From positions 192,001 to 256,000 of the forward strand of contig JAZJZK010000005.1 of NCBI GenBank assembly GCA_040389905.1: a stretch of 64,000 nt of DNA, in the 5' to 3' direction. This DNA is from Gemmatimonadota bacterium (GTDB lineage: Bacteria > Gemmatimonadota > Gemmatimonadetes > Gemmatimonadales > Gemmatimonadaceae). Numbering within the stretch: the stretch's first letter is position 1; each line of letters begins with the position of its first letter. The notes beneath the pieces were generated by a model that was given only the letters and a program-made list of their open reading frames with translations, was not told the origin of the DNA and ran no database searches. Below are positions 1 to 64,000 of the stretch, piece after piece. Both the position numbers and the translations under genes were made by a program.

Positions 1-1
1 C

Positions 2-676
2 GCGCAGTGGCTCGCCGAGCGGGCGAAGGAGCTCACGGGAAGGTGGCCGACGCATGTGGTGCTCACGCACTATCACAGCGATCATGCCAATGGCGTTGCG
101 GGCTACACGACCGCGAGCGAACATCCGGCCATTCACTCCACGGCGCGGACGAAAGAGCTGGTTCTCACGAAGAACCTGCCCGCTGATCCGGCGCGAACGA
201 CGTCGGTGACTGGTGCGGAGATCCTGAGTGACGGAGCGCCGAGCACGATCGACCTTGGCGGACGGACGGTTCGAATCATCCCGCGCGGTGGTCACACGGA
301 CAGTGATGTCTCGCTCGAGCTGGACGACCCAAGTCTCGTCTTTGCCGGTGATCTCTTCTGGAATGGAATGTTTCCGAACTTCGTCGATGCGGTGCCGACC
401 AAGCTGGCGGCGTCGGTTCGCGCGATGAAGCGGGCGAAGGAGACGATCTACGTGCCTGGACATGGGGCAGTGGGTCGAGCTGCGGAATACGATCGTTACA
501 TCGCGATGCTCGGCGAGGTCGAGGCGGGTGCACGCAAGGCATACACGGCTGGTATATCCGCTGCCGACGGTGGGGCGGCATTCACACTATCGCCATCGCT
601 CGGTGAGTGGACGCTGTTCAGCAAGGCCTTCTACCCGCGCGCGTTCGAGGCGTGGTACAAAGAGCTCAAGGGGTAG
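2..676 (+). CDS. MBL-fold metallo-hydrolase, 5'-truncated by the window edge
   Basis: THYHSDH metal motif, GHTDSD, AGDL and VPGHG; frame is open from the window start. Confidence 0.85.
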   Translation, partial: AQWLAERAKELTGRWPTHVVLTHYHSDHANGVAGYTTASEHPAIHSTARTKELVLTKNLPADPARTTSVTGAEILSDGAPSTIDLGGRTVRIIPRGGHTDSDVSLELDDPSLVFAGDLFWNGMFPNFVDAVPTKLAASVRAMKRAKETIYVPGHGAVGRAAEYDRYIAMLGEVEAGARKAYTAGISAADGGAAFTLSPSLGEWTLFSKAFYPRAFEAWYKELKG

Positions 677-1231
677 TCAGGGTGTGTAGCGCGTCCAGAT
701 GAAGATCGCGGCGCATCCATCGCCACGTGCTTCCATCGGGAGTTGTGAGGCGCCGCGGTAGACCTCCATCGCCTCGACGTCGCGCGGTTTCATGTTAGAC
801 AATGTCTCGAACGGTTCGCTGGCCCTCTGGCCATCGACGTAGAGCGTGACTTGCCTGCTATTCGCAACTCTGGCGAGATTCAGCGCCTCACACTGCACGA
901 AGCTGATCGTCGGAATACCTAGCCGGTCGCGCTGCACTCGCACACCGGGCAGCTTCTTCAGCAGATCCTCGATCGTTTGCGGGTCCTCGCGCTCGATGTC
1001 CTCGCGCTCGAAGAAGCGGCCGGAGGGCGACGTTTTCTTTCTCTCGTAAAAGAGGTCGAACTTCGTGGTATTGACGTAGCGCGCCGGCTTGATGCCAGGC
1101 GACGCCTCGACGGTTACGCCTGGCAAGACAGCCGGACGTGGCGCACGCGAAGTGTCCGTAGCCTGTGCAAAGGCCGCATTGGGGACAACCGCGAGCACGC
1201 ACAGCCATGCGACGATCGATGATGATCGCAC
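677..1231 (-). CDS. Small secreted protein with a TonB-receptor plug-like domain and no barrel
   Basis: Signal peptide (WLCVLAVVPNAAFA-Q), LLKKLPGV, LYVDG, VEAMEVYRG and C-terminal GCAAIFIWTR. GTG start at 1231 chosen. Confidence 0.7.
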   Translation of the reverse strand: MRSSSIVAWLCVLAVVPNAAFAQATDTSRAPRPAVLPGVTVEASPGIKPARYVNTTKFDLFYERKKTSPSGRFFEREDIEREDPQTIEDLLKKLPGVRVQRDRLGIPTISFVQCEALNLARVANSRQVTLYVDGQRASEPFETLSNMKPRDVEAMEVYRGASQLPMEARGDGCAAIFIWTRYTP

Positions 1232-1303
1232 TGTATAGCCATGGTCAGCGCCTCGGTGCATGCATGATGCTATCCATAAGCGTCGCAAAGGGTAAGTGCC
1301 ATG

Positions 1304-1342
1304 GTGCAGGCCCTTCACTTCGTTCAGGGCGACAAAACGAGC
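1304..1342 (+). repeat. Palindromic REP-like repeat, family A
   Basis: GTGCAGGCCCTTCACTTCGTTCAGGGCGACAAAACGAGC; near-identical copies at 58461-58499 (reverse), 58518-58555 and 61095-61133. Confidence 0.8.
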
Positions 1343-1434
1343 GAAAGATCGGACAATGCCTTGGATCCGGCAGTTTCATGAGCATTCGTCAAATCCGCTC
1401 CTGAATATTCCTAAAATCTGGTCATTCGTTGCTT

Positions 1435-3861
1435 CTAGAACTTGGATTCGAGGTACAGATCCACTCGAAATTGCTTTCGTGGGTAGATCCCACGCGCGAC
1501 ATCGAATCGGAACAATCCATCCATGAACGAAACGCCAACGCCCGCGCCGCTCATCGGCCGGCCCACGTTGCCCCAGTCCGCGCGGTCACCAACCCAGCCG
1601 ATGTCTGTAAAGACCGTTGGTCGCAAGCCAACATAGTTCGAACCCAACTCGGTGCGCGTCAACCAGAAGGCGTTACCGCTCTGCGTGACGTCGGGGCTCT
1701 GGCCGCGCACAGTCTGTGAGCCACCGAGGTACCAGTTCCGCTGCGCCGGCAGTCCGCCGACCGAAGTTCCGCCCGACAACGTCAACGAGCCTGCGAGCCA
1801 CTCCCCCAGGCCGTGCGACGCGGTGAAGTCCATTGCCGCGCGGCCGTAGACCGAGTCCCCACGCGCTACCTCAGCCCTTGCGTCAGTGATGAGGCGCATA
1901 CCACGGGGGTCGAGGCCGGACTCGCGATACGCGCGGCCTTCAAGGCCGACATAGGTTGCGCGCGTCGCGACCAGGTTCGCTGGGAAGTCAGAGCCATTCA
2001 TCGAGAAGCTCGCGTGGGGCGTTGCGGAACGTTGGCGCTCCGCGAACGTGCGCCACTCCAGCCGAGTGCCACCACCAAACGAGGACTGCCGGCCGCCGCC
2101 GAACGACAGACCCGACGCGCGGTAGTAAAAGCCTTCGTCGCGCCCGAACATCAACGCGGAGAATGAGCTGCCGAAACTGAGTGGATGCCCCCAATCGCTC
2201 GCCGAGACGAGCCGGTTATACAACGACAGCGTGACAGCATCGGTCATATTCGTGCGAGTCACGGACAACTCGATGTTAGGCTCCCGATCCGCCAGTCCGA
2301 TACGTCCGATTGCCAATCCACTGTAGCCGCCACCCGCCTGCTGTTCGATTGACGCGCCGAGGGAAAGGCCCTCGACCCTGTTATATCGTGTCATGGACAG
2401 GCCGTACTGCACGGTTGGCGGAGGCATGAGTGCGAGACGGAGCTGGAGCGGGCCCTGTGCCGACAGCGACAGTGCTTCCTGCTTGAGCAGTTCAAGCTCC
2501 TTGTCGCCAAACAATTCCTCGCCATCGTCATAGATAGACGCTGGTAGGTCCGGAGAGTGCTCGAGTGCCGCGAGATTGCAGGGTGTGCGCACCGCGATCT
2601 TCAAATCTCCGCCGTAGCGGTTTGTCAGCCCGACACGCGTATCCGATGTATCGCACTGTGACGAACGACGAGGCACTGTCTTCAGTCCAAGCCGAATCGA
2701 GTCAACCGATGCTCGGGTGCGCGCACGCGTCGCGAGTCGAACGGAGTCGCGCCACTGCTGTTGCTGTTCGACGCTCAACGAATCAGGCATCCGAACGCGA
2801 ACAACGGGCGCCAGAACTCCAACTGCTTCGGGAATGGCCGGCAGAGGGTCCTTACCGTTCACGCTCGCGTACTTGAAGCTCTCCTCCATCTTGAACGGCA
2901 CGTGCATGAAGCTCACCTGTGCCGTACCCTCGGCCAGCCGGAGCCGGGGGAGCCAGAAGCGACCCTCGTGCAGTCCGTACTCCACGGCGATCGTGGAGAC
3001 GTCCGCCTTCATCGGCGTGATCATCGGCTTGACCCACGTGGGCACGTCCTTCATCGCGGTCGTATCCTCGATCTGCGCAACGGCCCAGATGTCCATCGTT
3101 ACCGAGAGGCGATATGCAGCCCGCACCAACTGTCCGGACTTCGTATCGAACCACAGGGAGCCGACCGCGAGATTCCACTTGCTCACGCGTGGACGAACCT
3201 TGAGCTCACGCAGCAGGATCGTGGCGCCGTTTGGGAGAGTGAAGCGGACCGAGTCGCCCGTCTCATACGTGTAGTACGCCTCGGCGCCATCCGCGATCGG
3301 ATTGACCAACTCCTTGTCGTTCACCTGCGACCGTGCCATTCCGCTGCCAACCCAGAGCGGTTCGTAGCCTGGGAAGTAGGGGATCGACGCGTTCATGTCC
3401 GGATCATTCGTTTCCTGCCGGATCTCCTCGCGTGCTTCGTCCGGTGCGGCGGGAATTGTCGTCCGCTTTCCCTTGATGTCCATCCAGACGCCGACGCCTT
3501 GCTGCCATCGAACGCGTGCCGCACTCTCGTGACGGAACAACAGCCGATCGCGGCCCATCTTCAGGAACGACATGCCGGCGGAGACGCGCGAGTACGACAT
3601 GGCGTCGTACGAAGTAAGGGCGGAGTCCATCGACATGCGTGCGACGCGCGCCTGAAGCAACGTCGTCCTTGCCAGCGGGTCCTTGAACGCCGACCGCTGA
3701 TCTTCCGCGGTCACGGGCTGCCGCGCGCCTCGTCGGGAACTCCGTCCCGCGCGCCCCGAATCTATTCCCATGCTGTCGCGTACGACTGGGGTGCGGGGCG
3801 ACGACGGACCGATCTGGATTTGCGCGTGCAGGGCGAGCGCGGCACCAAGGACGAGAAGCAT
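1435..3861 (-). CDS. Outer-membrane protein with a C-terminal beta-barrel (Omp85/DUF5686-like)
   Basis: Signal peptide, RYNRVEGL, Omp85-like LGGSQTVRG loop, amphipathic strands and terminal Phe (LYLESKF). Confidence 0.65.
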   Translation of the reverse strand: MLLVLGAALALHAQIQIGPSSPRTPVVRDSMGIDSGRAGRSSRRGARQPVTAEDQRSAFKDPLARTTLLQARVARMSMDSALTSYDAMSYSRVSAGMSFLKMGRDRLLFRHESAARVRWQQGVGVWMDIKGKRTTIPAAPDEAREEIRQETNDPDMNASIPYFPGYEPLWVGSGMARSQVNDKELVNPIADGAEAYYTYETGDSVRFTLPNGATILLRELKVRPRVSKWNLAVGSLWFDTKSGQLVRAAYRLSVTMDIWAVAQIEDTTAMKDVPTWVKPMITPMKADVSTIAVEYGLHEGRFWLPRLRLAEGTAQVSFMHVPFKMEESFKYASVNGKDPLPAIPEAVGVLAPVVRVRMPDSLSVEQQQQWRDSVRLATRARTRASVDSIRLGLKTVPRRSSQCDTSDTRVGLTNRYGGDLKIAVRTPCNLAALEHSPDLPASIYDDGEELFGDKELELLKQEALSLSAQGPLQLRLALMPPPTVQYGLSMTRYNRVEGLSLGASIEQQAGGGYSGLAIGRIGLADREPNIELSVTRTNMTDAVTLSLYNRLVSASDWGHPLSFGSSFSALMFGRDEGFYYRASGLSFGGGRQSSFGGGTRLEWRTFAERQRSATPHASFSMNGSDFPANLVATRATYVGLEGRAYRESGLDPRGMRLITDARAEVARGDSVYGRAAMDFTASHGLGEWLAGSLTLSGGTSVGGLPAQRNWYLGGSQTVRGQSPDVTQSGNAFWLTRTELGSNYVGLRPTVFTDIGWVGDRADWGNVGRPMSGAGVGVSFMDGLFRFDVARGIYPRKQFRVDLYLESKF

Positions 3862-3977
3862 GGTGTGGACTCAAGGTGGGAATGGAGGCAACACTTTCCG
3901 TACGCACTCCGCACGGGAAGGTTTCCGTGCTATCGTACAGGTCCCTCCGCGCCGCGACGCTCACGTTTTGGAGTCGC

Positions 3978-5219
3978 ATGCTGTTCGTTGACGTCCTCGT
4001 TTCGGCCATCTCGGAAATTCTCGCCAACAAGCTGCGGAGCTTCTTCACGCTCCTCGGCATCATCGTCTCCGTCGCGTTTCTCGTAGCGGTGGTCGCGGTG
4101 ATCCAGGGGATGAATTCCTACGTCACGAACAATCTCGCAAACTCACTGATCGGCACGAACGCATTTCAGGTTCGACGCGTGCCGATTCAGCTCGGCTTCT
4201 TCGACGATGAGGCGTTCAAGAAGATTGCGAAGCGGCCGGTGATCGAACGTGCCGACTTCGAGGCCGTGCGCGCTGCACTCCCCGACGCCGACGCCATGGC
4301 GATCACGTCGGGATTCCCCAATCCACTCTCTGATATTCAGTGGGGCAACCGCGAAGTTGGTGACGTCACGATTCGCGGCGTCACCCCGCCGTACCAGACG
4401 GTGCAGGACTATCGCATCGTTCGCGGCCGGCCGCTGATCGACGTGGATGAGGATCAACGTCGGGCCGTTGCGGTGATCGGCTCGGAGGTGGCGGAGAAGC
4501 TCTTCGAGGCGGCGGACCCGATTGGCCAGACGGTCCGGCTGGCGAAGGAGCGCTTCGAAGTGGTCGGCGTGCTCGCATCCAAAGGGCGAATGCTCGGCCA
4601 GTCGTTCGATGCGATCGCGCTGATTCCATTGTCGCGCTACGAGATGGTGTACGGTCACCGCGCGTCGACCTCCATTTCGATCAAGATGAAGGAGGCAGCG
4701 GATGTCGCGCCCGCGATGGCCCGCGCCGAGGAGGCAATGCGTCTCAAGCGACACCTGCGTCCTGGTCAGGAGAACAACTTCTCGATCGAGACGGCGGCAG
4801 CGCTCGTCGCATTCTGGCAGAATCTCACGGCGATACTGTTCAGCGTGATCCCCGCCGTGGTCGGGATTGGAGTCGTCGTCGGTGGCATCGTCATCATGAA
4901 CATCATGCTGATGGCCGTCAGCGAACGGACGCGGGAGATCGGCATTCGGAAAGCGGTCGGGGCGCGAGCACGCGACATCGAGCGGCAATTTCTCGCCGAG
5001 GCGATCGCCCTGTCGGCGATGGGCGGTATCATCGGGGTCATCAGCGGGTGGGCGTTTGCGGAGCTGGTCGCCACGGTGTCCCCGCTCCCGGCGCGAATCA
5101 CCTGGTGGTCGGTCGTGCTCGCCGTGGTGCTTGGTGCCGGCGTTGGAGTCTTGTTTGGCGTCTATCCCTCGCGCCGCGCCGCGCGGCTCGACCCGATCGA
5201 GGCGTTGCGCGCAGAATGA
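3978..5219 (+). CDS. MacB/FtsX-type ABC permease
   Basis: NKLRSFFTLLGIIV; GGIVIMNIMLMAVSERTREIGIRKAVGA; AARLDPIEALRAE. Confidence 0.92.
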   Translation: MLFVDVLVSAISEILANKLRSFFTLLGIIVSVAFLVAVVAVIQGMNSYVTNNLANSLIGTNAFQVRRVPIQLGFFDDEAFKKIAKRPVIERADFEAVRAALPDADAMAITSGFPNPLSDIQWGNREVGDVTIRGVTPPYQTVQDYRIVRGRPLIDVDEDQRRAVAVIGSEVAEKLFEAADPIGQTVRLAKERFEVVGVLASKGRMLGQSFDAIALIPLSRYEMVYGHRASTSISIKMKEAADVAPAMARAEEAMRLKRHLRPGQENNFSIETAAALVAFWQNLTAILFSVIPAVVGIGVVVGGIVIMNIMLMAVSERTREIGIRKAVGARARDIERQFLAEAIALSAMGGIIGVISGWAFAELVATVSPLPARITWWSVVLAVVLGAGVGVLFGVYPSRRAARLDPIEALRAE

Positions 5220-6469
5220 CGTACCCGCTCTCCGTCGACCAACTCCGGGAGAACCTCGGCATTGCCGTGGACGCGTTGCGCGTCAGCAAGCTGCGTTCGG
5301 GACTCACGATACTCGGCGTCGTGATCGGCGTTGCCACCGTGATGACGATGGCGACGATCGTCAAGGGCATACGCGACCAGATCCTCACGACGATCAACGT
5401 GGCGGGGCCGACGACCTTCTATGTGATGAAGATTTTTTCCACGACGCCGATCAACCCGGATCAGTTGCCGAAGTACGTGCGCGTCAGGCCGGATCTCGTG
5501 CCCGCGGAGGCTGCACGCATCGGCCAGCTTCCGCAGATCGCGTATGCAAGTATCTGGTCACAGTTCCAGGCGCGCGTGAACTACAACGGCTCACGCACAC
5601 GCGACGTCATCGTCTATGGGGCGGACGATCGCTACCAGGAGATCATGGGCGGTGAGCTGGTCGAGGGGCGCTGGTTCACGAAGAACGAGCTTCGAAGTGG
5701 TGCGCCGGTCGTGGTGCTTCAGGAGCGTCATGCGCGACAGATATTCGGCCGCGAGTACCCGTTGGGGAAGGCGGTGATGATCGGTGGGCGGCCGGTGGAA
5801 GTCGTGGGGCTCTATCAGGAACCGGAGAACATCTTCGCGCCGCCGGGACAAGGAGTCGGTGCGATCATGCCATTCGAATACGTGATTCATGCGTACAACA
5901 TCGACAAGACGAACGCGATGTTCATCGTCGTCAAGCCGAGAGGAGGCGTGACGGTTGCGGATGCCGAGGATGCCGCGACGATTGCGCTGAGAGAAATGCG
6001 AGGGCTCCGGCCGAGCGACAAGAACAACTTCGACCTGCTCAGCCAGGATCAGATTCTCAATGTCTTCACGTCGATCACGGACATCTTCTTTCTCGTGATG
6101 CTGGTGCTCGCATCTGTCGCGCTGATGGTTGGAGGCATCGGCGTGATGGCGATCATGATGGTGTCCGTGACGGCCAGAACGCGGGAGATCGGCATTCGGA
6201 AGGCGTTGGGCGCGACACAACGCGACATCATGATTCAGTTTCTGATCGAGGCCGCGACACTGACGGGAATCGGTGGGCTCATCGGCATTCTCGTGGGCCT
6301 CACCGCGGGCCGCGGGGTAACGATGCTGATCAACGTGCAGGCGGATGCGCCACTGCTTCAGACGGCAATTGCGGTCGCGGTTTCCGTCGGCATCGGCCTG
6401 GTTTTCGGTGTTGTGCCGGCGAGACGTGCGGCGAAGCTCGATCCCATCGAGGCATTGCGGTACGAGTAG
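5216..6469 (+). CDS. MacB/FtsX-type ABC permease
   Basis: KLRSGLTILGVVIGV; SVTARTREIGIRKALGA; AAKLDPIEALRYE; ATGA overlap with the previous gene. Confidence 0.92.
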   Translation: MTYPLSVDQLRENLGIAVDALRVSKLRSGLTILGVVIGVATVMTMATIVKGIRDQILTTINVAGPTTFYVMKIFSTTPINPDQLPKYVRVRPDLVPAEAARIGQLPQIAYASIWSQFQARVNYNGSRTRDVIVYGADDRYQEIMGGELVEGRWFTKNELRSGAPVVVLQERHARQIFGREYPLGKAVMIGGRPVEVVGLYQEPENIFAPPGQGVGAIMPFEYVIHAYNIDKTNAMFIVVKPRGGVTVADAEDAATIALREMRGLRPSDKNNFDLLSQDQILNVFTSITDIFFLVMLVLASVALMVGGIGVMAIMMVSVTARTREIGIRKALGATQRDIMIQFLIEAATLTGIGGLIGILVGLTAGRGVTMLINVQADAPLLQTAIAVAVSVGIGLVFGVVPARRAAKLDPIEALRYE

Positions 6470-6552
6470 AAACTGCGATTGTGTATTCGCCGGGTCGGCG
6501 GCATCTTTTCCCGACACCGACCTCAGTCGCCCGTCCCAGAAACGAGCAAATC

Positions 6553-6993
6553 ATGCCCACACGCTATCGCGTGAGCAGTCCCAACATTGTCGCCGACGTC
6601 ATCGATGGCGAAGCGGTGATCATCCACCTTGAAAAGGGAACTTACTACAGCCTCCTGGCGCCCGGAGCAGAAGTGTGGGAAGCCGTCACGCGTGGAGCAA
6701 CGGACGTTGAAACCCAGCGTGAGATGAAGGCTCGTTACGCTGGTGAATCGAGCGACATCGAACATGCGGTATCCGAACTAATCGCCGAGATGGAGCGCGA
6801 AGGTCTGCTACTCGGTGAGTCGGTGACTGGCGAGGGCGCCGTCGTGGTACACACGGACGCGGTGAGCGTCGACCGGCCGCCATTTCAGCGTCCGGAACTC
6901 AAGCGGTACTCGGATATGGAGGCGATCCTGATGATGGATCCCATACACGAAGTGGATGAAGCGGGGTGGCCTGCTGCCAAGCGCCCCGAGTGA
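6553..6993 (+). CDS. PqqD-family (RiPP recognition element) protein with a C-terminal peptide extension
   Basis: IDGEAVIIHLEKGTYYSL...GAEVWEAV...LIAEMEREGLL RRE pattern, then FQRPELKRYSDMEAILMMDPIHEVDEAGWP. Confidence 0.85.
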   Translation: MPTRYRVSSPNIVADVIDGEAVIIHLEKGTYYSLLAPGAEVWEAVTRGATDVETQREMKARYAGESSDIEHAVSELIAEMEREGLLLGESVTGEGAVVVHTDAVSVDRPPFQRPELKRYSDMEAILMMDPIHEVDEAGWPAAKRPE

Positions 6994-8038
6994 GTCGGGC
7001 GGCGCTACGCTCGCCTATTTCGATGCGGTCGACGATGCGTACCTCAGGGCGGCAGCGGTTCATGGTGGCACGTTCGATCACAACTATTCCGTTGCGGGAC
7101 GCACCGTTACCGTGCGCTTCGCAGGTGCCGCGCTTGTAGGGGAACTGACGCGCGCCATCAGTCATCTCACTGCTGATGCGGCAGCGGATCCAGACTTGAC
7201 CATCTGTGTGTGGGATAGCGAGTCGAGTGGTATCGCGCTGCCGGACACTCCGTGGCCCGTCCAGGCGTTTCAGGACCGTCGAGAAATGTGGGGGGTGAAC
7301 GGCGAGCGCGTGCGCGTCGTCTACGAGTTTGCGGAAGAGCCACGTCTGCACGTGTACGATCGCGAGCGAAAGACAGCGATTCTGTGGGCGCAGAGCGCCA
7401 AGGGCATTTGTTTTTACGAGCGCGCGGCTCCGTTCTTTCGTCCGTTCCATTGGGCGCTGGGAGAGCGGGGATTGCAGCTCGCACACGCGGCGGCGGTGGG
7501 CAGCAGTGCCGGCGGAGTGCTTCTCGGTGGGAAGGGTGGATCGGGGAAGTCCACCACCACACTCGCCTGTCTCGCGGCGGGGCTCGGCGCGGCGGGTGAC
7601 GACTACGTCATGTTGGAAGATGGCACGACGCCAATGGCGCACTCGCTCTACAACAAGGCCAAGCTCTTCGCCAACCACATGCGAGATGCGATGCCGGCAC
7701 TGCTAGCGTCGGTGGTGAATCGCGAGGAGATGGAGGCGGAGAAGGCGGTGGTCCAGATCGACGACGTGTATCCGGGACAATTGGTCGTGTCCATGCCAAT
7801 CCGTGCGGTGCTGGTTCCCCACATCACTGGAGAGCAAAAGTCGGAACTGGTGGAGTCGTCAAGTGCACTTGGCATTACGGCGATCGCACCGAGTACGGTG
7901 TTTCAGCTTCGCTGGGCCGGGCGAGAGGACTTCGAACGAATTGCGAGCGTCGTTCGTCGCGTGCCCAACTATCAGCTTCGCCTGGGTCGCAATCTCGAGC
8001 ACGCCGCCGAAACAATCGCTCGGCTGCTGGTGACGTAG
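6956..8038 (+). CDS. HPr-kinase-like P-loop serine kinase
   Basis: LAHAAAV, Walker A GKGGSGKSTT and GDDYV acidic pair. Start uncertain. Confidence 0.8.
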   Translation: MKRGGLLPSAPSESGGATLAYFDAVDDAYLRAAAVHGGTFDHNYSVAGRTVTVRFAGAALVGELTRAISHLTADAAADPDLTICVWDSESSGIALPDTPWPVQAFQDRREMWGVNGERVRVVYEFAEEPRLHVYDRERKTAILWAQSAKGICFYERAAPFFRPFHWALGERGLQLAHAAAVGSSAGGVLLGGKGGSGKSTTTLACLAAGLGAAGDDYVMLEDGTTPMAHSLYNKAKLFANHMRDAMPALLASVVNREEMEAEKAVVQIDDVYPGQLVVSMPIRAVLVPHITGEQKSELVESSSALGITAIAPSTVFQLRWAGREDFERIASVVRRVPNYQLRLGRNLEHAAETIARLLVT

Positions 8039-8039
8039 C

Positions 8040-8789
8040 GTGCCGCGGCCCGCCGATGTGTCTGTCGTCATTCCCGTGCACAACGGTGTTCGCTTCATCC
8101 GTGAGGCGGTGCGTAGTGCGCAGGGCCAGTCGCGCGCGCCCGCGGAGATCATCGTTGTTGACGACGGTTCGACTGATGGGACGGCGGACGTGGTCAGGGC
8201 ACTTCCCGGTGTGACGTACGTGCGCCAGGAGAATGCGGGGCCGGCCTCGGCGCGCAATCACGGCGTGCGGCTCGCGACCCGTGCGTTCCTCGCGTTTCTC
8301 GATGCGGACGACCTATGGAGCGTCGACAAGACGGCCCTTCAACTCGCCCTGTTCGAGAAAGAGCCAGAAATGGATGTTGTCGTCGGTCACTCGCAACGGG
8401 TGATTCTCATTGCGTGGCGGGAGGGAGAACCGCAATACGAGACGGTTGGTAACCCCATTTTCTATCTTCATCTGGGGAGTTCGCTGTTTCGCCGGGCGTC
8501 GTTCGACCGGGTTGGTGCGTTCGACGAACGGATGCGGATGGGGGAGGACGTGGACTGGTTTCTTCGTGCCAAGGAGACGGGCATGCGGATGCGCTTTCAC
8601 GATGACGTGGTGCAGCCCTATCAGAAGCACGATGCGAACGTGACCCTCGATCGCGAGGAGATGAACCGCTGGCTCGTGCGTTCCTTCAAGCATTCGCTCG
8701 ACCGTCGCCGCGCAGCTTCAACGGATACCCCCGCTTCGCTTGGCGACTGGTCATCGGAAACCCTGCTGCTGAGGAAGCGCCGTGAGTGA
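8040..8789 (+). CDS. Glycosyltransferase family 2
   Basis: VSVVIPVHN, VVDDGSTD, ARNHG, FLDADD, GEDVDW. Confidence 0.93.
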   Translation: MPRPADVSVVIPVHNGVRFIREAVRSAQGQSRAPAEIIVVDDGSTDGTADVVRALPGVTYVRQENAGPASARNHGVRLATRAFLAFLDADDLWSVDKTALQLALFEKEPEMDVVVGHSQRVILIAWREGEPQYETVGNPIFYLHLGSSLFRRASFDRVGAFDERMRMGEDVDWFLRAKETGMRMRFHDDVVQPYQKHDANVTLDREEMNRWLVRSFKHSLDRRRAASTDTPASLGDWSSETLLLRKRRE

Positions 8790-9465
8790 CGGAGCGGTCA
8801 GTGTCATCATTCCCATGTACAACGCCGAGCGCTATGTCGCGGAAGCGGTAGAGAGCGTGCTCACGCAGACCCTTCGACCGAAGGAGGTCATCGTCGTCGA
8901 CGATGGCTCGACCGATCGCGGTCATGAGGTCATCGCTCAATTCCGCGACGTGCGCTATGTCCATCAGGACAATGCCGGAACGGGCCCGGCGCGGAATACC
9001 GGCGTTGCGTTAGCGCAGGGCGAGTTCCTCGCCTTTCTCGATGCCGACGACTTGTGGGAGGCGGACAAGCTGGCGTGGCAGGTTGCGACACTCCGGGCCG
9101 ACACATCGCTCGACATGGTGTTCGGTTTCGTCGAGCAATTCCCGTCGCCCGAACTGGCGGACGAAATCGAGCGAACGATCCTCTTTGCGAAAGAGCCCGC
9201 ACCCGCGTACTTCGCTGGAACCATGTTGATTCGGCGAAGCGCTTTTGATCGCGCCGGTCCCTTTCCCTCGCACCTCACGGTGGGCGAATTCATCGACTGG
9301 TACCTGCGGGCCATCGATGCCGGACTGACCAGCGTCATGCATCCTCGCGTCGTGCTGCGCCGCCGCATTCACAACACCAACATGGGGATCACGCAGCGTG
9401 GTGCGCAGAAGGATTATGTGCGCATCATCAAGGCAACGCTCGACCGTCGCCGCCGCAACGCATGA
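8782..9465 (+). CDS. Glycosyltransferase family 2
   Basis: VSVIIPMYN, VVDDGSTD, ARNTG, FLDADD. Confidence 0.93.
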   Translation: MSDGAVSVIIPMYNAERYVAEAVESVLTQTLRPKEVIVVDDGSTDRGHEVIAQFRDVRYVHQDNAGTGPARNTGVALAQGEFLAFLDADDLWEADKLAWQVATLRADTSLDMVFGFVEQFPSPELADEIERTILFAKEPAPAYFAGTMLIRRSAFDRAGPFPSHLTVGEFIDWYLRAIDAGLTSVMHPRVVLRRRIHNTNMGITQRGAQKDYVRIIKATLDRRRRNA

Positions 9466-10355
9466 GTCTCGCGAGGCTCCTCCTGCGCGCCATCTTTCTG
9501 GATGGTCGCGAGTCGATGGATGCGTGGCACGCGTGGCAGGCGACAACGCAGCTGGATGACGTCGATCCGGAGTGCTACGCACTCCTTCCGATGCTCTACC
9601 GAAAGCTCGAGCGCGTAGATCCCGACCATCCCGATCTGGGGCGACTGAAGGGAGTGCGGAGGAGAATCTGGCTTGAGAATCAGTTAGTACTTCCTCAAGC
9701 CGCTGCGGCATTACGACGGCTTCACTCGGAGGGAATCGAATCTCTGCTGCTGGGCGAATTGGCCATGGGCACGGCGTACTATCCGGAGAACGGATTGCGC
9801 CAGATTCGCCAGACCGACATCGCTGTCCCACGAGGTGACGCGCGTCGGACGAAAGCGCTCCTTTCGCCAATGGCGTCGACCCTGCGGGTGCACACCAGCA
9901 TCATGTTTTTGGGATGTCCGCGAGAGGTTGAACATCTATGGTGGTCGGAGGCCGCTCACGTTCACATCATGGATGTGCCGTCGCGAGTTCTGGCGCCGGC
10001 CGACCAATTGGTTCACACGCTCGTATCGGCAGGGTCATTGTGGTCGAGCGATCCGGCAACATGGTGGATGGCCGATGCGCTTATCCTCCTCGCAGAGTCG
10101 AATGTCGATATCAACCGCGTCGTGGACATCGCGCGGCGATTGAAGGTGACGGCGTTCCTGCTCGACGCGTTGGAGAGGCTTCGTGCGGCGCTCGGGTGCC
10201 CTGTCGCCTTGAACCTCATCGATGCGCTGCGTACGGCACCGACGTCTCTCGCTGATCGTCTGGAACTCGGATACAGCATCAATTCGCGATGGCAGCGGCC
10301 CCTTCTCTCGTGGTTCATCGCTCCCCCTCGTCGCTTCTACCGCAGCTACACATGA
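9462..10355 (+). CDS. Nucleotidyltransferase-family protein (NTP_transf_5-like), degenerate motifs
   Basis: LLPMLYRKL...RLKG...W.EN, L...GIESLLLG...YYPENGLR...DIAV, DQLVH, WMADA pattern and cluster context. Confidence 0.65.
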   Translation: MSLARLLLRAIFLDGRESMDAWHAWQATTQLDDVDPECYALLPMLYRKLERVDPDHPDLGRLKGVRRRIWLENQLVLPQAAAALRRLHSEGIESLLLGELAMGTAYYPENGLRQIRQTDIAVPRGDARRTKALLSPMASTLRVHTSIMFLGCPREVEHLWWSEAAHVHIMDVPSRVLAPADQLVHTLVSAGSLWSSDPATWWMADALILLAESNVDINRVVDIARRLKVTAFLLDALERLRAALGCPVALNLIDALRTAPTSLADRLELGYSINSRWQRPLLSWFIAPPRRFYRSYT

Positions 10356-11056
10356 CGCTCGTTTCCGTTATTCTGCCCGTCTACAACACCGAAGCGTTCA
10401 TCACTGAAGCGATCGACAGTGTGCTCACGCAGGGTCCGGAACCGCTCGAGTTGATCATCGTCGACGACGGCTCTACCGACGCGACGCCGGACATCGTTGC
10501 CGGATACGGCAGTACGGCGATCAAGTACGCACGACAGGAAAATCGGGGAGCGGCCGCGGCGATGAATGCCGCGGTTCGCCTCATTTCCGGTGAGTGGGTT
10601 GCCTTTCAAAATGCCGACGACGTTTGGCTCCCAGGCAGGCTGCCGTTACAGCGCGCGCTCCTGGATGCGCATCCGGAGGCAGACATCATCATCGGGCACA
10701 TGAAGCGGATGTGGCGCCCCGCCGGCGAGGTGGAGTGGAAGTGCACGGAGAAGGAATTTGCAATGAGCCTCCAGAGTTGCCTCGTTCGTCGCACGGTACT
10801 CGACCGGATCGGATCGTTTGACGAGACGCTTCGCTGCTGCTTCGACTGGGACTGGCTCTTCAGGGCACGCGAGACCGGTGTGTCGTTCCTCACCCATCCA
10901 GAAATCACGCACTACTATCGTCGGCACGAGACGAACATCAGCGGCGAGGCAACAGCCAACCCCGAGGTGGCGATCATCATCAAGCGCTCGCTGGAACGCC
11001 GGCGCGCGAAGGGCATGCAGGGATCGCTCGCGAGTCTCAATCCAAACACCGCGTAG
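10352..11056 (+). CDS. Glycosyltransferase family 2
   Basis: VSVILPVYN, IVDDGSTD, FQNADD (DxD variant), FDWDW. Confidence 0.9.
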   Translation: MTLVSVILPVYNTEAFITEAIDSVLTQGPEPLELIIVDDGSTDATPDIVAGYGSTAIKYARQENRGAAAAMNAAVRLISGEWVAFQNADDVWLPGRLPLQRALLDAHPEADIIIGHMKRMWRPAGEVEWKCTEKEFAMSLQSCLVRRTVLDRIGSFDETLRCCFDWDWLFRARETGVSFLTHPEITHYYRRHETNISGEATANPEVAIIIKRSLERRRAKGMQGSLASLNPNTA

Positions 11057-11135
11057 CGTTTCGCGCATAGCGGAACGCGTGCGTGCACGACATCTTCTGC
11101 CTTCAACGTTCCTTCCTCGCAGCCAACTGGCCCTG

Positions 11136-12053
11136 ATGCCGCTCATCAGCGCGCGCAACCTCACAAAGTCGTATCCTGGCGTTCAGGCACTCGACGGCCT
11201 CACCGTCGATGTAGAGCCTGGCATCATTGGATTCGTCGGCGCCAACGGCGCCGGCAAGAGCACCTTCCTTCGCATTCTGCTCGGCTTGCTCGAACCAACG
11301 AGTGGGAGTGTCTCGGTGCTCGGCCACGACGTCCAGGCTGGCGCGATGGAGCTGCGCGGCCTCGTCGGCTACATGCCGGAAAACGATTGCCTTCCTCTCG
11401 ACCTGAGTGGCACGGACTTCGTCGCGCACATGGCGCAAATCTCCGGCCTTCCGTTTACGGCGGCGCGCGAGCGGGCGGCGGAAATGTTGCGGCACGTGGG
11501 ACTGCACGAGGAGCGATACCGCATGATCGGGAGCTACTCGACCGGCATGAAGCAGCGGATCAAGCTCGCCCAGGCGCTCGCCCACGATCCGCGTCTCTTG
11601 TTGCTGGATGAACCAACGAATGGCCTCGATCCCGAAGGGCGGGACGAAATGCTGGCGCTCGTCGAACGCACTGGTCGAGAGTTCGGCATCGCAGTCGTCG
11701 TCACGTCGCATCTCCTCGGCGAAATCGAACGGGTCTGCGACTCGTTGCTCGCGATCGACGGAGGCAAGCTTCAGTATGCGGGCCCGGTGGCGGCGTTCAC
11801 AGAGCGCAGTCGTCACCTGCTCGTCGAGGTAGACGATGACGTCCCTGAGTTTGCCGCGCAGTTGCGTGCGCGTGGGCTGACGGTCGAGGGAGCAGGTACC
11901 CAGTGGCGCGTTGGTCTCGCGGACGACTCCGTATACGACGTGGTGCGAGACGTGGCGGCGGAGCTCGCCGTTCCCTTGTCGCGACTCGAGGTCGCACGGC
12001 ACAAGCTCGAAGAGCTGTTCCGTCAACCAATTGCCGGAGCCGCCAATGGCTGA
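11136..12053 (+). CDS. ABC transporter ATP-binding protein
   Basis: GANGAGKS, YSTGMKQR, LLLLDEPTNGLDP, SH. Confidence 0.95.
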   Translation: MPLISARNLTKSYPGVQALDGLTVDVEPGIIGFVGANGAGKSTFLRILLGLLEPTSGSVSVLGHDVQAGAMELRGLVGYMPENDCLPLDLSGTDFVAHMAQISGLPFTAARERAAEMLRHVGLHEERYRMIGSYSTGMKQRIKLAQALAHDPRLLLLDEPTNGLDPEGRDEMLALVERTGREFGIAVVVTSHLLGEIERVCDSLLAIDGGKLQYAGPVAAFTERSRHLLVEVDDDVPEFAAQLRARGLTVEGAGTQWRVGLADDSVYDVVRDVAAELAVPLSRLEVARHKLEELFRQPIAGAANG

Positions 12054-12930
12054 CGCACGCACCGCGGGCGCGATCTATGATCTGGGATACCAGAGGTACG
12101 ACGGCGCACGCCTCGGACGGGGATATGCGTTTCGCACCCTTCTCGCCTTCTCGTTCCAAACTGCGTTCGGACTCGGCCGTGGCGAAAAGGCGAAGTTTCT
12201 TCCCATCATCTGCGGCGCGCTCGTCTACATGCCGGCGTTGATCCAGATCGGCGTCGCATCGCTTGCGGGATCGACCCAGTTTCTCAATTACGCGGACCAT
12301 CTGGAGTTCACCGCATTTCTCCTCGCGTTGTTTGCGGCAGGGCAGGCGCCGGAACTGATCGTAGCCGACCGGCAACAGGGCGTTCTTTCACTGTACCTTT
12401 CACGTCCACTGCGGCCGCTGGATTACGCATTCGCCAAGCTCATTGCGCTCTCCGGCGCGATGCTCGTGCTTACGCTTGGACCGCAGCTTGTACTCTTCCT
12501 GGGAAAGATCTTCATCAGCAACAAGCCATGGCCGGCATTCGTCGCCGAGTGGCCCAAGCTCTTTCCCATCCTCGGCGGGTCGTTGCTGGTATCCATCTTC
12601 TTCGCCGCGGTGGGACTCGCGCTGTCGTCCTTCGCAAATCGCAAAGGATACGCGACGGCGTCCGTAATCTCGTTTTTCCTGCTGTCAGGCGCGCTGTCGG
12701 AAATGGTGCAGAAAATTGGCTTCGGAGGCGTGGAGCGATATGCCGTCCTCGCGAGCCCGGCACTCCTGATTTCCGGCTTTGCCAAATGGCTGTTCGAAAT
12801 CGAAGCGCGGAGGCGCTCTGCCGTGGGCCGAGCGGCGCTGCCTGGACATCTCTATCTGGAAGTACTCACTGTCGTGACGATCATTGCCGTCGTGATCCTG
12901 ATTCGACGCTATCAGCGAGGTGAGGAATGA
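12046..12930 (+). CDS. ABC-2 type permease
   Basis: IYDLGYQRYDG, about 6 TM segments, LYLSRPL; coupled to the ATPase gene. Confidence 0.85.
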   Translation: MADARTAGAIYDLGYQRYDGARLGRGYAFRTLLAFSFQTAFGLGRGEKAKFLPIICGALVYMPALIQIGVASLAGSTQFLNYADHLEFTAFLLALFAAGQAPELIVADRQQGVLSLYLSRPLRPLDYAFAKLIALSGAMLVLTLGPQLVLFLGKIFISNKPWPAFVAEWPKLFPILGGSLLVSIFFAAVGLALSSFANRKGYATASVISFFLLSGALSEMVQKIGFGGVERYAVLASPALLISGFAKWLFEIEARRRSAVGRAALPGHLYLEVLTVVTIIAVVILIRRYQRGEE

Positions 12931-13892
12931 CCGCGGCGCAACGAGCCGAGCCGCTCGCGCCAGCCTCTCCGGCGGCAGCGAGCCATAGCGTCGAGCTGCG
13001 GAACGTGTCGCGCTGGTACGGCAACGTCGTGGCGGTGAACGACGTGTCGTGTTCGCTCGGCGCCGGGATCACGGGTCTTCTCGGGCCGAATGGCGCTGGC
13101 AAGACGACGATCCTGCACATGATGGCGGGGCTCCTACGGCCGTCCGCGGGCTCGGTGACCGTCGATGGCGACGCCCCCGCTGGCCGACCCGACGTGTATC
13201 GAACCATCGCGCTGATCCCCGAGCGCGAGTCCGTGCAACCGTTTCTCACCGGCTACGAATTCGTGCTGATGAGCGCAAAGCTGCAGGGACTCCGTGATCC
13301 TGTCTCGGCGGCGAAGCGGTGCATCACGCTCGTGGATCTCGAGAGCGCTCAGGGGCGTAAGATTTCGACGTATTCCAAAGGCATGCGGCAACGCATCAAG
13401 ATCGCCGGTGCGCTCGTGCACGATCCAGGGGTCATTCTCCTCGACGAACCGTTCAACGGGATGGATCCACGGCAACGGATCCAGATGATCGACATGCTGC
13501 GCGGACTCGCGGCTGCGGGATGCGTGATCGTAATCAGCTCGCACATTCTGGAGGAGCTCAATGACCTCGCTTCGAACGTGCTGGTCATGGTTGCCGGCCG
13601 ACTCGCTGCCTCAGGCGATTTCCGCGAGATCCGGCGCCTGATGACGGATCGGCCGCACACCTTCACCACCAAGTCCTCGAACGACCGCGCGCTCGGTGCG
13701 TCGCTCCTGACCGATGCATCGGTGTTTGGCGTCGAACTGACGCCAGATCACATTGTCGTCCGAACGGCAGACCGCGGCGCAATGACGCGGAATCTGGCCG
13801 GCATTTCGCGCGCGGCAGGCATCCGGCTCCTCGAGATTCGTCCGACGGACGAGTCGCTCGAAAGCGTCTTCTCGTACCTGGTGGACCGATGA
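12927..13892 (+). CDS. ABC transporter ATP-binding protein
   Basis: GPNGAGKT, YSKGMRQR, ILLDEPFNGMDP, SSH. Confidence 0.95.
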   Translation: MTAAQRAEPLAPASPAAASHSVELRNVSRWYGNVVAVNDVSCSLGAGITGLLGPNGAGKTTILHMMAGLLRPSAGSVTVDGDAPAGRPDVYRTIALIPERESVQPFLTGYEFVLMSAKLQGLRDPVSAAKRCITLVDLESAQGRKISTYSKGMRQRIKIAGALVHDPGVILLDEPFNGMDPRQRIQMIDMLRGLAAAGCVIVISSHILEELNDLASNVLVMVAGRLAASGDFREIRRLMTDRPHTFTTKSSNDRALGASLLTDASVFGVELTPDHIVVRTADRGAMTRNLAGISRAAGIRLLEIRPTDESLESVFSYLVDR

Positions 13893-14641
13893 ACGCCCCG
13901 CTCGAACGGACGGTGCTCTGGCTGACGTGGAGGCAACTCTTCGCTCGGAAGCGCATCTACCTCGCGATCGCCTTCTCGCTGCTTCCGGTGATCTTCACGC
14001 TGGTTTTCCGCTTCATGGCCGAGGATCGCGAAGGGGCGCGGATGGACTTCTTCAGCGGTTTGAACCGCAACCTCATCCTGGGAACGCTCATCCCGCTCGC
14101 GGCCGCCGTATTCGGAACCACCGCCTTTGGCGGCGAAGTGGATGACGGCACGATCGTCTATCTGCTCGTGAAGCCGATTGCGCGGTGGCGGCTCGTGTTG
14201 TCGAAGTACGTGGTCGCGGTCCTCTCGACGATCGCGGTCATGATTCCCGCGATGGTGCTCCCGTGGTGGATCATGGAAGGCACAGAAGTGACGTACGACA
14301 TGCTGGTGGGATTCATCGCCGGTGGTGCGCTCGGCGTGTCGATCTATTGTGCGATCTTCCTGACCCTTGGACTGGCATCGAAGCGATCGCTGATCCTCTC
14401 CCTGCTGTACGTCATCGGTTTCGAGGCGGTACTTTCGCGGAGTCTCGTTGGCGTCAAGTCGCTGAGCGTGCGCGAGTTCTCCGTTGCGGCGTCGCTCGCC
14501 GCAAGCAACGAATCGCTCACGCTCAAGGAATACGTCGTTCCCATGTCCACCGTGTGGACGATGGGGACGATCTTCCTCGTCGGAGCGATCAGCCTTTGCC
14601 TTTGGAAGCTGTCGCGGTACGAGGTGGCGGAACGGGTTTAG
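13889..14641 (+). CDS. ABC-2 type permease
   Basis: GEVDDGTIVYLLVKPIAR, about 6 TM segments. Confidence 0.85.
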   Translation: MNAPLERTVLWLTWRQLFARKRIYLAIAFSLLPVIFTLVFRFMAEDREGARMDFFSGLNRNLILGTLIPLAAAVFGTTAFGGEVDDGTIVYLLVKPIARWRLVLSKYVVAVLSTIAVMIPAMVLPWWIMEGTEVTYDMLVGFIAGGALGVSIYCAIFLTLGLASKRSLILSLLYVIGFEAVLSRSLVGVKSLSVREFSVAASLAASNESLTLKEYVVPMSTVWTMGTIFLVGAISLCLWKLSRYEVAERV

Positions 14642-15818
14642 GCATCGGTGGCGGTGCCTTGTCCTGGACCTTGAAGCGTACCAGGCCGGGCGTCTTTTTA
14701 TCGACGCCCCAGAGGTGGGAACGATTGACCGTGAGTGGAGTGAAGTTGGCGGGAATCTCCAGGCGCGCGATCGGCTCCCCGCGTTCGTCCAGCACCAACG
14801 CCTCTTGCGTCTGCGCTGAGTCACTGACAGGTCGCAGGAAGATCCACGTACTGTAGTCGTTCCCGATCAGTGCATTGGTCAGGAACGTCTTGAAGAACGG
14901 CGTCCGCTTTGCCAACTCGGCGTGGACCTGTTCCGCAGTCTGCTCGCCGTAGCCATTTCGTGACTTGATCGCGCTGTCGCGAGCCATCTGGGTGATCCGG
15001 ACCACGGGCATCGGATAGCGACGCGCGTAGATCGTGTCGCCATTCTCGTTGAGTGCGACGACGCGAACATTGCCGCTGTCCGTCGCGCTGACGGCCGGTT
15101 CGACAAAGGTGATCCGCTTCCCGTCGGGCGTGACGGACCAGAATCGCTGCGCATGGTAGGGAACGATCATCGTGTGCGGCGTCGCGCGCCCATTTCTGAG
15201 CGTGAGTCGTCCGCGGTCGTCGTCATCGAACTGGGCAACGTCTTTCCGGACCGCGCCACCGTTATCGACCCGGAGCAGGTGTGAGACCTTGCGGTTGAAG
15301 CCGGGCGTGTCGAACAGTGTTCGTGGGCTGAGCGGGATGACGAGCTTCGTGCTGTCCGGGTACACGGCGATGGTTTGCATGGACCCGAACAGCGGATACT
15401 TGCGGCGGTCGGCCCACTTCGGATGTACCCAGGTCGGATCGGGGATGTTGTTGATGATCTTCGCATCACGGTCGAGAATGACAACCTGCTTGAACCAGCC
15501 GTCGCTGACCCAGAGCTTGTCGCCGACCCATCCAATGCGCTCGATCCAACCGATTTCGCTTCGGTCGTTGTATTCCGCCTTGAGCTCCCACGCGAGCGGC
15601 TTGCCTGCGGAATCGTAGGCTTTCAGCGTGTTGCTATTCTTCTTCCCGACGATCGTGCGCCCATCGGGCCCAAGCAGGATCGATCCGACGGGCCAGAGCC
15701 ACTTCTTGTTGAGAATCGTGCTCTCGATGCGCAGGTCTTCCGCGAGGTAGCGCTTCGGGACGGTTTGCTGGGCGCTCGCGCTGAGGCTGACGGCGAGGAG
15801 AAGGATCAGAAATCGCAT
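14589..15818 (-). CDS. Secreted beta-propeller protein (6-bladed-like)
   Basis: Signal peptide MRFLILLLAVSLSASA-Q; repeated blade motifs (LGPDG, YDSAG, LWVSD, VTPDG, LDERG). Confidence 0.6.
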   Translation of the reverse strand: MRFLILLLAVSLSASAQQTVPKRYLAEDLRIESTILNKKWLWPVGSILLGPDGRTIVGKKNSNTLKAYDSAGKPLAWELKAEYNDRSEIGWIERIGWVGDKLWVSDGWFKQVVILDRDAKIINNIPDPTWVHPKWADRRKYPLFGSMQTIAVYPDSTKLVIPLSPRTLFDTPGFNRKVSHLLRVDNGGAVRKDVAQFDDDDRGRLTLRNGRATPHTMIVPYHAQRFWSVTPDGKRITFVEPAVSATDSGNVRVVALNENGDTIYARRYPMPVVRITQMARDSAIKSRNGYGEQTAEQVHAELAKRTPFFKTFLTNALIGNDYSTWIFLRPVSDSAQTQEALVLDERGEPIARLEIPANFTPLTVNRSHLWGVDKKTPGLVRFKVQDKAPPPMPKPVPPPRTATASKGKG

Positions 15819-15880
15819 ATCGTATGGTGGCCGGTAAGCGAGGCAGGCGCAACGATGATCTTTGGCTGAAGCAGCCCGCA

Positions 15881-18451
15881 TCATCGCTCTCGCGTCCAGA
15901 GCAGCAGCGTGCCGCATCCCGCGCCCGTCGCATTGTACTCCGGCGGTGCGACACCTCCGGAGGGATAGAACTCGAGGCCGGACAGTTCGCGAACCTGCAG
16001 CCGGTTTACATCCGGCGGATCCATACTTCCTTCGACGACAGAGTAGTACAGAACACCATCCATGTAGACCGTGACGTAACAGTCCGGCGACTCACACAGT
16101 CGGAGGACACGCCCCGAGCATTGCTTGCGGCTCGAGACCATGTACGTCTCGCCGTGCTTGCCAGGCACGAACATCATGCCAGACACGCGGCTCAAGATGA
16201 CGCTGCCGAGCACTTTCCCGTCTTCCCGCCTCAGCGCGCTGTCCGCCACGAAATAGCCGGCCACCTGACGCGCACGCCGTTCCTCGAAGCCGCGCAGCGC
16301 CGGAGACGCATACGCCGGCGACGCGACGGTGCGATTCGTATCGAGCAATGTGGCCTGCGAGGTGAGAACGAAATCATGCCTCGTCTCGACGCCGGCGCCG
16401 AGTGTGAGCGTGTCGCGCTCGAGGCGATATCCGATGCTGCGCGCCTGTGCGAACGCACGGCCCGGCGAGAGCCCATTCAGGCGAAACCGTCCGGACGAAT
16501 CCGTCGTGGCATGCCGGTCCAACGCGGGGAGCCAGATGTCGGCTCCGGCGATGGGCCCCCCATTATCACTCCGCGTGACTCGGCCAACGAGAACCGCCGC
16601 CTTGGGTGCGACGGCTCTCTCGAGCGCCCTCGCATCGACAGGCCAATCGACAACAATCACCGACGAGTCTGGTCGGACCAGCACGCGCATCTCCGCGTAG
16701 GATGCGTTCCCCTTGTTCAGCATCAGCAACACGACGTGGTGGTATGGAACTCCGCAAATCGAGAAGCGGCCTTGATCGTCGAGTTCGACTGTTTGTGTTT
16801 CCTGCTCGGAGATTGACTGCGGACGAAGCCACGCAGCCGTGACCTTTGCATCGCGGGGCAGTCGCACGCGCGTCGTGGTGTCCGTCACGCGTCCCATGAT
16901 GATTCCGGATGTTCCCACCGCGGGTGTCGACCCGCAGAGTGACCCCGCGATCTTGTCACGGGAGGGCATCATGATCGGCGGCTGCGTTGCATGACGCAAC
17001 GCCGTTGCCGTCGCCGGATCGCCGACTTCCAATTGTGCCAGCCGTTCCGCGCGCTGCCGCGCCTCGCTCATGGTGTTGCTCGATGTGGCGCCGAGCGTCG
17101 CAGCGACCGCTCCGCCGACCGTGGTCTCGAAGCTCCAGGATCGCGGGCCAATGAAGCGCGACAGCGAGGTGTCGATTACGGTTACTCGGTAGCGGCCGGG
17201 CACCCACGGTGAGAACTCGAAACGCCCGAGACTGTCGGTCGCGACGGTGTCCCCCGTTGCAGGGACGATGATGAGCGCGCCGACAATTGGCTTGCGCGTT
17301 CCCTCCTCCTGCACCGCGCCGAAAAGCGGTTGAAGCGAGAGCTGCCAGTGCACGTCGTCTGGCCAGGAGGCGCTCAGCACCACGCCTCCTGACGTTCCGA
17401 TCTGGCTATCAGGACTCTGTCGAAGCGTGACGCCTCGACTCGGCAGGCGCTGTCCACCATTTGTCGCGCCGCGCTGCACGATTCCCTGCATGACTGGGAT
17501 ATGCAGTTTCCATTCGTCGACGAACACCACACCGTTGGGCATCGTGCGGAAGTAGATGGCGCCGGCTGCGCCAGCGCGTTCCCACGCTGGATCGCCCCCC
17601 GTGTATCGATACTCGAGGGAGCGCAGCGACGGATTGGTTGACTCCATCCACAATGTGCCGCGCACGTCCATGAGCCGCTCTCGTCCGCGCGCGGGCTCGA
17701 AGCCGAGGCCTATGGCACCAGGGTGTGCGGCGTCGGGCGGTTGCACGCTGAAACAATGCGTCGCGGCGAAGCTGTCGTCGAGCAGGACATCGGCATCAGG
17801 GCCCTTGAACCAGCGACCATCCGCATTCTCCACGAGGTATCCCTGCTCGGCGAGCGCCGCCGGTGCGTCCGCGGCGACGAATGGGCGAGTGGTCCTTCCG
17901 GTTGCGAGGCGCGTGGCTTGCTGGAGGACGAGGCCACCGCGTGCCGTGACGCGCTCGTAGGTGAGATTCATTACCGTACTCGGATGCGATTCACGCGCGA
18001 CGATCGACGCGAGGAGTGCCGCGCGCGCTTGCTCCCACAACGAGAGCGCGTCCGTGCGATCGCGATCAGTCGAGCAGATGCGGTCGTCGTTGACAAAGCG
18101 CGTGGACAATAGCGAACCGACTTTCGTCAGCGCAAAGTCCAGCGTCGGACGTGCGGCGCGTGGTGTCGCCAAGGCGATGACGCGTGGCTGATACCCGATG
18201 CGCACGACACGTAGTTGTGTTGCCGACGCGGGCAGGTCAACCGAGTAGCGTCCGTCTTCGCCGGTGATGGCGCGCGACAACGCAATGCGATTCGCATCGA
18301 GCACGACGACAACGACGCCGGATAACGGCGCAACCGACCCCGTATCTCGCGCGATACCTGTGAGCCGCTGCGCGTTGGCGCTCGAAACGAACAAAAGGAG
18401 TGCCACGATAGTGGCACACCAGATCGTGATCCGGTCTCGGGTATCGGTCAT
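15881..18451 (-). CDS. Secreted protein with three carboxypeptidase-regulatory-like domains and a C-terminal TonB plug-like domain, no barrel
   Basis: Signal peptide; repeats of G.V......PI.GA.....TD..GRF...RIGY; C-terminal VYMDG...LEFYP...GCGTLLLWTR. Confidence 0.75.
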   Translation of the reverse strand: MTDTRDRITIWCATIVALLLFVSSANAQRLTGIARDTGSVAPLSGVVVVVLDANRIALSRAITGEDGRYSVDLPASATQLRVVRIGYQPRVIALATPRAARPTLDFALTKVGSLLSTRFVNDDRICSTDRDRTDALSLWEQARAALLASIVARESHPSTVMNLTYERVTARGGLVLQQATRLATGRTTRPFVAADAPAALAEQGYLVENADGRWFKGPDADVLLDDSFAATHCFSVQPPDAAHPGAIGLGFEPARGRERLMDVRGTLWMESTNPSLRSLEYRYTGGDPAWERAGAAGAIYFRTMPNGVVFVDEWKLHIPVMQGIVQRGATNGGQRLPSRGVTLRQSPDSQIGTSGGVVLSASWPDDVHWQLSLQPLFGAVQEEGTRKPIVGALIIVPATGDTVATDSLGRFEFSPWVPGRYRVTVIDTSLSRFIGPRSWSFETTVGGAVAATLGATSSNTMSEARQRAERLAQLEVGDPATATALRHATQPPIMMPSRDKIAGSLCGSTPAVGTSGIIMGRVTDTTTRVRLPRDAKVTAAWLRPQSISEQETQTVELDDQGRFSICGVPYHHVVLLMLNKGNASYAEMRVLVRPDSSVIVVDWPVDARALERAVAPKAAVLVGRVTRSDNGGPIAGADIWLPALDRHATTDSSGRFRLNGLSPGRAFAQARSIGYRLERDTLTLGAGVETRHDFVLTSQATLLDTNRTVASPAYASPALRGFEERRARQVAGYFVADSALRREDGKVLGSVILSRVSGMMFVPGKHGETYMVSSRKQCSGRVLRLCESPDCYVTVYMDGVLYYSVVEGSMDPPDVNRLQVRELSGLEFYPSGGVAPPEYNATGAGCGTLLLWTRER

Positions 18452-18526
18452 AAGAGGATTCTACGACGTCTGCGAATGGCACGCCATACGACGTATCTTT
18501 CGCCACTCCTTCTGACCGCCGAGTCG

Positions 18527-20014
18527 ATGACAAGCCTTCACGACGTAGCGCTGACTGCATTGCGGGAAAACGGTTTCGTTCCAGCACTCGATGCTGACGC
18601 GGAGCGCGAGCTCGAGACCCTCGGACGGCCGAACTCCGGAACAGCAGGTGCAGGCCCATCGTTCCGCTCCGGGCGACCACACGAGCAGAATGTTCGAGAT
18701 TTACGCGACCTGCTCTGGAGTTCGATCGACAACGCGGAGTCGCGGGACCTCGATCAGATCGAATACGCGGAGCCGCTGGCTGGCGGTGATATCCGGCTGC
18801 TCATCGGCATTGCGGACGTTGACGTTCTCGTGGCGAAGGGCTCGGCCATCGACGCGCACGCCGCCGCGAACGGAACATCGGTCTATACCGGCGTCTCTGT
18901 CTATCCGATGTTGCCACCGGAAATCTCCACCGACTTCACATCGCTCAATGAGGGCGAGAGCAGGCACGTGCTCGTCATCGAACTCGTGATTGGCGCGGAC
19001 GGACCGGTGAAGTCGCACGACATCTACCGGGGCCTCGCGATCAACAAGGCGAAGCTTGCCTATGACGCGGTTGGCGCATGGCTGGAGGGGCGGGGCCCGG
19101 TACCGCCACGCGTGGCGAACACGCCGGGGCTCGAGGAGCAGTTATGGCTTCAGGACCGGGCGGCCAGCATGCTTAAGACGATGCGCCGGAATGCCGGCGC
19201 ACTCGAATTCGAGACGGTGGAGGCGAGTGCGACGGGCGCCGATGGCAAGGTGACGTCCATCGCGGTGACCAGGAAGAACCGCGCTCGAGACCTCATTGAG
19301 GACTTCATGATCGCCGCAAACGTCGCGATTGCGCAGTATCTCGCGGAGCAGGGCAGGTCGGCGATTCGGCGTGTGGTTCGCGAGCCGAAGCGGTGGCCTC
19401 GCATCGTTCAGATCGCCGCCACCTTTGGCGCGATCTTGCCTACCGAGCCCGATTCGAAATCGCTCGCCGAGTTTCTCGCGGCGCGTCGGGCCGCCGATCC
19501 ACTGCGCTATGCGGATCTTTCGCTGAGTATCGTCAAGCTGTTAGGGCCGGGCGAGTACGTGGTCGACCGGCCGGGGCCGTTCGATGACCAAGGGCACTTC
19601 GGCCTAGCCGCGAACGACTACACGCACGCGACGGCACCCAACCGCCGGTACGCCGATCTCGTTACGCAGCGACTCGTGAAGGCCACAATCGTCAAAGCGC
19701 CCGCGCCGTATTCCGACGACGAGCTCGACGTGATCGCGAAGCAGTGCACCGAACGAGAAAATGCCGCGAACAAAGTGGAGCGCATTGCTCGAAAGGCCGC
19801 GGCGGCACTGCTGCTCGCGGACAAGATCGGCCATGTGTTCGATGCGATCGTCACCGGTGTGAACGCGGGTGGCACGTATGTGCGCCTCTTGTCGCCGCCG
19901 GCGGAAGGGCGCGTCATGCGGCACCACGACGGGATGGACGTGGGCGAACGCGTGCGGGTAAAGCTGGTGCGCACGGACGCGGCGCACGGCTTTATCGACT
20001 TTGAGGGACTCTAG
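18527..20014 (+). CDS. RNB-domain exoribonuclease (RNase II/R family) with C-terminal S1 domain
   Basis: SIDNAESRDLDQ, IGIADV, LIEDFMIAAN, HFGLA..YTHATAPNRRYADL. Start may be 18476. Confidence 0.9.
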   Translation: MTSLHDVALTALRENGFVPALDADAERELETLGRPNSGTAGAGPSFRSGRPHEQNVRDLRDLLWSSIDNAESRDLDQIEYAEPLAGGDIRLLIGIADVDVLVAKGSAIDAHAAANGTSVYTGVSVYPMLPPEISTDFTSLNEGESRHVLVIELVIGADGPVKSHDIYRGLAINKAKLAYDAVGAWLEGRGPVPPRVANTPGLEEQLWLQDRAASMLKTMRRNAGALEFETVEASATGADGKVTSIAVTRKNRARDLIEDFMIAANVAIAQYLAEQGRSAIRRVVREPKRWPRIVQIAATFGAILPTEPDSKSLAEFLAARRAADPLRYADLSLSIVKLLGPGEYVVDRPGPFDDQGHFGLAANDYTHATAPNRRYADLVTQRLVKATIVKAPAPYSDDELDVIAKQCTERENAANKVERIARKAAAALLLADKIGHVFDAIVTGVNAGGTYVRLLSPPAEGRVMRHHDGMDVGERVRVKLVRTDAAHGFIDFEGL

Positions 20015-20017
20015 ACG

Positions 20018-20323
20018 CAATGCTGTTCAGTTAGGACTACAGCAAAGCAAAAGCTTACCGCAGAGGACGCAGAGGGCCATGCGCCCTCAGTGACCTCCCA
20101 TGCGCCGGACCGCAAAGGGGCGCAGAGGGACTACGAGAGAACTGGTGCCGCCAACCCCCTTCCGTAATCCTTTGCGCCCTCTGCGGTCCGGCGCACTGAT
20201 AGGTACACGGTGGGCAGAACCTCTGCGTCCTTTGCGGTAAAGCGTTGCTGGTGCTGTTCGGCTGGCGACAATCGAAAGCTAGAACCGCGGCCGGCGCGTT
20301 TTGACGCTAACTGAACCGTATCA
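20018..20323. mobile_element. MITE-like non-autonomous element (about 306 bp)
   Basis: Imperfect 17-bp terminal inverted repeats CAATGCTGTTCAGTTAG and CTAACTGAACCGTATCA (13/17); flanking direct repeat ACTCTAGACG (20008-20017) and ACTCTAGACC (20324-20333); no transposase ORF. Confidence 0.65.
20055..20240. repeat. Nested palindromic repeat, family B
   Basis: Outer arms TTACCGCAGAGGACGCAGAGG and CCTCTGCGTCCTTTGCGGTAA (20/21); inner arms 20101-20135 and 20163-20195; related element at 58405-58602. Confidence 0.8.
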
Positions 20324-20333
20324 ACTCTAGACC

Positions 20334-20436
20334 GGGGACAGGAAAACCACAGGTGCAGGCCCTTCGCGACGTCCCCTTCGTCGCTTGCGCTCCTCGAGGG
20401 CAGGCAGGCGATAAGACGAGCCCTGTCCCTGTCCCC
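20334..20436. repeat. Inverted repeat enclosing a degenerate family A copy, between convergent genes
   Basis: GGGGACAGG...CCTGTCCCC arms; GTGCAGGCCCTTCG at 20353. Confidence 0.55.
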
Positions 20437-22614
20437 TTAGTTCCCACCCGGATGATATGTCCGCTCGGTATGGCCCTTCAGTTGGTTCTTGTAGAAATAG
20501 ACATCGCGCAACTGGCCATTCGCATAGCGGGACGCCTGGTCGTTGAAGTGGGCGGACTTGACGTCGCCGCTCTCGCCACCCGCGGAGACTGCCTTGGCGC
20601 GAACGCTGTCGCCAAATTCCACGATGGCCAGGAAGCTGTTGCCGCTCGTCCCATACATCTTCTTCGTGCCGCGATACGTTCGCGCTCCGAACGACGCGAG
20701 CGACCCGAAACGCGCCGACGTGAAGGGCACAGGAATGCTTGGCCCAGCATCGTTGAACGGCTGCACGATGTCGCCAGTCAAACGTTGGAAACGGTTGATC
20801 TCACCCCAGGGCGTCTTCCACGTGCCGAAGTCCGCGGTGAGCTTGTCCGACGCAGTGGCAAGCGCCTGAAGCCGTTGCACCGGAGTGCTGCGTGACGCCA
20901 TGTACTCATCGACGTTGACACGAGCACGACGCGCCTCGGCGGCAACGGTGCGCTGCAGTTCCTCCACCCAGAACACGCCCAAAGACGTCGGCACGGACGC
21001 GGCGCCCCAATGGTAATCCCATCCACGCAGCGCGGCGATCTGGTCCGCAACCTTCGCCTTGAGCGGATTGTCAGAGGGCGTTTGATCGTATCCGGCAATG
21101 AGCGATGGAATGAGCTGCGCGAAGGTCGGCAGATAGCTGTCGAACGCCGCGGCGATCACGCCATCGGGCGTAAAATCCTTCTTGCCGCTGAGCACCCGGA
21201 TCGCATGAACGCCGCGTGCGTTTTCCTCCCCCGTTTCCATGTAGGCCGGGTAGTTCTCCTTCTTCGGGCTGCTCTCGCCCGCCGCGGTGAAGGGCCAGTT
21301 GTTCGTGTTGTAGAGCCACCCACTTTTTGGATTCAGCAGGTGCGGGCTCTCCTCGACGCCGTGGAGTCCCTTCCACTCCGTCGCGGGGTTGCTACCGTCC
21401 ACGGGTTTCGACCAATCGAACGACGTATCGCGCTTGGGAATGAAGTTGCCGTGGAAATACGCGATGTTGCCACCGGCGTCCGCGAAGATCGTGTTGTTCG
21501 ACGAGTTGGTGTGAAGGTCCATCGTCTTGCGGAATTCCTTGTAGCTCTTCGCCTTCGTGCGTGTGTACGACTGCGTGAGCGCCTTCACGGGCTCCTGCAT
21601 CATGCGGATGGCAACCCACTTGCCGTCCTGCTCGCGAATGACCGGGCCATGCTGCGTGCGATAGACGGTGAATTCCTTCTTCGCCATGCCGCCGGCAGCC
21701 TTGTACGGAACGACGATGACTTCGCTGCGCACGGGCTTTTCCGACTTCCCATAGGCGTAGACGTACTTGTCGCCCTTCCTCGTCACCGTCTCGAGGTACT
21801 CGTCGAGGTCGTCGACGTTGCTGGTCGTGTGCATCCAGCCGGCTTTGTCGTTGAAGCCCTGATAGATGAAGAATTGTCCCCACGTCATCGCCCCGTAGGC
21901 ATTCAAACCCTGCTCGCTCACCATCTGGACTTCAGAGCGGAAGAAGAAGGACGTGTGCGGATTGATCCACAGGAGCGCGCGATGGTTCGCGGTGTTCGAC
22001 GGCGCGATGGCAAAGCCATTCGAGCCGGACGGTTCCTTCGGCGCAGCGGCGGCCTCAGGGAGAGCGGCTGGCTTCGCAGCGGCCTTCCCGTAAAACGCCT
22101 CGAGGTCGCGGAGATTCACCTTCTCGATGTCGCCGCCGATGCTCCCTTCGCTGAACGAGAGGGCCATCCACGGCTCGAATTTCGTGATGACGCGCGGCTT
22201 CACGTCTGGATGTTTCGCGAGGTAGAAGTTGAGCCCGTCCGCCCAGGCGACCATGAGCGTCTTCAAGAACGCCGGACTGGTCTTGTACTTTGCCTTCAAC
22301 GAGTCCGGATCGATGAACAGCTTCATGCGAAGGTCGCGATACACCTCGGTCTCGCCTTCCGCCTCGGCGAGACGCCCCATCGAATTGATGAAGTTCGTTT
22401 CCACGCGATTGAAGTCGTCTTCGGCCTGCGCATACATCGTCCCGAACACCACGTCCGCGTCCGTCTTGCCGTAGACGTGCGCGATACCCCAATCGTCGCG
22501 AACGATGGTGACGCCCTTGGCGATTCGCTCCCACCTGGAGAGAGCGGGATCGGCGGCGTCGAGCGCCGGAGCTGCGATGACGAGCATCGCAGCAAGAAGG
22601 AGATGCCTATGCAT
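20437..22614 (-). CDS. Penicillin acylase family Ntn-hydrolase (AHL/cephalosporin acylase-like)
   Basis: Signal peptide, RDDWGIAHVYG, YAQAED, autocleavage site G-SNGFAIAP, INPH, GWMHT. Confidence 0.92.
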   Translation of the reverse strand: MHRHLLLAAMLVIAAPALDAADPALSRWERIAKGVTIVRDDWGIAHVYGKTDADVVFGTMYAQAEDDFNRVETNFINSMGRLAEAEGETEVYRDLRMKLFIDPDSLKAKYKTSPAFLKTLMVAWADGLNFYLAKHPDVKPRVITKFEPWMALSFSEGSIGGDIEKVNLRDLEAFYGKAAAKPAALPEAAAAPKEPSGSNGFAIAPSNTANHRALLWINPHTSFFFRSEVQMVSEQGLNAYGAMTWGQFFIYQGFNDKAGWMHTTSNVDDLDEYLETVTRKGDKYVYAYGKSEKPVRSEVIVVPYKAAGGMAKKEFTVYRTQHGPVIREQDGKWVAIRMMQEPVKALTQSYTRTKAKSYKEFRKTMDLHTNSSNNTIFADAGGNIAYFHGNFIPKRDTSFDWSKPVDGSNPATEWKGLHGVEESPHLLNPKSGWLYNTNNWPFTAAGESSPKKENYPAYMETGEENARGVHAIRVLSGKKDFTPDGVIAAAFDSYLPTFAQLIPSLIAGYDQTPSDNPLKAKVADQIAALRGWDYHWGAASVPTSLGVFWVEELQRTVAAEARRARVNVDEYMASRSTPVQRLQALATASDKLTADFGTWKTPWGEINRFQRLTGDIVQPFNDAGPSIPVPFTSARFGSLASFGARTYRGTKKMYGTSGNSFLAIVEFGDSVRAKAVSAGGESGDVKSAHFNDQASRYANGQLRDVYFYKNQLKGHTERTYHPGGN

Positions 22615-22738
22615 AGAATGGCTCGGTGTGCGTAGCGAGGTGGCCGATTACGTCCCCTCGGAAGATGCGGCGAAATAACATCGTTTGCCAGAGCGCCGGC
22701 GGCATTGTTGCCGCAATCTCGATCGGCGATTTGCGACG

Positions 22739-22882
22739 CTACACGCCGTCGTCGTGGAGCATTCGAACGGCAGGGGTATCGAGGTCATCCAATTGCCCCG
22801 TCCTCGCGGACCAGATGTAGGCGACCACCGCGATCGCCACGATGAACAGGGCGAGGGGAAGCACGATGAAGATGACGCTCAT
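22739..22882 (-). CDS. ccoS: cbb3 oxidase assembly protein CcoS
   Basis: MSVIFIVLPLAL...WSARTGQLDDLDTPAVRMLHDD. Confidence 0.92.
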   Translation of the reverse strand: MSVIFIVLPLALFIVAIAVVAYIWSARTGQLDDLDTPAVRMLHDDGV

Positions 22883-25377
22883 GCCGCGTGCCTCTGCCGC
22901 TCTCGGGTCAACGCGACGTCGCCCTCCACGGTCTCGTGCGCCGGACTCGTGGCGGTGAATGTTCGCCCCAACCAACTCCCGAACACAACGGTCAATGAGC
23001 TCGCGGGCATCATGATCGCCGCAATGAGCGGGTTGATGAGGCCGGTCATCGCGAGCGCGACGCCGATCAGGTTGTAGAGCAACGACAAGGCGATGTTGCG
23101 CCTGATGACGAACATCGTGCGGCTTGCACCCTCGACGAGTCGGACGAGTGGCTCGAGACCAGGCGTCGTCAGGTGCACATCCGCGGTGGCGAGTGACGCT
23201 TCTGCGCCACCGTGCACACCGACCCCGACGGTCGCTGCGGCAATCGCGGCCGCGTCGTTCACGCCATCGCCAACCATCACGACCGGCGAATGTCCAGTCG
23301 CGGCAGCACGCGCGGCGATGATGTACGCGAGCTTCTGCTCCGGCGTCACGCCACCGATCGCGTCGTCGGCGGCGAAGCCAAGCCGAGCGCCCACGGCTAC
23401 GGCGACGGCGGGGTCGTCACCGGAGAGCAAGGTCAGCGCCCAACCACGAGAGCGCAGGGCATTCAACGACGCCAAGGCATCATCGCGAATCCGGTCGCCG
23501 AGTCCCGCGATCGCGACCACTCGTCCGTCGACGGCCACGAGGACCGGCGTGAGCACGGCATCGGACAGGCGGCTCAGATAGGTGCGCGACCCGCTCGCAT
23601 GTGCAGCCACGAAACGCGGCGATCCAACAACGACATCATGACCGAGTACGCGTCCGGTGATGCCGCCACCCACGTGATGCATGACCCCCTCAGCGTCCGG
23701 CGCCTGAAGGTCGGGCCACGCTCGGCGAAATCCATCGGCGAGGAGGTGCGATGAACCGGATTCCAGGGCGAGGACGAACGGCTGATAGCGCGGATCGCCG
23801 ATCCATGTCACGAGCGCCGTGCGACCCTCCGTGAGCGTCCCCGTCTTGTCGATGATGATCCGGCCTGCCTGCGACATCGACTCCAGGGCATCCCCACCCT
23901 TGAGGAAGATGCCAACGCGCGCGGCCCGTCCCACAGCAATCGTGACGGCGAGTGGTGTCGCAAGAGCAAGCGCACACGGACAGGTGACGATCAGGAGCGC
24001 GATCGCGTTGTCCCACGCGCGCGACGGATCGCGCTGCGCCCACAGGAAGAAGGTAAAGGCCGCAAGGGCGAGCACGACGGCGACGAACTTGCCGGCCAGA
24101 CGATTCGCGAATGCCACCACCGGCGTCTTGCGGTCGAGCGTGTCACCGACCTGTCGCAGGAGCTTTGCCAACCGGCTCGTTTCTCCCGCGACATTCACGC
24201 GCACGCGAACGGGCGCAGAGACGTTGAGTGTGCCGGCGTAGACGAGGTCTCCATCTGCCGCCTGCACGCCGCGCGACTCCCCGGTGAGCAACGAGGCGTT
24301 GATGCTCGTGTGTCCCTCTGAGATTACGCCGTCAGCGGGAAATGTCTCGCCTGCCCGCACGATCACTTCCATTCCGGGAACCAGCGCGACGGACGGGATC
24401 TCGCGCTCCGTATCATCGTCCTCGACGACGCGCGCTGTCGTAGGCGCCAGGGAAAACAGCAGCTGCGCCGCATCGGTCGCCGCGCGCTGGCCACGCTGCT
24501 GGAGAAAACGGCCCGTCAGCAGCAGGAAGATGAGCGTTGTCACACCATCGAAGTAGATCGGCCCACTGTCCGTGACCGTATTGATCGCACCGCGCAACGC
24601 ACCCGCGCCGAGCGCGATGGCAATGGGGAGGTCCATGTGGAGCGACCGCGTGCGAAGTGCGCTCCACGCGCCAACGAAGAAGACGCGTCCCGGACCGAGA
24701 ATCGCCGGAATGGTCAGCGCCAGGCACACCCACCGGAACATCCGCTCGAACGACCCCTCCATCGTCGAGAAGTCGCCGGCGTACAGCGCGAGCGATGCGA
24801 GCATTACGTTGCCGGCGATCGCTCCGGCGACGCCGATTCGCATCAACATCGCGCGATCCTCCCGGCGACGAATCGCGTCGCGCGCCACCCCGCGAAATGG
24901 ATGCGGTGCGTACCCGAGCCGATCGAGCGCCCGTGCCACCATCGAGAGCGGCACGGCGGCGCAGTTCCACTCGACTCTGGCGAGCGACCGACGGACGTCG
25001 AGCTCGACTCGCACCACGCCATTCACGAGCAGCGGTACTCGCTCCACGAGCCACACGCATGAAGCGCAGTGAACGCCTTCGAGATAGAGCTCGACCGCGC
25101 TGAGCCCATCCGAAGCTGGGCGGACATACAACTCGGCGAATGCCGGATGGTCGAACTCCTCGTAGCTTCGCCCCGTGGACTGCACTGGCGCGAGTCGCTT
25201 GTCCCGAAATGAGGAGTACGCCGCGAGTCCATTCTCCGATAGGAACTCGAAGGCAGTCCGGCATCCCGCGCAGCAGAACTGCGACGTCGCATCGGGCTGG
25301 ACGAGCGCCGGTGAAACGGGCAAGCCACAATGCGTGCACGAAATACCGATCGTCGCACTCGCACGCGGTATCGTCAT
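22879..25377 (-). CDS. ccoI: P1B copper ATPase CcoI/FixI
   Basis: N-terminal CTHC...FCCAGC, HMA CASC, TGES, CPC, DKTGT, GDGVND. Confidence 0.93.
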   Translation of the reverse strand: MTIPRASATIGISCTHCGLPVSPALVQPDATSQFCCAGCRTAFEFLSENGLAAYSSFRDKRLAPVQSTGRSYEEFDHPAFAELYVRPASDGLSAVELYLEGVHCASCVWLVERVPLLVNGVVRVELDVRRSLARVEWNCAAVPLSMVARALDRLGYAPHPFRGVARDAIRRREDRAMLMRIGVAGAIAGNVMLASLALYAGDFSTMEGSFERMFRWVCLALTIPAILGPGRVFFVGAWSALRTRSLHMDLPIAIALGAGALRGAINTVTDSGPIYFDGVTTLIFLLLTGRFLQQRGQRAATDAAQLLFSLAPTTARVVEDDDTEREIPSVALVPGMEVIVRAGETFPADGVISEGHTSINASLLTGESRGVQAADGDLVYAGTLNVSAPVRVRVNVAGETSRLAKLLRQVGDTLDRKTPVVAFANRLAGKFVAVVLALAAFTFFLWAQRDPSRAWDNAIALLIVTCPCALALATPLAVTIAVGRAARVGIFLKGGDALESMSQAGRIIIDKTGTLTEGRTALVTWIGDPRYQPFVLALESGSSHLLADGFRRAWPDLQAPDAEGVMHHVGGGITGRVLGHDVVVGSPRFVAAHASGSRTYLSRLSDAVLTPVLVAVDGRVVAIAGLGDRIRDDALASLNALRSRGWALTLLSGDDPAVAVAVGARLGFAADDAIGGVTPEQKLAYIIAARAAATGHSPVVMVGDGVNDAAAIAAATVGVGVHGGAEASLATADVHLTTPGLEPLVRLVEGASRTMFVIRRNIALSLLYNLIGVALAMTGLINPLIAAIMMPASSLTVVFGSWLGRTFTATSPAHETVEGDVALTRERQRHAA

Positions 25378-26081
25378 GGAACGGCGTGCAGCGTGTGCGT
25401 AACGTGCACGGCACTAGCGCCGATACGTCCAACGATGGAGAGGAATCCGAGAACCATCACGGCGGCACCGCTAATCAACGGAAGGCGCGCGGCGAATGGA
25501 CCCATCAGCCGCCGGGCACCGATGCCGACCGCGAACATCATGGGGAGCGTGCCGAGCCAGAAGAAACACATCACAAGCGCCCCTCCTGCGGCGGAACCGG
25601 TCGCTGCGGCGCTGACGACGAACGTGTACAGCCACCCGCACGGCAGCAGCGTAGTGACAAGTCCAGTCGCGGCGGCGCGAACGACCGGCGGGCGCTCTCT
25701 CACGGTTAGCAACACGCCTCCCATGGCGCGCTGCCACGCCACGGGAACGGACACCACCTGAACACGCACGCCACGCGCTGCCAGCACGGTGTGCCCGCCC
25801 CAGATCACCATGAGTGTTCCAGCGACGATCGCGGCGCCGCGCTGGATGCCGGCAAGTATCCCTGCAGCGTCGAGCGCATGGCCGGCGAATCCCGCGACCA
25901 CGCCGAGTAACACGTAGGAGGCCAGTCGTCCCAGGTTATACGCCACGTGCGGCCCCGCGCTCCATGAGCCGCCAGCGCCCCTGGACCCGGACCCATAGAA
26001 GCAGACGAAGGCGCCGCACATCGCCGCGCAATGAACGGAGCCGATGAGGCTCGCCACCAGCACCGCAACAGCAAGTGTCAC
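25374..26081 (-). CDS. DsbD_2/TauE-like membrane protein of cco clusters
   Basis: HCAAMCG, YNLGR, LLPCG, FWLGT. Confidence 0.88.
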   Translation of the reverse strand: MTLAVAVLVASLIGSVHCAAMCGAFVCFYGSGSRGAGGSWSAGPHVAYNLGRLASYVLLGVVAGFAGHALDAAGILAGIQRGAAIVAGTLMVIWGGHTVLAARGVRVQVVSVPVAWQRAMGGVLLTVRERPPVVRAAATGLVTTLLPCGWLYTFVVSAAATGSAAGGALVMCFFWLGTLPMMFAVGIGARRLMGPFAARLPLISGAAVMVLGFLSIVGRIGASAVHVTHTLHAVP

Positions 26082-26632
26082 TGCGCGCCAGCCTTGAGGC
26101 GGTCGACAGGCGGATCGCCTGGTCGCGATTCGATCAACGACCCGCTCGTGGTTAGCGACGCATCGAGCCGCACGTCTGTGGCGAATCGTTCCGCGCCACG
26201 CGTCGCCACGATGCGAAACTCCCAGAGTCCTGCGCGAGCGAGCGGCAACGGGGCATCATAGGCACCGCCTCCGCGCGCGTCGAGCCGCGCACGCACCACA
26301 TCGTCGGCGTGCGCAACCTGTCGACCCTCCAATGAAACGGCGGCGCCGTCAACGGGTGCGCCATCACGCGCACGCAACTCGAGGCGGAGTGTCGCGACTG
26401 AACCGGTAATGGCACTCAGCGCCGGCACCAAGCGCCATCCAAGCGCCTCGCTCCGGCGCGACCTCGCGAGTGACGAGTCCCACGTCACTGCCTTTCGATA
26501 ATAGTCGGCTTCGATGCCGCGGTTCGGATCGTTGCTGGCGATGCGCGCCGCAACGAGTCCAAAGGTGACGTATCCGCTGAGCACGGAGATCACGATGAGC
26601 GGCCAGATGCGCTCCTTCCGAATGATGGCCAT
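26078..26632 (-). CDS. ccoH: FixH/CcoH-family protein
   Basis: WP..I.. TM segment, EADYYRKAVTWD, YtkA-like GLWEF; cluster position. Confidence 0.8.
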   Translation of the reverse strand: MAIIRKERIWPLIVISVLSGYVTFGLVAARIASNDPNRGIEADYYRKAVTWDSSLARSRRSEALGWRLVPALSAITGSVATLRLELRARDGAPVDGAAVSLEGRQVAHADDVVRARLDARGGGAYDAPLPLARAGLWEFRIVATRGAERFATDVRLDASLTTSGSLIESRPGDPPVDRLKAGAQ

Positions 26633-26634
26633 GC

Positions 26635-28032
26635 TTACGGTACCGCGGGTATTGGTGTGGGGCCGAGCAGGTTGAACGGAAAGTCCTCCGTGTAGTCGCT
26701 CCCGTCAGCGATGCGCACTCGTATGTCACGCCGCCCAGCGTTGAACGCGGAGCGCGGCAGAAGAACGAAGACGCTCGTCGTTCGCTGCTCACCAGCCTTC
26801 ACCGTGAGGGGACTCTCTGGTGCGATAACCTGTGCCGAGTCGGCGCCAAGGATGGAAATGGCATAGGCGTGGTCGCGCAGCGAGCGATTGGCGATCTTCA
26901 CGCGCACCTGATTCGACACGCGTCCATCCAGTTCGATGCTGAACGGTTCGGCCTGGCTCCGGAGGATCATGACGTCGGCCTTTGCCTTCGTCTCGAGCGC
27001 GAAGATGAAGCCGCCAAGCAGCAGTACGAGGACGGCGGGATAGACGATCGTCCGTGGACGGAGCAGGTGCCTCGCCTTTCCGGCCAACTGGTCACGCGAT
27101 GCATAGCGGATCAGGCCGCGCGGCTTTCCAACCTTGTCCATGATGGAATCGCATGCGTCGATGCACTGGGTGCAATGAATGCATTCCATCTGGAGACCGT
27201 TGCGGATGTCGATCCCGGTCGGGCAAGTGGTCACACACGCATTGCAGGCCACGCAATCGCCGGCCTTCGCCGAGCGATCCTTGACGGCGTGTTCACGCGG
27301 TTCGCCGCGATAGGCATCGTAGGCGACAATGAGCGACTCGTTGTCGAGAAGCGCAGACTGCCAGCGTCCGTATGGGCAGGCGATCAGGCAGGTCTGCTCT
27401 CGGAAGTACGTGAAGTCATAGAAGACGAGCGCCGTGGTAGCGGCCATCACGAGAAACGGCGTGGGATGCTGGTACGGTGAGAGCCGCACCCACGCTTCAA
27501 TCGCCTCGGCACCGACGAAATACGCAAGGAAAGTGTTCGCCAGAAAGGCGGAGATCGCGAGATACACCGCGTACTTCAGCAACCGTCGCGGATTGAACCG
27601 GTCGCGATTCTTGTCGATGATGAGTGATCCACTGCGGCCGCCCTCGAGCAGACGTTCGAGTGGCCGAAACACGAACTCCATGTAGACCGTTTGCGGGCAG
27701 GCCCATCCGCACCACACTCGGCCGAAGAGTGCCGAGAAGAGAAAGATCGACACCACCGCACTCGCGAGGAGCAGCATCAGGAGCAGCGTGTCCGTCGGCA
27801 AGAAGGTCGTGCCGAGGATCGTGAAATGCCGGCGCGGCAAGTCGAGTTGAATCGCCGGCATTCCATTGATGCGGATGTGCGGAAGGCTCAGGAACAGCGC
27901 CATCAACGAGTACGCGACGATGCGGCGCCTCTGCCACCAGACGCCGGCCGCCGGCTTGGGACGGATCCAGTTCCGCGATCCGTCCTGATTCAGCGTTGGG
28001 AGTACGCGGCCCATGGCAACAGGAGCGCTCAC
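26635..28032 (-). CDS. ccoG: CcoG/FixG 4Fe-4S membrane protein
   Basis: GRVWCGWACPQTV, CPYG, CVACNACVTTCPTGIDIR, ECIHCTQCIDAC. Confidence 0.95.
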   Translation of the reverse strand: MSAPVAMGRVLPTLNQDGSRNWIRPKPAAGVWWQRRRIVAYSLMALFLSLPHIRINGMPAIQLDLPRRHFTILGTTFLPTDTLLLMLLLASAVVSIFLFSALFGRVWCGWACPQTVYMEFVFRPLERLLEGGRSGSLIIDKNRDRFNPRRLLKYAVYLAISAFLANTFLAYFVGAEAIEAWVRLSPYQHPTPFLVMAATTALVFYDFTYFREQTCLIACPYGRWQSALLDNESLIVAYDAYRGEPREHAVKDRSAKAGDCVACNACVTTCPTGIDIRNGLQMECIHCTQCIDACDSIMDKVGKPRGLIRYASRDQLAGKARHLLRPRTIVYPAVLVLLLGGFIFALETKAKADVMILRSQAEPFSIELDGRVSNQVRVKIANRSLRDHAYAISILGADSAQVIAPESPLTVKAGEQRTTSVFVLLPRSAFNAGRRDIRVRIADGSDYTEDFPFNLLGPTPIPAVP

Positions 28033-28598
28033 CGGACGACGGCCACCCCTTCCGGCGCTTTGGGATTCACAGGCGTGGTGCCATGGAGCGACCAGACGTA
28101 CGCCGTCACTTCATCGACCTCGCGTGGCGCGAGCATTTTTCCCCAGGGAGGCATGCCCTTGGCAAGGACACCATTGGTAATGGTGGCATTGATCTCGTCG
28201 ATCTTGCCGCCGTGCAGCCAGACGTCATCGGTCAGGTTCGGCCCGATCAAGCCGCCAGCATCCGGCCGGTGGCACGACGCACAGTTCTTGGCGAATACCT
28301 TCTTTCCTTCGCCCACTTCGTGCGAGTCTTTCGTCAGCGCCAGCAACTGATCAGGACTCGTGGGCCCACTCGGTGCCGGGTGCGCCGCGCGCGCCGCCGC
28401 GAGGTCTTTCTCGTACGCGGCGATTCGCCCGCCATTCGTGCCCATGCCGCCGACGTTGAGCGCGTACAGCACGGAGAAGATGATCGTGCCCCAGAAGGTG
28501 AGCACCCACCACCGAGGCATGGGATTGTCGTATTCCTGGATACCGTCGTACGAATGCTCGATCAGGCGATCCATCTCGGGCTTCTTCTTGGCAGTCAT
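28029..28598 (-). CDS. ccoP: cbb3 oxidase subunit III, short single-heme form
   Basis: HSYDGIQEYDNPMPRWW; one CASCH; GPNLTD; GMPPW. Confidence 0.92.
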   Translation of the reverse strand: MTAKKKPEMDRLIEHSYDGIQEYDNPMPRWWVLTFWGTIIFSVLYALNVGGMGTNGGRIAAYEKDLAAARAAHPAPSGPTSPDQLLALTKDSHEVGEGKKVFAKNCASCHRPDAGGLIGPNLTDDVWLHGGKIDEINATITNGVLAKGMPPWGKMLAPREVDEVTAYVWSLHGTTPVNPKAPEGVAVVR

Positions 28599-28601
28599 GG
28601 A

Positions 28602-28796
28602 TCACTCCTCCCGCTGCGTAGGACTGGACGCCAGCCCGTCATCGAGGGGAAGCCTCGCGTCGGCCGACCAGCGTGCGCGGTTCGCGGGGCGATACACCCA
28701 CCACGCGATCCCGAGAAAGGTGATGAAGAACAGGATCATGCCGATCTCGGCGAAGATCGACAGGCCCGAATGGCTCATGATATCGGTCAGGCTCAC
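28602..28796 (-). CDS. ccoQ: cbb3 oxidase subunit IV
   Basis: Single TM segment FFITFLGIAWWVY...RLPLDD, between ccoNO and ccoP. Confidence 0.8.
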   Translation of the reverse strand: MSLTDIMSHSGLSIFAEIGMILFFITFLGIAWWVYRPANRARWSADARLPLDDGLASSPTQREE

Positions 28797-31021
28797 TTGA
28801 CTCCTCCCGCACTGGCGACCGTTCCACCTTTGATATCGCGACCGAGGCGCTGCATGTACGAGATGATCGCGACGATTTCCTTGTCCTGAAGGCCGGTTGG
28901 GCCGCCGGATTGCGCGATGTCCGCTGCGATCTCCATCGCCTGCTTCTTCGCCATTGGCTCCGCACGCGTCAGCGCCTCGCCATACGGAACGCCGAGCATC
29001 GCCATCACGTCGACGCGACGTTGGATAACGGACCAGTCGATGCTGTTGGTCGCGAAATGACCATACGTCGGCATGATGGATTTCGCCGCGATGTCACGCG
29101 GGTTCGCAAAGTGGCGCACATGCCAGAGGTTGGGATACTTGCCGCCTTCGCGAGCCAGATCCGGCCCGATACGCCGCGAGCCCCAGAGAAACGGATGGTC
29201 GTAGACCGACTCGCCGGGCTTCGAGTATTCGCCGTAGCGTTCTGTCTCGTACCGCAACGGACGGATCATCTGCGAGTGGCAGTTGAAGCACCCTTCACGG
29301 ATGTAGATGTCACGGCCGTGCAGCTCGAGCGGGGTGTACGGCTTGACCGAGGCAATCGTCGGGACATTCGACTTGATGAGAAAGGTCGGAATGATCTCGA
29401 AGAGTGACGCGACAGCGACCGCAACGAGCACGAGTACCGTGAAGACGAGGGGCATCCGCTCCCAGTCGCGATGGAAGCGCAGTGAGTTGAAGCGTGCGAC
29501 GAGTCCACCCGCGACCGGTTCCTGCGCTGGCTCGACGTATTGCTTCGACAATGGTGCGGCACGGACGACAGGCACCTCGTACACAGCAGGGCGGCGGCGC
29601 CACGTCATCAGGATGTTCCATCCGAACAGGAACATGCCGACGATGTAGAGTGATCCGCCGACGACGCGCATCCAGTACATCGGAATCAGGCGGGCCACGG
29701 TCTCGACGAAGTCCGGATAGCTCAGCCGCCCCGTTTCGTCGAATGCGCGCCACATCAGCCCCTGCGTAAGACCGGCGCTGTAGATCGCGACGACATACAG
29801 CACGATTCCGAAGGTGGCGATCCAGAAATGGTAGGATGCGAGCTTCTTGCTGTAGAGCGGCGCCTGGAAGAGGCGCGGCAACAGCCAATAGATCATGCCA
29901 AAGGTGATGAACCCATTCCATCCGAGTGCGCCGGTGTGGACGTGCGCGATGATCCAGTCGGTGTAATGGGCAAGCGAGTTGACGCTCTTGATGGAGAGCA
30001 TCGGCCCTTCGAACGTGGACATGCCGTACGCGGTGATGCCGACGACGAAGAACTTGAGGATCGGATCATCGACGACCTTGTGCCATCCACCACGCAACGT
30101 GAGCAGTCCATTGATCATGCCTCCCCAACTCGGCGCCCACAACATGACGGAGAACAGCATGCCGACGGTCGATGCCCATTCCGGCAATGCCGTGTAGTGG
30201 AGGTGGTGCGGGCCCGCCCAGATGTACAGAAACACGAGCGACCAGAAATGCAGAATAGAGAGCCGGTAGCTGAAGACCGGCCCCTCCGCGGCCTTCGGCA
30301 TGAAGTAGTACATCAGGCCGAGGAATGGCGTCGTCAGGAAGAAAGCAACGGCGTTGTGGCCGTACCACCACTGCATGAAGGCGTCCTGCACACCGGCATA
30401 GATGCTGTAGCTCTTGAGCGCATCGGCCGGGATGGCGAGGTTGTTGAAGATGTGGAGGATGGCGACGGTGACAATACTCGCGACGTAAAACCAGATCGCG
30501 ACGTAGAGGTGCCGCTCGCGTCGCTTGACCATCGTGCCGATGAAGTTGATCGCGAAGAGGACCCAGACCACCGCGATCGCGATGTCGATCGGCCACTCGA
30601 GCTCCGCGTACTCCTTCGCCTGCGTGAATCCGAAGGGCAGCGTGAGGGCGGCTGAGAGAATGATCGCTTGCCAGCCCCAGAAATGAATCTTGCTGAGTGT
30701 GTCGGAGAACATGCGCGCCTTGAGCAGGCGCTGCGTGCTGTAATAGCATCCGCAGAAGAACGCATTCCCTGCGAATGCAAAGATGACCGCGTTCGTGTGC
30801 AGCGGCCGCAGCCGCCCGAAGCTCGTGAATGGCAGCCCAAAATTGAAGGCCGGATTCGCGAGCTGAAGCGCGATCAGCAAGCCCACCAGCATGCCGATCA
30901 GTCCCCACACGAACGTGGCAAAGAGAAACTTCCGTACGACGTCGTCGTCGTAGGAAAACTCGTCCATCGCATGCGACGGAGGAGCGTACGTGGACGGAAC
31001 GGTACCGACAAATCCTGTCAT
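28793..31021 (-). CDS. ccoNO: Fused cbb3 oxidase subunits I and II
   Basis: RLRPLHTN, WWYGHNAV, WAGPHHL, then GRDIYIREGCFNCHSQMIR and GPDLAR. Start 31021 (GAGG upstream) or 30967. Confidence 0.95.
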   Translation of the reverse strand: MTGFVGTVPSTYAPPSHAMDEFSYDDDVVRKFLFATFVWGLIGMLVGLLIALQLANPAFNFGLPFTSFGRLRPLHTNAVIFAFAGNAFFCGCYYSTQRLLKARMFSDTLSKIHFWGWQAIILSAALTLPFGFTQAKEYAELEWPIDIAIAVVWVLFAINFIGTMVKRRERHLYVAIWFYVASIVTVAILHIFNNLAIPADALKSYSIYAGVQDAFMQWWYGHNAVAFFLTTPFLGLMYYFMPKAAEGPVFSYRLSILHFWSLVFLYIWAGPHHLHYTALPEWASTVGMLFSVMLWAPSWGGMINGLLTLRGGWHKVVDDPILKFFVVGITAYGMSTFEGPMLSIKSVNSLAHYTDWIIAHVHTGALGWNGFITFGMIYWLLPRLFQAPLYSKKLASYHFWIATFGIVLYVVAIYSAGLTQGLMWRAFDETGRLSYPDFVETVARLIPMYWMRVVGGSLYIVGMFLFGWNILMTWRRRPAVYEVPVVRAAPLSKQYVEPAQEPVAGGLVARFNSLRFHRDWERMPLVFTVLVLVAVAVASLFEIIPTFLIKSNVPTIASVKPYTPLELHGRDIYIREGCFNCHSQMIRPLRYETERYGEYSKPGESVYDHPFLWGSRRIGPDLAREGGKYPNLWHVRHFANPRDIAAKSIMPTYGHFATNSIDWSVIQRRVDVMAMLGVPYGEALTRAEPMAKKQAMEIAADIAQSGGPTGLQDKEIVAIISYMQRLGRDIKGGTVASAGGVK

Positions 31022-31238
31022 CCGGCGGGCCTCGGACGTGTGGTGAGCGCGGGGAGTGATGCGACAGTCCATGCGACCGCAGCGCGCGCACCCGATGTCC
31101 GGGTGTGCTCGACGCGACGTGACAGAATGATCGGATCGAATGCAGCGGGCCGTAGGCAGGAGTTCCCCGGCGGTACGCACTGCAAACTCTTACCGCGCTG
31201 TCGGGAGTTTCCCGACAGGCGGCAACGTCCTGAAGCGG

Positions 31239-31625
31239 CTAGGCCGCCAGGGCAGCCATCACCGGGCCGGCGCCAACGAGACGCTTTCCGACGAGGTCGA
31301 CGACCATGTTCATACCTTCGAGTGTGCGCGCGCCGAGCAACACGAGGTCGCCCGGTTCGCCGAAGACAATCTCGTCAACAGTGACCGTGCCCGCGGCGTG
31401 CACGACGGCGAAGCCCACCGAGCGAACGAGCACCGTGCCGCTCGCCTGCTGAAAGCGAATCTGCTTCACACGCGTGATGCCCAGCTCCTCGAGCACGCTC
31501 GCGGGCGCCCAGGACAGCTCGGCGCCGGTATCCACCATCACCGACTGCAGGATTCTGCGCTCCCCGGGGTTGGCGTGATTCTCGAGTTCGATGTCGATTC
31601 TGAGGATTCCCATGTCGTCGGACAT
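31239..31625 (-). CDS. Clan AA (retropepsin-like) aspartic protease
   Basis: MVDTGA and LLGARTLE; AGGAG ribosome-binding site. Confidence 0.85.
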   Translation of the reverse strand: MSDDMGILRIDIELENHANPGERRILQSVMVDTGAELSWAPASVLEELGITRVKQIRFQQASGTVLVRSVGFAVVHAAGTVTVDEIVFGEPGDLVLLGARTLEGMNMVVDLVGKRLVGAGPVMAALAA

Positions 31626-31691
31626 GATAGCTCCTGAAGACGTTGAATGAAGCATCATTCGAACGCGCGGCGTGTCAATCCCACGCGGGCG

Positions 31692-33188
31692 TCAGGCGGT
31701 CGCCATCGCTGGCCAACGATCACGCCATGGCCGCGCTTGCTCGAGCTGGCCAGCCAACCGAAAGAGCATGCCGTCGTTCCCGAACGCCGCCGCGAGTTGC
31801 ACACCAATGGGAAGGCCCTCAGCGTTCCAGTACAGTGGAACCGACATCGCCGGCTGGCCCGTGGTGTTGAACAGTGGCGGATACGGGATGAAATCAAAGA
31901 CCTGTGCCGCCGCCTGCTTGATCGCACCACCACGCTTCATCAGGCCTCCGGCACGCAACGCACCCAGCGTGCGAAGCGCCATCTCCTCGGACTTCTTCGG
32001 CTTGAGCGAACCGTGAGGAACGGGTGGCATGCCAAGCGTCGGCGTGAGCAACACGTCGACCGACTGAAAGAATTGTCCCATCGCGCGCGCGGTGCGCTGG
32101 ATGTAGCGAACTGCCGACGTGAACTCTCCTGCGGTGATCGAGCGGCCGAGCAGCGAAAGCGCCCACGTCGTGTACTCGACATCCTCTCGCCGCACGCGCC
32201 GCCCCAGACGATGCTCTGCATCCTCGAGATCAGCGACGAGTTCGCCGCACACGACGGTCATGAAGGCGAAGTTGAATGTCTCGCGGTCGATGACGGGCGT
32301 CTTCTCGACCAGTTCGTGGCCGAGTGATTCGAGCAGCGTCGCCGCATCGCGCATCGCCGCCGAGCAGTCCGGATGTATGTCGTGTCCGAGCAGCGGCGCG
32401 TCCGTGAATGCAATGCGAAGCTTGCCGGGCGGAGTCGAGACTTCGTCGAGAAAGGGACGAACGCGCGCCGGAGCAGCGTATGGTGCCCCGATCTCGTCGC
32501 CCTGCAATGCATCGAGCATGGCCGCTGAGTCACGCACGGAGCGCGTCAGTACGCCTTCGGTCACGGCGCCTCCCCAGATCTCGCCGTCGTCGGGCCCCGT
32601 CGGGACGTAGCCGCGCGTTGGCTTGAAGCCGAAGATGCCGCAGCACGAGGCCGGAATGCGAATGGAGCCACCGCCGTCGCCTCCGCCCGCCATCGGCACC
32701 ATGCCACTCGCCACCGCGGCGCCAGATCCGCCGCTCGATCCTCCGGTCGTGCGTTCGACATTCCACGGATTCCGCGTCGGCCCGAAGAGCTCCGGCTCGG
32801 TAAACGGCGTGAGCCCGAATTCCGGCGTGTTCGTCTTACCAAGGACGATGACGCCTGAACGGCGGTAGCGCGCCATCACCTCGGAGTCGTGTGGCGGCAC
32901 AAAGCCGCGATACAGCCGGCTTCCGCTCGCCATCGGCTCGCCGGCGTATGCTGTGAGGAGATCCTTGATGAGAAAGGGAACGCCAGCAAACGGTGCGTCG
33001 TCACGCGGTGTGTCCGCTGCGCGCCGCGCCGCATCGAACATGGGATGAATGACCGCGTTCAGCGCGGGGTTGAGTCGTTCGATGCGCGCAATGGCGACAT
33101 CCACCAACTCGCGCGAGGAGACTTGCCGCGTGCGAATGAGCTCGGCGAGCCCGAGGGCGTCGTATCGAATGAAGTCGGTGGAATTCAT
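31692..33188 (-). CDS. Amidase-signature family enzyme
   Basis: [35 protein letters not shown]. Confidence 0.95.
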
Positions 33189-33327
33189 GGTACAGGAGTC
33201 AATGCGGTGGAATGATGCGAGCGCAAGCGATGACGCGCGAATCCGAAGCCAAACTACGTTGAAGGCATGCCAAGCGCAGCGGCCGACCTTCCAGTCACAA
33301 TGCGGCAAAACCGTCCGCTAGTGGACG

Positions 33328-33358
33328 ATGATAACATAGTTGCGTACGTTGTTATCAT
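33328..33358. promoter_or_regulatory. Probable autoregulatory operator of the TA operon
   Basis: Perfect 9-bp inverted repeat ATGATAACA-N13-TGTTATCAT overlapping the antitoxin start. Confidence 0.6.
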
Positions 33359-33581
33359 GATTCGGACGCAGATCAGCCTCACGCAGGCGGAGTACCGCGC
33401 TGCCAAGAAGGAAGCTCGCCGCCTGGGCGTGTCACTGGCCGAGCTGCTCCGCCGTTCGCTCCGAGGTCTCCTGCCGTCGGATGATGCGAGGCCGTGGATG
33501 CGATACGCCGGGATGATCGAGTCGGGAGATCCCGAGTCGTCCCAGCACATTGACGACGTCATCTATGGCCAGAAGGACTGA
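33357..33581 (+). CDS. vapB: RHH/CopG-type antitoxin
   Basis: MIRTQISL...ARRLGVSLAELLRR; overlaps the PIN gene. Confidence 0.8.
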   Translation: MIRTQISLTQAEYRAAKKEARRLGVSLAELLRRSLRGLLPSDDARPWMRYAGMIESGDPESSQHIDDVIYGQKD

Positions 33582-33978
33582 GGCATACGTCGACACATCG
33601 GCGCTGATTGCATTCTGCGATCGGTCCGATACGCACCACCCGCTTTTTCGACGACTCTTCGGCGATCCACCCGGGCTGGTGACTACGACACTTGTCATCG
33701 CCGAGGGGCACGGCTGGTTCCTGAAGCGGTACGATCGCACTCGCGCGCTCCAGTTCATGTCATTCGTCGAGGAACTCGCGCCACTTCGCGTTTTCCCAAC
33801 GGGAGCCGACGAGATAGCCGGAGGAGCGAGCATCCTGCGTCGTTTCGCCGATCAGAATCTCACATTGACGGATGCAGTTGGCCTTCATTTGATGAAAGTG
33901 AAGCGCACCCGGTCGTGCTGGTCAACGGACCGTCATTTGAGGCTGACGGGAGTGCCGCTGATCATCGATGACGTATGA
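33565..33978 (+). CDS. vapC: PIN-domain toxin
   Basis: YVDTSALIA, D.HH, VIAE, LTLTDA, STDRH. Confidence 0.88.
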   Translation: MARRTEAYVDTSALIAFCDRSDTHHPLFRRLFGDPPGLVTTTLVIAEGHGWFLKRYDRTRALQFMSFVEELAPLRVFPTGADEIAGGASILRRFADQNLTLTDAVGLHLMKVKRTRSCWSTDRHLRLTGVPLIIDDV

Positions 33979-33992
33979 CGTGCCAAGCGGGT

Positions 33993-34898
33993 TTATCCGT
34001 TTCCCATGCCGACGATCCGTAGCGTTCCAGGCACGCAACTCACAGAGAGGACGTTGGAATCGTGACGGAGATACTCGCCATCGACGTCGTACGCCGGCGC
34101 TGACGAGAACCGCAACTCGAGTGATGCCGCATGCGCGGTGCGTACATCGGCTTCGGCACCATGTGTTCCGCGCACTGCCTTGCTGAAGAGATGCAGGCGG
34201 CGCGCTGACGAAGCGTCGTGAATGGCGACGACGTCGAGCAGCCCGTCCAGGAGCGATGCATCCGGCGCAATCTGAAACGAACCACCGAACCGCCGCCCGT
34301 TTGCCACGACGAGCAACAGATGTCGCCGGTTGCCGTGTGCGGTGCCATCCACGTTGACATCGACGTCGATACCTCGGTACCCCGTGAGCTCCCGCAACGC
34401 AGCGTAGAGATACAGTGCATCACCATTGAGCCACGGCGTGCGCGCGCACCGCTCGAGCACAGCCACGTCGAAACCGACGCCGAGCGCGTTCAGGAAGTAG
34501 CGATCCTCGACGCGCCCGACGTCGATACGTGTGTCGGGGCCATCGACCGAGAGCCGCGCGGTCGCCTCGATGTCTCGTGCGGGAACGCCGGCGGTCTTTG
34601 CAAAGTCGTTGCCCGTACCAGCGGCGATCAGCGCAAGACGGCAATCGGGATTTGTATGAAGGAGCGCATTGGCCACGTTGCTCCACGTTCCATCGCCGCC
34701 AACCGCGACGAGCGTCGTCGCGCCCCCATCGATGGCTCGGCGGGCGAGAAGTGATTCGTTCTCGTCTCGTGAGGTGAGCGAGATCCGCGAGATGCCGACC
34801 GCTCCGAAGGCCGCACGAACGCGTTCGAGAACGCGTGCGCCGCGTCCGCGGCCGGACGCCGGATTGACGATCACATGTACCTGCGATGCGCTGCTCAT
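33993..34898 (-). CDS. Diacylglycerol/lipid kinase family (YegS/DAGK)
   Basis: VNPASG, GGDGT, GTGNDFA, NGRRFGG, DGE. Confidence 0.92.
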   Translation of the reverse strand: MSSASQVHVIVNPASGRGRGARVLERVRAAFGAVGISRISLTSRDENESLLARRAIDGGATTLVAVGGDGTWSNVANALLHTNPDCRLALIAAGTGNDFAKTAGVPARDIEATARLSVDGPDTRIDVGRVEDRYFLNALGVGFDVAVLERCARTPWLNGDALYLYAALRELTGYRGIDVDVNVDGTAHGNRRHLLLVVANGRRFGGSFQIAPDASLLDGLLDVVAIHDASSARRLHLFSKAVRGTHGAEADVRTAHAASLELRFSSAPAYDVDGEYLRHDSNVLSVSCVPGTLRIVGMGNG

Positions 34899-34958
34899 GC
34901 GAACCAATGTGCCATACGGATGGTGGTCGCGCTGGTGGTGCGCATGTAAATGATGATC

Positions 34959-34987
34959 TGGACAGCAATACCCAGCGAGCACATCTT
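34959..34987 (+). promoter_or_regulatory. Putative sigma70 promoter of giant gene 1
   Basis: TGGACA-N17-CATCTT; both hexamers and the spacing recur at 41045-41073 with a diverged spacer. Confidence 0.55.
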
Positions 34988-35034
34988 CTGGACCCACCCC
35001 GTCTATGTGAGATCACCCCGTCGTCGGCGCCACC

Positions 35035-38000
35035 ATGCTGATTGATCTCCGAATCGCCCGCCGGGCCCGCGTTGTCGCTGTGGTTTCCGCCGGCGTCGTT
35101 GCTGCATCGGCACTGCTTCCATCGCGCGGCTCGGCCCAGGGTGCGGTCGCGGTGAATGTATCGGATAGCGCGCAGATCTCGGTTGTCCGTAACAAGACGC
35201 TGCGAATCCCGATCGTCCTTGTGCCGACGGGCGGGATAGACATCGCGTCATTCCAGGGTGACATCACCTTTGGCACTGCGCGTCTACGGTTCGATTCCCT
35301 GACCACAGGACCCTTTGGCGTGCTCACGCCGAATACGTCGAACGCCGCCTCGGGCGCGTTGGTGCTCAACGCGACGCGCGCGAGCGGCCAGCCCGCCCGT
35401 GACACGATTGCGAATCTGTATTTCACCGCGGACAACGTGCTCACTGGCGCGTTGTCGTTCGCGCAGCTTGGCGGATCCCGCGTGAGCGCGAGGCCGACCG
35501 CGGCGACGAATGGCGCGGCAGCGAACATTCTGGCGAGTGTCTTCCCGCGACAACTCGATGTCTGTGTGGTTACCGGCGTCTGGGGCGATGTAAACGATGA
35601 TGGTGGAGTCAATGTCATCGATGCCCAGCAGATTGCTCGCTATTCCGTCGGCCTTTCGGTGTTGAATGATTCCGCGGTGATACAGCGCGGTGACGTGACG
35701 GCCAGCAACAGTGTCGATATCATCGATGCGCAGCAGATCGCCCGCTACTCGGTGGGCCTGTCCGCGGCGGCGCGTATCAATACGCCTGCATTTCTCCCCG
35801 CCGCTGTCGCGAGCATGACCGCGTCGCCCGGAGGCACGCAGAATGTGGCCGTCGGGGGAACGCTTCAGCTCACCGCCGATCCGACGAACGCTACTGGCGC
35901 GTCTGTCTCGGGATGTGCGCTCGTGTCCTGGTCCACGTCGGATGCGGGGAAGGCGACGGTGTCTGCGAGCGGTCTTGTAACGGGCGTGGGAAATGGAAGT
36001 GCCGTCATCACGGCGACCAGCGGAGCGAAGACGGCGACCGTCACCGTGAACGTAGGGCCGGTCAATGGGGGAACGGTGAGCGCGATCGAGTTCGTGAATG
36101 GCGCCAGTCAGTATGGCTATACGAATGCCACCGTTCCCGTTGAAATGCGCGCAGTGAATGCCACCGGTGGAACCGTGCCTGGTGCAACGATCACCCTCAG
36201 TCTCACGAGTGGACCCGGTACGCTGATCGGTCCCAGCGGAACAACCGCGACGGTGAACGTGGTCAGCGACGCCAATGGGCTCGCGACAGCGACGTTCTCG
36301 ACAACCACCGCCGGAGCGTCCGTCCTCAATGTCTCTGCGGCCGGCATCACCCCAGTGACGGCGTCGGTCACGGCGATCACCCGCTTCATCGGCCAGCACA
36401 TCTGCATGGGGAACTTCTGGTCGATTCGCTGCTGGGGCAACAATTCCCTCGGCCAGCTCGGGGACGGGACCACGAGCAATAGCCTTGTCCCCGTGAACGT
36501 GAATCTCTCGGGCATTGCGCTCGCACTTCCGCAGGCCAGTGTGACAGTCAGCCCGCAAGGGATCGGCGACCACACCTGCCTCCTCGACGACGCCGGCAAA
36601 GCGTATTGCTGGGGATCGAATACGGCTGGCCAACTGGGCGATGGCACGCAGGTGAACAGGAACAATCCGACAGCCGTGAACACCGCGCTTCGCTTCACCG
36701 CCATCGCGACTGGTAGCGAGCACACGTGTGCATTGACGAGTGGCGGCGAGATGTACTGTTGGGGTTCCAACTTCGTCGGACAGATCGGTGACGGGACCCG
36801 AGCGAATATCCGCCCTGCCCCGACGCGGGTAAGCGCGGCCGCCGGTGTCACGTTCGTGTCGATTGCGCTCGGAAGCCAGCACAGCTGCGCGATTGGCCAG
36901 AACGTCGTGACGTATTGCTGGGGCTCGAACGCGAGTGGCCAACTCGGTGACGGGACGTTGGTCGATCGCGCTGCGCCTACTGTCGTCACGGGTTCATTGG
37001 CGTTGACTACGGTGAGCGCTGGAGACACGCACACCTGCGGCTTGACGGCCGCAGGCGCGGCCTTCTGCTGGGGAGCGCGCGCCAATGGTGCGCTGGGCGA
37101 CGGAGGCAGCACCTCGCTCTCGCAGCCGACACCGGTTGCCGTCGCCAACAACCATGTGTTCCAGTCGATTCATGCGGGCTGGCTGTACACCTGCGGCGCG
37201 AAGGCCAACGGAGAAGTCTGGTGTTGGGGTGCGAACTTCTTCGGTCGCTTCGGCGATGGGACGACCACGGCGACTTACACCGTACCCACCTTTATTCCGT
37301 TCAACGGCCACGCCATTCGCGCGAGTGGTTGGAACAACACGCTGTCCGCGATTACAACCTGCGGCCTCGCGGCAGGCACGGAGCAGGTGTTGTGCTGGGG
37401 CCGGAATTCGCAGGGATTCGTCGGCGACGGAACCACCACCGATCGACTGCTTCCCACGGTCGTTGCGCAGGCTGGCGCAGCGGTCGGAGCGTTTGGAGCG
37501 CTGCGACCCGTCCTCCCCCTTGTGCCGCCGAGTGCCACGAAGGGATCCGCGGTTGCGGACAATCCGACGATTCTCCTGCGTGACCGGCTTGGAAACCCGA
37601 TCGCTGGAGCGACGATAGAGTTCTTCGTCACATCGGGCGGCGGCACCATCGCGAATGCCACAACGACGACGGATGGGTCCGGGCAGGCATCTGGTGGAAC
37701 ATGGACACTCGGGCCAAATGCGGGCATCAATCGGCTCACGGCGCGCGTCGCGATAACAGGGCCGAGCGGAGCGTCGGGCTATACGAGCTACGTCTTCGTG
37801 GCGTTCGGGACGAACGTGGCAGCGAACATCTCGATTTTTGCGGGCAACAACCAGGTGCAGCGGCAGAGCCTGACGTATCCTGGCGCGCTGACGGTGCTGG
37901 TTACGGATGCCGCTTCGGTGCCGATTCCGAATGTGCAGATCACCTTCGCCGTCGCATCCGGTGGAGGCTTCGTGAGCAATTCCGCCGGGGCCAGTTCCTC

Positions 38001-41000
38001 GTCTGCAACGTTGCTTACTGACGCCAATGGGTTGGCGCGGACGCTTGCGAGCGCACCCGGTGTGGCGCAGGCGCAGACGATCACGGCGACCGGAGCGGGA
38101 CTGTCGGCCGTCACCTTCAACCTGAGATCGGCGCCTCTCTTCAACAACGGCGTGCACTGTGAATTGACGTCCGCGGGGGCTGCCTACTGCTGGGGATCGA
38201 ACGATCACGGACAAGTCGGCGATGGTACAACGACGACGCCGCGAGTCTTGCCGACCGCCGTGACTGGCGGTGTGGCATTTACCTCGCTGGCCGATGGTGT
38301 CGGCGACCACATGTGCGGACTGACGGTGGCGGGTGTGGCGTGGTGTTGGGGATCGAATGCCTTCGGCCAGCTCGGTGACAACACGACGACAGACCGGCCG
38401 GCTCCGACCCAGGTCGGTGGTGGCCTCACCTTCACGAAACTGGTCATCAGCTTCACGAGCACCTGCGGCCGCACCTCGGCGGGTGCGCTGTACTGTTGGG
38501 GCGGGGCTGGCAACGGGATCTACGGAGACGGCGCGATCGGGATCGTTCGAATGTTGCCCACGGCCGCCACGGTCGGTGGCCTCGTGTTCAGCGATCTGGC
38601 GATGTACGGATCGGTGTCCGGGTCACACCTCTGCGGAATCGCCACTGGGGGCGCCGCGTACTGCTGGGGCTTGAACGACGCCGGCCAACTCGGGGACGGC
38701 TCCTTCACCAACCGCACTGCGCCAGCGGCTGTCGCCGGCGGACTCGCGTTCACGAAAATCTCGGCGGGAGACCGCCTTACGTGTGGACTCGTGAGCACAG
38801 GCCAGGTGCACTGCTGGGGTCTGGGCATTTCGGGCCAGATGGGGAACGGAACGACCTCGTCGTCCGCGATTCCGGTTACTGGCCCCACGAACTACAACTT
38901 CGTCGCATTCTCGACCTCGGGCGCCACATCGTGTGGCATCAACAACGTCGGTGCCGCGTATTGCTGGGGTGCCTTCGCGAGCGGGCAGGGTGGTGACGGC
39001 ACCACGGTGAACAAGAGCAGTCCGACGCGCGTGGAGGGAAGCATCGCGTTTGGTGCACTCCGCTTACGTGGCGCCACCTCGTGTGGCCGCGCCGCTGGCG
39101 GATCGGCGCACGTGTACTGCTGGGGTAACAACGTCAACGGCCAGGTTGGCGACAACAGCGTCGCGAATCGCACGACGCCCACGGCCACCACCTGGCCCGA
39201 GGGCGTGGCTGGTGCGGCGGTGTCGGTGGTGGTGAGTGCTGATAATCCGGCCGGTTATCCGGGATCGGCCGCATGGCCGGCACCCTCCGTTCTCGTGCGT
39301 GACTACGTGGGGAATCCAGTGAGTGGCGTGAGCGTCACCTTCACGGTGAAATCGGGTGGTGGAAGCGTGACCGGGTCTACAGCCGTCACCGACGCCAATG
39401 GAATCGCCACGGTCGGCAGTTGGATACTCGGTGGCGCCGCTTCGCAGACGCTTTCTGCCACCGCGGCCGGCCTGTCGGCCGCAATCTTCAGCGCAAACCC
39501 CATTGCGTTCTCCGAAACGACGATCGCATCGCTGTATCGCACCATCTGGGGCGCCACGGCGGGCTGCAACAACTGCATTAACACACAGGCGCACGCGATG
39601 GCGCTGGAGAACTACTCCGAGCTTTCGAATTTCTCGATGAAAGTGCGCTCGGTCATTCCACGCACGGCGATCGGGAACGATGCCATCGACTCTTCCGCCA
39701 CGGCGAACTATTCCACGTTCCGCGCCCTCGCCGACGTCGCGCGAGCGGCGGCGTACAGCATTCAGACGGTCAACAGCATTGCCGGCGCTGGTGGCGGCAC
39801 CAATACCGCGTTCGGCTCGAAGGCACAGGATGCGCGTGGCCGTGCCTTTGCGTTTTTCAACGCGGGATGGGCGCTCGGTAGTCTGGCCCTCGCGTTTGAC
39901 TCGTCGGCGATTGTTACGCCAGCCTCGCCGTCGGGCGTCAATCCGCCGCTCTCCGGGTATCGGGATGTCAGTGACGCCGCCATTCGAATGCTCGACTCCG
40001 CAATTGCATGGGCCACGAGTTCCGACATTACGAATGGCGCGAATGGATTCCCGCTTCCAAGTTCGTGGATCAATGGCAATCCCCTCTCCCAGGCGCAGTT
40101 CGTAGCACTGGTGCGCTCACACCGCGCTCGAATTCGCGCGGGTGTTTCACGTTCACCAGCAGAGCGAGCTGCGGTAAACTGGGGCGCAGTGGTCGCCGAC
40201 GCGCAGAACGGGATTGCGTCCGACTTCCAGCTTAGCCTGTCCGTGAGCGCGGGGTGGTCTGGTACGCTGGTCTTCGATACCCAGCAGATGTATTCGTCTG
40301 CGCAATGGCACCAGCTCAGCATGTTGATGTTCGGCATGGCCGATACGACCGGCGCGTACGCCAGCTACCTGGCGTCGCCACTCAGCACCCGCGACGGCAT
40401 GTTCCTGGTGCGGACGCCCGACCTGCGCTTCCCGCAGGGCGCATCGCGAGCCGCACAGCAGGCCGACACGCCGACGCCGCTGCCAGCAGGGCGCTACATC
40501 CGCAATCGCTCTGCGGGGGAGGACATCTTCAACAGCGCGAGCTACAGTAACTCGTTCTACGACTTCCGCAGGTGGCAGCCGATCTCCGGATCCGGCAACG
40601 GACAGTGGACGCAGATGTCCAAAGTCGAGAACGACATGCTCGCCGCCGAGGGGATGATCCGTACGGGCAACTATCCCGGCGCTGCCGTCTTGATCAATGC
40701 ATCGCGCTCGGCGCATGGGTTACCGGTGATCACGGCGTTCAATAACAGCTCACCGGTCCCCGGTGGCAACGCATGCGTTCCGAAGATCCCGCTCCCGCCC
40801 TCGTACAACACCGCCGGATGCGGCAACATGTTCGAGGCGCTCAAGTGGGAGAAGCGTATGGAGACGCTGTATTCGTGCTCTTTCATGTGCTGGTTCACGG
40901 ACAGCCGCGGCTGGGGTGATCTACCTGAGGGCACTCCCGTTCACTGGCCGGTACCGTATCAGGAATTGGACGCCCGCGGCAAGCCGCGCTATCAAATGGC

Positions 41001-41034
41001 TGGTTCGACGAACAAAGGGGCCTACGGTTGGTAG
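35035..41034 (+). CDS. Giant secreted protein: cohesin-like, dockerin, Ig-like (Big_2/Big_1), two RCC1 propellers, C-terminal RagB/SusD-like domain
   Basis: Signal peptide; duplicated GDVNDDGGVNVIDAQQIARY / GDVTASNSVDIIDAQQIARY; WSTSD..KATVSASGLVTG; many CWG.N..GQLGDG repeats; ENDMLAAE...INASR...KWEKRME...DSRGWGDL...PVPYQE. Confidence 0.8.
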   Translation: MLIDLRIARRARVVAVVSAGVVAASALLPSRGSAQGAVAVNVSDSAQISVVRNKTLRIPIVLVPTGGIDIASFQGDITFGTARLRFDSLTTGPFGVLTPNTSNAASGALVLNATRASGQPARDTIANLYFTADNVLTGALSFAQLGGSRVSARPTAATNGAAANILASVFPRQLDVCVVTGVWGDVNDDGGVNVIDAQQIARYSVGLSVLNDSAVIQRGDVTASNSVDIIDAQQIARYSVGLSAAARINTPAFLPAAVASMTASPGGTQNVAVGGTLQLTADPTNATGASVSGCALVSWSTSDAGKATVSASGLVTGVGNGSAVITATSGAKTATVTVNVGPVNGGTVSAIEFVNGASQYGYTNATVPVEMRAVNATGGTVPGATITLSLTSGPGTLIGPSGTTATVNVVSDANGLATATFSTTTAGASVLNVSAAGITPVTASVTAITRFIGQHICMGNFWSIRCWGNNSLGQLGDGTTSNSLVPVNVNLSGIALALPQASVTVSPQGIGDHTCLLDDAGKAYCWGSNTAGQLGDGTQVNRNNPTAVNTALRFTAIATGSEHTCALTSGGEMYCWGSNFVGQIGDGTRANIRPAPTRVSAAAGVTFVSIALGSQHSCAIGQNVVTYCWGSNASGQLGDGTLVDRAAPTVVTGSLALTTVSAGDTHTCGLTAAGAAFCWGARANGALGDGGSTSLSQPTPVAVANNHVFQSIHAGWLYTCGAKANGEVWCWGANFFGRFGDGTTTATYTVPTFIPFNGHAIRASGWNNTLSAITTCGLAAGTEQVLCWGRNSQGFVGDGTTTDRLLPTVVAQAGAAVGAFGALRPVLPLVPPSATKGSAVADNPTILLRDRLGNPIAGATIEFFVTSGGGTIANATTTTDGSGQASGGTWTLGPNAGINRLTARVAITGPSGASGYTSYVFVAFGTNVAANISIFAGNNQVQRQSLTYPGALTVLVTDAASVPIPNVQITFAVASGGGFVSNSAGASSSSATLLTDANGLARTLASAPGVAQAQTITATGAGLSAVTFNLRSAPLFNNGVHCELTSAGAAYCWGSNDHGQVGDGTTTTPRVLPTAVTGGVAFTSLADGVGDHMCGLTVAGVAWCWGSNAFGQLGDNTTTDRPAPTQVGGGLTFTKLVISFTSTCGRTSAGALYCWGGAGNGIYGDGAIGIVRMLPTAATVGGLVFSDLAMYGSVSGSHLCGIATGGAAYCWGLNDAGQLGDGSFTNRTAPAAVAGGLAFTKISAGDRLTCGLVSTGQVHCWGLGISGQMGNGTTSSSAIPVTGPTNYNFVAFSTSGATSCGINNVGAAYCWGAFASGQGGDGTTVNKSSPTRVEGSIAFGALRLRGATSCGRAAGGSAHVYCWGNNVNGQVGDNSVANRTTPTATTWPEGVAGAAVSVVVSADNPAGYPGSAAWPAPSVLVRDYVGNPVSGVSVTFTVKSGGGSVTGSTAVTDANGIATVGSWILGGAASQTLSATAAGLSAAIFSANPIAFSETTIASLYRTIWGATAGCNNCINTQAHAMALENYSELSNFSMKVRSVIPRTAIGNDAIDSSATANYSTFRALADVARAAAYSIQTVNSIAGAGGGTNTAFGSKAQDARGRAFAFFNAGWALGSLALAFDSSAIVTPASPSGVNPPLSGYRDVSDAAIRMLDSAIAWATSSDITNGANGFPLPSSWINGNPLSQAQFVALVRSHRARIRAGVSRSPAERAAVNWGAVVADAQNGIASDFQLSLSVSAGWSGTLVFDTQQMYSSAQWHQLSMLMFGMADTTGAYASYLASPLSTRDGMFLVRTPDLRFPQGASRAAQQADTPTPLPAGRYIRNRSAGEDIFNSASYSNSFYDFRRWQPISGSGNGQWTQMSKVENDMLAAEGMIRTGNYPGAAVLINASRSAHGLPVITAFNNSSPVPGGNACVPKIPLPPSYNTAGCGNMFEALKWEKRMETLYSCSFMCWFTDSRGWGDLPEGTPVHWPVPYQELDARGKPRYQMAGSTNKGAYGW

Positions 41035-41044
41035 ACTGATGATC

Positions 41045-41073
41045 TGGACAGCAAAACCCTTTCGTCCCATCTT
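41045..41073 (+). promoter_or_regulatory. Putative sigma70 promoter of giant gene 2
   Basis: TGGACA-N17-CATCTT, duplicate of 34959-34987. Confidence 0.55.
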
Positions 41074-41124
41074 CTCGGCCCACCTTCCGTACGTGAGATC
41101 ATCATCGTTATCGGCACCCACAGG

Positions 41125-44100
41125 CTGATCGATCTCCGCATCGCACGCCGCGCATGTGTTGCCGTTGTCGCCTCCGCCGTCGCCGTCACGACGTCGGCCG
41201 TTCTGCCATCCAGCGCATCCGCACAAGGTTCGCTTGCGCTGAATGTTTCGGACAGCGTGCAGCTGTCCGTCGTTCGCGGCCGAACGCTTCGCATTCCGAT
41301 TCTCGTTGTCCCAGCGGGGGGCCTGAGTATTGCCGCGCTCCAGAGCGATGTCATCTTCGGCACGACGCGGCTGCACTTCGACTCACTGACGACCGGCCCG
41401 TTCGGTGTGCTGACGCCGAACACTTCGAACGCCGCATCGGGCGCCCTCGTTCTCAACGCTTCGCGTGGGAGCGGCCAGACGGCGCGCGACACGATCGCAA
41501 ACGTGTTCTTCACCGCTGCCAACGACCGCACGAACGCGCTGTCCTTTGAGAACCTCGGCGGTTCACGAATCAGCGCTGCGCCAACGTCCGCACAGAACGG
41601 AACCGCTGCGAGCATCCTTGCCAGCGTGGTTCCGCGGCAGCTCGATGTCTGCGTCGTGAGCGGAGCATGGGGCGACATGAACGATGATGGCGTCGTCAAT
41701 ATCATCGATGCGCAACAGATTGCCCGGTATTCCGTTGGCCTGTCGGTGGCGAACAATACCGCCGTGATCCAGCGCGGCGATGTAACGGCGGACGGCAACG
41801 TCAATATCATCGATGCACAGCAGATCGCGCGCTTTTCCGTTTCGCTGTCGGCGGTCGCGAGAATCGACACACCGGTGTTCATTCCCGCGGCGGTGGCGAG
41901 CATGACTGCGTCGCCTGGTGGCACGCAGACCGTCGCCGTAGGCGGAATGCAGCAGCTCACCGCAGATCCCAAGAATGCCGATGGCATGTCCGTCGCTGGA
42001 TGTGCACTGGTCGCGTGGTCCACCTCCAATCCCGGCACGGCAACGGTCTCCGCCAGTGGACTGGTGACGGGCATCGCCAACGGAAGCACCGTCATCACCG
42101 CCACGAGCGGTGGGCAGACAGCGAATGTCACCGTCAACGTCGCCCCCACAGGCGGTGGGAGCGTGACTGCAATCGAGTTCGTCGATGACGTAGACCAGTA
42201 CAGCTACACGACTGAAAGTGTCCCCTTTGAGGTGCGAGCCGTGAACGCCGTGGGAGGGACTGTGCCCGGCGCGACCATCACGGTCTCCGTGACGAGTGGA
42301 ACGGCAATACTGTATGGTCCGAGCGGAGTCGTGTCGACGCTGGACCTCGTCACCGACGCGAGTGGTTACGCCACCGCGCCCGTGTACGCCGGCTCTGCCG
42401 GAACGTCCGTCCTCAGCGTCTCTGCGCCGGGCGTCGCTCCCAGAACGGCGTCGCTCACCGCGATCACGCGCTTCCTCGGTCAACACGTCTGCATGGGGAA
42501 CTACTGGTCGATTCGCTGCTGGGGAAACAATTCGCTCGGACAACTCGGCAACGGGACGACGAGCACCAGTATCGACCCCGTGAACGTGAATCTCTCGGGC
42601 ATTGCGCTCGCGCTTCCGCAAACAAAGGTGAGCGTCAGTCAGCAGGGGATTGGCGATCACACGTGCCTGCTCGACGACGCGGGCCAGGCATATTGCTGGG
42701 GTTCGAACACGGCGGGCCAGCTTGGCGACGGCACCCGCGTGAACAAGAGCACTCCGACCGCAGTCAGCACCGCGCTGCGATTCACGACGATTGCGACCGG
42801 TAGCGAACACACCTGCGCGTTGACGAGCGGCGGGGAGATGTATTGCTGGGGTTTCAACTTCTATGGTCAGCTGGGGGACGGCACCAAAACGCGAATTCGC
42901 GTTCTGCCCACGCGCGTCAGCGCACCGGCGGGCGTGACGTTCGCTTCGATGACCGTAGGGACGGCGCACTCGTGCGCGATCGCGCAGACTGGTGCGCCGT
43001 ACTGCTGGGGCTCGAATGCGAGTGGCCAACTCGGCGATGGCACGCAGATCAACCGCGCGCTTCCGGTCGCGGTCACGGGGTCACTGTCACTCAGCTCGAT
43101 GACTGGCGGTGACTCCCACACCTGCGGATTGACCGCGGCTGGCGCGGCATGGTGTTGGGGCAACCGCGCGGCGGGCACGATGGGCGACGGGGGCGGGTCG
43201 GCGTTGTTCCAGCCAGTGCCCACTGCCGTCGCCAACGGTCATGTCTTCCAGTCCATTCACGCTGGTTATCTCTATACCTGTGGAGCGAAGGTCACAGGTT
43301 TGGTTTGGTGCTGGGGGGGCGGGAGCGGCTACGGTCGGTTTGGCGACGGGACGATCATAGCGAACTATGTCGTGCCGACGCTGATTGCATTCACCGGCAA
43401 CGCGATTCACGTGGGAGGATTCAATAGCGCGATTTCCGCCCTGGCCACCTGTGGGTTGACGGAGGTCACGCGGCAGGTGATGTGCTGGGGCAAGAACGAC
43501 CAGGGCTATCTCGGCAACGGGACGACGGATCATAGCACCCTCCCGACCGTCGTGCCGCAGGCCGGTGTCACGGCGGGAACGCCGGGCGCAGTGCAACCCG
43601 TTGTCCCTGTCGTCCCTGTTACGCCTCCGAGCGTCACCGCGGGTACCGCTGTACCACAGTCTCCAGCAATTCTGCTACGCGATCGACTGGGCAATCCGAT
43701 CGTGGGCGCAACGGTCGAGTTCCTGGTGACGGCGGGTGGCGGGTCCGTGGCGAACGCCTCGGCGGTGACGGACGGCGTCGGGCTGGCGAGCAGCGGCACT
43801 TGGACGCTTGGACCGACGCCAGGGTTCAATACCCTCACTGCGCGCGTCTCAGCATTGGCGCCAGGAGGGGCGACAGGTTACGCGCGCCACGTGTTCGCTG
43901 CATTCGGCACGAGCGCGCCCGCGACCATCACGATCGTTGCGGGAAACAATCAGGTGGCGCGCGCCACCCAGACCTATCCAGGCGCGCTGACCGTTCTCGT
44001 GACGGACGCAGCATCCGCGCCGATTCCGAACGTGCCCATCACGTTCGCCATCGGTTCAGTGAGCGGATTGAGCGGGTTGATTGTGTCGAGTCCGGTCCTG

Positions 44101-47100
44101 ACCGATGCTGGCGGTCGCGCGAGCACGTTTGCAAGCTCGGCTTCCTCTGCGCAGTCGTATACGATTACAGCGACGGGCGTCGGCCTCGGCACCGCTACTT
44201 TCACCATGCGTGCGGCGCCGCTCTTCAACAACGGTGTGAACTGCGAATTGACATCCAGTGGTGCGGCGTACTGCTGGGGCTCGAACGATCACGGGCAGGT
44301 CGGTGACGGCACGACGACCACGCCACGGACTTCGCCAACGGCCGTAAGCGGAGGCGTCACCTTCGCCTCGCTCGCAGATGGGTCGGGAGACCACACGTGT
44401 GGTCTTACAATCGCGGGCGCCGCCTGGTGCTGGGGATCGAATGCCTTCGGTCAGCTCGGGGACAACACCATCGTCGATCGGTCGGCTCCAATACTCGTCA
44501 GCGGCGGACTCTCGTTCACGAAGCTCGTCGTCAGCTTCACCAGCACCTGTGGCCGAACGTCCGCCGGCGCGCTCTATTGCTGGGGCAGCGCAGGGCACGG
44601 TATCTACGGCGACGGCGAGCTCGGCACGATTCGCATGACGCCCACGGCAGTAACAGCGGTCGGTCTCGTGTTCAGCGATTTAGCGATGTATGCATCCGCC
44701 TCCGGATCGCACCTCTGCGGATTGGCCGCCGCAGGCGCAGCGTACTGTTGGGGCCTGAACGATGCCGGCCAGCTTGGCGACGGCTCGTTCACGAACCGTC
44801 TCACGCCGACGGCCGTCTCTGGTGGTCTCGCGTTCACGAAAATCGTAGCGGGAGACCGCGTGACGTGCGGGCTCGCAACCTCCGGTCAGGCCTATTGTTG
44901 GGGATTCGGAGCCTCCGGGCAATTGGGCAACAACACAACATCCGTCTCCGCGACGCCTGTTACAGGGGCCACGAACTACAACTTCGTGGCGCTCTCGAGT
45001 TCCGGTGCGTCGGTCTGTGGCATCACGAGTGCTGGGGCGATGTACTGTTGGGGAGCGAACACCAACGGTCAGGTTGGCGACGGGACGCTGGTAAACCGAT
45101 TGCAGCCAACGCGCGTGGAAGGAGGTGTGGCTTTCGGCGCCGTTCGCGCGCGAGTCGCCACGACGTGTGGTCGCGCCGCGGGAGGTGTTGCGCCGGTGTA
45201 CTGCTGGGGCAACAACGTGAATGGTCAGGTCGGCGACTTTTCGGTGGTCTCTCGCGCGACTCCAGTCGTGGTCAGCTGGCCGGAAGGCAGCGCAGGAGTT
45301 CCCGTCTCGCTGGCGATACTCGCCGGGAATCAGTCGGGCTTCGCCGGCGGCGCGGCATCACCAGCACCCTCCGTCGTCGTGCGGGACTATGCGGGCAATC
45401 CGGTGAGCGGCGTGAGCGTGACCTTCACCGTGAGGTCTGGCGGCGGCAGCGTAACGGAGGCGACGGCGATTACCGGGGCGACTGGCTTGGCCACGGTCGG
45501 CAGCTGGGTCTTCGGTGCCGCTGGGCCGCAGACGCTTGCCGCAACAGCGCCGGGCTTGCCGACGGCAATTTTCAGTGCAAGCGCCGCAGCCTTCACCGAG
45601 TCGTCGATTTCATCACTGTACCGGACGGTTTGGGGAGCAACGGCAGGATGCACCGACTGCGTGAATGTCCAGGCGCACGCGCTCGCCGTCGAGAACTACT
45701 CGGCGCTCGCGAACTCCGCGATGAACATCCGCTCAGCCATTCCGCGCGTCGCCATTGGCAATGATCCATCCGAGCCCACAGCCGCGGCGAACTTCTCCAC
45801 CTTCTCCTCGCTCACTGCCGCCGCGCGGACGGCCGCCAATAGTATCCAGGCGTTGAACAGCCTTGCGGGTGCCGGAGGGGGCGCGTCTAACGCATTGGGC
45901 TCAAAGGCGCAGGATGCGCGCGCTCGTGCGTTCGCGTTCTTCAGTTCCGGGCTGGCGCTCGGCAATCTTGCGATTGCGTATGATTCCGCTGCGATCATTA
46001 CGTCGACGACGTCCTCGGCGACCAACCCGCCGTTGTCGGGATACTTCGCCGTCAGCGAGGCGGCGCTTCGCATGCTTGACTCAGCACTCGCGTGGGCAAC
46101 AAGCCCCGACATCACGAGCGGCGCGAATGGATTCCCACTGCCGAGCACGTGGATCAATGGGAATCCGTTGTCGCAAACGCAGTTCGTGGCACTCGTGCGC
46201 GCGCACAAGGCGCGGTTCCGCGCGGGTGTCGCTCGTTCGCCGGCGGAGCGCGCCGCGGTGAACTGGACGCAGGTGATCGCCGACGCGCAGAGCGGCATCA
46301 CGTCGAATTTCGCAGTGACCCTGAACTCGAGCGCTGGTTGGTCACACAGTTCGACGTTCGACGTCAACTTGGCGTACACGTCGGCAGCGTGGCATCAGTT
46401 GAGCATGTTGATGTTAGGCATGGCTGATACGAGCGGTGCGTATGCGAGCTTCATCGCGGCACCGTTGGCGACACGGGATGGGATGTTCCTCGTTCGTACG
46501 CCAGACTTGCGCTTCCCGCAAGGTGCGACGCGCGCCGAACAACAGGCCGACACACCGCCGCTTGTCCCGCTACCCGCGCAACGCTACATCCGGAATCGCG
46601 CGGAGGGCTCGGATGACTTCTCCGGGTTCGCATACGGCCGCTCCTTCTACGATTTCCGTCGATGGCAACTAGTCATTCTGCTGGGCGGAAGCGGACAGTG
46701 GATTCAGATGTCCAAAGTCGAAAACGACATGCTGGCGGCGGAAGGGATGATCCGAACGGGCAACTATGCCAGTGCTGCGTCCTTGATCAACGCGTCGCGC
46801 GCGGCGCATGGGTTGCCGGTGATTACGACGTTCAATAACACCTCACCAGTTCCAGGCGGCAACGCCTGCGTTCCGAAGATTCCCGTCGGACCGGCGTACA
46901 ACACCGTCGCCTGCGGAAACATGTTCGAAGCGCTCAAGTGGGAGAAGCGCATGGAGACGATGTACTCGTGTTCCTTCATGTGCTGGTTCACCGACAGCCG
47001 CGGCTGGGGCGATCTACCTGAGGGCACTCCCGTTCACTGGCCGGTACCGTATCAGGAATTGGACGCCCGCGGCAAGCCGCGTTATCAAATGGCTGGCTCT

Positions 47101-47127
47101 GCGAATAAGGGCGCCTACGGCTGGTAG
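41125..47127 (+). CDS. Tandem paralog of the giant cohesin-dockerin-Ig-RCC1-SusD protein; start codon uncertain
   Basis: Colinear with 35035-41034. The signal-peptide region (LIDLRIARRACVAVVAS...SAQG) lies upstream of the first GTG at 41257; the position matching the paralog's ATG is AGG (41122), followed by CTG (41125). Confidence 0.75.
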   Translation: MIDLRIARRACVAVVASAVAVTTSAVLPSSASAQGSLALNVSDSVQLSVVRGRTLRIPILVVPAGGLSIAALQSDVIFGTTRLHFDSLTTGPFGVLTPNTSNAASGALVLNASRGSGQTARDTIANVFFTAANDRTNALSFENLGGSRISAAPTSAQNGTAASILASVVPRQLDVCVVSGAWGDMNDDGVVNIIDAQQIARYSVGLSVANNTAVIQRGDVTADGNVNIIDAQQIARFSVSLSAVARIDTPVFIPAAVASMTASPGGTQTVAVGGMQQLTADPKNADGMSVAGCALVAWSTSNPGTATVSASGLVTGIANGSTVITATSGGQTANVTVNVAPTGGGSVTAIEFVDDVDQYSYTTESVPFEVRAVNAVGGTVPGATITVSVTSGTAILYGPSGVVSTLDLVTDASGYATAPVYAGSAGTSVLSVSAPGVAPRTASLTAITRFLGQHVCMGNYWSIRCWGNNSLGQLGNGTTSTSIDPVNVNLSGIALALPQTKVSVSQQGIGDHTCLLDDAGQAYCWGSNTAGQLGDGTRVNKSTPTAVSTALRFTTIATGSEHTCALTSGGEMYCWGFNFYGQLGDGTKTRIRVLPTRVSAPAGVTFASMTVGTAHSCAIAQTGAPYCWGSNASGQLGDGTQINRALPVAVTGSLSLSSMTGGDSHTCGLTAAGAAWCWGNRAAGTMGDGGGSALFQPVPTAVANGHVFQSIHAGYLYTCGAKVTGLVWCWGGGSGYGRFGDGTIIANYVVPTLIAFTGNAIHVGGFNSAISALATCGLTEVTRQVMCWGKNDQGYLGNGTTDHSTLPTVVPQAGVTAGTPGAVQPVVPVVPVTPPSVTAGTAVPQSPAILLRDRLGNPIVGATVEFLVTAGGGSVANASAVTDGVGLASSGTWTLGPTPGFNTLTARVSALAPGGATGYARHVFAAFGTSAPATITIVAGNNQVARATQTYPGALTVLVTDAASAPIPNVPITFAIGSVSGLSGLIVSSPVLTDAGGRASTFASSASSAQSYTITATGVGLGTATFTMRAAPLFNNGVNCELTSSGAAYCWGSNDHGQVGDGTTTTPRTSPTAVSGGVTFASLADGSGDHTCGLTIAGAAWCWGSNAFGQLGDNTIVDRSAPILVSGGLSFTKLVVSFTSTCGRTSAGALYCWGSAGHGIYGDGELGTIRMTPTAVTAVGLVFSDLAMYASASGSHLCGLAAAGAAYCWGLNDAGQLGDGSFTNRLTPTAVSGGLAFTKIVAGDRVTCGLATSGQAYCWGFGASGQLGNNTTSVSATPVTGATNYNFVALSSSGASVCGITSAGAMYCWGANTNGQVGDGTLVNRLQPTRVEGGVAFGAVRARVATTCGRAAGGVAPVYCWGNNVNGQVGDFSVVSRATPVVVSWPEGSAGVPVSLAILAGNQSGFAGGAASPAPSVVVRDYAGNPVSGVSVTFTVRSGGGSVTEATAITGATGLATVGSWVFGAAGPQTLAATAPGLPTAIFSASAAAFTESSISSLYRTVWGATAGCTDCVNVQAHALAVENYSALANSAMNIRSAIPRVAIGNDPSEPTAAANFSTFSSLTAAARTAANSIQALNSLAGAGGGASNALGSKAQDARARAFAFFSSGLALGNLAIAYDSAAIITSTTSSATNPPLSGYFAVSEAALRMLDSALAWATSPDITSGANGFPLPSTWINGNPLSQTQFVALVRAHKARFRAGVARSPAERAAVNWTQVIADAQSGITSNFAVTLNSSAGWSHSSTFDVNLAYTSAAWHQLSMLMLGMADTSGAYASFIAAPLATRDGMFLVRTPDLRFPQGATRAEQQADTPPLVPLPAQRYIRNRAEGSDDFSGFAYGRSFYDFRRWQLVILLGGSGQWIQMSKVENDMLAAEGMIRTGNYASAASLINASRAAHGLPVITTFNNTSPVPGGNACVPKIPVGPAYNTVACGNMFEALKWEKRMETMYSCSFMCWFTDSRGWGDLPEGTPVHWPVPYQELDARGKPRYQMAGSANKGAYGW

Positions 47128-47134
47128 TTCGCGC

Positions 47135-48127
47135 TCACAGCACCCCGGCCTTCTTCATGACCGCGAGCGTGCTGTCGAGTGCGAGGCGCGCGCTTTCTTC
47201 TGGCGGCATGGTGTCCGGTATCCGCGGGCCGATGGTCTCCGGCGCTACGCCACCCTGGTAACCGATCGCTTTAAGGGCCTGAAAGAAACCGACAAGATCG
47301 ATAACGCCCTCGCCGGGTAGCCAGCGCATGTCGTCGCGCACGTCTTCGGGCGCCATCGGCCGTGCGTCGGATACGTGAACGTGCACGATGCGCGACGCCT
47401 TCGCGGCGCGGATGTCGGCGACAGTGCCGTCGGAGTGGTACCAGTGCCACGCGTCGAGCGTTACACCAACGTTGGTCCCCGACGCTTCGCAGAGCGCGTG
47501 TGTCTCGCCCAGCGTCCAAATGAAAGGCACCGCAGGATCGGGTGCAGCGCCCGGACGATTGCGGGGCATGCGGAATTGGAGCGGCCCGAGAAACTCGACG
47601 CCCAGCCGCACATCGTGAGGTGCGAGCACCTTCGACAGGGCAGACAAGCGACGCTGCACATGCGTCCAGTGCTCGGCCTTCGGCCGCCCGTTCAGCGTCG
47701 TGGGGCCCAACACGAGTTGGAACAGATCGCATCCGACCGCCCGGCAGAACTGCGCATCCTCCGCGAGCCTCGGTAATTGCGCGTCGAACGCCGCGTCATC
47801 AGCGCCCAGCGGCGCTTGCATCGGCAGGTTGACGGACGTCGGCACGATCGCGAGCTCGGCGAACAGCGCCCGAGTGGCCTCGAGGCCCGCGTTCCGCGCT
47901 GGTGAAAAGGACCAATCGATGCCCTTGTACCCGACGCGCGCTGCCAATCGCGCCTGTTCGGGCCAGCCGACATTCCGCGCGACGGCCCACGGCGGCAACG
48001 ACACGAACATTCCCGTTGGCGCGGTGAGTACGGGGTTCGGCGCCAGTTTCAGGTGCGGCAGGGTAAGCGCTGTGGCGCCGAGCATCGTGCGCGCGAGGAA
48101 TTCGCGTCGATCAATCGTGTTCGACAT
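47135..48127 (-). CDS. Tat-exported sugar phosphate isomerase/epimerase (xylose isomerase-like TIM barrel)
   Basis: DRREFL Tat motif, LGVEFLG, LDAWHW, HVHVSD, PGEGVIDL, GYQG..E. Confidence 0.88.
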   Translation of the reverse strand: MSNTIDRREFLARTMLGATALTLPHLKLAPNPVLTAPTGMFVSLPPWAVARNVGWPEQARLAARVGYKGIDWSFSPARNAGLEATRALFAELAIVPTSVNLPMQAPLGADDAAFDAQLPRLAEDAQFCRAVGCDLFQLVLGPTTLNGRPKAEHWTHVQRRLSALSKVLAPHDVRLGVEFLGPLQFRMPRNRPGAAPDPAVPFIWTLGETHALCEASGTNVGVTLDAWHWYHSDGTVADIRAAKASRIVHVHVSDARPMAPEDVRDDMRWLPGEGVIDLVGFFQALKAIGYQGGVAPETIGPRIPDTMPPEESARLALDSTLAVMKKAGVL

Positions 48128-48220
48128 GGCTATTTCCACCGTTGGTGTGTACGAGTCCAGGCCAGCGATCCAACGAAAGAGTATTTCGCGGCGACGTGCT
48201 CAATGGGGTGGCAAGATGAG

Positions 48221-50620
48221 TCATGTCCGTAGGACCTCCGACGGCTCGATGGTGAGGAACTGCGCGAGTGGCGCGCTCACACCGACCGTCGCGCTCATCG
48301 CGACCGAGACAACGCAGAGCACAATGGACAACCCGAGTGGCGGCGAGGGTGTATTCCTAAAGACACCCCCCAACCTCATCAACACAAGCGCGAATGGAAG
48401 TCCTGCAGCGATGCCGACTCCGACAGCAATGGCGATCTTTCGCATTTCATGAAGTGCAACCTGCACATGAGATCCTCCGACGGCCAGCGAGATGGCAATT
48501 TCGCGTCGTCGATTGGAAATCACACTCAAGCTGGCGCTTGCGATACTCGTCAGGCATGCAACGAGCGAGACCATCGCGCACAACAGGAAGAAGCGCACGC
48601 CGGTTCGCAACGGCCGTAATCGCTCCTCGAAGTCACGTCGAACGGAACGGACAGACTGAACCTGCTCCGGCCCGGCCACCGTCCTGACGAGCTCTTGCAC
48701 ATCCCTCAGAACCTCTGCTGTGGGTCCAAGGGCTCGGAATACGATCCCGTTCGACGCGCGGCGCCCTGTGGAGAGCGGTTCATAGAGCATGATCGGGTTC
48801 TTCAGTCCGGATCCCGACAAGTCCGCATCGTCTACTGTGCCGATGATGGAGATGCATGACCCGTCGGGAACGCCGACTCTCACACACCCGCGCGCCAAGG
48901 CTCGTGGAAAAAATCTGCGCCTTGCGGACTCACTCAGGAGTGCCACATCAGCTCCCGCGCGCCACTGCGCGAAGCCACCGTCGCCAGTCCAGTGAACTGG
49001 AAGCTGCATCACACGAAAGAATGCCGAGTCGACTTGGTGGACTTCTGCTGGCGCGGATTCGGCCGTGGCGGCGGCAATGTAGAGCACTGCCATGCTAAAT
49101 GACCGCGCCGGAAGCGCAGAGACCTCGCTGACACCATCGACTCCCGGACGGCGCTTCAATTCCCTCGAGATATCAGCGAGGAGGCTGCCGCGCGGACTCA
49201 CAAGGTTGGACACCGGCGCAACGCTGTAAACGTGTGCGATGTCGTATCCCCATTCTATTCGACTGGCTGCCCGTAACCGCAGGCTGGAAAACGCCGTCGT
49301 CAGCACGAGCACCGTGACAAGCGAGACTTGGGTGGCGAGAAGGCCATAGGAGGTCCGTGACAGCGTGACCGAACCTAGTCGAGCGGCCTCGAGGACTTGG
49401 CGCAGCTGAACCCGTGATCCGAAGTGGAGGGCGGGCAGTATTGCACTGAGTAGGGCGGCGAGTATCACGACTGCCGTGAAGTAGTTCGTGGTGATCGCGC
49501 GTCCACCATCCCACAGACCAAAGGTGTCAATCGCGATTCTACCAAGGAAGAGTCGTTCAAGGCCTAGCCCCACGAGCGAGCCCATGGCAACGGCAACCAG
49601 CCCGGCGACGCTGGACGCCATCACAACTTGTGCTGGGGTTGCTCCGTGCACTTCGTGCAACAACCATTTGTGAGAGGACGCGAGTCGTTGCAACGCGAAG
49701 AGTTGCGTGGTGTTCGAAATGAGAAGGAGTGCCAGACAGATGGACGTCAGCACGGACATCAAGAGCAGACTCGCTTTCAGGTCGCGCTCAATCCCGAGTG
49801 ACATGTTGAGGGGACGAAATCGCAGGGACTTGATATCGAAATCGACCTCGTTCGACGCAAGGCGACTCTGGAGGACGTTGATGGTCCTTTGCGCGTCGCC
49901 GCCACCGGGATAGCGAGCGACGGTGCGAAGCCACTTTGCGTTGCCGGTTAGCCACACTGCGGGAATGCCGATGGCGTCCGCTGACTCGAGTGGAATGAAC
50001 AGGTCGGCAGGTTGCGCATTAATGCCTCGGAAGTCCCTGACCACGGCCTGCACAGTCCATGGTATTCCATTGACACGGACAATCGCGCCGAGCGCCGACT
50101 GGGGCGAGGGAAAGGTCCTTCGGACAAAGTGCTCCGAGACAATTATTGCACGGCGCTCGTTCCGCCACCGCATGGGACCCGCGAGGCTGGTACTTCCAAG
50201 GAGGCTCAAGAAACCCTCCGATACGACGGCAAGTTCCTCCTCCTCTGGACCCGCCGTGCCCACCGAGACGATGACGGACAGGGAGCCATAGGCTTCGACA
50301 CCAGTCAGGACGTCCACGGCCGCATGGCGCATGGCGTCGACTTCCACGCGGGAGAACGAAAGCGACGAGACTGGAAACGCTTCCCGCCCGTGAATTGCCG
50401 AAATTCGTTTCAGACTGCTCGCGTCCTTGACGCCAGGAATGTTCGGGTCGAACACGAGCATCGCCACGTCAGTCACCGCAGTGAACACTGCGATGCACAG
50501 CGCAGCGAAGAGGGCGACGTACGCGCCGAACAGCACGCCGCTATATCGGTCGGCGACCAGCGTTGGCCAATAGCCCAAAGCCCTACGAAACGTCATTCCG
50601 GCATCTCTTGCCAGCGACAC
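48221..50620 (-). CDS. Duplicated MacB/FtsX-type (ADOP-like) permease, divergent
   Basis: Two periplasmic-domain plus TM halves; VSEGFLSLLG, IVSEHF, RRREIAISLAVGG, IEPSEVLR. No ATPase gene adjacent. Confidence 0.75.
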   Translation of the reverse strand: MSLARDAGMTFRRALGYWPTLVADRYSGVLFGAYVALFAALCIAVFTAVTDVAMLVFDPNIPGVKDASSLKRISAIHGREAFPVSSLSFSRVEVDAMRHAAVDVLTGVEAYGSLSVIVSVGTAGPEEEELAVVSEGFLSLLGSTSLAGPMRWRNERRAIIVSEHFVRRTFPSPQSALGAIVRVNGIPWTVQAVVRDFRGINAQPADLFIPLESADAIGIPAVWLTGNAKWLRTVARYPGGGDAQRTINVLQSRLASNEVDFDIKSLRFRPLNMSLGIERDLKASLLLMSVLTSICLALLLISNTTQLFALQRLASSHKWLLHEVHGATPAQVVMASSVAGLVAVAMGSLVGLGLERLFLGRIAIDTFGLWDGGRAITTNYFTAVVILAALLSAILPALHFGSRVQLRQVLEAARLGSVTLSRTSYGLLATQVSLVTVLVLTTAFSSLRLRAASRIEWGYDIAHVYSVAPVSNLVSPRGSLLADISRELKRRPGVDGVSEVSALPARSFSMAVLYIAAATAESAPAEVHQVDSAFFRVMQLPVHWTGDGGFAQWRAGADVALLSESARRRFFPRALARGCVRVGVPDGSCISIIGTVDDADLSGSGLKNPIMLYEPLSTGRRASNGIVFRALGPTAEVLRDVQELVRTVAGPEQVQSVRSVRRDFEERLRPLRTGVRFFLLCAMVSLVACLTSIASASLSVISNRRREIAISLAVGGSHVQVALHEMRKIAIAVGVGIAAGLPFALVLMRLGGVFRNTPSPPLGLSIVLCVVSVAMSATVGVSAPLAQFLTIEPSEVLRT

Positions 50621-50644
50621 GAGGGCGAGCCAGCGGTCGCAGCT

Positions 50645-51658
50645 CTATCGTGTCGACGGATGAAGCTCGGAGATATAGCGCCCGTGAAGCACGAAGAGCC
50701 GCTTGCCCTTCGCGGCAATCCAGCGGGACACCCATGGCAATTCGTACGAGCCCACGTACTTACCGGAATGAATCGAATAGCGGTCGATGACACGCTTCGC
50801 CAGCGTGCGGTCCTTGCCGGCGTAGAGGACCACAACCTCGGTATCGCGCAATGCGATGGAGACCGCCGTCTGAACCGCGGCACCAAGGATCTCGTCTGTC
50901 TTCCTGGCCTGGGTGCGCCGAATCACATCGGGAAAGTTCGTCGATTCGATGAATCGTCCGCGAGTCAGAGCACCCGCGCTGGTGTCGAGTACGACAAAGC
51001 CGTCGCCAAAGGCAAAGCCAAAGACCCAATGCTCGAGCCTGTCGTCGGTCGCCGTCCATCCCTGTCTCATAAGAGGGCGCAGCGCCGAAAAATCGGCGGA
51101 GGGAAATGCGTTACGGGACAGCCGTTTTCCCTGATTGTCAAAAATCACGAGAGGCGCCGCGGAGTCGGTGGTCACCGCCGCAAAGCGATTGCCGGTGAGC
51201 GGAACAAACGCATCAATGTCATCGACCCCGAACGGTGAGATACTGCCACCGGTTCGGCCTCTGGGGTCAACGGTGATGAGGCGATTCGCGCCCACGAGCG
51301 CAACAAGTGTGTCGTGCCCCGTAGTCGTCAGACCAAGGAGCGGGCTCTCTTCTGCGGCGCCAATGTCCGTTCCCCACAGCCGCCGACCATTCTTGTCGAG
51401 GGAGGTAATCCGGGTCCTTCCTTCGAGAAACGCGAAACCCTGATCGGTAGCAACGAGATGTCTCATGGTGCGATAGGTGGTGTCCGATCCAGGAACCGCA
51501 ATCGAGTCGAACGTCGTGCCGCTGAATACTCGATGAGCGGAATCGCGCGTCGAAGTCTCGTGAGGGGCCCGTACCACGCTGACGCGTGCTGACTCGCGTT
51601 CGCACGAGACAACCGCCAGTCCACCTACAAAGAACAGCCTCAATATTCTAGGAGCCAT
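50645..51658 (-). CDS. Beta-propeller lipoprotein (6-bladed/TolB-like)
   Basis: GAGGA ribosome-binding site; lipobox LAVVSC; blade motifs LDKNG, VDPRG, FDNQG, IDRYS..SGKYVGSYELP. Confidence 0.65.
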   Translation of the reverse strand: MAPRILRLFFVGGLAVVSCERESARVSVVRAPHETSTRDSAHRVFSGTTFDSIAVPGSDTTYRTMRHLVATDQGFAFLEGRTRITSLDKNGRRLWGTDIGAAEESPLLGLTTTGHDTLVALVGANRLITVDPRGRTGGSISPFGVDDIDAFVPLTGNRFAAVTTDSAAPLVIFDNQGKRLSRNAFPSADFSALRPLMRQGWTATDDRLEHWVFGFAFGDGFVVLDTSAGALTRGRFIESTNFPDVIRRTQARKTDEILGAAVQTAVSIALRDTEVVVLYAGKDRTLAKRVIDRYSIHSGKYVGSYELPWVSRWIAAKGKRLFVLHGRYISELHPSTR

Positions 51659-51759
51659 GTGATCGCTTCCTCGGTTTGTCTGGCTAGCTAAGAGCGTACC
51701 GCATCGCATCCAGGCACACTCAACGCGAGGCATGTGGCATCCCAATATGCCTTCCTCCG

Positions 51760-52308
51760 TCACGGACCTTTTCTGGCACTCAGCGTCTCGATAAAGGAAT
51801 CTGCTGGCGTCTCACTTCCCGGGAGTATCGTCCGGAGAACCAGTCGCTCATCAAAGAGCAGCGTGACGGGAAGCGACGCAACGCCGAGGAGCGCGAGTGA
51901 GTGCCCCACCTTGCGCTCGGTCAGGGCTCGCACAGGGAAGTGGAAGCCGTAGGAGGCGATGATCTCGTCGGCCGGCACCTCCTCCCTTTCGCCGATGATA
52001 AGGATGCCTTGTACGTCGGCCCGTCTGCCTCTGCTGACGACGTTCCATCGATCAATAATCTCGAGTGCTCCTGGGCAATCACCGGCGCGAAAAAGAAAGA
52101 TGATATGCGGTCGCGATTCGGCCACGCCGGAAGAAGGCTGGGCGAGAAGGCTGGAAATCGGACGACCCAATCCGATCACCTGTTGGCGGAGGATAATGGC
52201 TTCCGCCAAAATGGCAATGACAGCAACAACGCCTACGGCCGTCGAAAGGCGCATTAGGACAGCATCTTTCGCCGCTGAGCGCTGAGCGCCGGATCCGAGT
52301 ATCGACAT
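51760..52308 (-). CDS. Membrane-anchored thioredoxin/peroxiredoxin-like protein with a single Cys
   Basis: N-terminal TM segment; IIFLFRAGDCPGA at the CxxC position; FHFPV; LGVASLPVTLLFD cis-Pro loop. Start may be 52254. Confidence 0.6.
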   Translation of the reverse strand: MSILGSGAQRSAAKDAVLMRLSTAVGVVAVIAILAEAIILRQQVIGLGRPISSLLAQPSSGVAESRPHIIFLFRAGDCPGALEIIDRWNVVSRGRRADVQGILIIGEREEVPADEIIASYGFHFPVRALTERKVGHSLALLGVASLPVTLLFDERLVLRTILPGSETPADSFIETLSARKGP

Positions 52309-52367
52309 CAACCACAGAACTGGTTAGCGTGCCCCGCTGGCAACAGGCGTACTCAACTGGTCGCCTT

Positions 52368-52415
52368 GCAAGCGCGACCGCATCCCGAGCAGGTGGTGCG
52401 TGCGGTCGCGCTTGC
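52368..52415. terminator. Strong hairpin downstream of the peptide genes (attenuator or mRNA stabiliser)
   Basis: Perfect 15-bp stem GCAAGCGCGACCGCA / TGCGGTCGCGCTTGC, 18-nt loop, no U-tract. Confidence 0.55.
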
Positions 52416-52443
52416 GAAGTGAGGGTTCCCCGAGCAGAGGAAG

Positions 52444-52668
52444 CTAGAACATGGTGTAGTAATCCGTAAACGTGACCCACTGATCACAGACGCCATTCGA
52501 CACGTGGCTGCAGTAAGTCGACGTCCTGCACTTCTTGAGGATACCGTCCGCACAGGAGTCCTCGGCCTTAAGGATGCTCCGCGACGAGAACGAAGGCACA
52601 GCCAGAACCGCTCCCGCCACCGTAAGGACTACGAAACTGAACTGCACCAGACGCTTAAGTTGCGTCAT
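52444..52668 (-). CDS. Secreted 4-Cys peptide A (74 aa)
   Basis: GAGG ribosome-binding site; signal peptide ending ILKA; EDSCADGILKKCRTSTYCSHVSNGVCDQWVTFTDYYTMF; paralog adjacent. Confidence 0.85.
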   Translation of the reverse strand: MTQLKRLVQFSFVVLTVAGAVLAVPSFSSRSILKAEDSCADGILKKCRTSTYCSHVSNGVCDQWVTFTDYYTMF

Positions 52669-52744
52669 TGCCGACCTCGGGTAGATGATGGTACTCAATG
52701 CCACGGCCGTTCCACACACGTTGTGTGCGTCTCGCTGGCGCGGA

Positions 52745-52966
52745 CTAGAACATCGTGTAATAGAACGTGAGCGTGGTATAACCTTGGCAGACACCGTTGT
52801 ACCACTGAGCGCAGCTGGTCTGTTCACGGCACTTCTTCAGCAAGCCGTCAGCGCACGAGCTGTCAGCACGGAGCTCCTGCTTTTGAGATACAGCTGGCGC
52901 AATCGCGATCGCACTGATTGACGCGGCGAGCGCCAGCGTGATCGAAAGCCCCTGAATTTTAGTCAC
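52745..52966 (-). CDS. Secreted 4-Cys peptide B (73 aa)
   Basis: AGGAG ribosome-binding site, GTG start; signal peptide ending ELRA; DSSCADGLLKKCREQTSCAQWYNGVCQGYTTLTFYYTMF. Confidence 0.85.
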   Translation of the reverse strand: MTKIQGLSITLALAASISAIAIAPAVSQKQELRADSSCADGLLKKCREQTSCAQWYNGVCQGYTTLTFYYTMF

Positions 52967-53030
52967 TCTCGCTCTCTCCTGTTTAGAGTCAGTAAACGCG
53001 TCTTACCACCGGGCGCCTTTGGTAGCCGCG

Positions 53031-53060
53031 ATTGTAATGCCCCGGATCCACTTCTGTCAA
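53031..53060 (-). promoter_or_regulatory. Near-consensus sigma70 promoter of the peptide operon
   Basis: Minus strand TTGACA (53060-53055)-N18-TACAAT (53036-53031), about 65 nt upstream of peptide B. Confidence 0.7.
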
Positions 53061-53325
53061 GGAACCGTTTCTTCCCCCAAGTAAAATGTTAGAATGAGAT
53101 GACCGATCCTCCGAGAGCCGTCCCGCGTGTAGTTGATGCTCAAGCACTGGCGCCTCCAATCGCTCCCGGGATCCCAAAAACAGTCGCGATGGGCTCGGGC
53201 TCGAGCTCATAGATGGCGCAGGGGAACATTCTCCAATGGACTTGAGTTTCATCACCCTCAGGACTTACAATGGATCAGGAGGCCGCTAGGTCCCAACCTC
53301 ACGTGCCGATCACCGGAGAAGCAGT

Positions 53326-53574
53326 ATGTCTGACGGGCTAGTTCTTCTTATCGCATTCTGTGCGCTCGTAGCGCTGAATAGCATCGTCAAGGTAGTCGTG
53401 GCCATACTTTCTCAGCGACGTGACAAGGGCGTCGCCGTTCTCGAGGCGGAGATCAGGCGCTTGTCCGAGCGGGTGCGAGTGCTCGAGGAGTATCGAGAGG
53501 GTAGCGAGGCAGAAGTAGAGAAGTTGAACGATGCCAACGTGTTCCTGGAACGGCTACTGGCGAATCGTGACTAG
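53326..53574 (+). CDS. Small single-TM protein with coiled coil
   Basis: GGAG ribosome-binding site; hydrophobic N-terminus; LEAEIRRLSERVRVLEE heptads. Confidence 0.6.
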   Translation: MSDGLVLLIAFCALVALNSIVKVVVAILSQRRDKGVAVLEAEIRRLSERVRVLEEYREGSEAEVEKLNDANVFLERLLANRD

Positions 53575-53676
53575 TGTCCTGATTAGAAGGTTGCCAACGA
53601 GGACGCCGAGCCATTCTGGTTGGGCAAGGAACGGCTGTGGAAATCCCCCAAAGCGTCACGCGAGTCCGCCTACAAT

Positions 53677-53710
53677 ATCCCAACTCTGGACAAATCCCAA
53701 CTCTGGACAA
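53677..53710. repeat. Perfect 17-bp tandem duplication
   Basis: ATCCCAACTCTGGACAA twice. Confidence 0.85.
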
Positions 53711-54063
53711 CCGGCGCCCGCGCAAGTGGTGTGGGTCTCTGCTGAGGGCGCGCCAGTGAGTATTTCCTGGCCAAGGCCTTGCGGGAAGGTGATGGCGTTT
53801 CTAGAACGCAAGAACACTTTTGACCGCGCTTCACGGCGCCTGCTTAATGGAATATCCTGGAGTGTGCCACACCTTCCCAGGCTCTTTCAGCCGGGGCGGC
53901 ATTGCGCACAGAGTCGAGTACCGAGGTCGACGCGCATGTGATTTCTGCCGCCGGTGTCGCATTCCTCGGCTATCCGACGTAGTGATTCCACATTTCATCG
54001 AAACCCGCTGTCGTCGAGCGTTGCACCGTGCGTTCGTGAGGGCACGACCCTCACGAGCCCACC

Positions 54064-56247
54064 ATGAAACGCCTCGCCCTCGCGCTGTTCCTTCCCGTCG
54101 CGTCAATCGCCGCGCAGTCCCCCGCGCCGCTCGAACTGCCGCGCCTCACACGAGCCATCGCCGTGGACGGCGTGCCGACGTCTGAGGAATGGAAGGACAT
54201 CCCGACACTTCCACTCACGCTCTACGCGCCAGTGTTCAAGGGCACCCCAATGCAGCGCACGGAAATCCGCGTCGCCTACGATGACGAATACTTCTACGCC
54301 GCCGGCTGGTTCTACGACGACGACAAGGTCGGCGTGCGGGTGAACTCGCTCTACCGCGATCGTTGGAATGGCGACGATGCCTTCGCCATCTATATCGACG
54401 CCTACAACGACAAGCAGAACTCCAAGTGGTTCGGCACCACGCCGGGCGGCATTCGCTTCGACCAACTCGTGTCGGACGACGGCGCGACGCTCAACGGAAG
54501 TTGGGACACCTTCTGGACCGCGCAGACGACCGTCACCGATTCCGGATGGTTTGCCGAAGTGAAGATCCCCTTCTCGAGCCTCGGCTTCCGCGTCGACGCC
54601 GAGGGCAAGGTCGTCATGGGCCTCACGGTGACTCGGCTCGTGTCGCGCAGCGAAGAGCGCGTCACCTTTCCCGCCATCGATCCCAAGTTCGAATTCCGTC
54701 GTCCGTCCGTCGCGCAGGATGTGGTGCTCCGCAACGTCCGCTCGAAGAACCCACTCTACATCACGCCCTACGCGCTGAGCGGCACCGCGCGCAACATGAT
54801 TCGTCCCACAGGAGCGACCACCTTCTCGCCAGTCACCTCGCGCAGCAACGAAGTGGGCGCCGACGCGCGCTACGCACTCTCGAGCAACCTGACGCTGGAC
54901 CTCACGTACAACATGGATTTCGCGCAGGTCGAAGCGGACGACCAGCAGGTGAACCTCGATCGCTTTCCCCTGTTCTTTCCCGAGCGTCGCCGCTTCTTCC
55001 AGGAGAACAGCGGCATTTTCGACTACCAGTTCGGCGGTGGCTCGCGCCTCTTCCATTCGCGGCGCATCGGACTGACCCCTTCGTTCACTCCACTTCCGGT
55101 GCTCGGCGGCGCTCGACTCGGTGGACGCATGGGTGCCTGGGACGTGGGGCTGCTCGAGATGCAAACCGAGCGCGACGGCGTCTTTCCGTCGGAGAACTTC
55201 GGCGTGTTTCGCATGCGCCGCCCGGTATTGAATGCGAACTCCACCGCGGGCTTCATGGCGACGTCGTACGTCGGTGGCGGTCGCAAGAACTTTGGCCTCG
55301 GCACGGATGCATCGCTGCGGGTTCGGCCGGACGAATACCTCGTGCTCAAGTGGGCGGGGACGGTCGACAGCGGCGCCGTGAACCTCTGGAGTCGCAGCAT
55401 CGTCGACGCACGCTATGAGCGCCGAGTCGGCCGCGGGCTTCAGTACTCGTTCGCAACGACGCATTCAGGAAAGGAGTTCCGTCCGGAGCTCGGCTTCACG
55501 CAGCGCCGAGATTTCACGACCGCGAATTTCTACTCGAACTACTTCAACTTTGCGGAGGTCAGCTCCTCGATCCGGCGGTGGTACCCGGGAATCCTTGCGT
55601 TCTCGACCTTCCGGAATGCGGATCGCGTCGTCGAGTCCGGACAATATGCGCTCTGGCTGCAGTGGGACACGAAGGCGGGTGGTGGCGGCTGGATCGAACC
55701 GAAGCTCTTCCGCGAGAGCGTGGTTCAGCCGTTCACCATCGGCAACACGATCAAGATCCCCGCGGGGACGTACACGTTTTCCGATCTGCAGTTCGCCTTG
55801 AGCATGCCGGCCGGGGAGCGGCTGCGCACGACGATGGATCTGCGCGCCGGAACGTACTTCGACGGACGTCGCGCGCAGGCGATCATCAATCCCACCTGGA
55901 ACGTCTCGCCGCATCTGGAACTCGGCGCCGACTACCAACTCACGGCGCTCCGCTTCGCAAGCCGGTCGCAGACGGAGAACATCCAGGTCGCTCGCCTGCG
56001 CGTGCGCGCTGCGCTGGACGTCCGCATGTCGGGCAACGCGTTTCTCCAGTACAATTCCACCACGCGCAAGCTCGACGCGAACGTGCGCCTCCGATACGCA
56101 TTTGCCGAGGGCACCGATCTCTGGCTCGTCTACAACGAGGGATTGGACACGAATCGGTCGAGTGATCCGCTTGGTATCGTGCAGAATCAACCGTTCTCAC
56201 TCTCCCGCTCGTTCATCGTGAAATACTCGTACACATTCGGACTTTGA
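54064..56247 (+). CDS. CBM9-like/DUF5916 outer-membrane protein
   Basis: Signal peptide, VDG...EEW, RVAYDDEYFY, DFAQVEAD..QVNLDRFPLFFPERRRFFQE, LFHSRRIG, terminal KYSYTF. Confidence 0.85.
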   Translation: MKRLALALFLPVASIAAQSPAPLELPRLTRAIAVDGVPTSEEWKDIPTLPLTLYAPVFKGTPMQRTEIRVAYDDEYFYAAGWFYDDDKVGVRVNSLYRDRWNGDDAFAIYIDAYNDKQNSKWFGTTPGGIRFDQLVSDDGATLNGSWDTFWTAQTTVTDSGWFAEVKIPFSSLGFRVDAEGKVVMGLTVTRLVSRSEERVTFPAIDPKFEFRRPSVAQDVVLRNVRSKNPLYITPYALSGTARNMIRPTGATTFSPVTSRSNEVGADARYALSSNLTLDLTYNMDFAQVEADDQQVNLDRFPLFFPERRRFFQENSGIFDYQFGGGSRLFHSRRIGLTPSFTPLPVLGGARLGGRMGAWDVGLLEMQTERDGVFPSENFGVFRMRRPVLNANSTAGFMATSYVGGGRKNFGLGTDASLRVRPDEYLVLKWAGTVDSGAVNLWSRSIVDARYERRVGRGLQYSFATTHSGKEFRPELGFTQRRDFTTANFYSNYFNFAEVSSSIRRWYPGILAFSTFRNADRVVESGQYALWLQWDTKAGGGGWIEPKLFRESVVQPFTIGNTIKIPAGTYTFSDLQFALSMPAGERLRTTMDLRAGTYFDGRRAQAIINPTWNVSPHLELGADYQLTALRFASRSQTENIQVARLRVRAALDVRMSGNAFLQYNSTTRKLDANVRLRYAFAEGTDLWLVYNEGLDTNRSSDPLGIVQNQPFSLSRSFIVKYSYTFGL

Positions 56248-56271
56248 TTCTCGAGCAGCAACGAGCCACTT

Positions 56272-56391
56272 TGTCATCCCGCACGAGCGCAGCGAGTGAC
56301 GGGATCTACCGTCCGTACCCCGAAGCTAGATCCTTCGCAGGGACAGCAGATCCCGTCACTCGCTCGCGGCGCTCACTCGTGCGGGATGACA
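56272..56391. repeat. Palindromic repeat, family C
   Basis: TGTCATCCCGCACGAG...GGGATCT / AGATCCC...CTCGTGCGGGATGACA; second copy at 63355-63469. Confidence 0.8.
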
Positions 56392-56440
56392 TTGGTGTTG
56401 CGCTAACCGGTTCTCACGGCAACCGAAGGGTCCGCGCGTT

Positions 56441-57547
56441 GTGAAACTTCGCATCGTGGTGGGCGTGTGCCTGGGCTGGATGCTCGCCGGCGTGCTTTGG
56501 GGCGCGCAGACGGCACTCGGCTCGACACTCTCCGGCATGGCGGTCATTCCGCTTGGTCAGGCAATCAGAGGTGCGCTTGGCCAGATGTTGCCGTGGATCC
56601 CCGTCACGCTCGCGGTGATCGCGCTCACCGTGCGCTTTCCGCTCACGCGTGCACGCTGGCGGCGGCATGTGGTCGTTCACGTCGTGAGCGCTCCGGTGCT
56701 CGCGTGGGTGGCGAATGTGCTGGTCGTGTTGGGCTTCTGGGCGAACATGGGCAAATTTCAGGGCTTCACCATGCTCGCGCGGCAAGGCGTGCTCTGGGCG
56801 ACCGTAAACTTTCACGTCGCACTACTCATCTACGCGGCGATTCTCGCCATCACGCAGGGTGTCCTCAACTATCAGCAGGGCCGAGCGCGCGAACTCGAGT
56901 TGGCGAAGGTGGAGGGGCAGCTGGCTCGCGCGCAGGTACAGGCACTCAACGCACAGATTCGTCCGCATTTCCTTTTCAACACGTTGCACAGCATCGGGCA
57001 GATGTGGCGGTCGGGGCGCAGCAACGAGGCGGACGCGATGCTCGATCATCTCGGCAGTCTCTTTCACAAGGTGCAGCGCTCGACCTCGCGAACCGAAGTG
57101 CCGCTCTCCGACGAACTCGATCTCGTGCGTGAGTACCTGGCAATAGAGCAGGCGCGCTTTCGCGACCGGATGCAGACCACGGTGTGCGCGCCACCAGAGA
57201 CGATGACGTGGCTGGTGCCGCCGCTGCTTCTCCAGCCGATCGTCGAGAATGCCGTTCGGCACGGACTCGCTGCCATCTCGACGGCGAGTCGGATCGACGT
57301 TACTGCCGCCATTCGCGCCGATCATCTCGAGCTCGAGGTCCGCGACGATGGACCGGGCGTGAATGCCACCTCAACGCAGCCGGGTTCCGGTACGGGACTG
57401 ACGAACACGCGCGAGCGGCTCGCCCAGTTGTATGGCACCGATGCCTCGTTGTCGATCGCGGACGCAGAGACGCGCGGCACGGTGGTGCGCATCAGCATTC
57501 CGCGCACGAGCACGCGGCGAACCGCGGATGCATATGGCGGCGACTGA
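56441..57547 (+). CDS. LytS/YehU-type sensor histidine kinase
   Basis: N-terminal TM segments, AQIRPHFLFNTL, LQPIVENAVRHG, DDGPG, GTGLTN. Confidence 0.93.
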   Translation: MKLRIVVGVCLGWMLAGVLWGAQTALGSTLSGMAVIPLGQAIRGALGQMLPWIPVTLAVIALTVRFPLTRARWRRHVVVHVVSAPVLAWVANVLVVLGFWANMGKFQGFTMLARQGVLWATVNFHVALLIYAAILAITQGVLNYQQGRARELELAKVEGQLARAQVQALNAQIRPHFLFNTLHSIGQMWRSGRSNEADAMLDHLGSLFHKVQRSTSRTEVPLSDELDLVREYLAIEQARFRDRMQTTVCAPPETMTWLVPPLLLQPIVENAVRHGLAAISTASRIDVTAAIRADHLELEVRDDGPGVNATSTQPGSGTGLTNTRERLAQLYGTDASLSIADAETRGTVVRISIPRTSTRRTADAYGGD

Positions 57548-58370
57548 CGTCCTCCGCGCGGTGGTCGTCGATGATGAGCCCAATGCCCGAGAGGTGGTGC
57601 TCACGCTGCTCGCGTCGAGCAAATGGGTGCGCGTGATCGGCGAGGCGAGCAACGGCGCGGAAGCGGTTGATCTCATCCGTCGTGAGAAGCCAGACCTCGT
57701 CTTCCTCGACGTGCAGATGCCGGATCTCGATGGGTTCGGAGTGATCGAAGCCCTTGGTGACGAGGTTCCGCGCGGCATCGTGTTCGTCACCGCGCACGAT
57801 GAGCATGCCATCCGCGCGTTCGATCTGCACGCGCTCGACTATGTTCTGAAGCCATTCGGTCGCCCGCGATTCGAGGCGGCCGTCTCGCGTGCGATCGAAC
57901 GGCTGCAGGCGCTCGACGCGCTCTCGTTGCAGCGCACCCTCGCGAGCATGGCGGATGATCGTCGAGCGGTCGGGGAAGCGGCGGCAGAACTCTACCTCGG
58001 CGACTCGGCTCGCGTCGAAGTCCCGCCCACGAGGCTCAGGCGCATCGGTGTCCGCAACGGCTCGAAGATCACGGTTGTCGACATCGACGCAATCGATTGG
58101 GTGGAAGCGTCCGGGGATTACGCGCGGATTCATACCGGCAAGGCGCGGCACCTCGTGTTGCAACGAATGCATGCTTTGGAGCAGGCGCTCGACGACGGCG
58201 GCTTCGTGCGCATTCACCGGTCGATCATCGTGAATGTGGCGAGGATTCGCGAACTTCATCGGGAGCCGGACGGCGGAGGAAGCATCGTGCTGAGCGACGG
58301 TGTGCAGTTGCGCGTTGCGCGCGGGCGGTGGGAGGCGCTGCAGGAGGCGCTGGAGATCCGGGATTTCTAG
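57534..58370 (+). CDS. LytTR-family response regulator
   Basis: VVDDEP, FLDVQMP, FVTAH, LKPF, FVRIHRS.IVN. Confidence 0.94.
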   Translation: MAATDVLRAVVVDDEPNAREVVLTLLASSKWVRVIGEASNGAEAVDLIRREKPDLVFLDVQMPDLDGFGVIEALGDEVPRGIVFVTAHDEHAIRAFDLHALDYVLKPFGRPRFEAAVSRAIERLQALDALSLQRTLASMADDRRAVGEAAAELYLGDSARVEVPPTRLRRIGVRNGSKITVVDIDAIDWVEASGDYARIHTGKARHLVLQRMHALEQALDDGGFVRIHRSIIVNVARIRELHREPDGGGSIVLSDGVQLRVARGRWEALQEALEIRDF

Positions 58371-58404
58371 CCTGTCTGTCGATGCGCCGCGGCCTGAACC
58401 GATC

Positions 58405-58602
58405 TTACCGCAGAGGACGCAAAGGAGCAGAGGAACGCAGAGGACTACGGAAGCGTTCTTGCTCGTTCTGTCGCCCTGAGCGAAGCGAAGGGCCTGCACG
58501 TGCTGTTACGGCGTGAGGTGCAGGCCCTTCGCTATGCTCAGGGCGACAAACGAGCGGTTTTTCCTCTGCGGCCCTCTGCTCCTCCGCGTCCTCTGCGGTG
58601 AA
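58405..58602. repeat. Composite palindrome: family B arms enclosing an inverted pair of family A
   Basis: TTACCGCAGAGGACGC... (58405-58444) pairs with 58562-58602; family A at 58461-58499 (-) and 58518-58555 (+). Confidence 0.85.
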
Positions 58603-58679
58603 AACGACGTGGCGCCTGACACCACTTCGAATCATGTTTGGCGATCCCCCGCCGCGCGCAGAGTGACTAGCATTCCAGT

Positions 58680-59678
58680 ATGACTTTACCAACGCGACTG
58701 TCCTACGGTTTCATCGTCCTGCTGCTCATCGCTGCCGACTACCTGCACATCGCCACCCCACTGGTGACCGTGCTGTTCTGCTATTTCGCGCTCGACAAGC
58801 TCGGCGTCGGCGACCGGAAGTGGCTCGGTGTGAGTGTGTTCCTTATCCTGCTCAGCGCTGCTGGAGTGGGCTTCTCGTTCTTCATCAAGCAGGCTCTCGT
58901 CGCGCTTCCGCGGATGGCGGAAACCACCATTCCCGTCGTCCTCGGTTGGGCGGAGAAGCAGGGCATCGAGCTGCCCTTTGCAGACTATCAGAGCCTGCGG
59001 TTGCTGGCGCTGAACGCGGTGAAGGGTGAGTTGGGCGGGCTGGGCAAGTACGCCGGCACCGCCGTGGTACAGACGGCCGCCGTCATCATCGGCATCGTGG
59101 TCGCGATCAGCCTCTTCCTGAATCCGAAATTCGACCTCGAAGCGAACCTGCCACACCACGACAACAATCTCTATACGTTGACCGGCGAGGAGGTGGGGCA
59201 GCGATTCCGGACACTCTACCGCAGCTTCGCTACCGTCATGGGTGCGCAGATCATTATCTCGGCGATCAACACGACGGTGACAGCCCTCTTTCTCTACCTG
59301 GCCGGCTTTCCCAATGCGCCGGTGATCATCGGCACCACGTTCCTTTGCGGATTGATCCCGATTATCGGAAACCTGATCAGCAATACCATCATCGTCGGCG
59401 TCGGATTCACGATCGCGCCGCAACTGGCGCTGATGGCGCTCATTTTTCTGATCGTCCTCCACAAGTTCGAATACTTTCTCAACAGCAAGATTGTCGGCGA
59501 TCGCATTCAGAACCCCATGTGGCTCACGCTGATCGGCCTCGTGATCGGGGAGAAGCTCATGGGGATTCCGGGGATGATCCTCGCGCCCGTCATGCTGCAC
59601 TACATCAAGGTGGAGGCGAAGGGAAACCAGCCGCTCATCGCGCTTCCCGACGACCCGCAGCCCTCGACCCTCGTTTGA
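58680..59678 (+). CDS. AI-2E family transporter
   Basis: Multi-[38 protein letters not shown]. Confidence 0.88.
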
Positions 59679-59680
59679 CG

Positions 59681-60319
59681 ATGCAATTCCCCGACGCGGC
59701 GCGCGATCTCGCGGAGCTCGGACGCCGTTTTCATGGTCGCGGGTGGGCCCTGGGCACCAGCGGAAACTTCAGCGTCGTGGTGAGTCGCGATCCGCTCCGC
59801 CTCGCCATTTCGGCGAGCTCAATCGCGAAAGGAACGATGCGCGACGCGGACGTCCTGGAAGTCGACGACCGCGGTGTGCCGTCTGGCCCAGGTGCAGGCG
59901 CACCGTCGGCGGAAACACTCCTCCACGTGGAGATTGCCAGGCGCTGCAGTGCCGGCGCGGTGCTGCACACCCACTCCGTGTGGGCAACGATACTCTCGGG
60001 GTTGGCCGCGCATTCCGAGGGCATTGCGATCGAGGGATTCGAGATGCTCAAGGGGCTCGCCGGCGTGCGCACGCACGAACATCGCGAGTGGATTCCCGTC
60101 GTCGACAACGACCAGGACATGACGCGCCTCGCGCCGGTCGTCGGCGCAGTGCTGGAACGAAATCCAGGCGTCCACGCATTCCTCTTGAGGCGGCATGGGA
60201 TGTACACGTGGGGAGCAACGCTGGCGGAAGCGGAACGACACGTCGAGATTCTCGAATTCCTGCTCGAAGCGACTGGCCGTTCAATGATGCTCGGGTCAAG
60301 GGATCATGGAGGTGGGTGA
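59681..60319 (+). CDS. mtnB: Methylthioribulose-1-phosphate dehydratase
   Basis: [32 protein letters not shown]. Confidence 0.93.
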
Positions 60320-60894
60320 TGGCACAGGTGAAGATTCCGGCGGAGAACCGCACGATCACGGATGATGGCGCGGTGGGCCAATACCTGGCGTCGCAAGGCA
60401 TCGACTACGAACACCTCGGCTCCGTGCCGACCGCTGTTGGTGCGACGTCGGGGGAACTGCTCGCGGCCTATGCGCCGAAGATCGACGAACTGAAGGCGCG
60501 CGGGGGGTACATCACCGCGGACGTCATCGATGTCAAGGACGATACGCCGGGGTTGGACGCCATGCTGAAGCGCTTCAGCAGCGAGCACTGGCACGACGAG
60601 GATGAAGTTCGGTTGATCGTCGAGGGTCGAGGGATTTTTCACATCCACCCAACTGACGGTCCGGTGTTCGTGATCGAGGTTGCGGCGGGTGATTTGATTC
60701 GGGTTCCCAGGGGAACACATCACTGGTTCGATCTGTGTGGCGAGCGTCGCATTCGCGCCATTCGGCTCTTCCAGGATATCTCGGGATGGACGCCGCACTA
60801 TACCGAGAGTGGGGTCGACACGGGTTTCCAACCGTTGTGCTTCGGGCCGGCGTACATCCCTCAGGCGAGAGTGACGCCCAGTATCGACGTATGA
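60319..60894 (+). CDS. mtnD: Acireductone dioxygenase
   Basis: [37 protein letters not shown]. Confidence 0.94.
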
Positions 60895-61655
60895 GTGCCG
60901 GCGTCACGTTATCGCCCTCGGTGCGAGGCATTGTTCTCGACATCGAGGGAACGACGACGCCGATTTCGTTCGTGCACGAGACGCTGTTTTCCTACGCGCG
61001 TGAGCATCTGCGTGAATTGTTGGCGGAGGCCGATCGTGACGACGTGCGCGTCGCGCTCGAGGGTCTTCGTCGCGAATGGGACGCAGATCCGGAGGTGCAG
61101 GCCCTTCGTTTCACCCAGGGCGACAGAACGAGCGGCTCCTTCGGCACGATGGCGTACCTCACCTGGCTCATGGACCGGGACAGGAAATCACCTGCGTTGA
61201 AGACCTTGCAAGGGCTGGTGTGGCAGCGCGGATACCAAGCCGGAACGCTCTCCAGCGAGGTCTATCCGGACGTCCCGCGCGCCTTCGCGCGGTGGCGGGC
61301 AGACGGACTGCGCATCGCCATCTATTCATCGGGAAGTGTGCTCGCTCAGCGCCTCCTCTTTGCGCACACGACCCATGGCGATCTGACCCCGTTCATCGAG
61401 CAGTATTTCGACACGGGGGTTGGCGCGAAGCAGTCGCAGGACAGCTATGTACGGATTGCCGAGGCGATGGAATGTGCGGGAGGCGAACTACTCTTCGTCT
61501 CTGACATCATCGGAGAGCTGCACGCCGCACGGGCAGCGGGGATCGACACGCTCCTTTGCGTCCGGGACGCGAGCGCCGATGTGATTGATTCGCGTCCCAA
61601 GACGATCGCCACCTTTGACGAGATAGCCGGACCGGGCACGACTCCGCAGAGATAG
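60891..61655 (+). CDS. mtnC: Enolase-phosphatase E1 (acireductone synthase)
   Basis: [41 protein letters not shown]. Confidence 0.94.
61095..61133 (+). repeat. Family A repeat embedded in frame in mtnC
   Basis: 36/39 identical to the reverse complement of 58461-58499; encodes [13 protein letters not shown]. Confidence 0.85.
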
Positions 61656-61686
61656 CCGAGCGCCGGCGTTCGTCCTATCTTCGCGC

Positions 61687-63333
61687 ATGAGCTCTCCCTC
61701 CATGGCACCCGCTAACGGCTCCGCGTCCGGTCCGGTTCCGTACCGGTGGGCAACCACCGGCGACATCAACGCCTTCTTCGGCTTGATGCTCGACAACGTG
61801 GTAAATCTCGCAGTTCTCGCCGGCATCCTCGTCGCCGCCTTCGGATTCCCCGCGCAGCTCGTCTACACGCGCATGTTTCCGGGCACCGCCTTCGGCGTGA
61901 TGTTCGGCGACATCGTCTATACCATCATGGCGATTCGCCTCGCGAAGCGGACGGGCCGGACCGACGTGACGGCGATGCCCCTCGGACTCGACGCCCCCTC
62001 GACGATCGGCATGGCGCTCACCGTGCTCGGACCCGCCTTCGTCGTCGCAAAGGGCCGGATGCCCGAGGCCGACGCCGCGATCCTCGCGTGGCAGGTGGGC
62101 ATGGCCGTGATGGTGCTGATGGGCGTCTTCAAGCTCATCATGTCCTTCATCGGTGATCGCATTCGTCGCGCGATCCCGGAAGCCGGATTGCTCGGCTCCA
62201 TCGGCGGCGTTGGCTTCGCACTTCTCGGTACGCTGCAACTCGGCGAGATCTATGGCGAGCCGATCGTCGGCATGATGGCGCTCGGCGTCATCCTCTACAC
62301 GCTCGTGGCAAAGATCAAGCTACCATTTCGAGCACCGGAGGTGCTCGTCAGCGTATTGATCGGCGCCATCCTCTACTACGCACTCGGTGCACTCGGCCTC
62401 TCGGTGCATCACGTGGCGACGCCGGTGGCGAGTTTCCCGCTCGGCTTTCCCACGCCCTCGCTGGGATTCCTGACAGGCATGCCGATCGCGGTGCGTGACT
62501 ATCTCCCGCTCGCGTTGCCCTTTGCGATTCTCACGGTCATCGGCGGCATCAACGTCACCGAGAGTGCACGCCTCGCCGGCGACGATTACAACACGCGCGA
62601 CATCCTGCTGACGGAAGCGATTGCCACGCTCATCGCCGGGGTGTGCGGTGGGGTCAGCCAGTCGACGCCGTACATCGGCCATCCCGCATACAAGGCAATG
62701 GGAGGGCGTGCGGGGTACACGCTCGCGACCGGGTTGTTCATCGGACTCGGTGGAATGCTTGGCTACATCGCCTTTATGGCGGATGCGATCCCGAAGCCTG
62801 CACTGGCGCCAATCCTGGTGTTCGTCGGGCTGGACATCGCGGACCAAGCCTACACCGCGACCCCTCGGCGCCACGCCGCTGCGGTGACGCTCGCTGTTCT
62901 TCCGTCAGTTGCGCAACTGGTGTTGATCTTTCTCTCGCAGGTGTACGGGGGCGCGCTGTTGGCGTCGGCGATCGATCCGGCAGGCACGATGAAGGCCACG
63001 GGATTGATGAACCCGGATTTCATCAAGACCTGCGGCGTGATGGTGCTGCTGGCGCACGGCTTCATTCTTACGGCGATGCTGTGGGGCGGGGCGGTGGCAT
63101 TCATGATCGACCGGCGGATTCAGGCGGCCGCCGTGACCCTCGCGGTGTGCGGGGCGCTGTCATTCTTCGGTGTGATCCACTCCGTTACTGCCACAGGAGG
63201 GATCTACCTGCCGTGGACGACAGGCTCGGCGCTGCCGTACCACTGGACGGTGGCGTATTTCGGGTTCGCCGTGATGATCTTGCTATTGTCGAAATCGAAG
63301 GAGTTCCGCGAGGCGCCTGCGTTCGCACAATGA
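61687..63333 (+). CDS. NCS2/AzgA-like nucleobase-type permease
   Basis: GDINAFFGLMLDN, TAMPLGLDAPS, ESARLAGDDY, TPYIGHPAYKAMGGRAGY; 12 or more TM segments. Confidence 0.8.
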   Translation: MSSPSMAPANGSASGPVPYRWATTGDINAFFGLMLDNVVNLAVLAGILVAAFGFPAQLVYTRMFPGTAFGVMFGDIVYTIMAIRLAKRTGRTDVTAMPLGLDAPSTIGMALTVLGPAFVVAKGRMPEADAAILAWQVGMAVMVLMGVFKLIMSFIGDRIRRAIPEAGLLGSIGGVGFALLGTLQLGEIYGEPIVGMMALGVILYTLVAKIKLPFRAPEVLVSVLIGAILYYALGALGLSVHHVATPVASFPLGFPTPSLGFLTGMPIAVRDYLPLALPFAILTVIGGINVTESARLAGDDYNTRDILLTEAIATLIAGVCGGVSQSTPYIGHPAYKAMGGRAGYTLATGLFIGLGGMLGYIAFMADAIPKPALAPILVFVGLDIADQAYTATPRRHAAAVTLAVLPSVAQLVLIFLSQVYGGALLASAIDPAGTMKATGLMNPDFIKTCGVMVLLAHGFILTAMLWGGAVAFMIDRRIQAAAVTLAVCGALSFFGVIHSVTATGGIYLPWTTGSALPYHWTVAYFGFAVMILLLSKSKEFREAPAFAQ

Positions 63334-63354
63334 GTGAGTTCCCATCCTGAAGCA

Positions 63355-63469
63355 TGTCATCCCGCACGAGCCGACGGCGAGTGTCGGGATCTACTCTCTG
63401 GGGAGAGGGGCCAGCTTATGGCGCAAGGACGATAGATCCCGACATGCGCTTCGCGCATGCGGGATGACA
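63355..63469. repeat. Palindromic repeat, family C
   Basis: TGTCATCCCGCACGAG...GGGATCTA / TAGATCCC...GCGGGATGACA, between convergent genes. Confidence 0.8.
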
Positions 63470-63501
63470 ACGAGTATCAGGACGAACACGACACGCCCGA
63501 G

Positions 63502-63846
63502 CTAGAGATCGAGCACGAGGCGGAGCCCGCGAGCGACGGCCGTCATCGTCGCGCCGTCCACTGCGCCGATTCGCTTGATCAACGCTCTACGGTCGACCGC
63601 GATTGGCTGCGAAACATTGACAACCGAGTCCTTCTCGAGCGCTGAGTCACGCGCACGGATCAGGACATTACCCGGCGCATCTGCTCGCTGGATGTTGGTG
63701 GTGAGCGGCACGATGACCGTGCTGGCGATTCTGCTGTGATTGAATCCGTCGCTCTGCACAACGAGCACCGGACGACGAAAGCCGGGCGCTGCGCCGACTG
63801 GAGCGTCGAGGTCCGCCCACCAAAGCTCGCCGCGGCGGATCACCAT
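63502..63846 (-). CDS. mazF: PemK/MazF-family toxin
   Basis: RRGELWWADL..PVG..PG.RRPVLVVQSD.FN, PLTT, SVVNVSQ..AVDR. Confidence 0.93.
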   Translation of the reverse strand: MVIRRGELWWADLDAPVGAAPGFRRPVLVVQSDGFNHSRIASTVIVPLTTNIQRADAPGNVLIRARDSALEKDSVVNVSQPIAVDRRALIKRIGAVDGATMTAVARGLRLVLDL

Positions 63847-64000
63847 TCGTTCGTCGCGAGGGTCCGTCGAGCGGCCTCGACCAGAAAAGAGTCCGGGCGA
63901 CCATCCTCCACGGCGTAGACCGCATTCAACCGTTCGGTCACCTCCGCATGCCGGTGCTTTGCCACATACTCGGCCAGCGCTTCCGCGACGAGCCCACTGC
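63840..64000 (-). CDS. RHH-type antitoxin, 5' end outside the window
   Basis: Hand translation SGLVAEALAEYVAKHRHAEVTERLNAVY...TNEW*; the stop overlaps the toxin start. Confidence 0.75.
   Translation of the reverse strand, partial: SGLVAEALAEYVAKHRHAEVTERLNAVYAVEDGRPDSFLVEAARRTLATNEW

What the first reader, a model, noticed from the sequence alone, without database searches (positions are those of the whole stretch)
6883..6993. RRE protein appears to carry its own leader/precursor peptide in cis
After the RRE fold and a low-complexity linker the tail reads FQRPELKRYSDMEAILMMDPIHEVDEAGWP. F-x-x-P-x-L matches the (Y/W/F)xxPxL motif that lasso-type RREs bind. Inference: an RRE-precursor fusion in which the tail docks on its own RRE and the acidic DPIHEVD..GWP segment is the modified core or an enzyme-recruiting module.
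Basis: partly seen in the sequence, partly recalled or inferred. Interest (0 to 1): 0.7.

Follow-up and report, generated by a model that had tools for sequence, protein, structure and literature searches.

The report
Peptide-binding protein carrying its own leader
A small peptide-recognition protein ends in a tail that looks like the very peptide such proteins normally bind, followed by an invariant 20-residue motif, and it belongs to a widespread, unstudied gene set with a kinase and sugar-adding enzymes.

Summary
ORF 6553-6993 (+) encodes 146 aa: a PqqD/RRE domain (aa 20-86), a variable linker, then the tail FQRPELKRYS-DMEAILMMDPIHEVDEAGWP. The tail is the best-conserved part of the family: 11 invariant columns in 103 homologues, 9 of them in the tail. 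The pattern [LMF]DPIHEVD gave 405 confirmed relatives in species genomes of more than 12 phyla.

The RRE is lasso-B1-like (TbiB1 profile E 8e-17, TM 0.89). In the AlphaFold model FQRPELKRYS has pLDDT 95 and forms a strand, while DPIHEVD..GWP stays at about 60. In tandem-RRE relatives most RRE units carry their own [FYW]xxPx[L..] motif, but each protein has only one DPIH..GWP module.

Of 80 loci, the gene sits with an HprK/PEPCK-fold kinase in 72, small GT2s in 69 and a PF14907 nucleotidyltransferase in 57. No cyclase, peptidase or separate precursor is conserved. A complex model passes its controls (0.69 against 0.01). It puts the kinase's C-terminal helices and a P-loop residue against the RRE sheet and tail residues 119-126. 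Natural 3xRRE-kinase fusions exist.

Best reading: a self-leadered RRE that serves as substrate or scaffold of an LPP/paeninodin-like phospho-glycosylation cassette. Modification itself is unproven. This scan met the same family before on other genomes. I found no paper on it.

The parts
6553..6993 (+). RRE-tail protein, 146 aa (ATG 6553; the listed ORF starts at GTG 6481)
6610..6810 (+). PqqD/RRE domain, aa 20-86; lasso-B1-like winged helix
   Evidence: Pfam PF05402 E 2.6e-9; profile against PDB: TbiB1 8.3e-17, PbaB1 1.9e-12, TfuB1 6.1e-8, LppB 5.7e-6; Foldseek 5v1v_A TMt 0.89
6823..6882 (+). variable linker, aa 91-110
   Evidence: unconserved and gapped in A1; pLDDT 58-66
6883..6912 (+). leader-like motif FQRPELKRYS (aa 111-120): F111-x-x-P114-x-L116, then strand 116-119
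   Evidence: pLDDT 95, strand E116-119; logo; shuffle control; Y119 in the predicted kinase interface
6913..6972 (+). invariant C-terminal module DMEAILMMDPIHEVDEAGWP (aa 121-140)
   Evidence: invariant D121 D129 P130 H132 E133 V134 G138 W139 P140 in 103 sequences; pLDDT 60-63; D121, M122, I125, L126 in the predicted kinase interface
6956..8038 (+). HprK/PEPCK-fold P-loop kinase, 360 aa (Walker A GGKGGSGKS, aa 191-199). It overlaps the RRE gene by 38 nt. The true start may lie later, since homologue alignments begin near aa 19.
   Evidence: NCBIfam HprK_rel_B/A weak, below cut-off; AF2 pLDDT 94.5; VIA: PEPCK 1ii2 Z 16.7, HprK/P 1ko7 Z 13.4 on aa 171-360; adjacent in 72 of 80 loci
8040..8789 (+). 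small soluble GT2 glycosyltransferase (249 aa)
   Evidence: PF00535 E 7.6e-30
8782..9465 (+). small GT2 glycosyltransferase (227 aa)
   Evidence: PF00535 E 4.7e-32; nearest solved: chondroitin synthase domain
9462..10355 (+). PF14907 (NTP_transf_5) nucleotidyltransferase, 297 aa, shorter than the ~390 aa of relatives
   Evidence: PF14907 E 8.5e-18; present in 57 of 80 loci
10352..11056 (+). small GT2 glycosyltransferase (234 aa from ATG 10352)
   Evidence: PF00535 E 6.8e-31
11136..14641 (+). two ABC ATPase / ABC-2 permease pairs (about 11136-12053, 12046-12930, 12927-13892, 13889-14641); the first two starts are my guesses

Best explanation
The ORF encodes a lasso-B1-type RiPP recognition element (RRE) whose own C-terminal tail supplies the ligand that such domains normally take from a separate precursor peptide. 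F111-x-x-P114-x-L116 fills the protein's own leader cleft, and the next residues extend its sheet. This self-loaded RRE is the constant partner of a four-family cassette: an HprK/PEPCK-fold P-loop kinase, 2-4 small GT2 glycosyltransferases and a PF14907 nucleotidyltransferase, often with an ABC exporter.

I propose that the RRE-tail protein is itself the substrate or scaffold of the cassette.
1. The kinase docks with its C-terminal helices on the RRE sheet plus the tail segment Y119-L126. This brings that segment next to the P-loop, much as HprK/P takes HPr (that comparison is recalled, not tested).
2. The kinase phosphorylates the tail. The best candidate site is S120, a position that is Thr or Ser in about 90% of relatives.
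3. As in pseudomycoidin and the LPP peptides, the nucleotidyltransferase and the GT2s then build sugars on the phosphate.
4. The invariant DPIHEVD..GWP module serves as the docking or acceptor element for the later enzymes or the exporter.

Shown: the domain identity, tail conservation, gene linkage and fusions. Model-supported: the cis docking and the kinase contact. Inferred: phosphorylation, glycosylation and the role of DPIHEVD..GWP.
For: - RRE identity.
- Tail conservation and spread: the tail is the most conserved part of the family. The family has 405 tblastn-confirmed relatives among 428 pattern matches in species genomes and 1,402 50%-identity clusters at E<=1e-30.
- Cis docking: pLDDT 95 and a strand for aa 111-120, between a linker at 58-66 and a distal tail at 53-63. 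This matches the published mode, in which the residues after the conserved Leu extend the RRE sheet (PMC13381572, section 8).
- Tandem forms: 29 of 44 RRE units in 18 tandem-RRE proteins have a strict [FYW]xxPx[LIVFMA] motif in a 30-aa window (shuffle mean 4.2, maximum 11 of 2000). Each of the 18 proteins has one DPIH..GWP module.
- No separate precursor: the window operon is packed gene to gene. No second tail-like peptide appears in six-frame translations of the 80 loci and the window. No 30-79 aa proteins carry the tail.
- Linkage: of 80 loci, 72 hold the kinase, 69 GT2 and 57 PF14907. In 4 of 5 genomes without an adjacent kinase, one lies elsewhere at E<=1e-96, flanked by 1-4 GT2 genes.
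- Fusions: 3xRRE-kinase fusion proteins of 781-849 aa exist.
- Complex model: ipSAE 0.69 against a best control of 0.01. That mark was reached by 116 of 157 solved complexes and 2 of 215 mismatched pairs. The runs agree in at least 72% of contacts and partner pLDDT is at least 74 (own alignments, so the counts hold only roughly). The interface is kinase K193 (P-loop) and aa 302-334, against RRE aa 10-33 and tail residues 119, 121, 122, 125 and 126. Kinase interface residues 312-314 and 317 are near-invariant.
- Kinase fold: HprK/P Z 12.2-13.4, PEPCK Z 16.7.
- Precedent: an HprK-like kinase plus a nucleotidyltransferase phosphorylate and then glycosylate Ser in lasso and LPP peptides (PMC8498205 passages; PMC13381572 sections 6, 7 and 12).
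Against: - No experiment shows any modification.
- The candidate acceptor position is not universal. Among 172 tails it reads T 137, S 17, D 8, N 5, V 1. In the tandem and kinase-fused forms it is often R, K, H, G or D.
- The putative 'core' is invariant, unlike most RiPP cores, and no peptidase is conserved.
- DPIHEVD..GWP was not placed with confidence in the monomer or against the kinase.
- Extra RRE units in tandem proteins have a leader-like motif but no distal module. That looks structural rather than substrate-like.
- I saw no model coordinates, so cleft occupancy is inferred.
- The ESM Atlas's own single-sequence model of this protein is poor (pTM 0.59, pLDDT 0.64).
- The complex score is a model's confidence, not a measurement.
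Confidence: 0.45

Rival explanations
1. Adaptor only. The self-capped RRE with its invariant tail is a non-catalytic subunit that assembles or activates the kinase, GT2s and nucleotidyltransferase on a non-peptide acceptor (a glycan, lipid carrier or small molecule). The tail itself is never modified.
For: - Nine invariant residues within a 20-aa stretch across more than 12 phyla are typical of a protein-protein interface.
- The GT2s are generic sugar-extending GT-A enzymes. The nearest solved structures are a chondroitin synthase domain and polysaccharide GTs.
- Loci often add SDR, gluconolactonase-like, AT3-SGNH and PMT_2 genes typical of glycan pathways.
- There is no conserved peptidase.
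- The hydroxyl at the candidate site is not universal.
- LppB was reported insoluble without its leader (PMC13381572, section 8), so a cis-leader could simply stabilise the fold.
Against: - Every characterised RRE / HprK-like / PF14907 set acts on a peptide.
- The model puts the tail segment at the kinase P-loop.
- In some genomes the RRE-tail gene is directly followed by, and in L044 overlaps, an ABC exporter of the peptide-exporter type.
Confidence: 0.3
2. Autoinhibitory pseudo-leader. The cis FxxPxL keeps the cleft closed until a true precursor peptide, encoded elsewhere, displaces it.
For: The motif matches the class of ligand that lasso and LPP RREs bind in trans. The 20-residue flexible linker would allow exchange.
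Against: - No conserved small gene with a related motif appears in the 80 loci or the window, and no free-standing tail peptides were found.
- The own genome has only this one PqqD match and no adjacent lasso machinery.
- The high effective concentration of a tethered ligand makes displacement hard (inference).
Confidence: 0.1
3. Cofactor or small-molecule precursor. The invariant DPIHEVD..GWP residues (for example His or Trp) are converted to a small product on a protein scaffold, in the way PqqA or MftA are (comparison recalled).
For: Invariance of a short C-terminal motif is the pattern of cofactor precursors. The GT2s give weak, below-cut-off matches to the mycofactocin glycosyltransferase model.
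Against: - No radical SAM enzyme, oxidase or peptidase is conserved in the cassette.
- The MftF-model matches cover only the generic GT2 N-terminal region.
Confidence: 0.07

Closest known systems
Linear polyphosphorylated peptide (LPP) gene clusters of Bacillota (LppA/K/B/S/D/N; Popov et al., Nat Commun 2026, PMC13381572; sections 6, 7, 8 and 12 read)
   Same: [quoted passage not shown] The leader motif is of the [Y/W]xxPx[L/V] class. The LppB structure 9x8z is hit by the family profile (E 5.7e-6).
   Different: - There is no SpI-type peptidase and no separate precursor gene. The leader-like motif is fused to the RRE itself and usually begins with Phe.
- The tail carries an invariant DPIHEVD..GWP module, whereas LPP precursors have highly variable C termini.
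- Two to four small GT2s are core members.
- The family occurs in more than 12 phyla, while the paper calls LPPs restricted to Bacillota.
- The window's exporter is of the ABC-2 type.
Phosphorylated and phosphoglycosylated lasso peptides (paeninodin PadeK; pseudomycoidin PsmK/PsmN; review PMC8498205, passages read)
   Same: An HPr-kinase homologue plus a nucleotidyltransferase act as a tailoring pair, together with a B1-type RRE.
   Different: There is no cyclase, B2 peptidase or precursor gene. In those systems the acceptor is a C-terminal Ser of a free precursor.
Lasso B1 proteins bound to leader peptides (TbiB1 5V1V/5V1U, TfuB1 6JX3, PbaB1 9X90)
   Same: Closest in sequence and fold. The ligand motif is of the same class, and a strand is predicted after the conserved Leu.
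   Different: In those complexes the ligand is a separate peptide. Here it is tethered by a linker of about 20 residues, and in tandem forms each RRE unit has its own.
HPr kinase/phosphorylase with its protein substrate HPr
   Same: The catalytic domain has the same fold (Z 12.2-13.4 over about 131 residues) and a Walker A loop. The predicted partner contact runs through the C-terminal helices and the P-loop.
   Different: - The N-terminal domain and overall shape are PEPCK-like (Z 16.7).
- Pfam gives no HprK match, and the NCBIfam HprK_rel_A/B scores are far below cut-off.
- The partner is an RRE, not HPr.
- That HPr binds in a comparable way is recalled, not tested.
Borosins (core peptide fused to its own methyltransferase; PMC8429565 seen only as a search listing and abstract)
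   Same: They are a precedent for a ribosomal peptide substrate carried in cis by a pathway protein.
   Different: In borosins the carrier is the enzyme. Here it is the recognition domain, and no homology is involved.

Membership tests
PqqD / RRE domain (PF05402) | Profile match above the curated cut-off; winged-helix fold | tested here: met
   37.7 bits against a cut-off of 23.4; Foldseek TbiB1 TMt 0.89, rmsd 2.1 A over 88 columns
Lasso peptide B1 chaperone (NCBIfam NF033536 / NF033530) | Score above the model cut-off | tested here: not met
   40 bits against cut-off 80, and 27 against 70
Lasso peptide biosynthetic cluster | Adjacent macrolactam cyclase and B2 transglutaminase-type peptidase | tested here: not met
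   None among the window cluster genes or the conserved neighbour families of the 80 loci and the window. The one marginal PF13471 match in the own genome lies on another contig. The cyclase family itself was not searched genome-wide.
LPP cluster (Popov et al. 2026) | Discrete RRE + HprK-like kinase + NTP transferase | tested here: met
LPP cluster (Popov et al. 2026) | SpI-like leader peptidase | tested here: not met
   No peptidase domain in the window cluster genes and none among the conserved neighbour families. No dedicated SpI profile search was run.
LPP cluster (Popov et al. 2026) | Separate precursor with YxxPxVLxHQxIxFETxxS leader and variable C terminus | tested here: not met
   No separate precursor. 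The tail consensus is FExPxLEK(Y/F)TDM..LLLLDPIHEVD..GWP and is invariant.
LPP cluster (Popov et al. 2026) | MsbA-like exporter | tested here: inconclusive
   The window has ABC-2 type pairs. A fused TMD-NBD exporter is present in 21 of the 81 sources, that is 80 loci plus the window.
HPr kinase/phosphorylase superfamily | P-loop catalytic domain fold and Walker A | tested here: met
   1ko7 Z 13.4 (rmsd 2.7, 131 aa), 1knx 13.1, 1jb1 13.0, 3tqf 12.2 on aa 171-360. G192, G195, G197 and K198 are invariant.
NCBIfam HprK-related kinase A / B (TIGR04352 / TIGR04355) | Score above cut-off (200 bits) | tested here: not met
   28.0 and 28.7 bits
RiPP precursor peptide | Leader motif bound by the pathway's RRE | tested here: inconclusive
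   The motif is present and modelled with pLDDT 95, but no binding measurement was made and no coordinates were seen.
RiPP precursor peptide | Post-translational modification and release of a core | not testable with these tools
   Needs mass spectrometry. No conserved peptidase was found.

The most novel reading that the evidence does not exclude
This would be the first ribosomal-peptide-type pathway in which recognition domain, leader and substrate are one polypeptide. A self-presenting 146-aa protein would be phosphorylated by an HprK-fold kinase on its own tail and then carry a phosphoglycan built by a PF14907 transferase and several GT2s. The invariant DPIHEVD..GWP module would be the universal handle or acceptor read by those enzymes or the exporter. 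That would define a new, phylum-spanning class of protein or peptide phosphoglycosylation.
Probability: 0.35. Interest if true: 0.85.

Novelty: new variant of a known kind. Interest (0 to 1): 0.7.

Why it matters
RREs are the common handle used to mine ribosomal natural products, and they are understood as binders of a separate leader peptide. A large family of RREs that carry their own leader would explain why many 'orphan' PqqD / kinase / nucleotidyltransferase clusters have no precursor gene. The family has 405 confirmed relatives in species-representative genomes and 1,402 50%-identity clusters at E<=1e-30, including many culturable cyanobacteria.

It would extend the newly described phosphorylated-peptide (LPP) chemistry far beyond Bacillota. 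It also offers a simple, testable system: two to seven genes and a protein-sized substrate that is easy to follow by intact-mass spectrometry. The invariant 20-residue module is a strong candidate for a new short recognition motif.

Tried and rejected
- **Chance or unconserved tail:** rejected.
- **Free-standing tail peptides of 30-79 aa:** none share three 5-residue words with the query. Short genes are often not called, so this is weak evidence.
- **Word-indexed search for longer, fused relatives:** none found, yet the exhaustive profile search found 18 multi-RRE proteins among its best 150. The blank is therefore a false negative.
- **Second tail-like peptide in the 80 loci or the window:** none at E<1e-3.
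- **ESM Atlas look-alikes of the tail:** only the family itself, otherwise TM below 0.4.
- **Sequence search of the kinase against PDB:** only spurious hits. Foldseek's top 50 were all PEPCK, and HprK/P appeared only in the wide VIA search.
- **PF14907 relative against PDB by sequence:** no hit.
- **Alignment A4 for folding a 3xRRE-kinase fusion:** it misaligned the stand-alone kinases' N-terminal halves onto the first RRE, so I did not fold it and used the last fold on the kinase instead.
- **T/S at the candidate site versus kinase presence:** loci without an adjacent kinase still have T or S, so this is uninformative.
- **Literature:** five full-text searches (including the terms DPIHEVD, PF14907 and 'HprK-related kinase') found no paper on this family. 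PMC6883790 is not held. Supplementary data of PMC13381572 were not opened and could list related clusters.

Full report
**The observation**

The window's ORF 6481-6993 (+) most likely starts at ATG 6553, as its homologues do. It encodes 146 aa.
- Pfam places a PqqD domain at aa 20-86 (E 2.6e-9, 37.7 bits against a cut-off of 23.4).
- A variable linker follows at about aa 91-110.
- The last six residues and the stop codon reach 6993.

The coordinates and the sequence are therefore correct.

**Conservation of the tail**

A search of 5.8 billion proteins returned 103 relatives of 119-190 aa, nearly all covering at least 90% of the query.
- In their alignment the invariant columns are G29, Y31, D121, D129, P130, H132, E133, V134, G138, W139 and P140. 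Nine of the eleven lie in the tail.
- From 172 unique tails the logo reads (K/R)PxF-E-K-P-x-L-E-K-(Y/F)-T-D-M-(E/Q)-(D/E)-L-L-L-L-D-P-I-H-E-V-D, then 2-3 residues, then G-W-P, then 3-26 further residues.
- At the leader-like positions the counts are F 136, P 143 and L 133 of 172. Those rows were selected with a regex on the DPIHEVD core, so the core counts are partly circular. The invariance is not.
- The strict motif [FYW]xxPx[LIVFMA] is present in 73 of 103 homologues, against a mean of 9.3 and a maximum of 18 in shuffles.

**How widespread the family is**

- Scanning one genome per species for [LMF]DPIHEVD gave 428 stretches, of which 405 were confirmed by tblastn.
- Among the 80 loci kept were Gemmatimonadales, Acidobacteriota, Cyanobacteria, Chloroflexota, Actinomycetota, Bacteroidota, Ignavibacteriota, Nitrospirota, delta-proteobacteria, Verrucomicrobiota, Spirochaetia and Brocadiia.
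- An exhaustive profile search of 1.84 billion cluster representatives gave 22,849 proteins at E<=1e-3 (this includes ordinary PqqD proteins), 4,789 at E<=1e-10 and 1,402 at E<=1e-30.

**What the N-terminal domain is**

- The family profile hits lasso-peptide B1 proteins best: TbiB1 (5V1U) at E 8.3e-17, PbaB1 (9X90) at 1.9e-12, TfuB1 (6JX3) at 6.1e-8 and the LPP protein LppB (9X8Z) at 5.7e-6. PqqD proper scores only 0.075-0.19.
- The AlphaFold2 model (103-row alignment, mean pLDDT 83.7) matches TbiB1 with TM 0.89 normalised to the target and rmsd 2.1 A.
- The NCBIfam lasso-B1 models score below their cut-offs.

**Does the tail dock on its own RRE?**

pLDDT runs as follows along the model:
- 88-98 over aa 1-90.
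- 58-66 over the linker.
- 95 for aa 111-120 (FQRPELKRYS), with DSSP assigning a strand to 116-119.
- 53-63 for aa 121-146.

An isolated four-residue strand of that confidence must pair with the only sheet present. Published crystal structures describe the same arrangement: the aromatic residue, Pro and Leu of the [Y/W]xxPx[L/V] motif sit in two hydrophobic pockets, and the residues after the Leu extend the RRE sheet (PMC13381572, section 8). I could not see the model's coordinates, so occupancy of the cleft is inferred.

Relatives with two or three RRE units in one chain give independent support. There are 18 of them among the best 150 hits.
- In 29 of 44 units a strict [FYW]xxPx[LIVFMA] motif lies in a 30-aa window after the domain, against a shuffle mean of 4.2 and a maximum of 11 in 2000.
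- A wider 62-aa window gives 30 of 44. Several of the remaining units show degenerate forms such as PFSTLSL.
- Each of the 18 proteins has exactly one DPIH..GWP module, on either the first or the last unit.

The leader-like motif thus travels with each RRE, as a cis ligand would, while the distal module is a separate element.

**The neighbourhood**

In the window the genes run head to tail:
- RRE-tail, 6553-6993.
- A 360-aa P-loop protein, 6956-8038.
- GT2, 8040-8789.
- GT2, 8782-9465.
- PF14907 nucleotidyltransferase, 9462-10355.
- GT2, 10352-11056.
- Two ABC ATPase / ABC-2 permease pairs, to 14641.

Across the 80 related loci, tblastn with the window's proteins found the P-loop protein in 72, GT2 in 69 and PF14907 in 57. 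Many loci are cut by contig ends.

Clustering all ORFs of at least 60 aa around the gene, in the 80 loci plus the window (81 sources), gave these conserved families:
- RRE-tail: 81 sources.
- Kinase: 70 sources.
- Small GT2: 70 sources with 175 genes.
- PF14907: 57 sources with 77 genes.
- A fused ABC exporter: 21 sources.
- An SDR: 15 sources.

No peptidase, cyclase or small conserved gene emerged. A profile of the tail found no second copy in six-frame translations of all these sources. The window's genome has only this one PqqD match, and a single marginal transglutaminase-core match on another contig.

Loci without an adjacent kinase are informative.
- In three of them (L026, L046, L044) the RRE-tail gene is directly followed by an ABC exporter of about 620 aa.
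- In 4 of 5 such genomes a strong kinase orthologue lies elsewhere (E<=1e-96), flanked by one to four small GT2 genes.

**The P-loop protein**

- Pfam finds nothing, and NCBIfam gives only weak HprK_rel_A/B matches (28 bits against a cut-off of 200).
- Its AlphaFold2 model is confident (pLDDT 94.5).
- Foldseek's top matches are PEP carboxykinases.
- In a search of 48,161 representative chains, the whole protein matches PEPCK (1ii2: Z 16.7, rmsd 5.0, 302 aa). Residues 171-360 match HPr kinase/phosphorylases (1ko7: Z 13.4, rmsd 2.7, 131 aa; 1knx 13.1; 1jb1 13.0; 3tqf 12.2). The next unrelated row scores Z 4.4.
- The Walker A residues G192, G195, G197 and K198 are invariant in 62 orthologues.

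**Does the kinase bind the RRE-tail protein?**

A complex prediction with my own alignments scored ipSAE 0.69 (three runs: 0.69-0.70), against a best control of 0.01.
- That mark was reached by 116 of 157 solved complexes and 2 of 215 mismatched pairs.
- The runs agree in at least 72% of contacts, and partner pLDDT is at least 74.
- Because my own alignments were used, these counts hold only roughly. The model supports binding but does not show it.
- The confident interface is kinase K193 (inside the P-loop) and aa 302-334 (the two C-terminal helices), against one face of the RRE sheet (aa 10-33) and tail residues Y119, D121, M122, I125 and L126.
- Kinase residues P312, S313, T314 and Q317 in that interface are near-invariant.
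- DPIHEVD..GWP is not in the confident interface.

Natural proteins of 781-849 aa join three RRE units to this kinase. I read P0106 and P0109 directly. P0108, P0113 and P0120 align to P0106 over nearly its whole length. This is a Rosetta-stone argument for the same partnership.

**Comparison with known systems**

The closest described system is the LPP family (Popov et al., Nat Commun 2026, PMC13381572; I read sections 6, 7, 8 and 12).
- It combines a discrete lasso-type RRE, the HprK-like kinase LppK, an uncharacterised NTP transferase, an MsbA-like pump and an SpI-type peptidase. It is often embedded in glycosyltransferase-rich loci.
- Its precursor leader is YxxPxVLxHQxIxFETxxS, and Ser3 of the core is polyphosphorylated.
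- The authors call LPPs and paeninodins restricted to Bacillota.
- They note that LppB is insoluble without its leader, and that the leader's C-terminal part, free of RRE contacts, probably meets the modifying enzymes.

In pseudomycoidin the kinase phosphorylates a C-terminal Ser and the nucleotidyltransferase adds one or two hexoses to that phosphate (review PMC8498205, passages).

The present cassette shares the RRE, kinase and nucleotidyltransferase logic. It differs in these respects:
- It lacks a peptidase and a separate precursor.
- The leader-like motif is fused to the RRE.
- The tail carries an invariant distal module.
- Several small GT2s are core members.
- It spans many phyla.

**Mechanism proposed**

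The RRE-tail protein is the cassette's own substrate or scaffold.
1. The tethered FxxPxL fills the cleft (model-supported).
2. The kinase docks on the RRE sheet and the segment just after the leader motif, next to its P-loop (model-supported).
3. It phosphorylates the tail (inferred). S120 is the best candidate site, since that position is T or S in 154 of 172 tails.
4. The PF14907 enzyme and the GT2s extend a phosphoglycan (inferred from precedent).
5. DPIHEVD..GWP is the handle or acceptor for those later enzymes or for the exporter (inferred, untested).

Several points count against this:
- The candidate site is D, N or V in 14 of 172 tails, and often R, K, H, G or D in the tandem and fused forms.
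- The 'core' is invariant.
- No peptidase is conserved.
- The extra RRE units of tandem proteins look like structural, self-capped modules.

I therefore give the full mechanism 0.45. The narrower claim that the FxxPxL stretch is a cis ligand of its own RRE I put at about 0.8. The main rival, at 0.3, is a pure adaptor that organises the enzymes on a non-peptide acceptor.

**Novelty**

Five full-text searches found no description of this family or its motif. This scan has noted the same family before on other genomes, with the same reading (e1-4124038, e1-4569907, e1-3823956, e1-4158692). It has also noted sister families in which an RRE is fused to a hypervariable tail beside the same kinase and transferase (e1-2329269, e1-4344299, e1-2757228, e1-1152279). 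Those are unchecked AI notes and not independent evidence.

- The tandem-RRE proteins, with one pseudo-leader per unit.
- The 3xRRE-kinase fusions.
- The controlled complex prediction with the P-loop contact.
- The split architecture, with RRE-tail plus exporter at one site and kinase plus GT2s at another.

I rate it a new variant of a known kind, with interest 0.7.

Noticed in passing
proteins P0104-P0120, P0126, P0142, P0179, P0206, P0220: Tandem forms of the family have two or three RRE units in one chain. Most units have their own leader-like motif, but each protein has only one DPIH..GWP module. Five proteins of 781-849 aa add the HprK-fold kinase at the C terminus.
   Followed up: partly
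L006:13451-15262 and L072:5291-7093: Open frames of about 600 aa appear to join the HprK-fold kinase to a GT2 glycosyltransferase. tblastn places both in one frame.
   Followed up: no
L026:9842-12306, L046:1091-3418, L044:1547-3885; L081-L084: In some Chloroflexota and a delta-proteobacterial MAG the RRE-tail gene is paired only with an ABC exporter of about 620 aa (overlapping it in L044). The kinase sits elsewhere in the genome among 1-4 small GT2 genes.
   Followed up: partly
window 6956-6993: The kinase ORF overlaps the end of the RRE-tail gene by 38 nt, and L001 shows the same overlap. Orthologue alignments begin near its residue 19, so the real start may be a later codon.
   Followed up: no
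window 9462-10355: The window's PF14907 protein is 297 aa, against a median of about 390 aa in related loci. Its best Pfam stretch covers only model positions 17-114 of 249, so it may be truncated or divergent.
   Followed up: no
window 3876-6469 and 1435-3861: Directly upstream lie two MacB-type permeases (MacB_PCD + FtsX) and, on the minus strand, an 808-aa protein with a weak ShlB/FhaC-type C terminus. MacB/FtsX-type permeases turned up in only 3 of the 80 related loci.
   Followed up: partly
window 15881-18451 (-): An 856-aa protein with three CarboxypepD_reg repeats lies next to an unannotated 442-aa ORF (14589-15917, minus strand) that has no Pfam match.
   Followed up: no
L011:14887-16771, L015:13624-15807, L032:16296-17897: Accessory genes in cyanobacterial and Ignavibacteriota versions of the cassette include an SDR, an SMP-30/gluconolactonase-like protein, an AT3-SGNH acyltransferase and a PMT_2-type transferase. 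These hint at a glycan product.
   Followed up: no

Follow-up and report, generated by a model that had tools for sequence, protein, structure and literature searches.

What is produced by a bacterial gene cluster in which two tiny cysteine-containing peptides are encoded next to a thioredoxin-like (Trx-like) protein, a beta-propeller lipoprotein and a permease, and which of these genes belong together? Such a cluster is present in the 5.08-Mb genome of a member of the Gemmatimonadota, at positions 48221-53060 of the window analysed in this study (a DNA stretch of 64,000 nt), and it had been proposed in an initial annotation to constitute a system for a secreted, disulfide-bonded peptide. The genes, read from open reading frames (ORFs), are five in number, all on the minus strand, in the order pepA, pepB, Trx-like gene, propeller gene, ADOP permease gene. 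Below we describe the individual components, define the part of the cluster that is conserved in other genomes, and consider what this conserved part may do.

Results

Organization of the locus

The co-oriented arrangement of the five genes, a promoter-like site and a 15-bp hairpin, all reported in the initial annotation, were found in their places on re-reading. The putative sigma-70-like promoter located 5' of pepA (TTGACA-N18-TACAAT; 53031..53060, minus strand), designated promoter-like by its match to the consensus, agrees with it at 11 of 12 positions, and the region contains four sites of this kind versus 1.6 +/- 1.1 in shuffled sequences. Both peptide genes are preceded by the ribosome-binding sites ascribed to them, i.e. 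AGGAGA 8 nt before the GTG codon of pepA and GAGG 6 nt before the ATG codon of pepB. The GC-rich hairpin, placed between pepB and the Trx-like gene (52368..52415, minus strand; whole-segment z -2.4), has an uninterrupted 15-bp stem and lacks a U tract. In 9 of 14 loci the last of the upstream peptide genes is followed by a stem of at least 10 bp, compared with 49 of 560 random 130-nt windows taken from the same loci, the loci being related and coding regions overlapping part of the 130-nt segments. The window operon contains no gene for a regulator, kinase or sigma factor, and, in agreement with the initial annotation, none of the classical RiPP enzymes was found among the five genes and their two neighbours.

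A family of four-cysteine peptides

The pepA gene (52745..52966, minus strand) encodes a 73-aa precursor whose Sec-type leader is followed by a core of 39 aa (4484 Da in the reduced form, pI 6.1). The core includes Cys38, Cys46, Cys52 and Cys60 as well as the tail YYTMF. The product of pepB (52444..52668, minus strand, within an ORF extending to 52827) is a 74-aa protein with an identical Cys framework, whose core has a mass of 4476 Da and a pI of 4.75. The two sequences share 31 of 70 residues (44% identity, E 4e-21) and are paralogues, as originally suggested. When a profile of the family was compared with the 50,980 ORFs of the genome, only pepA and pepB were retrieved (E 1e-14 and 3.5e-14; next match 0.35).

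Among 1.84 billion representative sequences the family comprises 221 clusters (E <= 1e-3), known so far from Gemmatimonadota genomes and unlabelled metagenome proteins only. Its framework is C-x7-C-x5-C-x7/8-C followed by an aromatic YY tail; the C-C-C-C-aromatic pattern is kept in 139 of the 149 members listed, with 7/5/8 spacing in 84 of them, and an alignment of 25 members shows three invariant Cys columns and a fourth occupied in at least 90%. Many of the peptides carry C-T-T-x-Y-x-Y-Y/W after the last cysteine. The leaders are hydrophobic, of Sec type, with [VLI]-x-A ahead of the first cysteine, and the family alignment, from which the cleavage site was taken, points to cleavage of the pepA precursor after LRA. 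Outside the Cys framework the peptides diverge fast and their genes are duplicated; the core of the major subfamily is rather well conserved. These are real, recurrent peptides with Sec-type leaders and four conserved cysteines, for which, as had been stated, there is no named family: neither Pfam nor NCBIfam holds a model, and no paper on them was found in the literature searched. A match with the NVEALA-type peptides cited in the initial annotation was not obtained, PF14055 (E <= 1) being matched by 0 of 25 members. The bufferin model BufA2 gave a faint match with two of the 25 (E 0.076), which is at noise level.

A thioredoxin-fold protein with a single cysteine

The third gene (51760..52311, minus strand) encodes a predicted membrane-anchored, TlpA/ResA-like protein, whose translation may begin at a later codon (ATG 52254), as suggested by the database gene call of 164 aa. 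In the structure model (pLDDT 83) the N-terminal helix 9-47 may serve as the membrane anchor, from which we infer the topology, and Cys79 is placed between strand 69-75 and helix 82-94. Foldseek matched this model with ResA (E 3.2e-6, prob 1.00), then with CcmG, DsbE, DsbF and StoA; the atlas structure matches were TlpA/Redoxin proteins (TM 0.54-0.67), and a profile matched PDB entry 3eyt (E 1.6e-4). As judged from the model, the protein has a thioredoxin fold of the TlpA/ResA/DsbE type.

Among 17 sequences of this type Cys79 is the only invariant column. The position three residues further is occupied by A, R, S, L or M, so that no CxxC dithiol site is formed, and Pro148, directly preceding strand 149-153, i.e. 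at the cis-Pro position, is nearly invariant. With its single cysteine the protein therefore cannot be a classical dithiol oxidase. The original description as thioredoxin-like needs two corrections, a single cysteine taking the place of CxxC and the fold being apparent from predicted structure only. None of the 17 members matched the thioredoxin-type Pfam models Redoxin, AhpC-TSA and Thioredoxin_x at E <= 1, and the NCBIfam ResA model gave only E 0.047 with the window protein; this is a Trx-fold family with a one-Cys active site that Pfam scans missed in all 17 members scanned. At three loci (L119, L123 and L130) the Trx-type ORFs are overlong and contain no anti-sigma or other Pfam domain; the ORF of L119 looks spurious.

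A six-bladed propeller lipoprotein

The fourth gene (50645..51658, minus strand) lies within an ORF spanning 50645-51763 and encodes a six-bladed NHL-type beta-propeller with the leader MAPRIL...VVSC; its true start is likely ATG 51658, behind GAGGAA. The signal sequence is followed by a lipobox, MAPRILRLFFVGGLAVVSC (consensus L..AC in relatives, with a nearly invariant Cys), by which the protein is predicted to be a lipoprotein. Its structure model (pLDDT 85) aligns with the NHL domain of Brat (VIA-align, Z 22.5, rmsd 3.5 over 256 residues), and the family profile matches solved NHL domains with E 1e-42. Other structural matches include PAL (Z 19.2), phytase (20.3) and lactonases, the PknD sensor and LDLR/LRP, as well as the Trx-NHL structures of NHLRC2 and SOQ1 (6gc1, Z 15.5, and 7djk, Z 16.4). 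PF01436 is weakly matched by 11 of 26 family members; the window propeller alone matched no Pfam model. It is a divergent member, devoid of the family motif GRxGxGPGE (GPGE of blade 1) and of the His of PYVEHT, the family otherwise showing invariant Glu and Asp positions along with the conserved motif PYVEHT.FP. DUF5128 (PF17170) is weakly matched at E <= 1 by 16 of the 26 related propellers (best E 3e-7) and not by the window protein, which makes the early pointer to six-bladed propellers of Bacteroidetes a reasonable one.

The conserved unit comprises three parts

A search starting from the peptides gave matches in 27 of 401 genomes, from which 30 loci were cut. In 29 of these loci, all in other Gemmatimonadota genomes, a Trx-like and/or propeller gene adjoins the peptide genes, and in the remaining one the Trx-like/propeller pair is 1.6 kb away. 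When the search started from the propeller, a Trx-like gene was found directly upstream in 33 of 78 loci, and peptides were detected in 17 of these 33 versus none of the 45 loci devoid of the Trx-like gene. By eye, other leader-bearing, Cys-rich small ORFs were seen in 16 of 20 Trx-bearing loci with no peptide profile match. There are from one to two or more peptide genes per propeller, and further neighbour families each occur in at most 6 of 48 distinct loci. A single, weak peptide match (E 3e-5) lacks partners within +/-3.4 kb.

The fifth gene (48221..50620, minus strand), co-oriented and 25 nt downstream of the propeller gene, encodes an ADOP-type duplicated MacB/FtsX permease (MacB_PCD + FtsX) containing neither a peptidase nor an ATPase domain. 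It matches TIGR03434 over model positions 18-801 of 803 with 159 bits, below the curated cut-off of 622.3, which is passed by 15 other genes of this genome; full-length ADOP paralogues number at least 17. The permease accompanies the peptides and their two partners at two loci only, the window and L057, and these two permeases are not mutual closest relatives. The recurrence of all three partners, put forward as a test of the system, was thus observed for the Trx-fold and propeller proteins and not for the permease, which is a local accessory gene. The conserved unit consists of one or two four-Cys peptides, a one-Cys Trx-fold protein and an NHL propeller lipoprotein. This trio, which turns up again and again in the Gemmatimonadota, is undescribed in the literature searched, and none of the protein-family libraries searched has a name for it.

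Discussion

Proposed function of the trio

We give an even chance to the interpretation, based on analogy, that the Trx-like protein and the propeller are a split version of the Trx-NHL fusions NHLRC2 and SOQ1, isomerising or holding, in the cell envelope, the disulfides of their own exported peptides. The peptides would be exported by Sec and cut by signal peptidase just before the first cysteine, and their four cysteines would be oxidised by the general DsbA-VKOR system, whose adjacent DsbA-like and VKOR genes are found elsewhere in the genome, together with two DsbD/CcdA-type genes. The one-Cys Trx-like protein would donate no disulfide; its nucleophilic cysteine could instead attack peptide disulfides, and the transient mixed disulfide would allow shufflase or holdase action. 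It is known that one-Cys variants of PDI or DsbC keep isomerase activity. The propeller may bind the aromatic core or tail of the peptide and present it, as in NHLRC2/SOQ1, the hairpin 3' of the peptide genes may keep peptide mRNA above machinery mRNA, and in this genome the ADOP permease might export the mature 4.5-kDa peptide or guard the cell against it. The lone cysteine would also suit a role that is non-catalytic, in tethering or in sensing. With their pI values of 6.1 and 4.75 the mature peptides are neutral to acidic, and in this they differ from the usual cationic antimicrobial peptides. A broader view, possible although rather doubtful, is that the trio represents an ancestral split form of the Trx-NHL machine that is fused in animals and plants (a dedicated extracytoplasmic peptide disulfide isomerase or chaperone), and its aromatic two-disulfide peptides, of more than 200 clusters, both the natural substrates of this machine and a new class of bacterial effectors, secreted or of the envelope.

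The same genes could encode a signalling device, in which the peptide would be an extracellular or periplasmic cue (a pheromone, or an envelope or redox signal) and the propeller with the one-Cys Trx-like protein its receptor, not maturation machinery. NHL and YWTD propellers often bind ligands (cf. the matches with PknD and LDLR/LRP), a lone cysteine could act as a redox sensor, and duplication and fast divergence of the peptides outside the Cys framework would be consistent with such a role. This is nevertheless unlikely, since conserved neighbours of the trio in the 48 distinct loci include neither a regulator nor a kinase or sigma factor, the window operon encodes none of these, and the three overlong Trx-type ORFs checked are devoid of an anti-sigma domain. 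Another type of relationship is exemplified by methylamine dehydrogenase and quinohemoprotein amine dehydrogenase, whose Cys-rich light subunits sit on propeller subunits. By this token, the propeller would be an enzyme and the peptides its small subunits, inhibitors or cofactor carriers, with the Trx-like protein serving only for assembly. The well-conserved core of the major peptide subfamily agrees equally well with a structural or partner role and with a diffusible product, and both the invariant Glu/Asp with the PYVEHT.FP motif and the similarity to six-bladed enzyme propellers (PAL, phytase, lactonases) would suit an enzyme of this kind. However, neither the operon nor the recurrent neighbours supply MauG or a radical-SAM, flavoprotein or heme partner, the number of peptide copies per propeller is not fixed, the window propeller has lost the motif His, and the hairpin and gene order suggest more peptide than propeller, all of which makes a stable complex distinctly unlikely.

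Leader-bearing Cys peptides in the periplasm might also buffer a metal (copper), like the Sec-exported bufferins, with the Trx-like protein keeping the metal-binding cysteines reduced. We consider this very improbable: the BufA2 similarity does not rise above noise, an MNIO/DUF692 enzyme is missing from the operon and from the recurrent neighbours, a one-Cys Trx fold cannot cycle alone as a reductase, and the DsbA-VKOR system of the genome is an oxidising one. Finally, spurious ORFs abound in high-GC DNA, but it is hardly conceivable that the small ORFs are of this sort and adjoin their partners by chance, given a leader, four cysteines and an aromatic tail conserved over 221 clusters, two genomic profile matches that both fall at the locus, ribosome-binding sites on both ORFs and near-total linkage to the partner genes.

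Comparison with known systems

Small exported proteins encoded beside six-bladed propeller lipoproteins occur in the NVEALA/DUF5128 neighbourhoods of Bacteroidota, where NVEALA genes adjoin such propellers, and in this respect they resemble the trio; they differ from it in that none of the 25 peptides of our family matches NVEALA and the window propeller does not match PF17170. Neither name is mentioned in the literature searched. The Bacteroidetocins (class IIf bacteriocins), which are among the bacteriocins whose operons include a dedicated thiol oxidoreductase, resemble the trio in that a peptide of ~40 aa with four cysteines is encoded beside a thiol oxidoreductase of its own, and this enzyme is reported to be required for activity in the producer (PMC6671954). 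Their leader is of the double-glycine type and 15 aa long, and their loci encode an ABC transporter with a peptidase domain and a five-TM protein but no propeller. The trio, by contrast, has a Sec-type leader and an NHL propeller, its Trx fold contains one Cys, and a C39 transporter is lacking. Assignment as a class IIf bacteriocin locus was rejected, there being no double-glycine leader and no peptidase-domain ABC transporter.

AGR2, a one-Cys (CxxS) member of the PDI family, likewise has a Trx fold with only one cysteine in its active site and is reported to bind a TTIYY peptide motif (PMC5880107), of the Thr-Thr-x-Tyr-Tyr type, which resembles the C-T-T-x-Y-x-Y-Y/W of many of our peptides. 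AGR2 is a eukaryotic ER protein and the resemblance is a motif coincidence, only a lead.

A close parallel is offered by NHLRC2 (animals, some bacteria), whose human form is essential and carries mutations in FINCA disease, and by SOQ1 of the plant thylakoid lumen, which controls photoprotection. Both combine a TlpA/DsbE-like Trx fold with a six-bladed NHL propeller, as the trio does. In SOQ1 the pair is extracytoplasmic and membrane-anchored, as is predicted for the trio, and its redox motif is placed at the interface, a stable one, between Trx and NHL domains (10.1101/2021.03.16.435614). In NHLRC2 conserved residues line the Trx-propeller cleft, and no conserved neighbours were reported for its bacterial homologues (PMC6107167); unlike these, the trio encodes candidate substrates, the peptides, alongside. 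NHLRC2 and SOQ1 are fused proteins with the Trx motif CC(I/V)NC and a C-terminal DsbD-like beta domain. In the window, by contrast, the Trx-like and propeller proteins are encoded by separate genes 105 nt apart, the former has one cysteine, and the trio lacks the beta domain. If the proposed kinship is true, the trio would make it possible to test what the Trx-NHL pairing does in a simple bacterial system and on substrates that belong to it, and members of the peptide family may prove to be new bioactive or signalling peptides.

Structure of the five-gene operon

The ORF list of the window confirmed the observation, made in the initial annotation, of five co-oriented genes on the minus strand. 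Two encode small four-cysteine peptides with Sec-type leaders, pepA (52745-52966; 73 aa) and pepB (52444-52668; 74 aa), and these are followed by genes for a thioredoxin-like protein (51760-52311; 183 aa), an NHL propeller lipoprotein (50645-51763; 372 aa as an ORF) and a MacB/FtsX-like ADOP permease (48221-50620; 799 aa). The most likely start codon of the propeller gene is ATG 51658, which has GAGGAA ahead of it and opens a lipoprotein-type leader (MAPRIL...VVSC). pepA and pepB are indeed paralogous, sharing 31 of 70 residues (E 4e-21), and Shine-Dalgarno-like sequences can be read before both. The sequence TTGACA-N18-TACAAT proposed as their promoter (53060-53031) is a promoter-like site matching at 11 of 12 positions, while the predicted hairpin (52368-52415) has an uninterrupted 15-bp stem and lacks a U tract. 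A stem of at least 10 bp follows the peptide genes in 9 of 14 loci versus 49 of 560 random windows, a contrast that is overstated because the loci are related. The hairpin is consistent with an excess of peptide message over the message for the machinery.

Divergent from the promoter region of the operon is an 82-aa ORF (53326-53574, plus strand) whose N-terminus is hydrophobic and whose tail resembles a coiled coil; its family matches are at noise level only. Another ORF of the plus strand (41257-47127; 1956 aa) carries, as read from its translation, two dockerin-like repeats (D.N.DG.VNIIDAQ), many RCC1-like repeats (CWG.N..GQLGDG) and a long C-terminal part.

The G+C content of window positions 48001-54000 is 0.57-0.60, compared with 0.62-0.65 in the flanks. 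Within the genus, a clear pepA match occurs in one other of 36 genomes (E 1.6e-6), where it also adjoins a propeller gene; this rarity, together with the lower G+C content, hints at horizontal acquisition. Synteny around the downstream TIM-barrel gene was compared in 11 genomes of the genus: the other neighbours found in the window were absent within 1.5 kb of the orthologue, and none of these genomes offered a usable empty site for the operon.

An unnamed family of four-cysteine peptides

In an alignment of 25 peptides, three cysteine columns are invariant and the fourth is kept in at least 90% of the rows, giving the consensus C-x7-C-x5-C-x8-C-x5-YY. A [VLI]-x-A motif closes the hydrophobic leader between one and five residues ahead of the first cysteine, which bears out the 39-aa cores originally proposed for pepA and pepB (4484 and 4476 Da when reduced; pI 6.1 and 4.75). 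A profile search of 1.84 billion representative proteins retrieved 221 at E <= 1e-3, including 22 at <= 1e-10, nearly all of them 64-115 aa long. Among the 149 matches listed (the pepA of the window aside), the pattern is kept in 139, the spacing is 7/5/8 in 84 and exactly four cysteines follow residue 25 in 122; the major subfamily can be roughly described by the motif C..N.SC...LFF.QCTT.Y.YY.

The peptides belong, as had been supposed, to no named family: Pfam and NCBIfam scans of pepA and pepB were empty, the ten clusters that were looked up are unnamed or annotated as "hypothetical protein", and in family-model scans no member convincingly matched NVEALA or any other model. A word-indexed protein search with pepA recovered pepA alone, and the best score of an Atlas search with it (0.76) was under the level of a usable lead. 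In the genome from which the window derives, pepA and pepB are the only matches of the profile among 50,980 ORFs. Some family members (L060:3796-4011, P0036 and P0045) are extended by a linker rich in Gly and another small domain, which finishes with C.WGRDY.G.EPR.C and brings two extra cysteines.

A thioredoxin fold with a single cysteine

Pfam and NCBIfam scans of the thioredoxin-like protein returned nothing. Its AlphaFold model, built from family alignments (pLDDT 83), shows a long N-terminal helix (residues 9-47) followed by a thioredoxin fold, whose closest solved structures are ResA (Foldseek E 3.2e-6), CcmG, DsbE/F and StoA, as was also seen with the Atlas. In 17 aligned relatives Cys79 is the sole invariant residue; it lies in the gap between strand 69-75 and helix 82-94, i.e. 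at the CxxC site of thioredoxins, and Pro148, which occupies the cis-Pro position, varies hardly at all. A second cysteine is absent, and none of the 17 sequences matches any thioredoxin-type Pfam model at E <= 1. The designation thioredoxin-like is thus upheld for the fold and fails for the classical active site, which has one cysteine instead of CxxC. A search with this alignment found 14 proteins, each unnamed or "hypothetical" and devoid of Pfam domains.

Two other identities were considered for this family. A peroxiredoxin was rejected, since the cysteine is not accompanied by a conserved Thr or Arg and conservation is limited to Cys79 and Pro148. Fusion with an anti-sigma factor was likewise rejected, the three long ORFs of the thioredoxin type among the loci being without any Pfam domain; one of these three, at L119, looks spurious and overlong.

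The NHL propeller

Pfam and NCBIfam scans of the window propeller were also empty. Its model (pLDDT 85) is a six-bladed propeller of the NHL type, which aligns with the NHL domain of Brat at Z 22.5. Against NHL domains of solved structure the family profile reaches E 1e-42, and DUF5128 is weakly matched by 16 of 26 relatives. The window protein is a divergent member of the family that lacks the GRxGxGPGE motif. Complex predictions for the propeller (residues 22-337) and the pepA core (35-73), made with alignments, scored 0.44, 0.03 and 0.10 against a mark of 0.32, and weigh neither way on binding.

In the search for related loci, the 26-row propeller alignment offered no conserved stretch, and the window propeller as sole query gave 249 pattern matches and no relatives; relatives were obtained with a closer 11-row alignment, whose patterns are specific to Gemmatimonadota. 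The relatives placed in this phylum come from Longimicrobiales, Palauibacter and MAGs labelled "Gemmatimonadetes bacterium". At three Longimicrobiales loci (L056, L058 and L059), four to six propeller paralogues stand in tandem, with neither a thioredoxin-like gene nor profile-detectable peptides. The propellers encoded at two loci labelled "Gammaproteobacteria bacterium" (L088 and L151) share 61% and 29% identity with the Longimicrobiales query, and one of these loci is on the same contig as L076, from a genome placed in Gemmatimonadota; these MAG labels are probably wrong.

Conservation of the trio

In a sample across the phylum, 47 of 401 genomes contain a propeller relative. In the species-representative collection, the thioredoxin-like gene lies directly upstream of the propeller gene in 33 of 78 loci, and overlaps of 1-4 nt between the two are frequent among the loci of the first set. 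A peptide profile built from related loci matches 17 of the 33 loci with a thioredoxin-like gene versus none of the 45 without it; inspection by eye of the 20 thioredoxin-bearing loci without a profile match revealed, in 16, different small ORFs of the same orientation that are rich in Cys and carry a leader. Searching in the opposite direction, from the peptides, yielded 38 matches in 27 of the 401 genomes. The recurring neighbourhood that had been proposed as a check was found here: a thioredoxin-like and/or propeller gene is present in 29 of the 30 loci cut, and the remaining locus has such a pair about 1.6 kb away. Two further sites comprise one at a contig end and one weak match that is partnerless within 3.4 kb. 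Every other neighbour family is confined to at most 6 of the 48 distinct loci.

The last gene of the operon behaves differently. Its product gives an end-to-end ADOP match below threshold, plus MacB_PCD and FtsX domains (Pfam, NCBIfam), and had been counted among the conserved partners. This did not hold: an ADOP gene follows the trio only in the window and at one other locus (L057), and the genome encodes many paralogues (15 that pass the curated cut-off, and others that score lower), which makes the trio the conserved unit and the permease a gene added locally. A module-specific ADOP clade was rejected, the window and L057 copies not being mutual closest relatives. The same genome has six shorter FtsX-type genes arranged in tandem (C7:271599-279361). 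The proposal of a new secreted disulfide-peptide system is partly supported: its linked partners form a trio rather than a quintet, and its thioredoxin fold has one cysteine.

Possible role in peptide maturation

A DsbA-like (Thioredoxin_4) gene directly adjoins a VKOR gene elsewhere in the genome (C23:174972-175972), and the two likely constitute the general disulfide-forming pair of the organism. Two DsbD/CcdA-type genes are also present, and DsbB was not found in the assembly, which is 85% complete. With such a complement, general disulfide formation does not need the thioredoxin-like protein of the operon, which, having one cysteine, could not act as an oxidase. Single-cysteine variants of PDI and DsbC are known to retain isomerase or holdase chemistry. 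Cys79 might similarly serve as a single nucleophile, attacking disulfides of the peptides to form a mixed disulfide that would permit isomerase or holdase chemistry, with the propeller providing substrate binding. This putative maturation/holdase model of the trio has, in our judgement, about an even chance of being correct.

Comparison with known systems

In the library searched, neither NVEALA nor DUF5128 brought up any paper, and the papers listed for propellers, thioredoxins and Cys-rich peptides included none on this trio. The closest structural analogues, and a model for mechanism, are the fused thioredoxin-NHL proteins NHLRC2 of animals and SOQ1 of plants, for which substrates are known at most indirectly; the window propeller has both structures among its structural matches. 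In NHLRC2, the cleft between the two domains is lined with conserved residues and is read by the authors as a ligand site (PMC6107167). Of the systems with functional data, the nearest is the bacteroidetocin locus, in which a four-cysteine peptide is accompanied by a required thiol oxidoreductase; it differs in having a GG leader and a peptidase-ABC exporter, and no propeller (PMC6671954). We regard the trio as being of a known kind, a secreted cysteine peptide with a dedicated partner of the thioredoxin fold, and what is unusual in it is the obligatory NHL propeller, the one-cysteine active site and the unnamed peptide family.

Follow-up and report, generated by a model that had tools for sequence, protein, structure and literature searches.

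Two small genes in the window, by which we mean the whole 64,000-nucleotide stretch of Gemmatimonadota DNA analyzed here (GCA_040389905.1, JAZJZK010000005.1:192001-256000), encode putative secreted peptides with four cysteines and a predicted hairpin structure. They belong to a Gemmatimonadota peptide family that is found in a conserved trio with a thioredoxin-like protein and a beta-propeller lipoprotein of the NHL type, and our literature searches returned no paper on the family and no description of the trio. Judging from gene order, the peptide genes are not orphans and appear to be the first genes of a predicted operon; their operon partners, which the preliminary description of this locus did not mention, are the main clue to function. 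We lean, though not strongly, toward the hypothesis that a dedicated extracytoplasmic module, made up of the thioredoxin-like protein and the NHL propeller, folds and holds the peptides as its clients.

The predicted operon is read in the order promoter, pepB, pepA, a strong hairpin, the thioredoxin-like gene, the NHL propeller lipoprotein gene, and the MacB/ADOP-type permease gene, with the following features:

53031..53060, minus strand: sigma-70-like promoter match TTGACA-18-TACAAT, 11 of 12 consensus positions, ca. 65 nt before the start of pepB
52745..52966, minus strand: pepB, GTG start, 73-aa precursor with a putative signal peptide and then ...ELRA|DSS..., 39-aa four-Cys core, end YYTMF
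52444..52668, minus strand: pepA, ATG start, 74-aa precursor with a putative signal peptide and then ...ILKA|EDS..., 39-aa four-Cys core, end YYTMF
52361..52422, minus strand: inverted repeat with 22-nt arms that would fold into a GC-rich RNA hairpin, located after pepA and before the thioredoxin-like gene
51760..52311, minus strand: membrane-anchored TlpA/Redoxin-like protein with a predicted thioredoxin fold, 183 aa, D78-C79 without CxxC, cis-Pro P148
50645..51658, minus strand: predicted six-bladed NHL-type beta-propeller lipoprotein, 337 aa, lipobox VVSC
48221..50620, minus strand: MacB/FtsX-type duplicated permease, ADOP-like, 799 aa, 24 nt after the propeller gene

The span 52444-52966 corresponds exactly to pepB plus pepA. 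Both starts are preceded by Shine-Dalgarno-like motifs (AGGAGA for pepB and GAGG for pepA), and both peptides are present in public protein sets (sources NCBI and Logan) as P0002 with 73 aa (pepB) and P0001 with 74 aa (pepA), so the earlier suspicion that gene callers could miss or mis-start them does not hold. Direct reading of the translations agrees with the scaffold described previously: if taken to begin right after the proposed L-x-A site, the two mature parts each comprise 39 aa and fit xxS-C-ADG(I/L)LKK-C-R-x4-C-x4-NGV-C-x8-YYTMF. The likeness of the two peptides is far above chance (BLASTP, 27 of 50 positions identical, E 7e-20), and 31 of their 74 alignment columns are invariant, 8 within residues 1 to 35 and 23 within residues 36 to 74. 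Over the 39 mature codons, identity between the two genes is 67%, 72%, and 41% at codon positions 1, 2, and 3, and pS is 0.76 (saturated) versus a pN of 0.31; because the synonymous sites are saturated, no dN/dS ratio is given. Together, the codon-position identities and the pS and pN values argue for an old duplication preserved at the protein level, such that pepA and pepB are most simply read as tandem paralogues maintained as protein in this frame, and as real proteins under purifying selection, in line with the earlier claim of selection on real proteins.

The N termini of both precursors consist of a basic n-region and a hydrophobic stretch of 17 to 18 residues, and no double-glycine leader site was found in either of them. 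As putative signal peptides, they are unusual in having Leu at position -3 and a c-region of about 11 residues. In alignment A7, 15 of the 16 peptides align at an Ala-ended site located 2 to 15 residues ahead of the first Cys, and the remaining one is Ser ended; this aligned Ala-ended site is consistent with the putative cleavage after L-K/R-A.

No Pfam or NCBIfam model matched pepA or pepB, and a word-indexed protein search with pepA as the query returned only pepA itself. A two-peptide profile searched with HMMER against 1.84 billion representatives retrieved eight proteins at E up to 0.001, namely, pepA, pepB, five peptides of 75 to 80 aa (one of which is annotated “hypothetical protein” in a Gemmatimonadetes MAG, placing the window in this phylum), and P0003, a repetitive protein of 915 aa that we rejected as a low-complexity false match. 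When the word-indexed search was repeated with a profile of 26 peptides, 21 of 6355 candidates were matched at E up to 0.001; these have no Pfam domain, and the named ones are all “hypothetical protein” from Gemmatimonadota or Gemmatimonadaceae MAGs. Weak peptide matches in relatives (G005, G013, and six of the seven translated) were set aside as noise, only that in G118 being genuine. A pattern scan with the narrower alignment A8 produced a single match, a spurious partial one in a Gorillibacterium record, and the scan of metagenome contigs with the same alignment produced nothing.

The pattern shared by the family is C-x7-C-x5-C-x7..-C followed by a Tyr-rich tail. C47, C53, and C61 are invariant in all 26 family sequences, C39 is invariant in the closest 8, and at least 90% of 16 sequences retain Y70. 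As the preliminary description had proposed for the two copies, the loops between the cysteines are variable, differing in both sequence and length across the family; the stretch between the third and fourth cysteines runs from 7 to about 25 residues, and longer forms of 125 to 155 aa with the same core appear under a laxer filter. The expectation that homologs would conserve both the Cys pattern and YYTMF was borne out for the former but not for the latter: YYTMF is private to this genome, its nearest form is YYTLFAE in P0004, and the Tyr-rich tail alone is retained. “NG-x-C” recurs in some relatives. The C-terminal Phe, once suggested to be a docking signal, is found in 4 of the 26 members and is thus not a family feature, and the tail differs from an outer membrane beta-signal in that a C-terminal aromatic residue is not conserved (6 of the 26 peptides end in Phe, Tyr, or Trp).

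An AlphaFold2 model of pepA built with 16 relatives (mean pLDDT 68, rising to 75 to 94 over residues 41 to 70) has strands at residues 45 to 57 and 60 to 72 joined at N58-G59, which backs, with moderate confidence, the beta-hairpin with an NG turn that had been suggested from the sequence. In such a model, the variable inserts between the third and fourth cysteines would lengthen the hairpin. The strand register of the model does not set cysteines opposite each other and thus yields no disulfide map. No PDB structure matched the pepA model in Foldseek at E up to 0.001, an outcome to be expected of a bare hairpin. Class IIa pediocin-like bacteriocins carry a YGNGVxC box, within YGNGVxCxxxxC at the N terminus, behind a double-glycine leader. 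The window peptides resemble this box only locally, at the hairpin turn closed by a Cys (W-Y-N-G-V-C in pepB and S-N-G-V-C in pepA), and they differ from pediocins in that the motif is mid-peptide, YGNGVxCxxxxC and the double-glycine leader are absent, and the hosts are of the Gram-negative type.

The first of the downstream partners is likely a thioredoxin-fold protein, an assignment drawn mainly from the ESM Atlas, as the sequence evidence is weak. In the Atlas, it is placed with Redoxin/TlpA clusters both by features (0.95) and by structure (TM 0.62 to 0.70), and AhpC-TSA clusters are also among its look-alikes. Its sequence matches ResA weakly (E about 0.03 to 0.05; 0.047 and 0.027), no Pfam or NCBIfam model scored above threshold, and a wider family profile (A9) compared with PDB sequences gave nothing meaningful, even the weak ResA match being lost. 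The protein resembles TlpA, ResA, and DsbE in its membrane anchor, predicted fold, and cis-Pro loop and in these weak ResA matches. Unlike in those proteins, the CxxC site is reduced to its first Cys: in 10 homologs, C79 and P148 are invariant, D78 is present in at least 90%, and the second active-site Cys is absent from all 10, the motif in the window being DCPGA.

The second partner is modeled as a six-bladed propeller with an NHL repeat signature. Its open frame reaches 51763, the public call being only 273 aa, and a word-indexed search with the propeller protein returned only its own 273-aa form; the window's propeller also had no Pfam family match. The AlphaFold2 model (pLDDT 83.4, pTM 0.82) had NHL domains as its top Foldseek matches (TM 0.64 to 0.69 by target), including the Brat NHL domain (E 1.2e-11, TM 0.59/0.69), and the family profile compared with the PDB matched the NHL repeat of Thin (4.4e-35) as well as TRIM71 and TRIM2/3. 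We read the conserved RVIDRY of the propeller as an ordinary NHL repeat motif. The third partner, the permease, matches MacB_PCD (1.1e-11) and FtsX, and it matches the ADOP model TIGR03434 (E 1.4e-46) without reaching that model's curated cut-off. No ATPase gene was found beside it, and no ABC_tran or peptidase domain was found among the locus neighbors.

Upstream of pepB, the promoter is a consensus match only, and four such sites occur in 5.4 kb versus a mean of 1.1 in shuffles. The 132-nt gap between pepA and the thioredoxin-like gene includes the hairpin, whose arms (52361-52382 and 52401-52422) are 86% complementary and whose predicted folding energy is -39.4 kcal/mol (z -3.5; 1 of 200 shuffles was equally stable). 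It has no U-tract, no Rfam family was found within 51500-53500, and it is possibly an attenuator or an mRNA stabilizer. Among sequencing runs, no RNA run was listed for this locus, the only listed run being one of DNA that may come from the source sample.

As this gap with its hairpin separates pepA from the next gene, we considered whether the peptides might be chance neighbors unrelated to the genes downstream. This reading is disfavored as highly improbable given the recurrence of the arrangement, and the three-gene linkage is conserved across Gemmatimonadota. The thioredoxin-like profile A9 matched 31 of 401 genomes of the family (12 of 77 genera) and 41 of 401 genomes of the phylum (5 of 12 families), and the propeller profile matched 65 of the 401 family genomes. 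Loci around the thioredoxin-like matches, with 1.5-kb flanks, were scanned with a fixed peptide filter (45 to 140 aa, basic n-region, hydrophobic run, at least four Cys, less than 10% Arg, and C-x6-8-C-x4-8-C). A same-strand propeller was present at 26 of the first 30 loci, a same-strand peptide open reading frame (ORF) at 21, and both at 20; the corresponding counts for 20 further loci were 16, 13, and 11. For the 50 loci together, the propeller was found at 42, a patterned signal-peptide cysteine ORF at 34, and both at 31, the peptide counts being lower bounds because the filter excludes longer peptides and some loci are cut by contig ends; 16 of the 50 loci had no filter-passing peptide. 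Against these 34 co-occurrences stands a background of only seven filter-passing ORFs in the whole genome of 5,076,543 bases, two of which are pepA and pepB themselves.

The trio order is also repeated in other genera, families, and orders, with roughly 20 to 30% identity between genera for each of the peptide, thioredoxin-like, and propeller proteins; a cassette has between one and three peptide genes in tandem. In another genus of the same family (G118), the order peptide, thioredoxin-like gene, propeller, and ADOP-type permease is the same as in the window, and the permease occupies this position in G092 as well. The transporter varies, being of the MacB/ADOP type in G000, G118, and G092 and an ABC-2 system in G072, and none was seen at the cassettes of G099, G384, and G149. 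A genome of the window's own genus (G008) encodes two diverged peptides, each adjoining one of the partners, with a signal peptidase S26 gene and an AraC-type regulator gene between the two pairs; we rejected the signal peptidase as a part of the cassette, as a search of the 22 other sources did not find it. In G144, a single open frame of 620 codons spans both the thioredoxin-like and the propeller parts. None of the claims made here depends on the unpublished genome G012.

The pairing of folds has a counterpart in eukaryotes. Human NHLRC2 and Arabidopsis SOQ1 combine a thioredoxin-like domain and a six-bladed NHL propeller in one fused protein, and in NHLRC2 the active site faces the binding face of the propeller; in the available part of this source, no conserved gene neighbors are reported for bacterial NHLRC2 homologs (PMC6107167). 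The window's pair shares with these proteins the combination of a TlpA/DsbE-like thioredoxin fold with an NHL propeller, the likeness being one of fold pairing. Unlike NHLRC2 as presented in the available part of that source (PMC6107167), the window trio co-encodes a Cys-rich peptide. It further differs from NHLRC2 and SOQ1 in that the two parts are encoded by adjacent genes (a single frame was seen only in G144), in that the site is a single-Cys DCxxx (DCPGA) rather than CCINC or CC(I/V)NC, and in that the proteins are membrane or lipid anchored.

A second, bacterial parallel is more distant. In Bacteroidales, NVEALA (PF14055) small proteins neighbor DUF5128 “6-bladed beta-propeller” lipoproteins. 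Six of the 26 propeller relatives in our set have a hit to PF17170 (DUF5128), the best at E 3.5e-8, and the ESM Atlas cluster nearest to pepA is “NVEALA protein” of Bacteroidota (0.83), which serves as a lead only. PF14055 itself matched neither of the two window peptides (E up to 10) nor any of the 26 family peptides (E up to 1), nor did it match in the window's own genome, control genomes being silent too. We found no paper on either the NVEALA or the DUF5128 family.

Under the client hypothesis, the precursors would be exported via Sec, and the signal peptide would be removed a short way ahead of the first Cys, with L-K/R-A as the probable cleavage site. Disulfides would then be formed by the general DsbA-like/VKOR system of the cell. 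The genome encodes a VKOR adjoining a DsbA-like gene on contig C23, plus two more DsbA-like genes; DsbB was not found in this 85%-complete genome. As a general oxidizing system is present, the cassette enzyme need not be the oxidant. By analogy with PDI-type enzymes, a thioredoxin fold left with just its attacking Cys would suit isomerase or holdase activity through a mixed disulfide with the client. In the window, the propeller may bind the peptide, and the thioredoxin-like protein may use its one active-site Cys to attack and shuffle the peptide disulfides via a mixed disulfide, in an isomerase- or holdase-like manner; since a single-Cys thioredoxin fold cannot finish a redox cycle alone, this chemistry is a guess. 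The stapled hairpin would remain on the propeller or be passed outward by the permease, which may alternatively protect the producer. The role that we rate likeliest for the finished product is that of a competitor-directed or signaling peptide.

The oxidizing system also bears on a different role for the cysteines, in which four thiols, kept reduced by the thioredoxin-like protein, would bind metal or scavenge periplasmic oxidants. The preliminary description had already raised metal binding, the four invariant cysteines would suit such a role, and a redoxin with one Cys could work in the manner of a 1-Cys peroxiredoxin, given the AhpC-TSA clusters among its look-alikes. However, the peptides have no His or Met-rich motif and no CxxC pair, and a Cys spacing of 5 to more than 20 residues together with a variable hairpin insert fits structural disulfides better; with a periplasmic oxidizing system encoded in the same genome, we regard a metal or redox buffer as very unlikely.

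For the propeller-binding step of the client hypothesis, a complex prediction of peptide residues 36 to 74 with propeller residues 41 to 337 scored 0.60 (runs of 0.60, 0.53, and 0.67), the best of three controls reaching 0.02. The runs share at least 68% of contacts, with a partner pLDDT of at least 69. The mark applied to this score is reached by 116 of 157 solved complexes and by 2 of 215 mismatched pairs, and it is reached at 0.60 or under by 18 of the 157 solved complexes and by both of the passing mismatches, so that a pass in this weak band is more likely false than true unless the pairing was already probable on other grounds. The prediction thus lends weak support to binding of the peptide by the propeller.

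The same score (0.60 against 0.02 for the best control) would also suit a peptide that stays bound to the propeller as a small subunit or plug, the complex acting as a sensor, a binding protein, or an enzyme. Methylamine dehydrogenase offers a precedent, as its Cys-rich small subunit joins a propeller subunit with assistance from the thioredoxin-like MauD. The tight three-gene linkage would fit such a complex, and the members of 125 to 155 aa resemble small proteins more than released peptides. On the other hand, several different peptide genes accompany a single propeller gene, the strong hairpin after the peptide genes would suit the production of more peptide than partner mRNA, and no conserved catalytic or cofactor-type residues were recognized in the peptide or the propeller. 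A stable subunit seems to us quite unlikely.

If the finished product is directed at competitors, the cassette might instead be that of a bacteriocin with its immunity functions, in which the peptides are secreted antibacterial toxins matured by the thioredoxin-like protein, the propeller has no part in maturation and, as the immunity protein of the producer, sequesters the peptide at the envelope, and the permease expels it. LanI lipoproteins sequester a peptide at the envelope in this way, and LanFEG/BceAB-type systems expel it. The computed peptide-propeller binding (0.60; best control, 0.02), weak as it is, fits sequestration equally well, and such a system would also suit the tandem diverging peptide copies, the fast divergence of all three parts (about 20 to 30% identity between genera), and a distribution that is patchy and accessory, with matches in 31 of 401 family genomes and 41 of 401 phylum genomes. 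The layout is also reminiscent of the bacteroidetocins, proposed class IIf bacteriocins of about 42 aa in mature form with four Cys, for which a dedicated, adjacently encoded thiol oxidoreductase is needed for full toxin activity (PMC6671954, available part); a peptide of about 40 aa with four Cys next to a dedicated thiol oxidoreductase would repeat that layout. We found no sequence likeness between the bacteroidetocins and the window peptides, and the export routes differ: as far as the available part of the source goes, the leader of the bacteroidetocins is of the double-glycine type and is cleaved by a peptidase-domain ABC transporter, a five-transmembrane protein is present, and there is no propeller (PMC6671954), whereas in the window the putative signal peptides are of the Sec type, the lipoprotein is an NHL protein, and the MacB-type permease lacks a peptidase domain. 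Several cassettes have no permease, and the pepA core, with 3 K, 1 R, 4 D, and 1 E, has little net positive charge. Moreover, the pairing of thioredoxin-like and NHL parts is itself an ancient module and occurs in one frame in G144, which argues for joint action on one client rather than for separate maturation and immunity. We therefore consider the toxin-and-immunity reading unlikely.

The reading of the peptides as clients of the thioredoxin-like/propeller pair leads to a wider one that we put forward tentatively, as possible rather than probable: the trio may be a new extracytoplasmic peptide-handling system, in which the propeller presents a Cys-rich client to a one-Cys thioredoxin fold, and its products may form a new class of secreted effectors.

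Few kinds of bacterial genes are as poorly annotated as those for small, secreted, disulfide-rich peptides, and here a whole family is without a Pfam or NCBIfam model. Its two conserved partners tell where the function of the peptides should be sought. The peptide scaffold is compact and synthesizable, with about 39 residues and variable loops. NHLRC2 is linked to human FINCA disease and SOQ1 to plant photoprotection. Should the thioredoxin-like/propeller pair indeed have the peptides as its clients, the cassette would offer a simple bacterial model for how thioredoxin-NHL proteins choose and act on their substrates, and the peptides would be the first natural, genetically linked client for this module. 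If they are antibacterial or signaling peptides, they would be a first candidate class of such molecules for Gemmatimonadota.

The public protein set gives the product of the NHL propeller gene as 273 aa. A product of 337 aa results from the lipoprotein start (lipobox VVSC), so that the public start has probably been placed too far downstream. This gene and other features of the window in and near the cassette are as follows.

41257-47127, plus strand: protein of 1956 aa containing numerous RCC1 repeats, Big_1/Big_2 domains and a domain of the dockerin type
50645-51763, minus strand: open frame of the propeller gene (337-aa lipoprotein reading, 50645-51658)
52361-52422, minus strand: GC-rich hairpin of very high stability (-39.4 kcal/mol, z -3.5)
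53326-53574, plus strand: ORF of 82 aa that points away from the peptide operon; its product has a single hydrophobic helix and a tail resembling a coiled coil

The hairpin, which has no U-tract, separates the two peptide genes from the thioredoxin-like gene and may set the ratio of peptide to partner mRNA. No counterpart was seen in the cassette of G118 (another genus of the family), where the genes abut and the upstream region does not contain the 82-aa ORF. No family match was found for this ORF.

In G008, a genome of the same genus as the window, two cassette halves flank a segment of locus L019.

L019 (G008:C339), 6864-8476: signal peptidase S26 gene and AraC-type regulator

Searches of the other 22 sources returned no such signal peptidase gene. 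A further peptide-oxidoreductase pair may be present on contig C41 of the window's own genome, where an ORF unrelated to pepA/pepB precedes a DsbA-like gene by about 700 bases.

C41:72502-72804, plus strand: signal-peptide ORF with nine cysteines
C41:73508-73978, plus strand: DsbA-like (Thioredoxin_4) gene

Loci L081 (G159:C42:10000-29999) and L080 (G198:C1:366000-385000) hold arrays of four to six NHL-propeller paralogues, interleaved with four-Cys peptides of a different type (C-x7-C-x8-C-x3-C, e.g., ...ACPEVVNEVCNTIDLTEVCGPGC...) and with no recognisable thioredoxin-like gene. At locus L107 (G144:C83), no adjoining peptide was detected with the peptide filter (45 to 140 aa, basic n-region, hydrophobic run, at least four Cys, <10% Arg, C-x6-8-C-x4-8-C), and a single 620-codon open frame comprises both thioredoxin-like and NHL parts; this frame may be a natural fusion resembling the thioredoxin-like/NHL fusion of NHLRC2/SOQ1.
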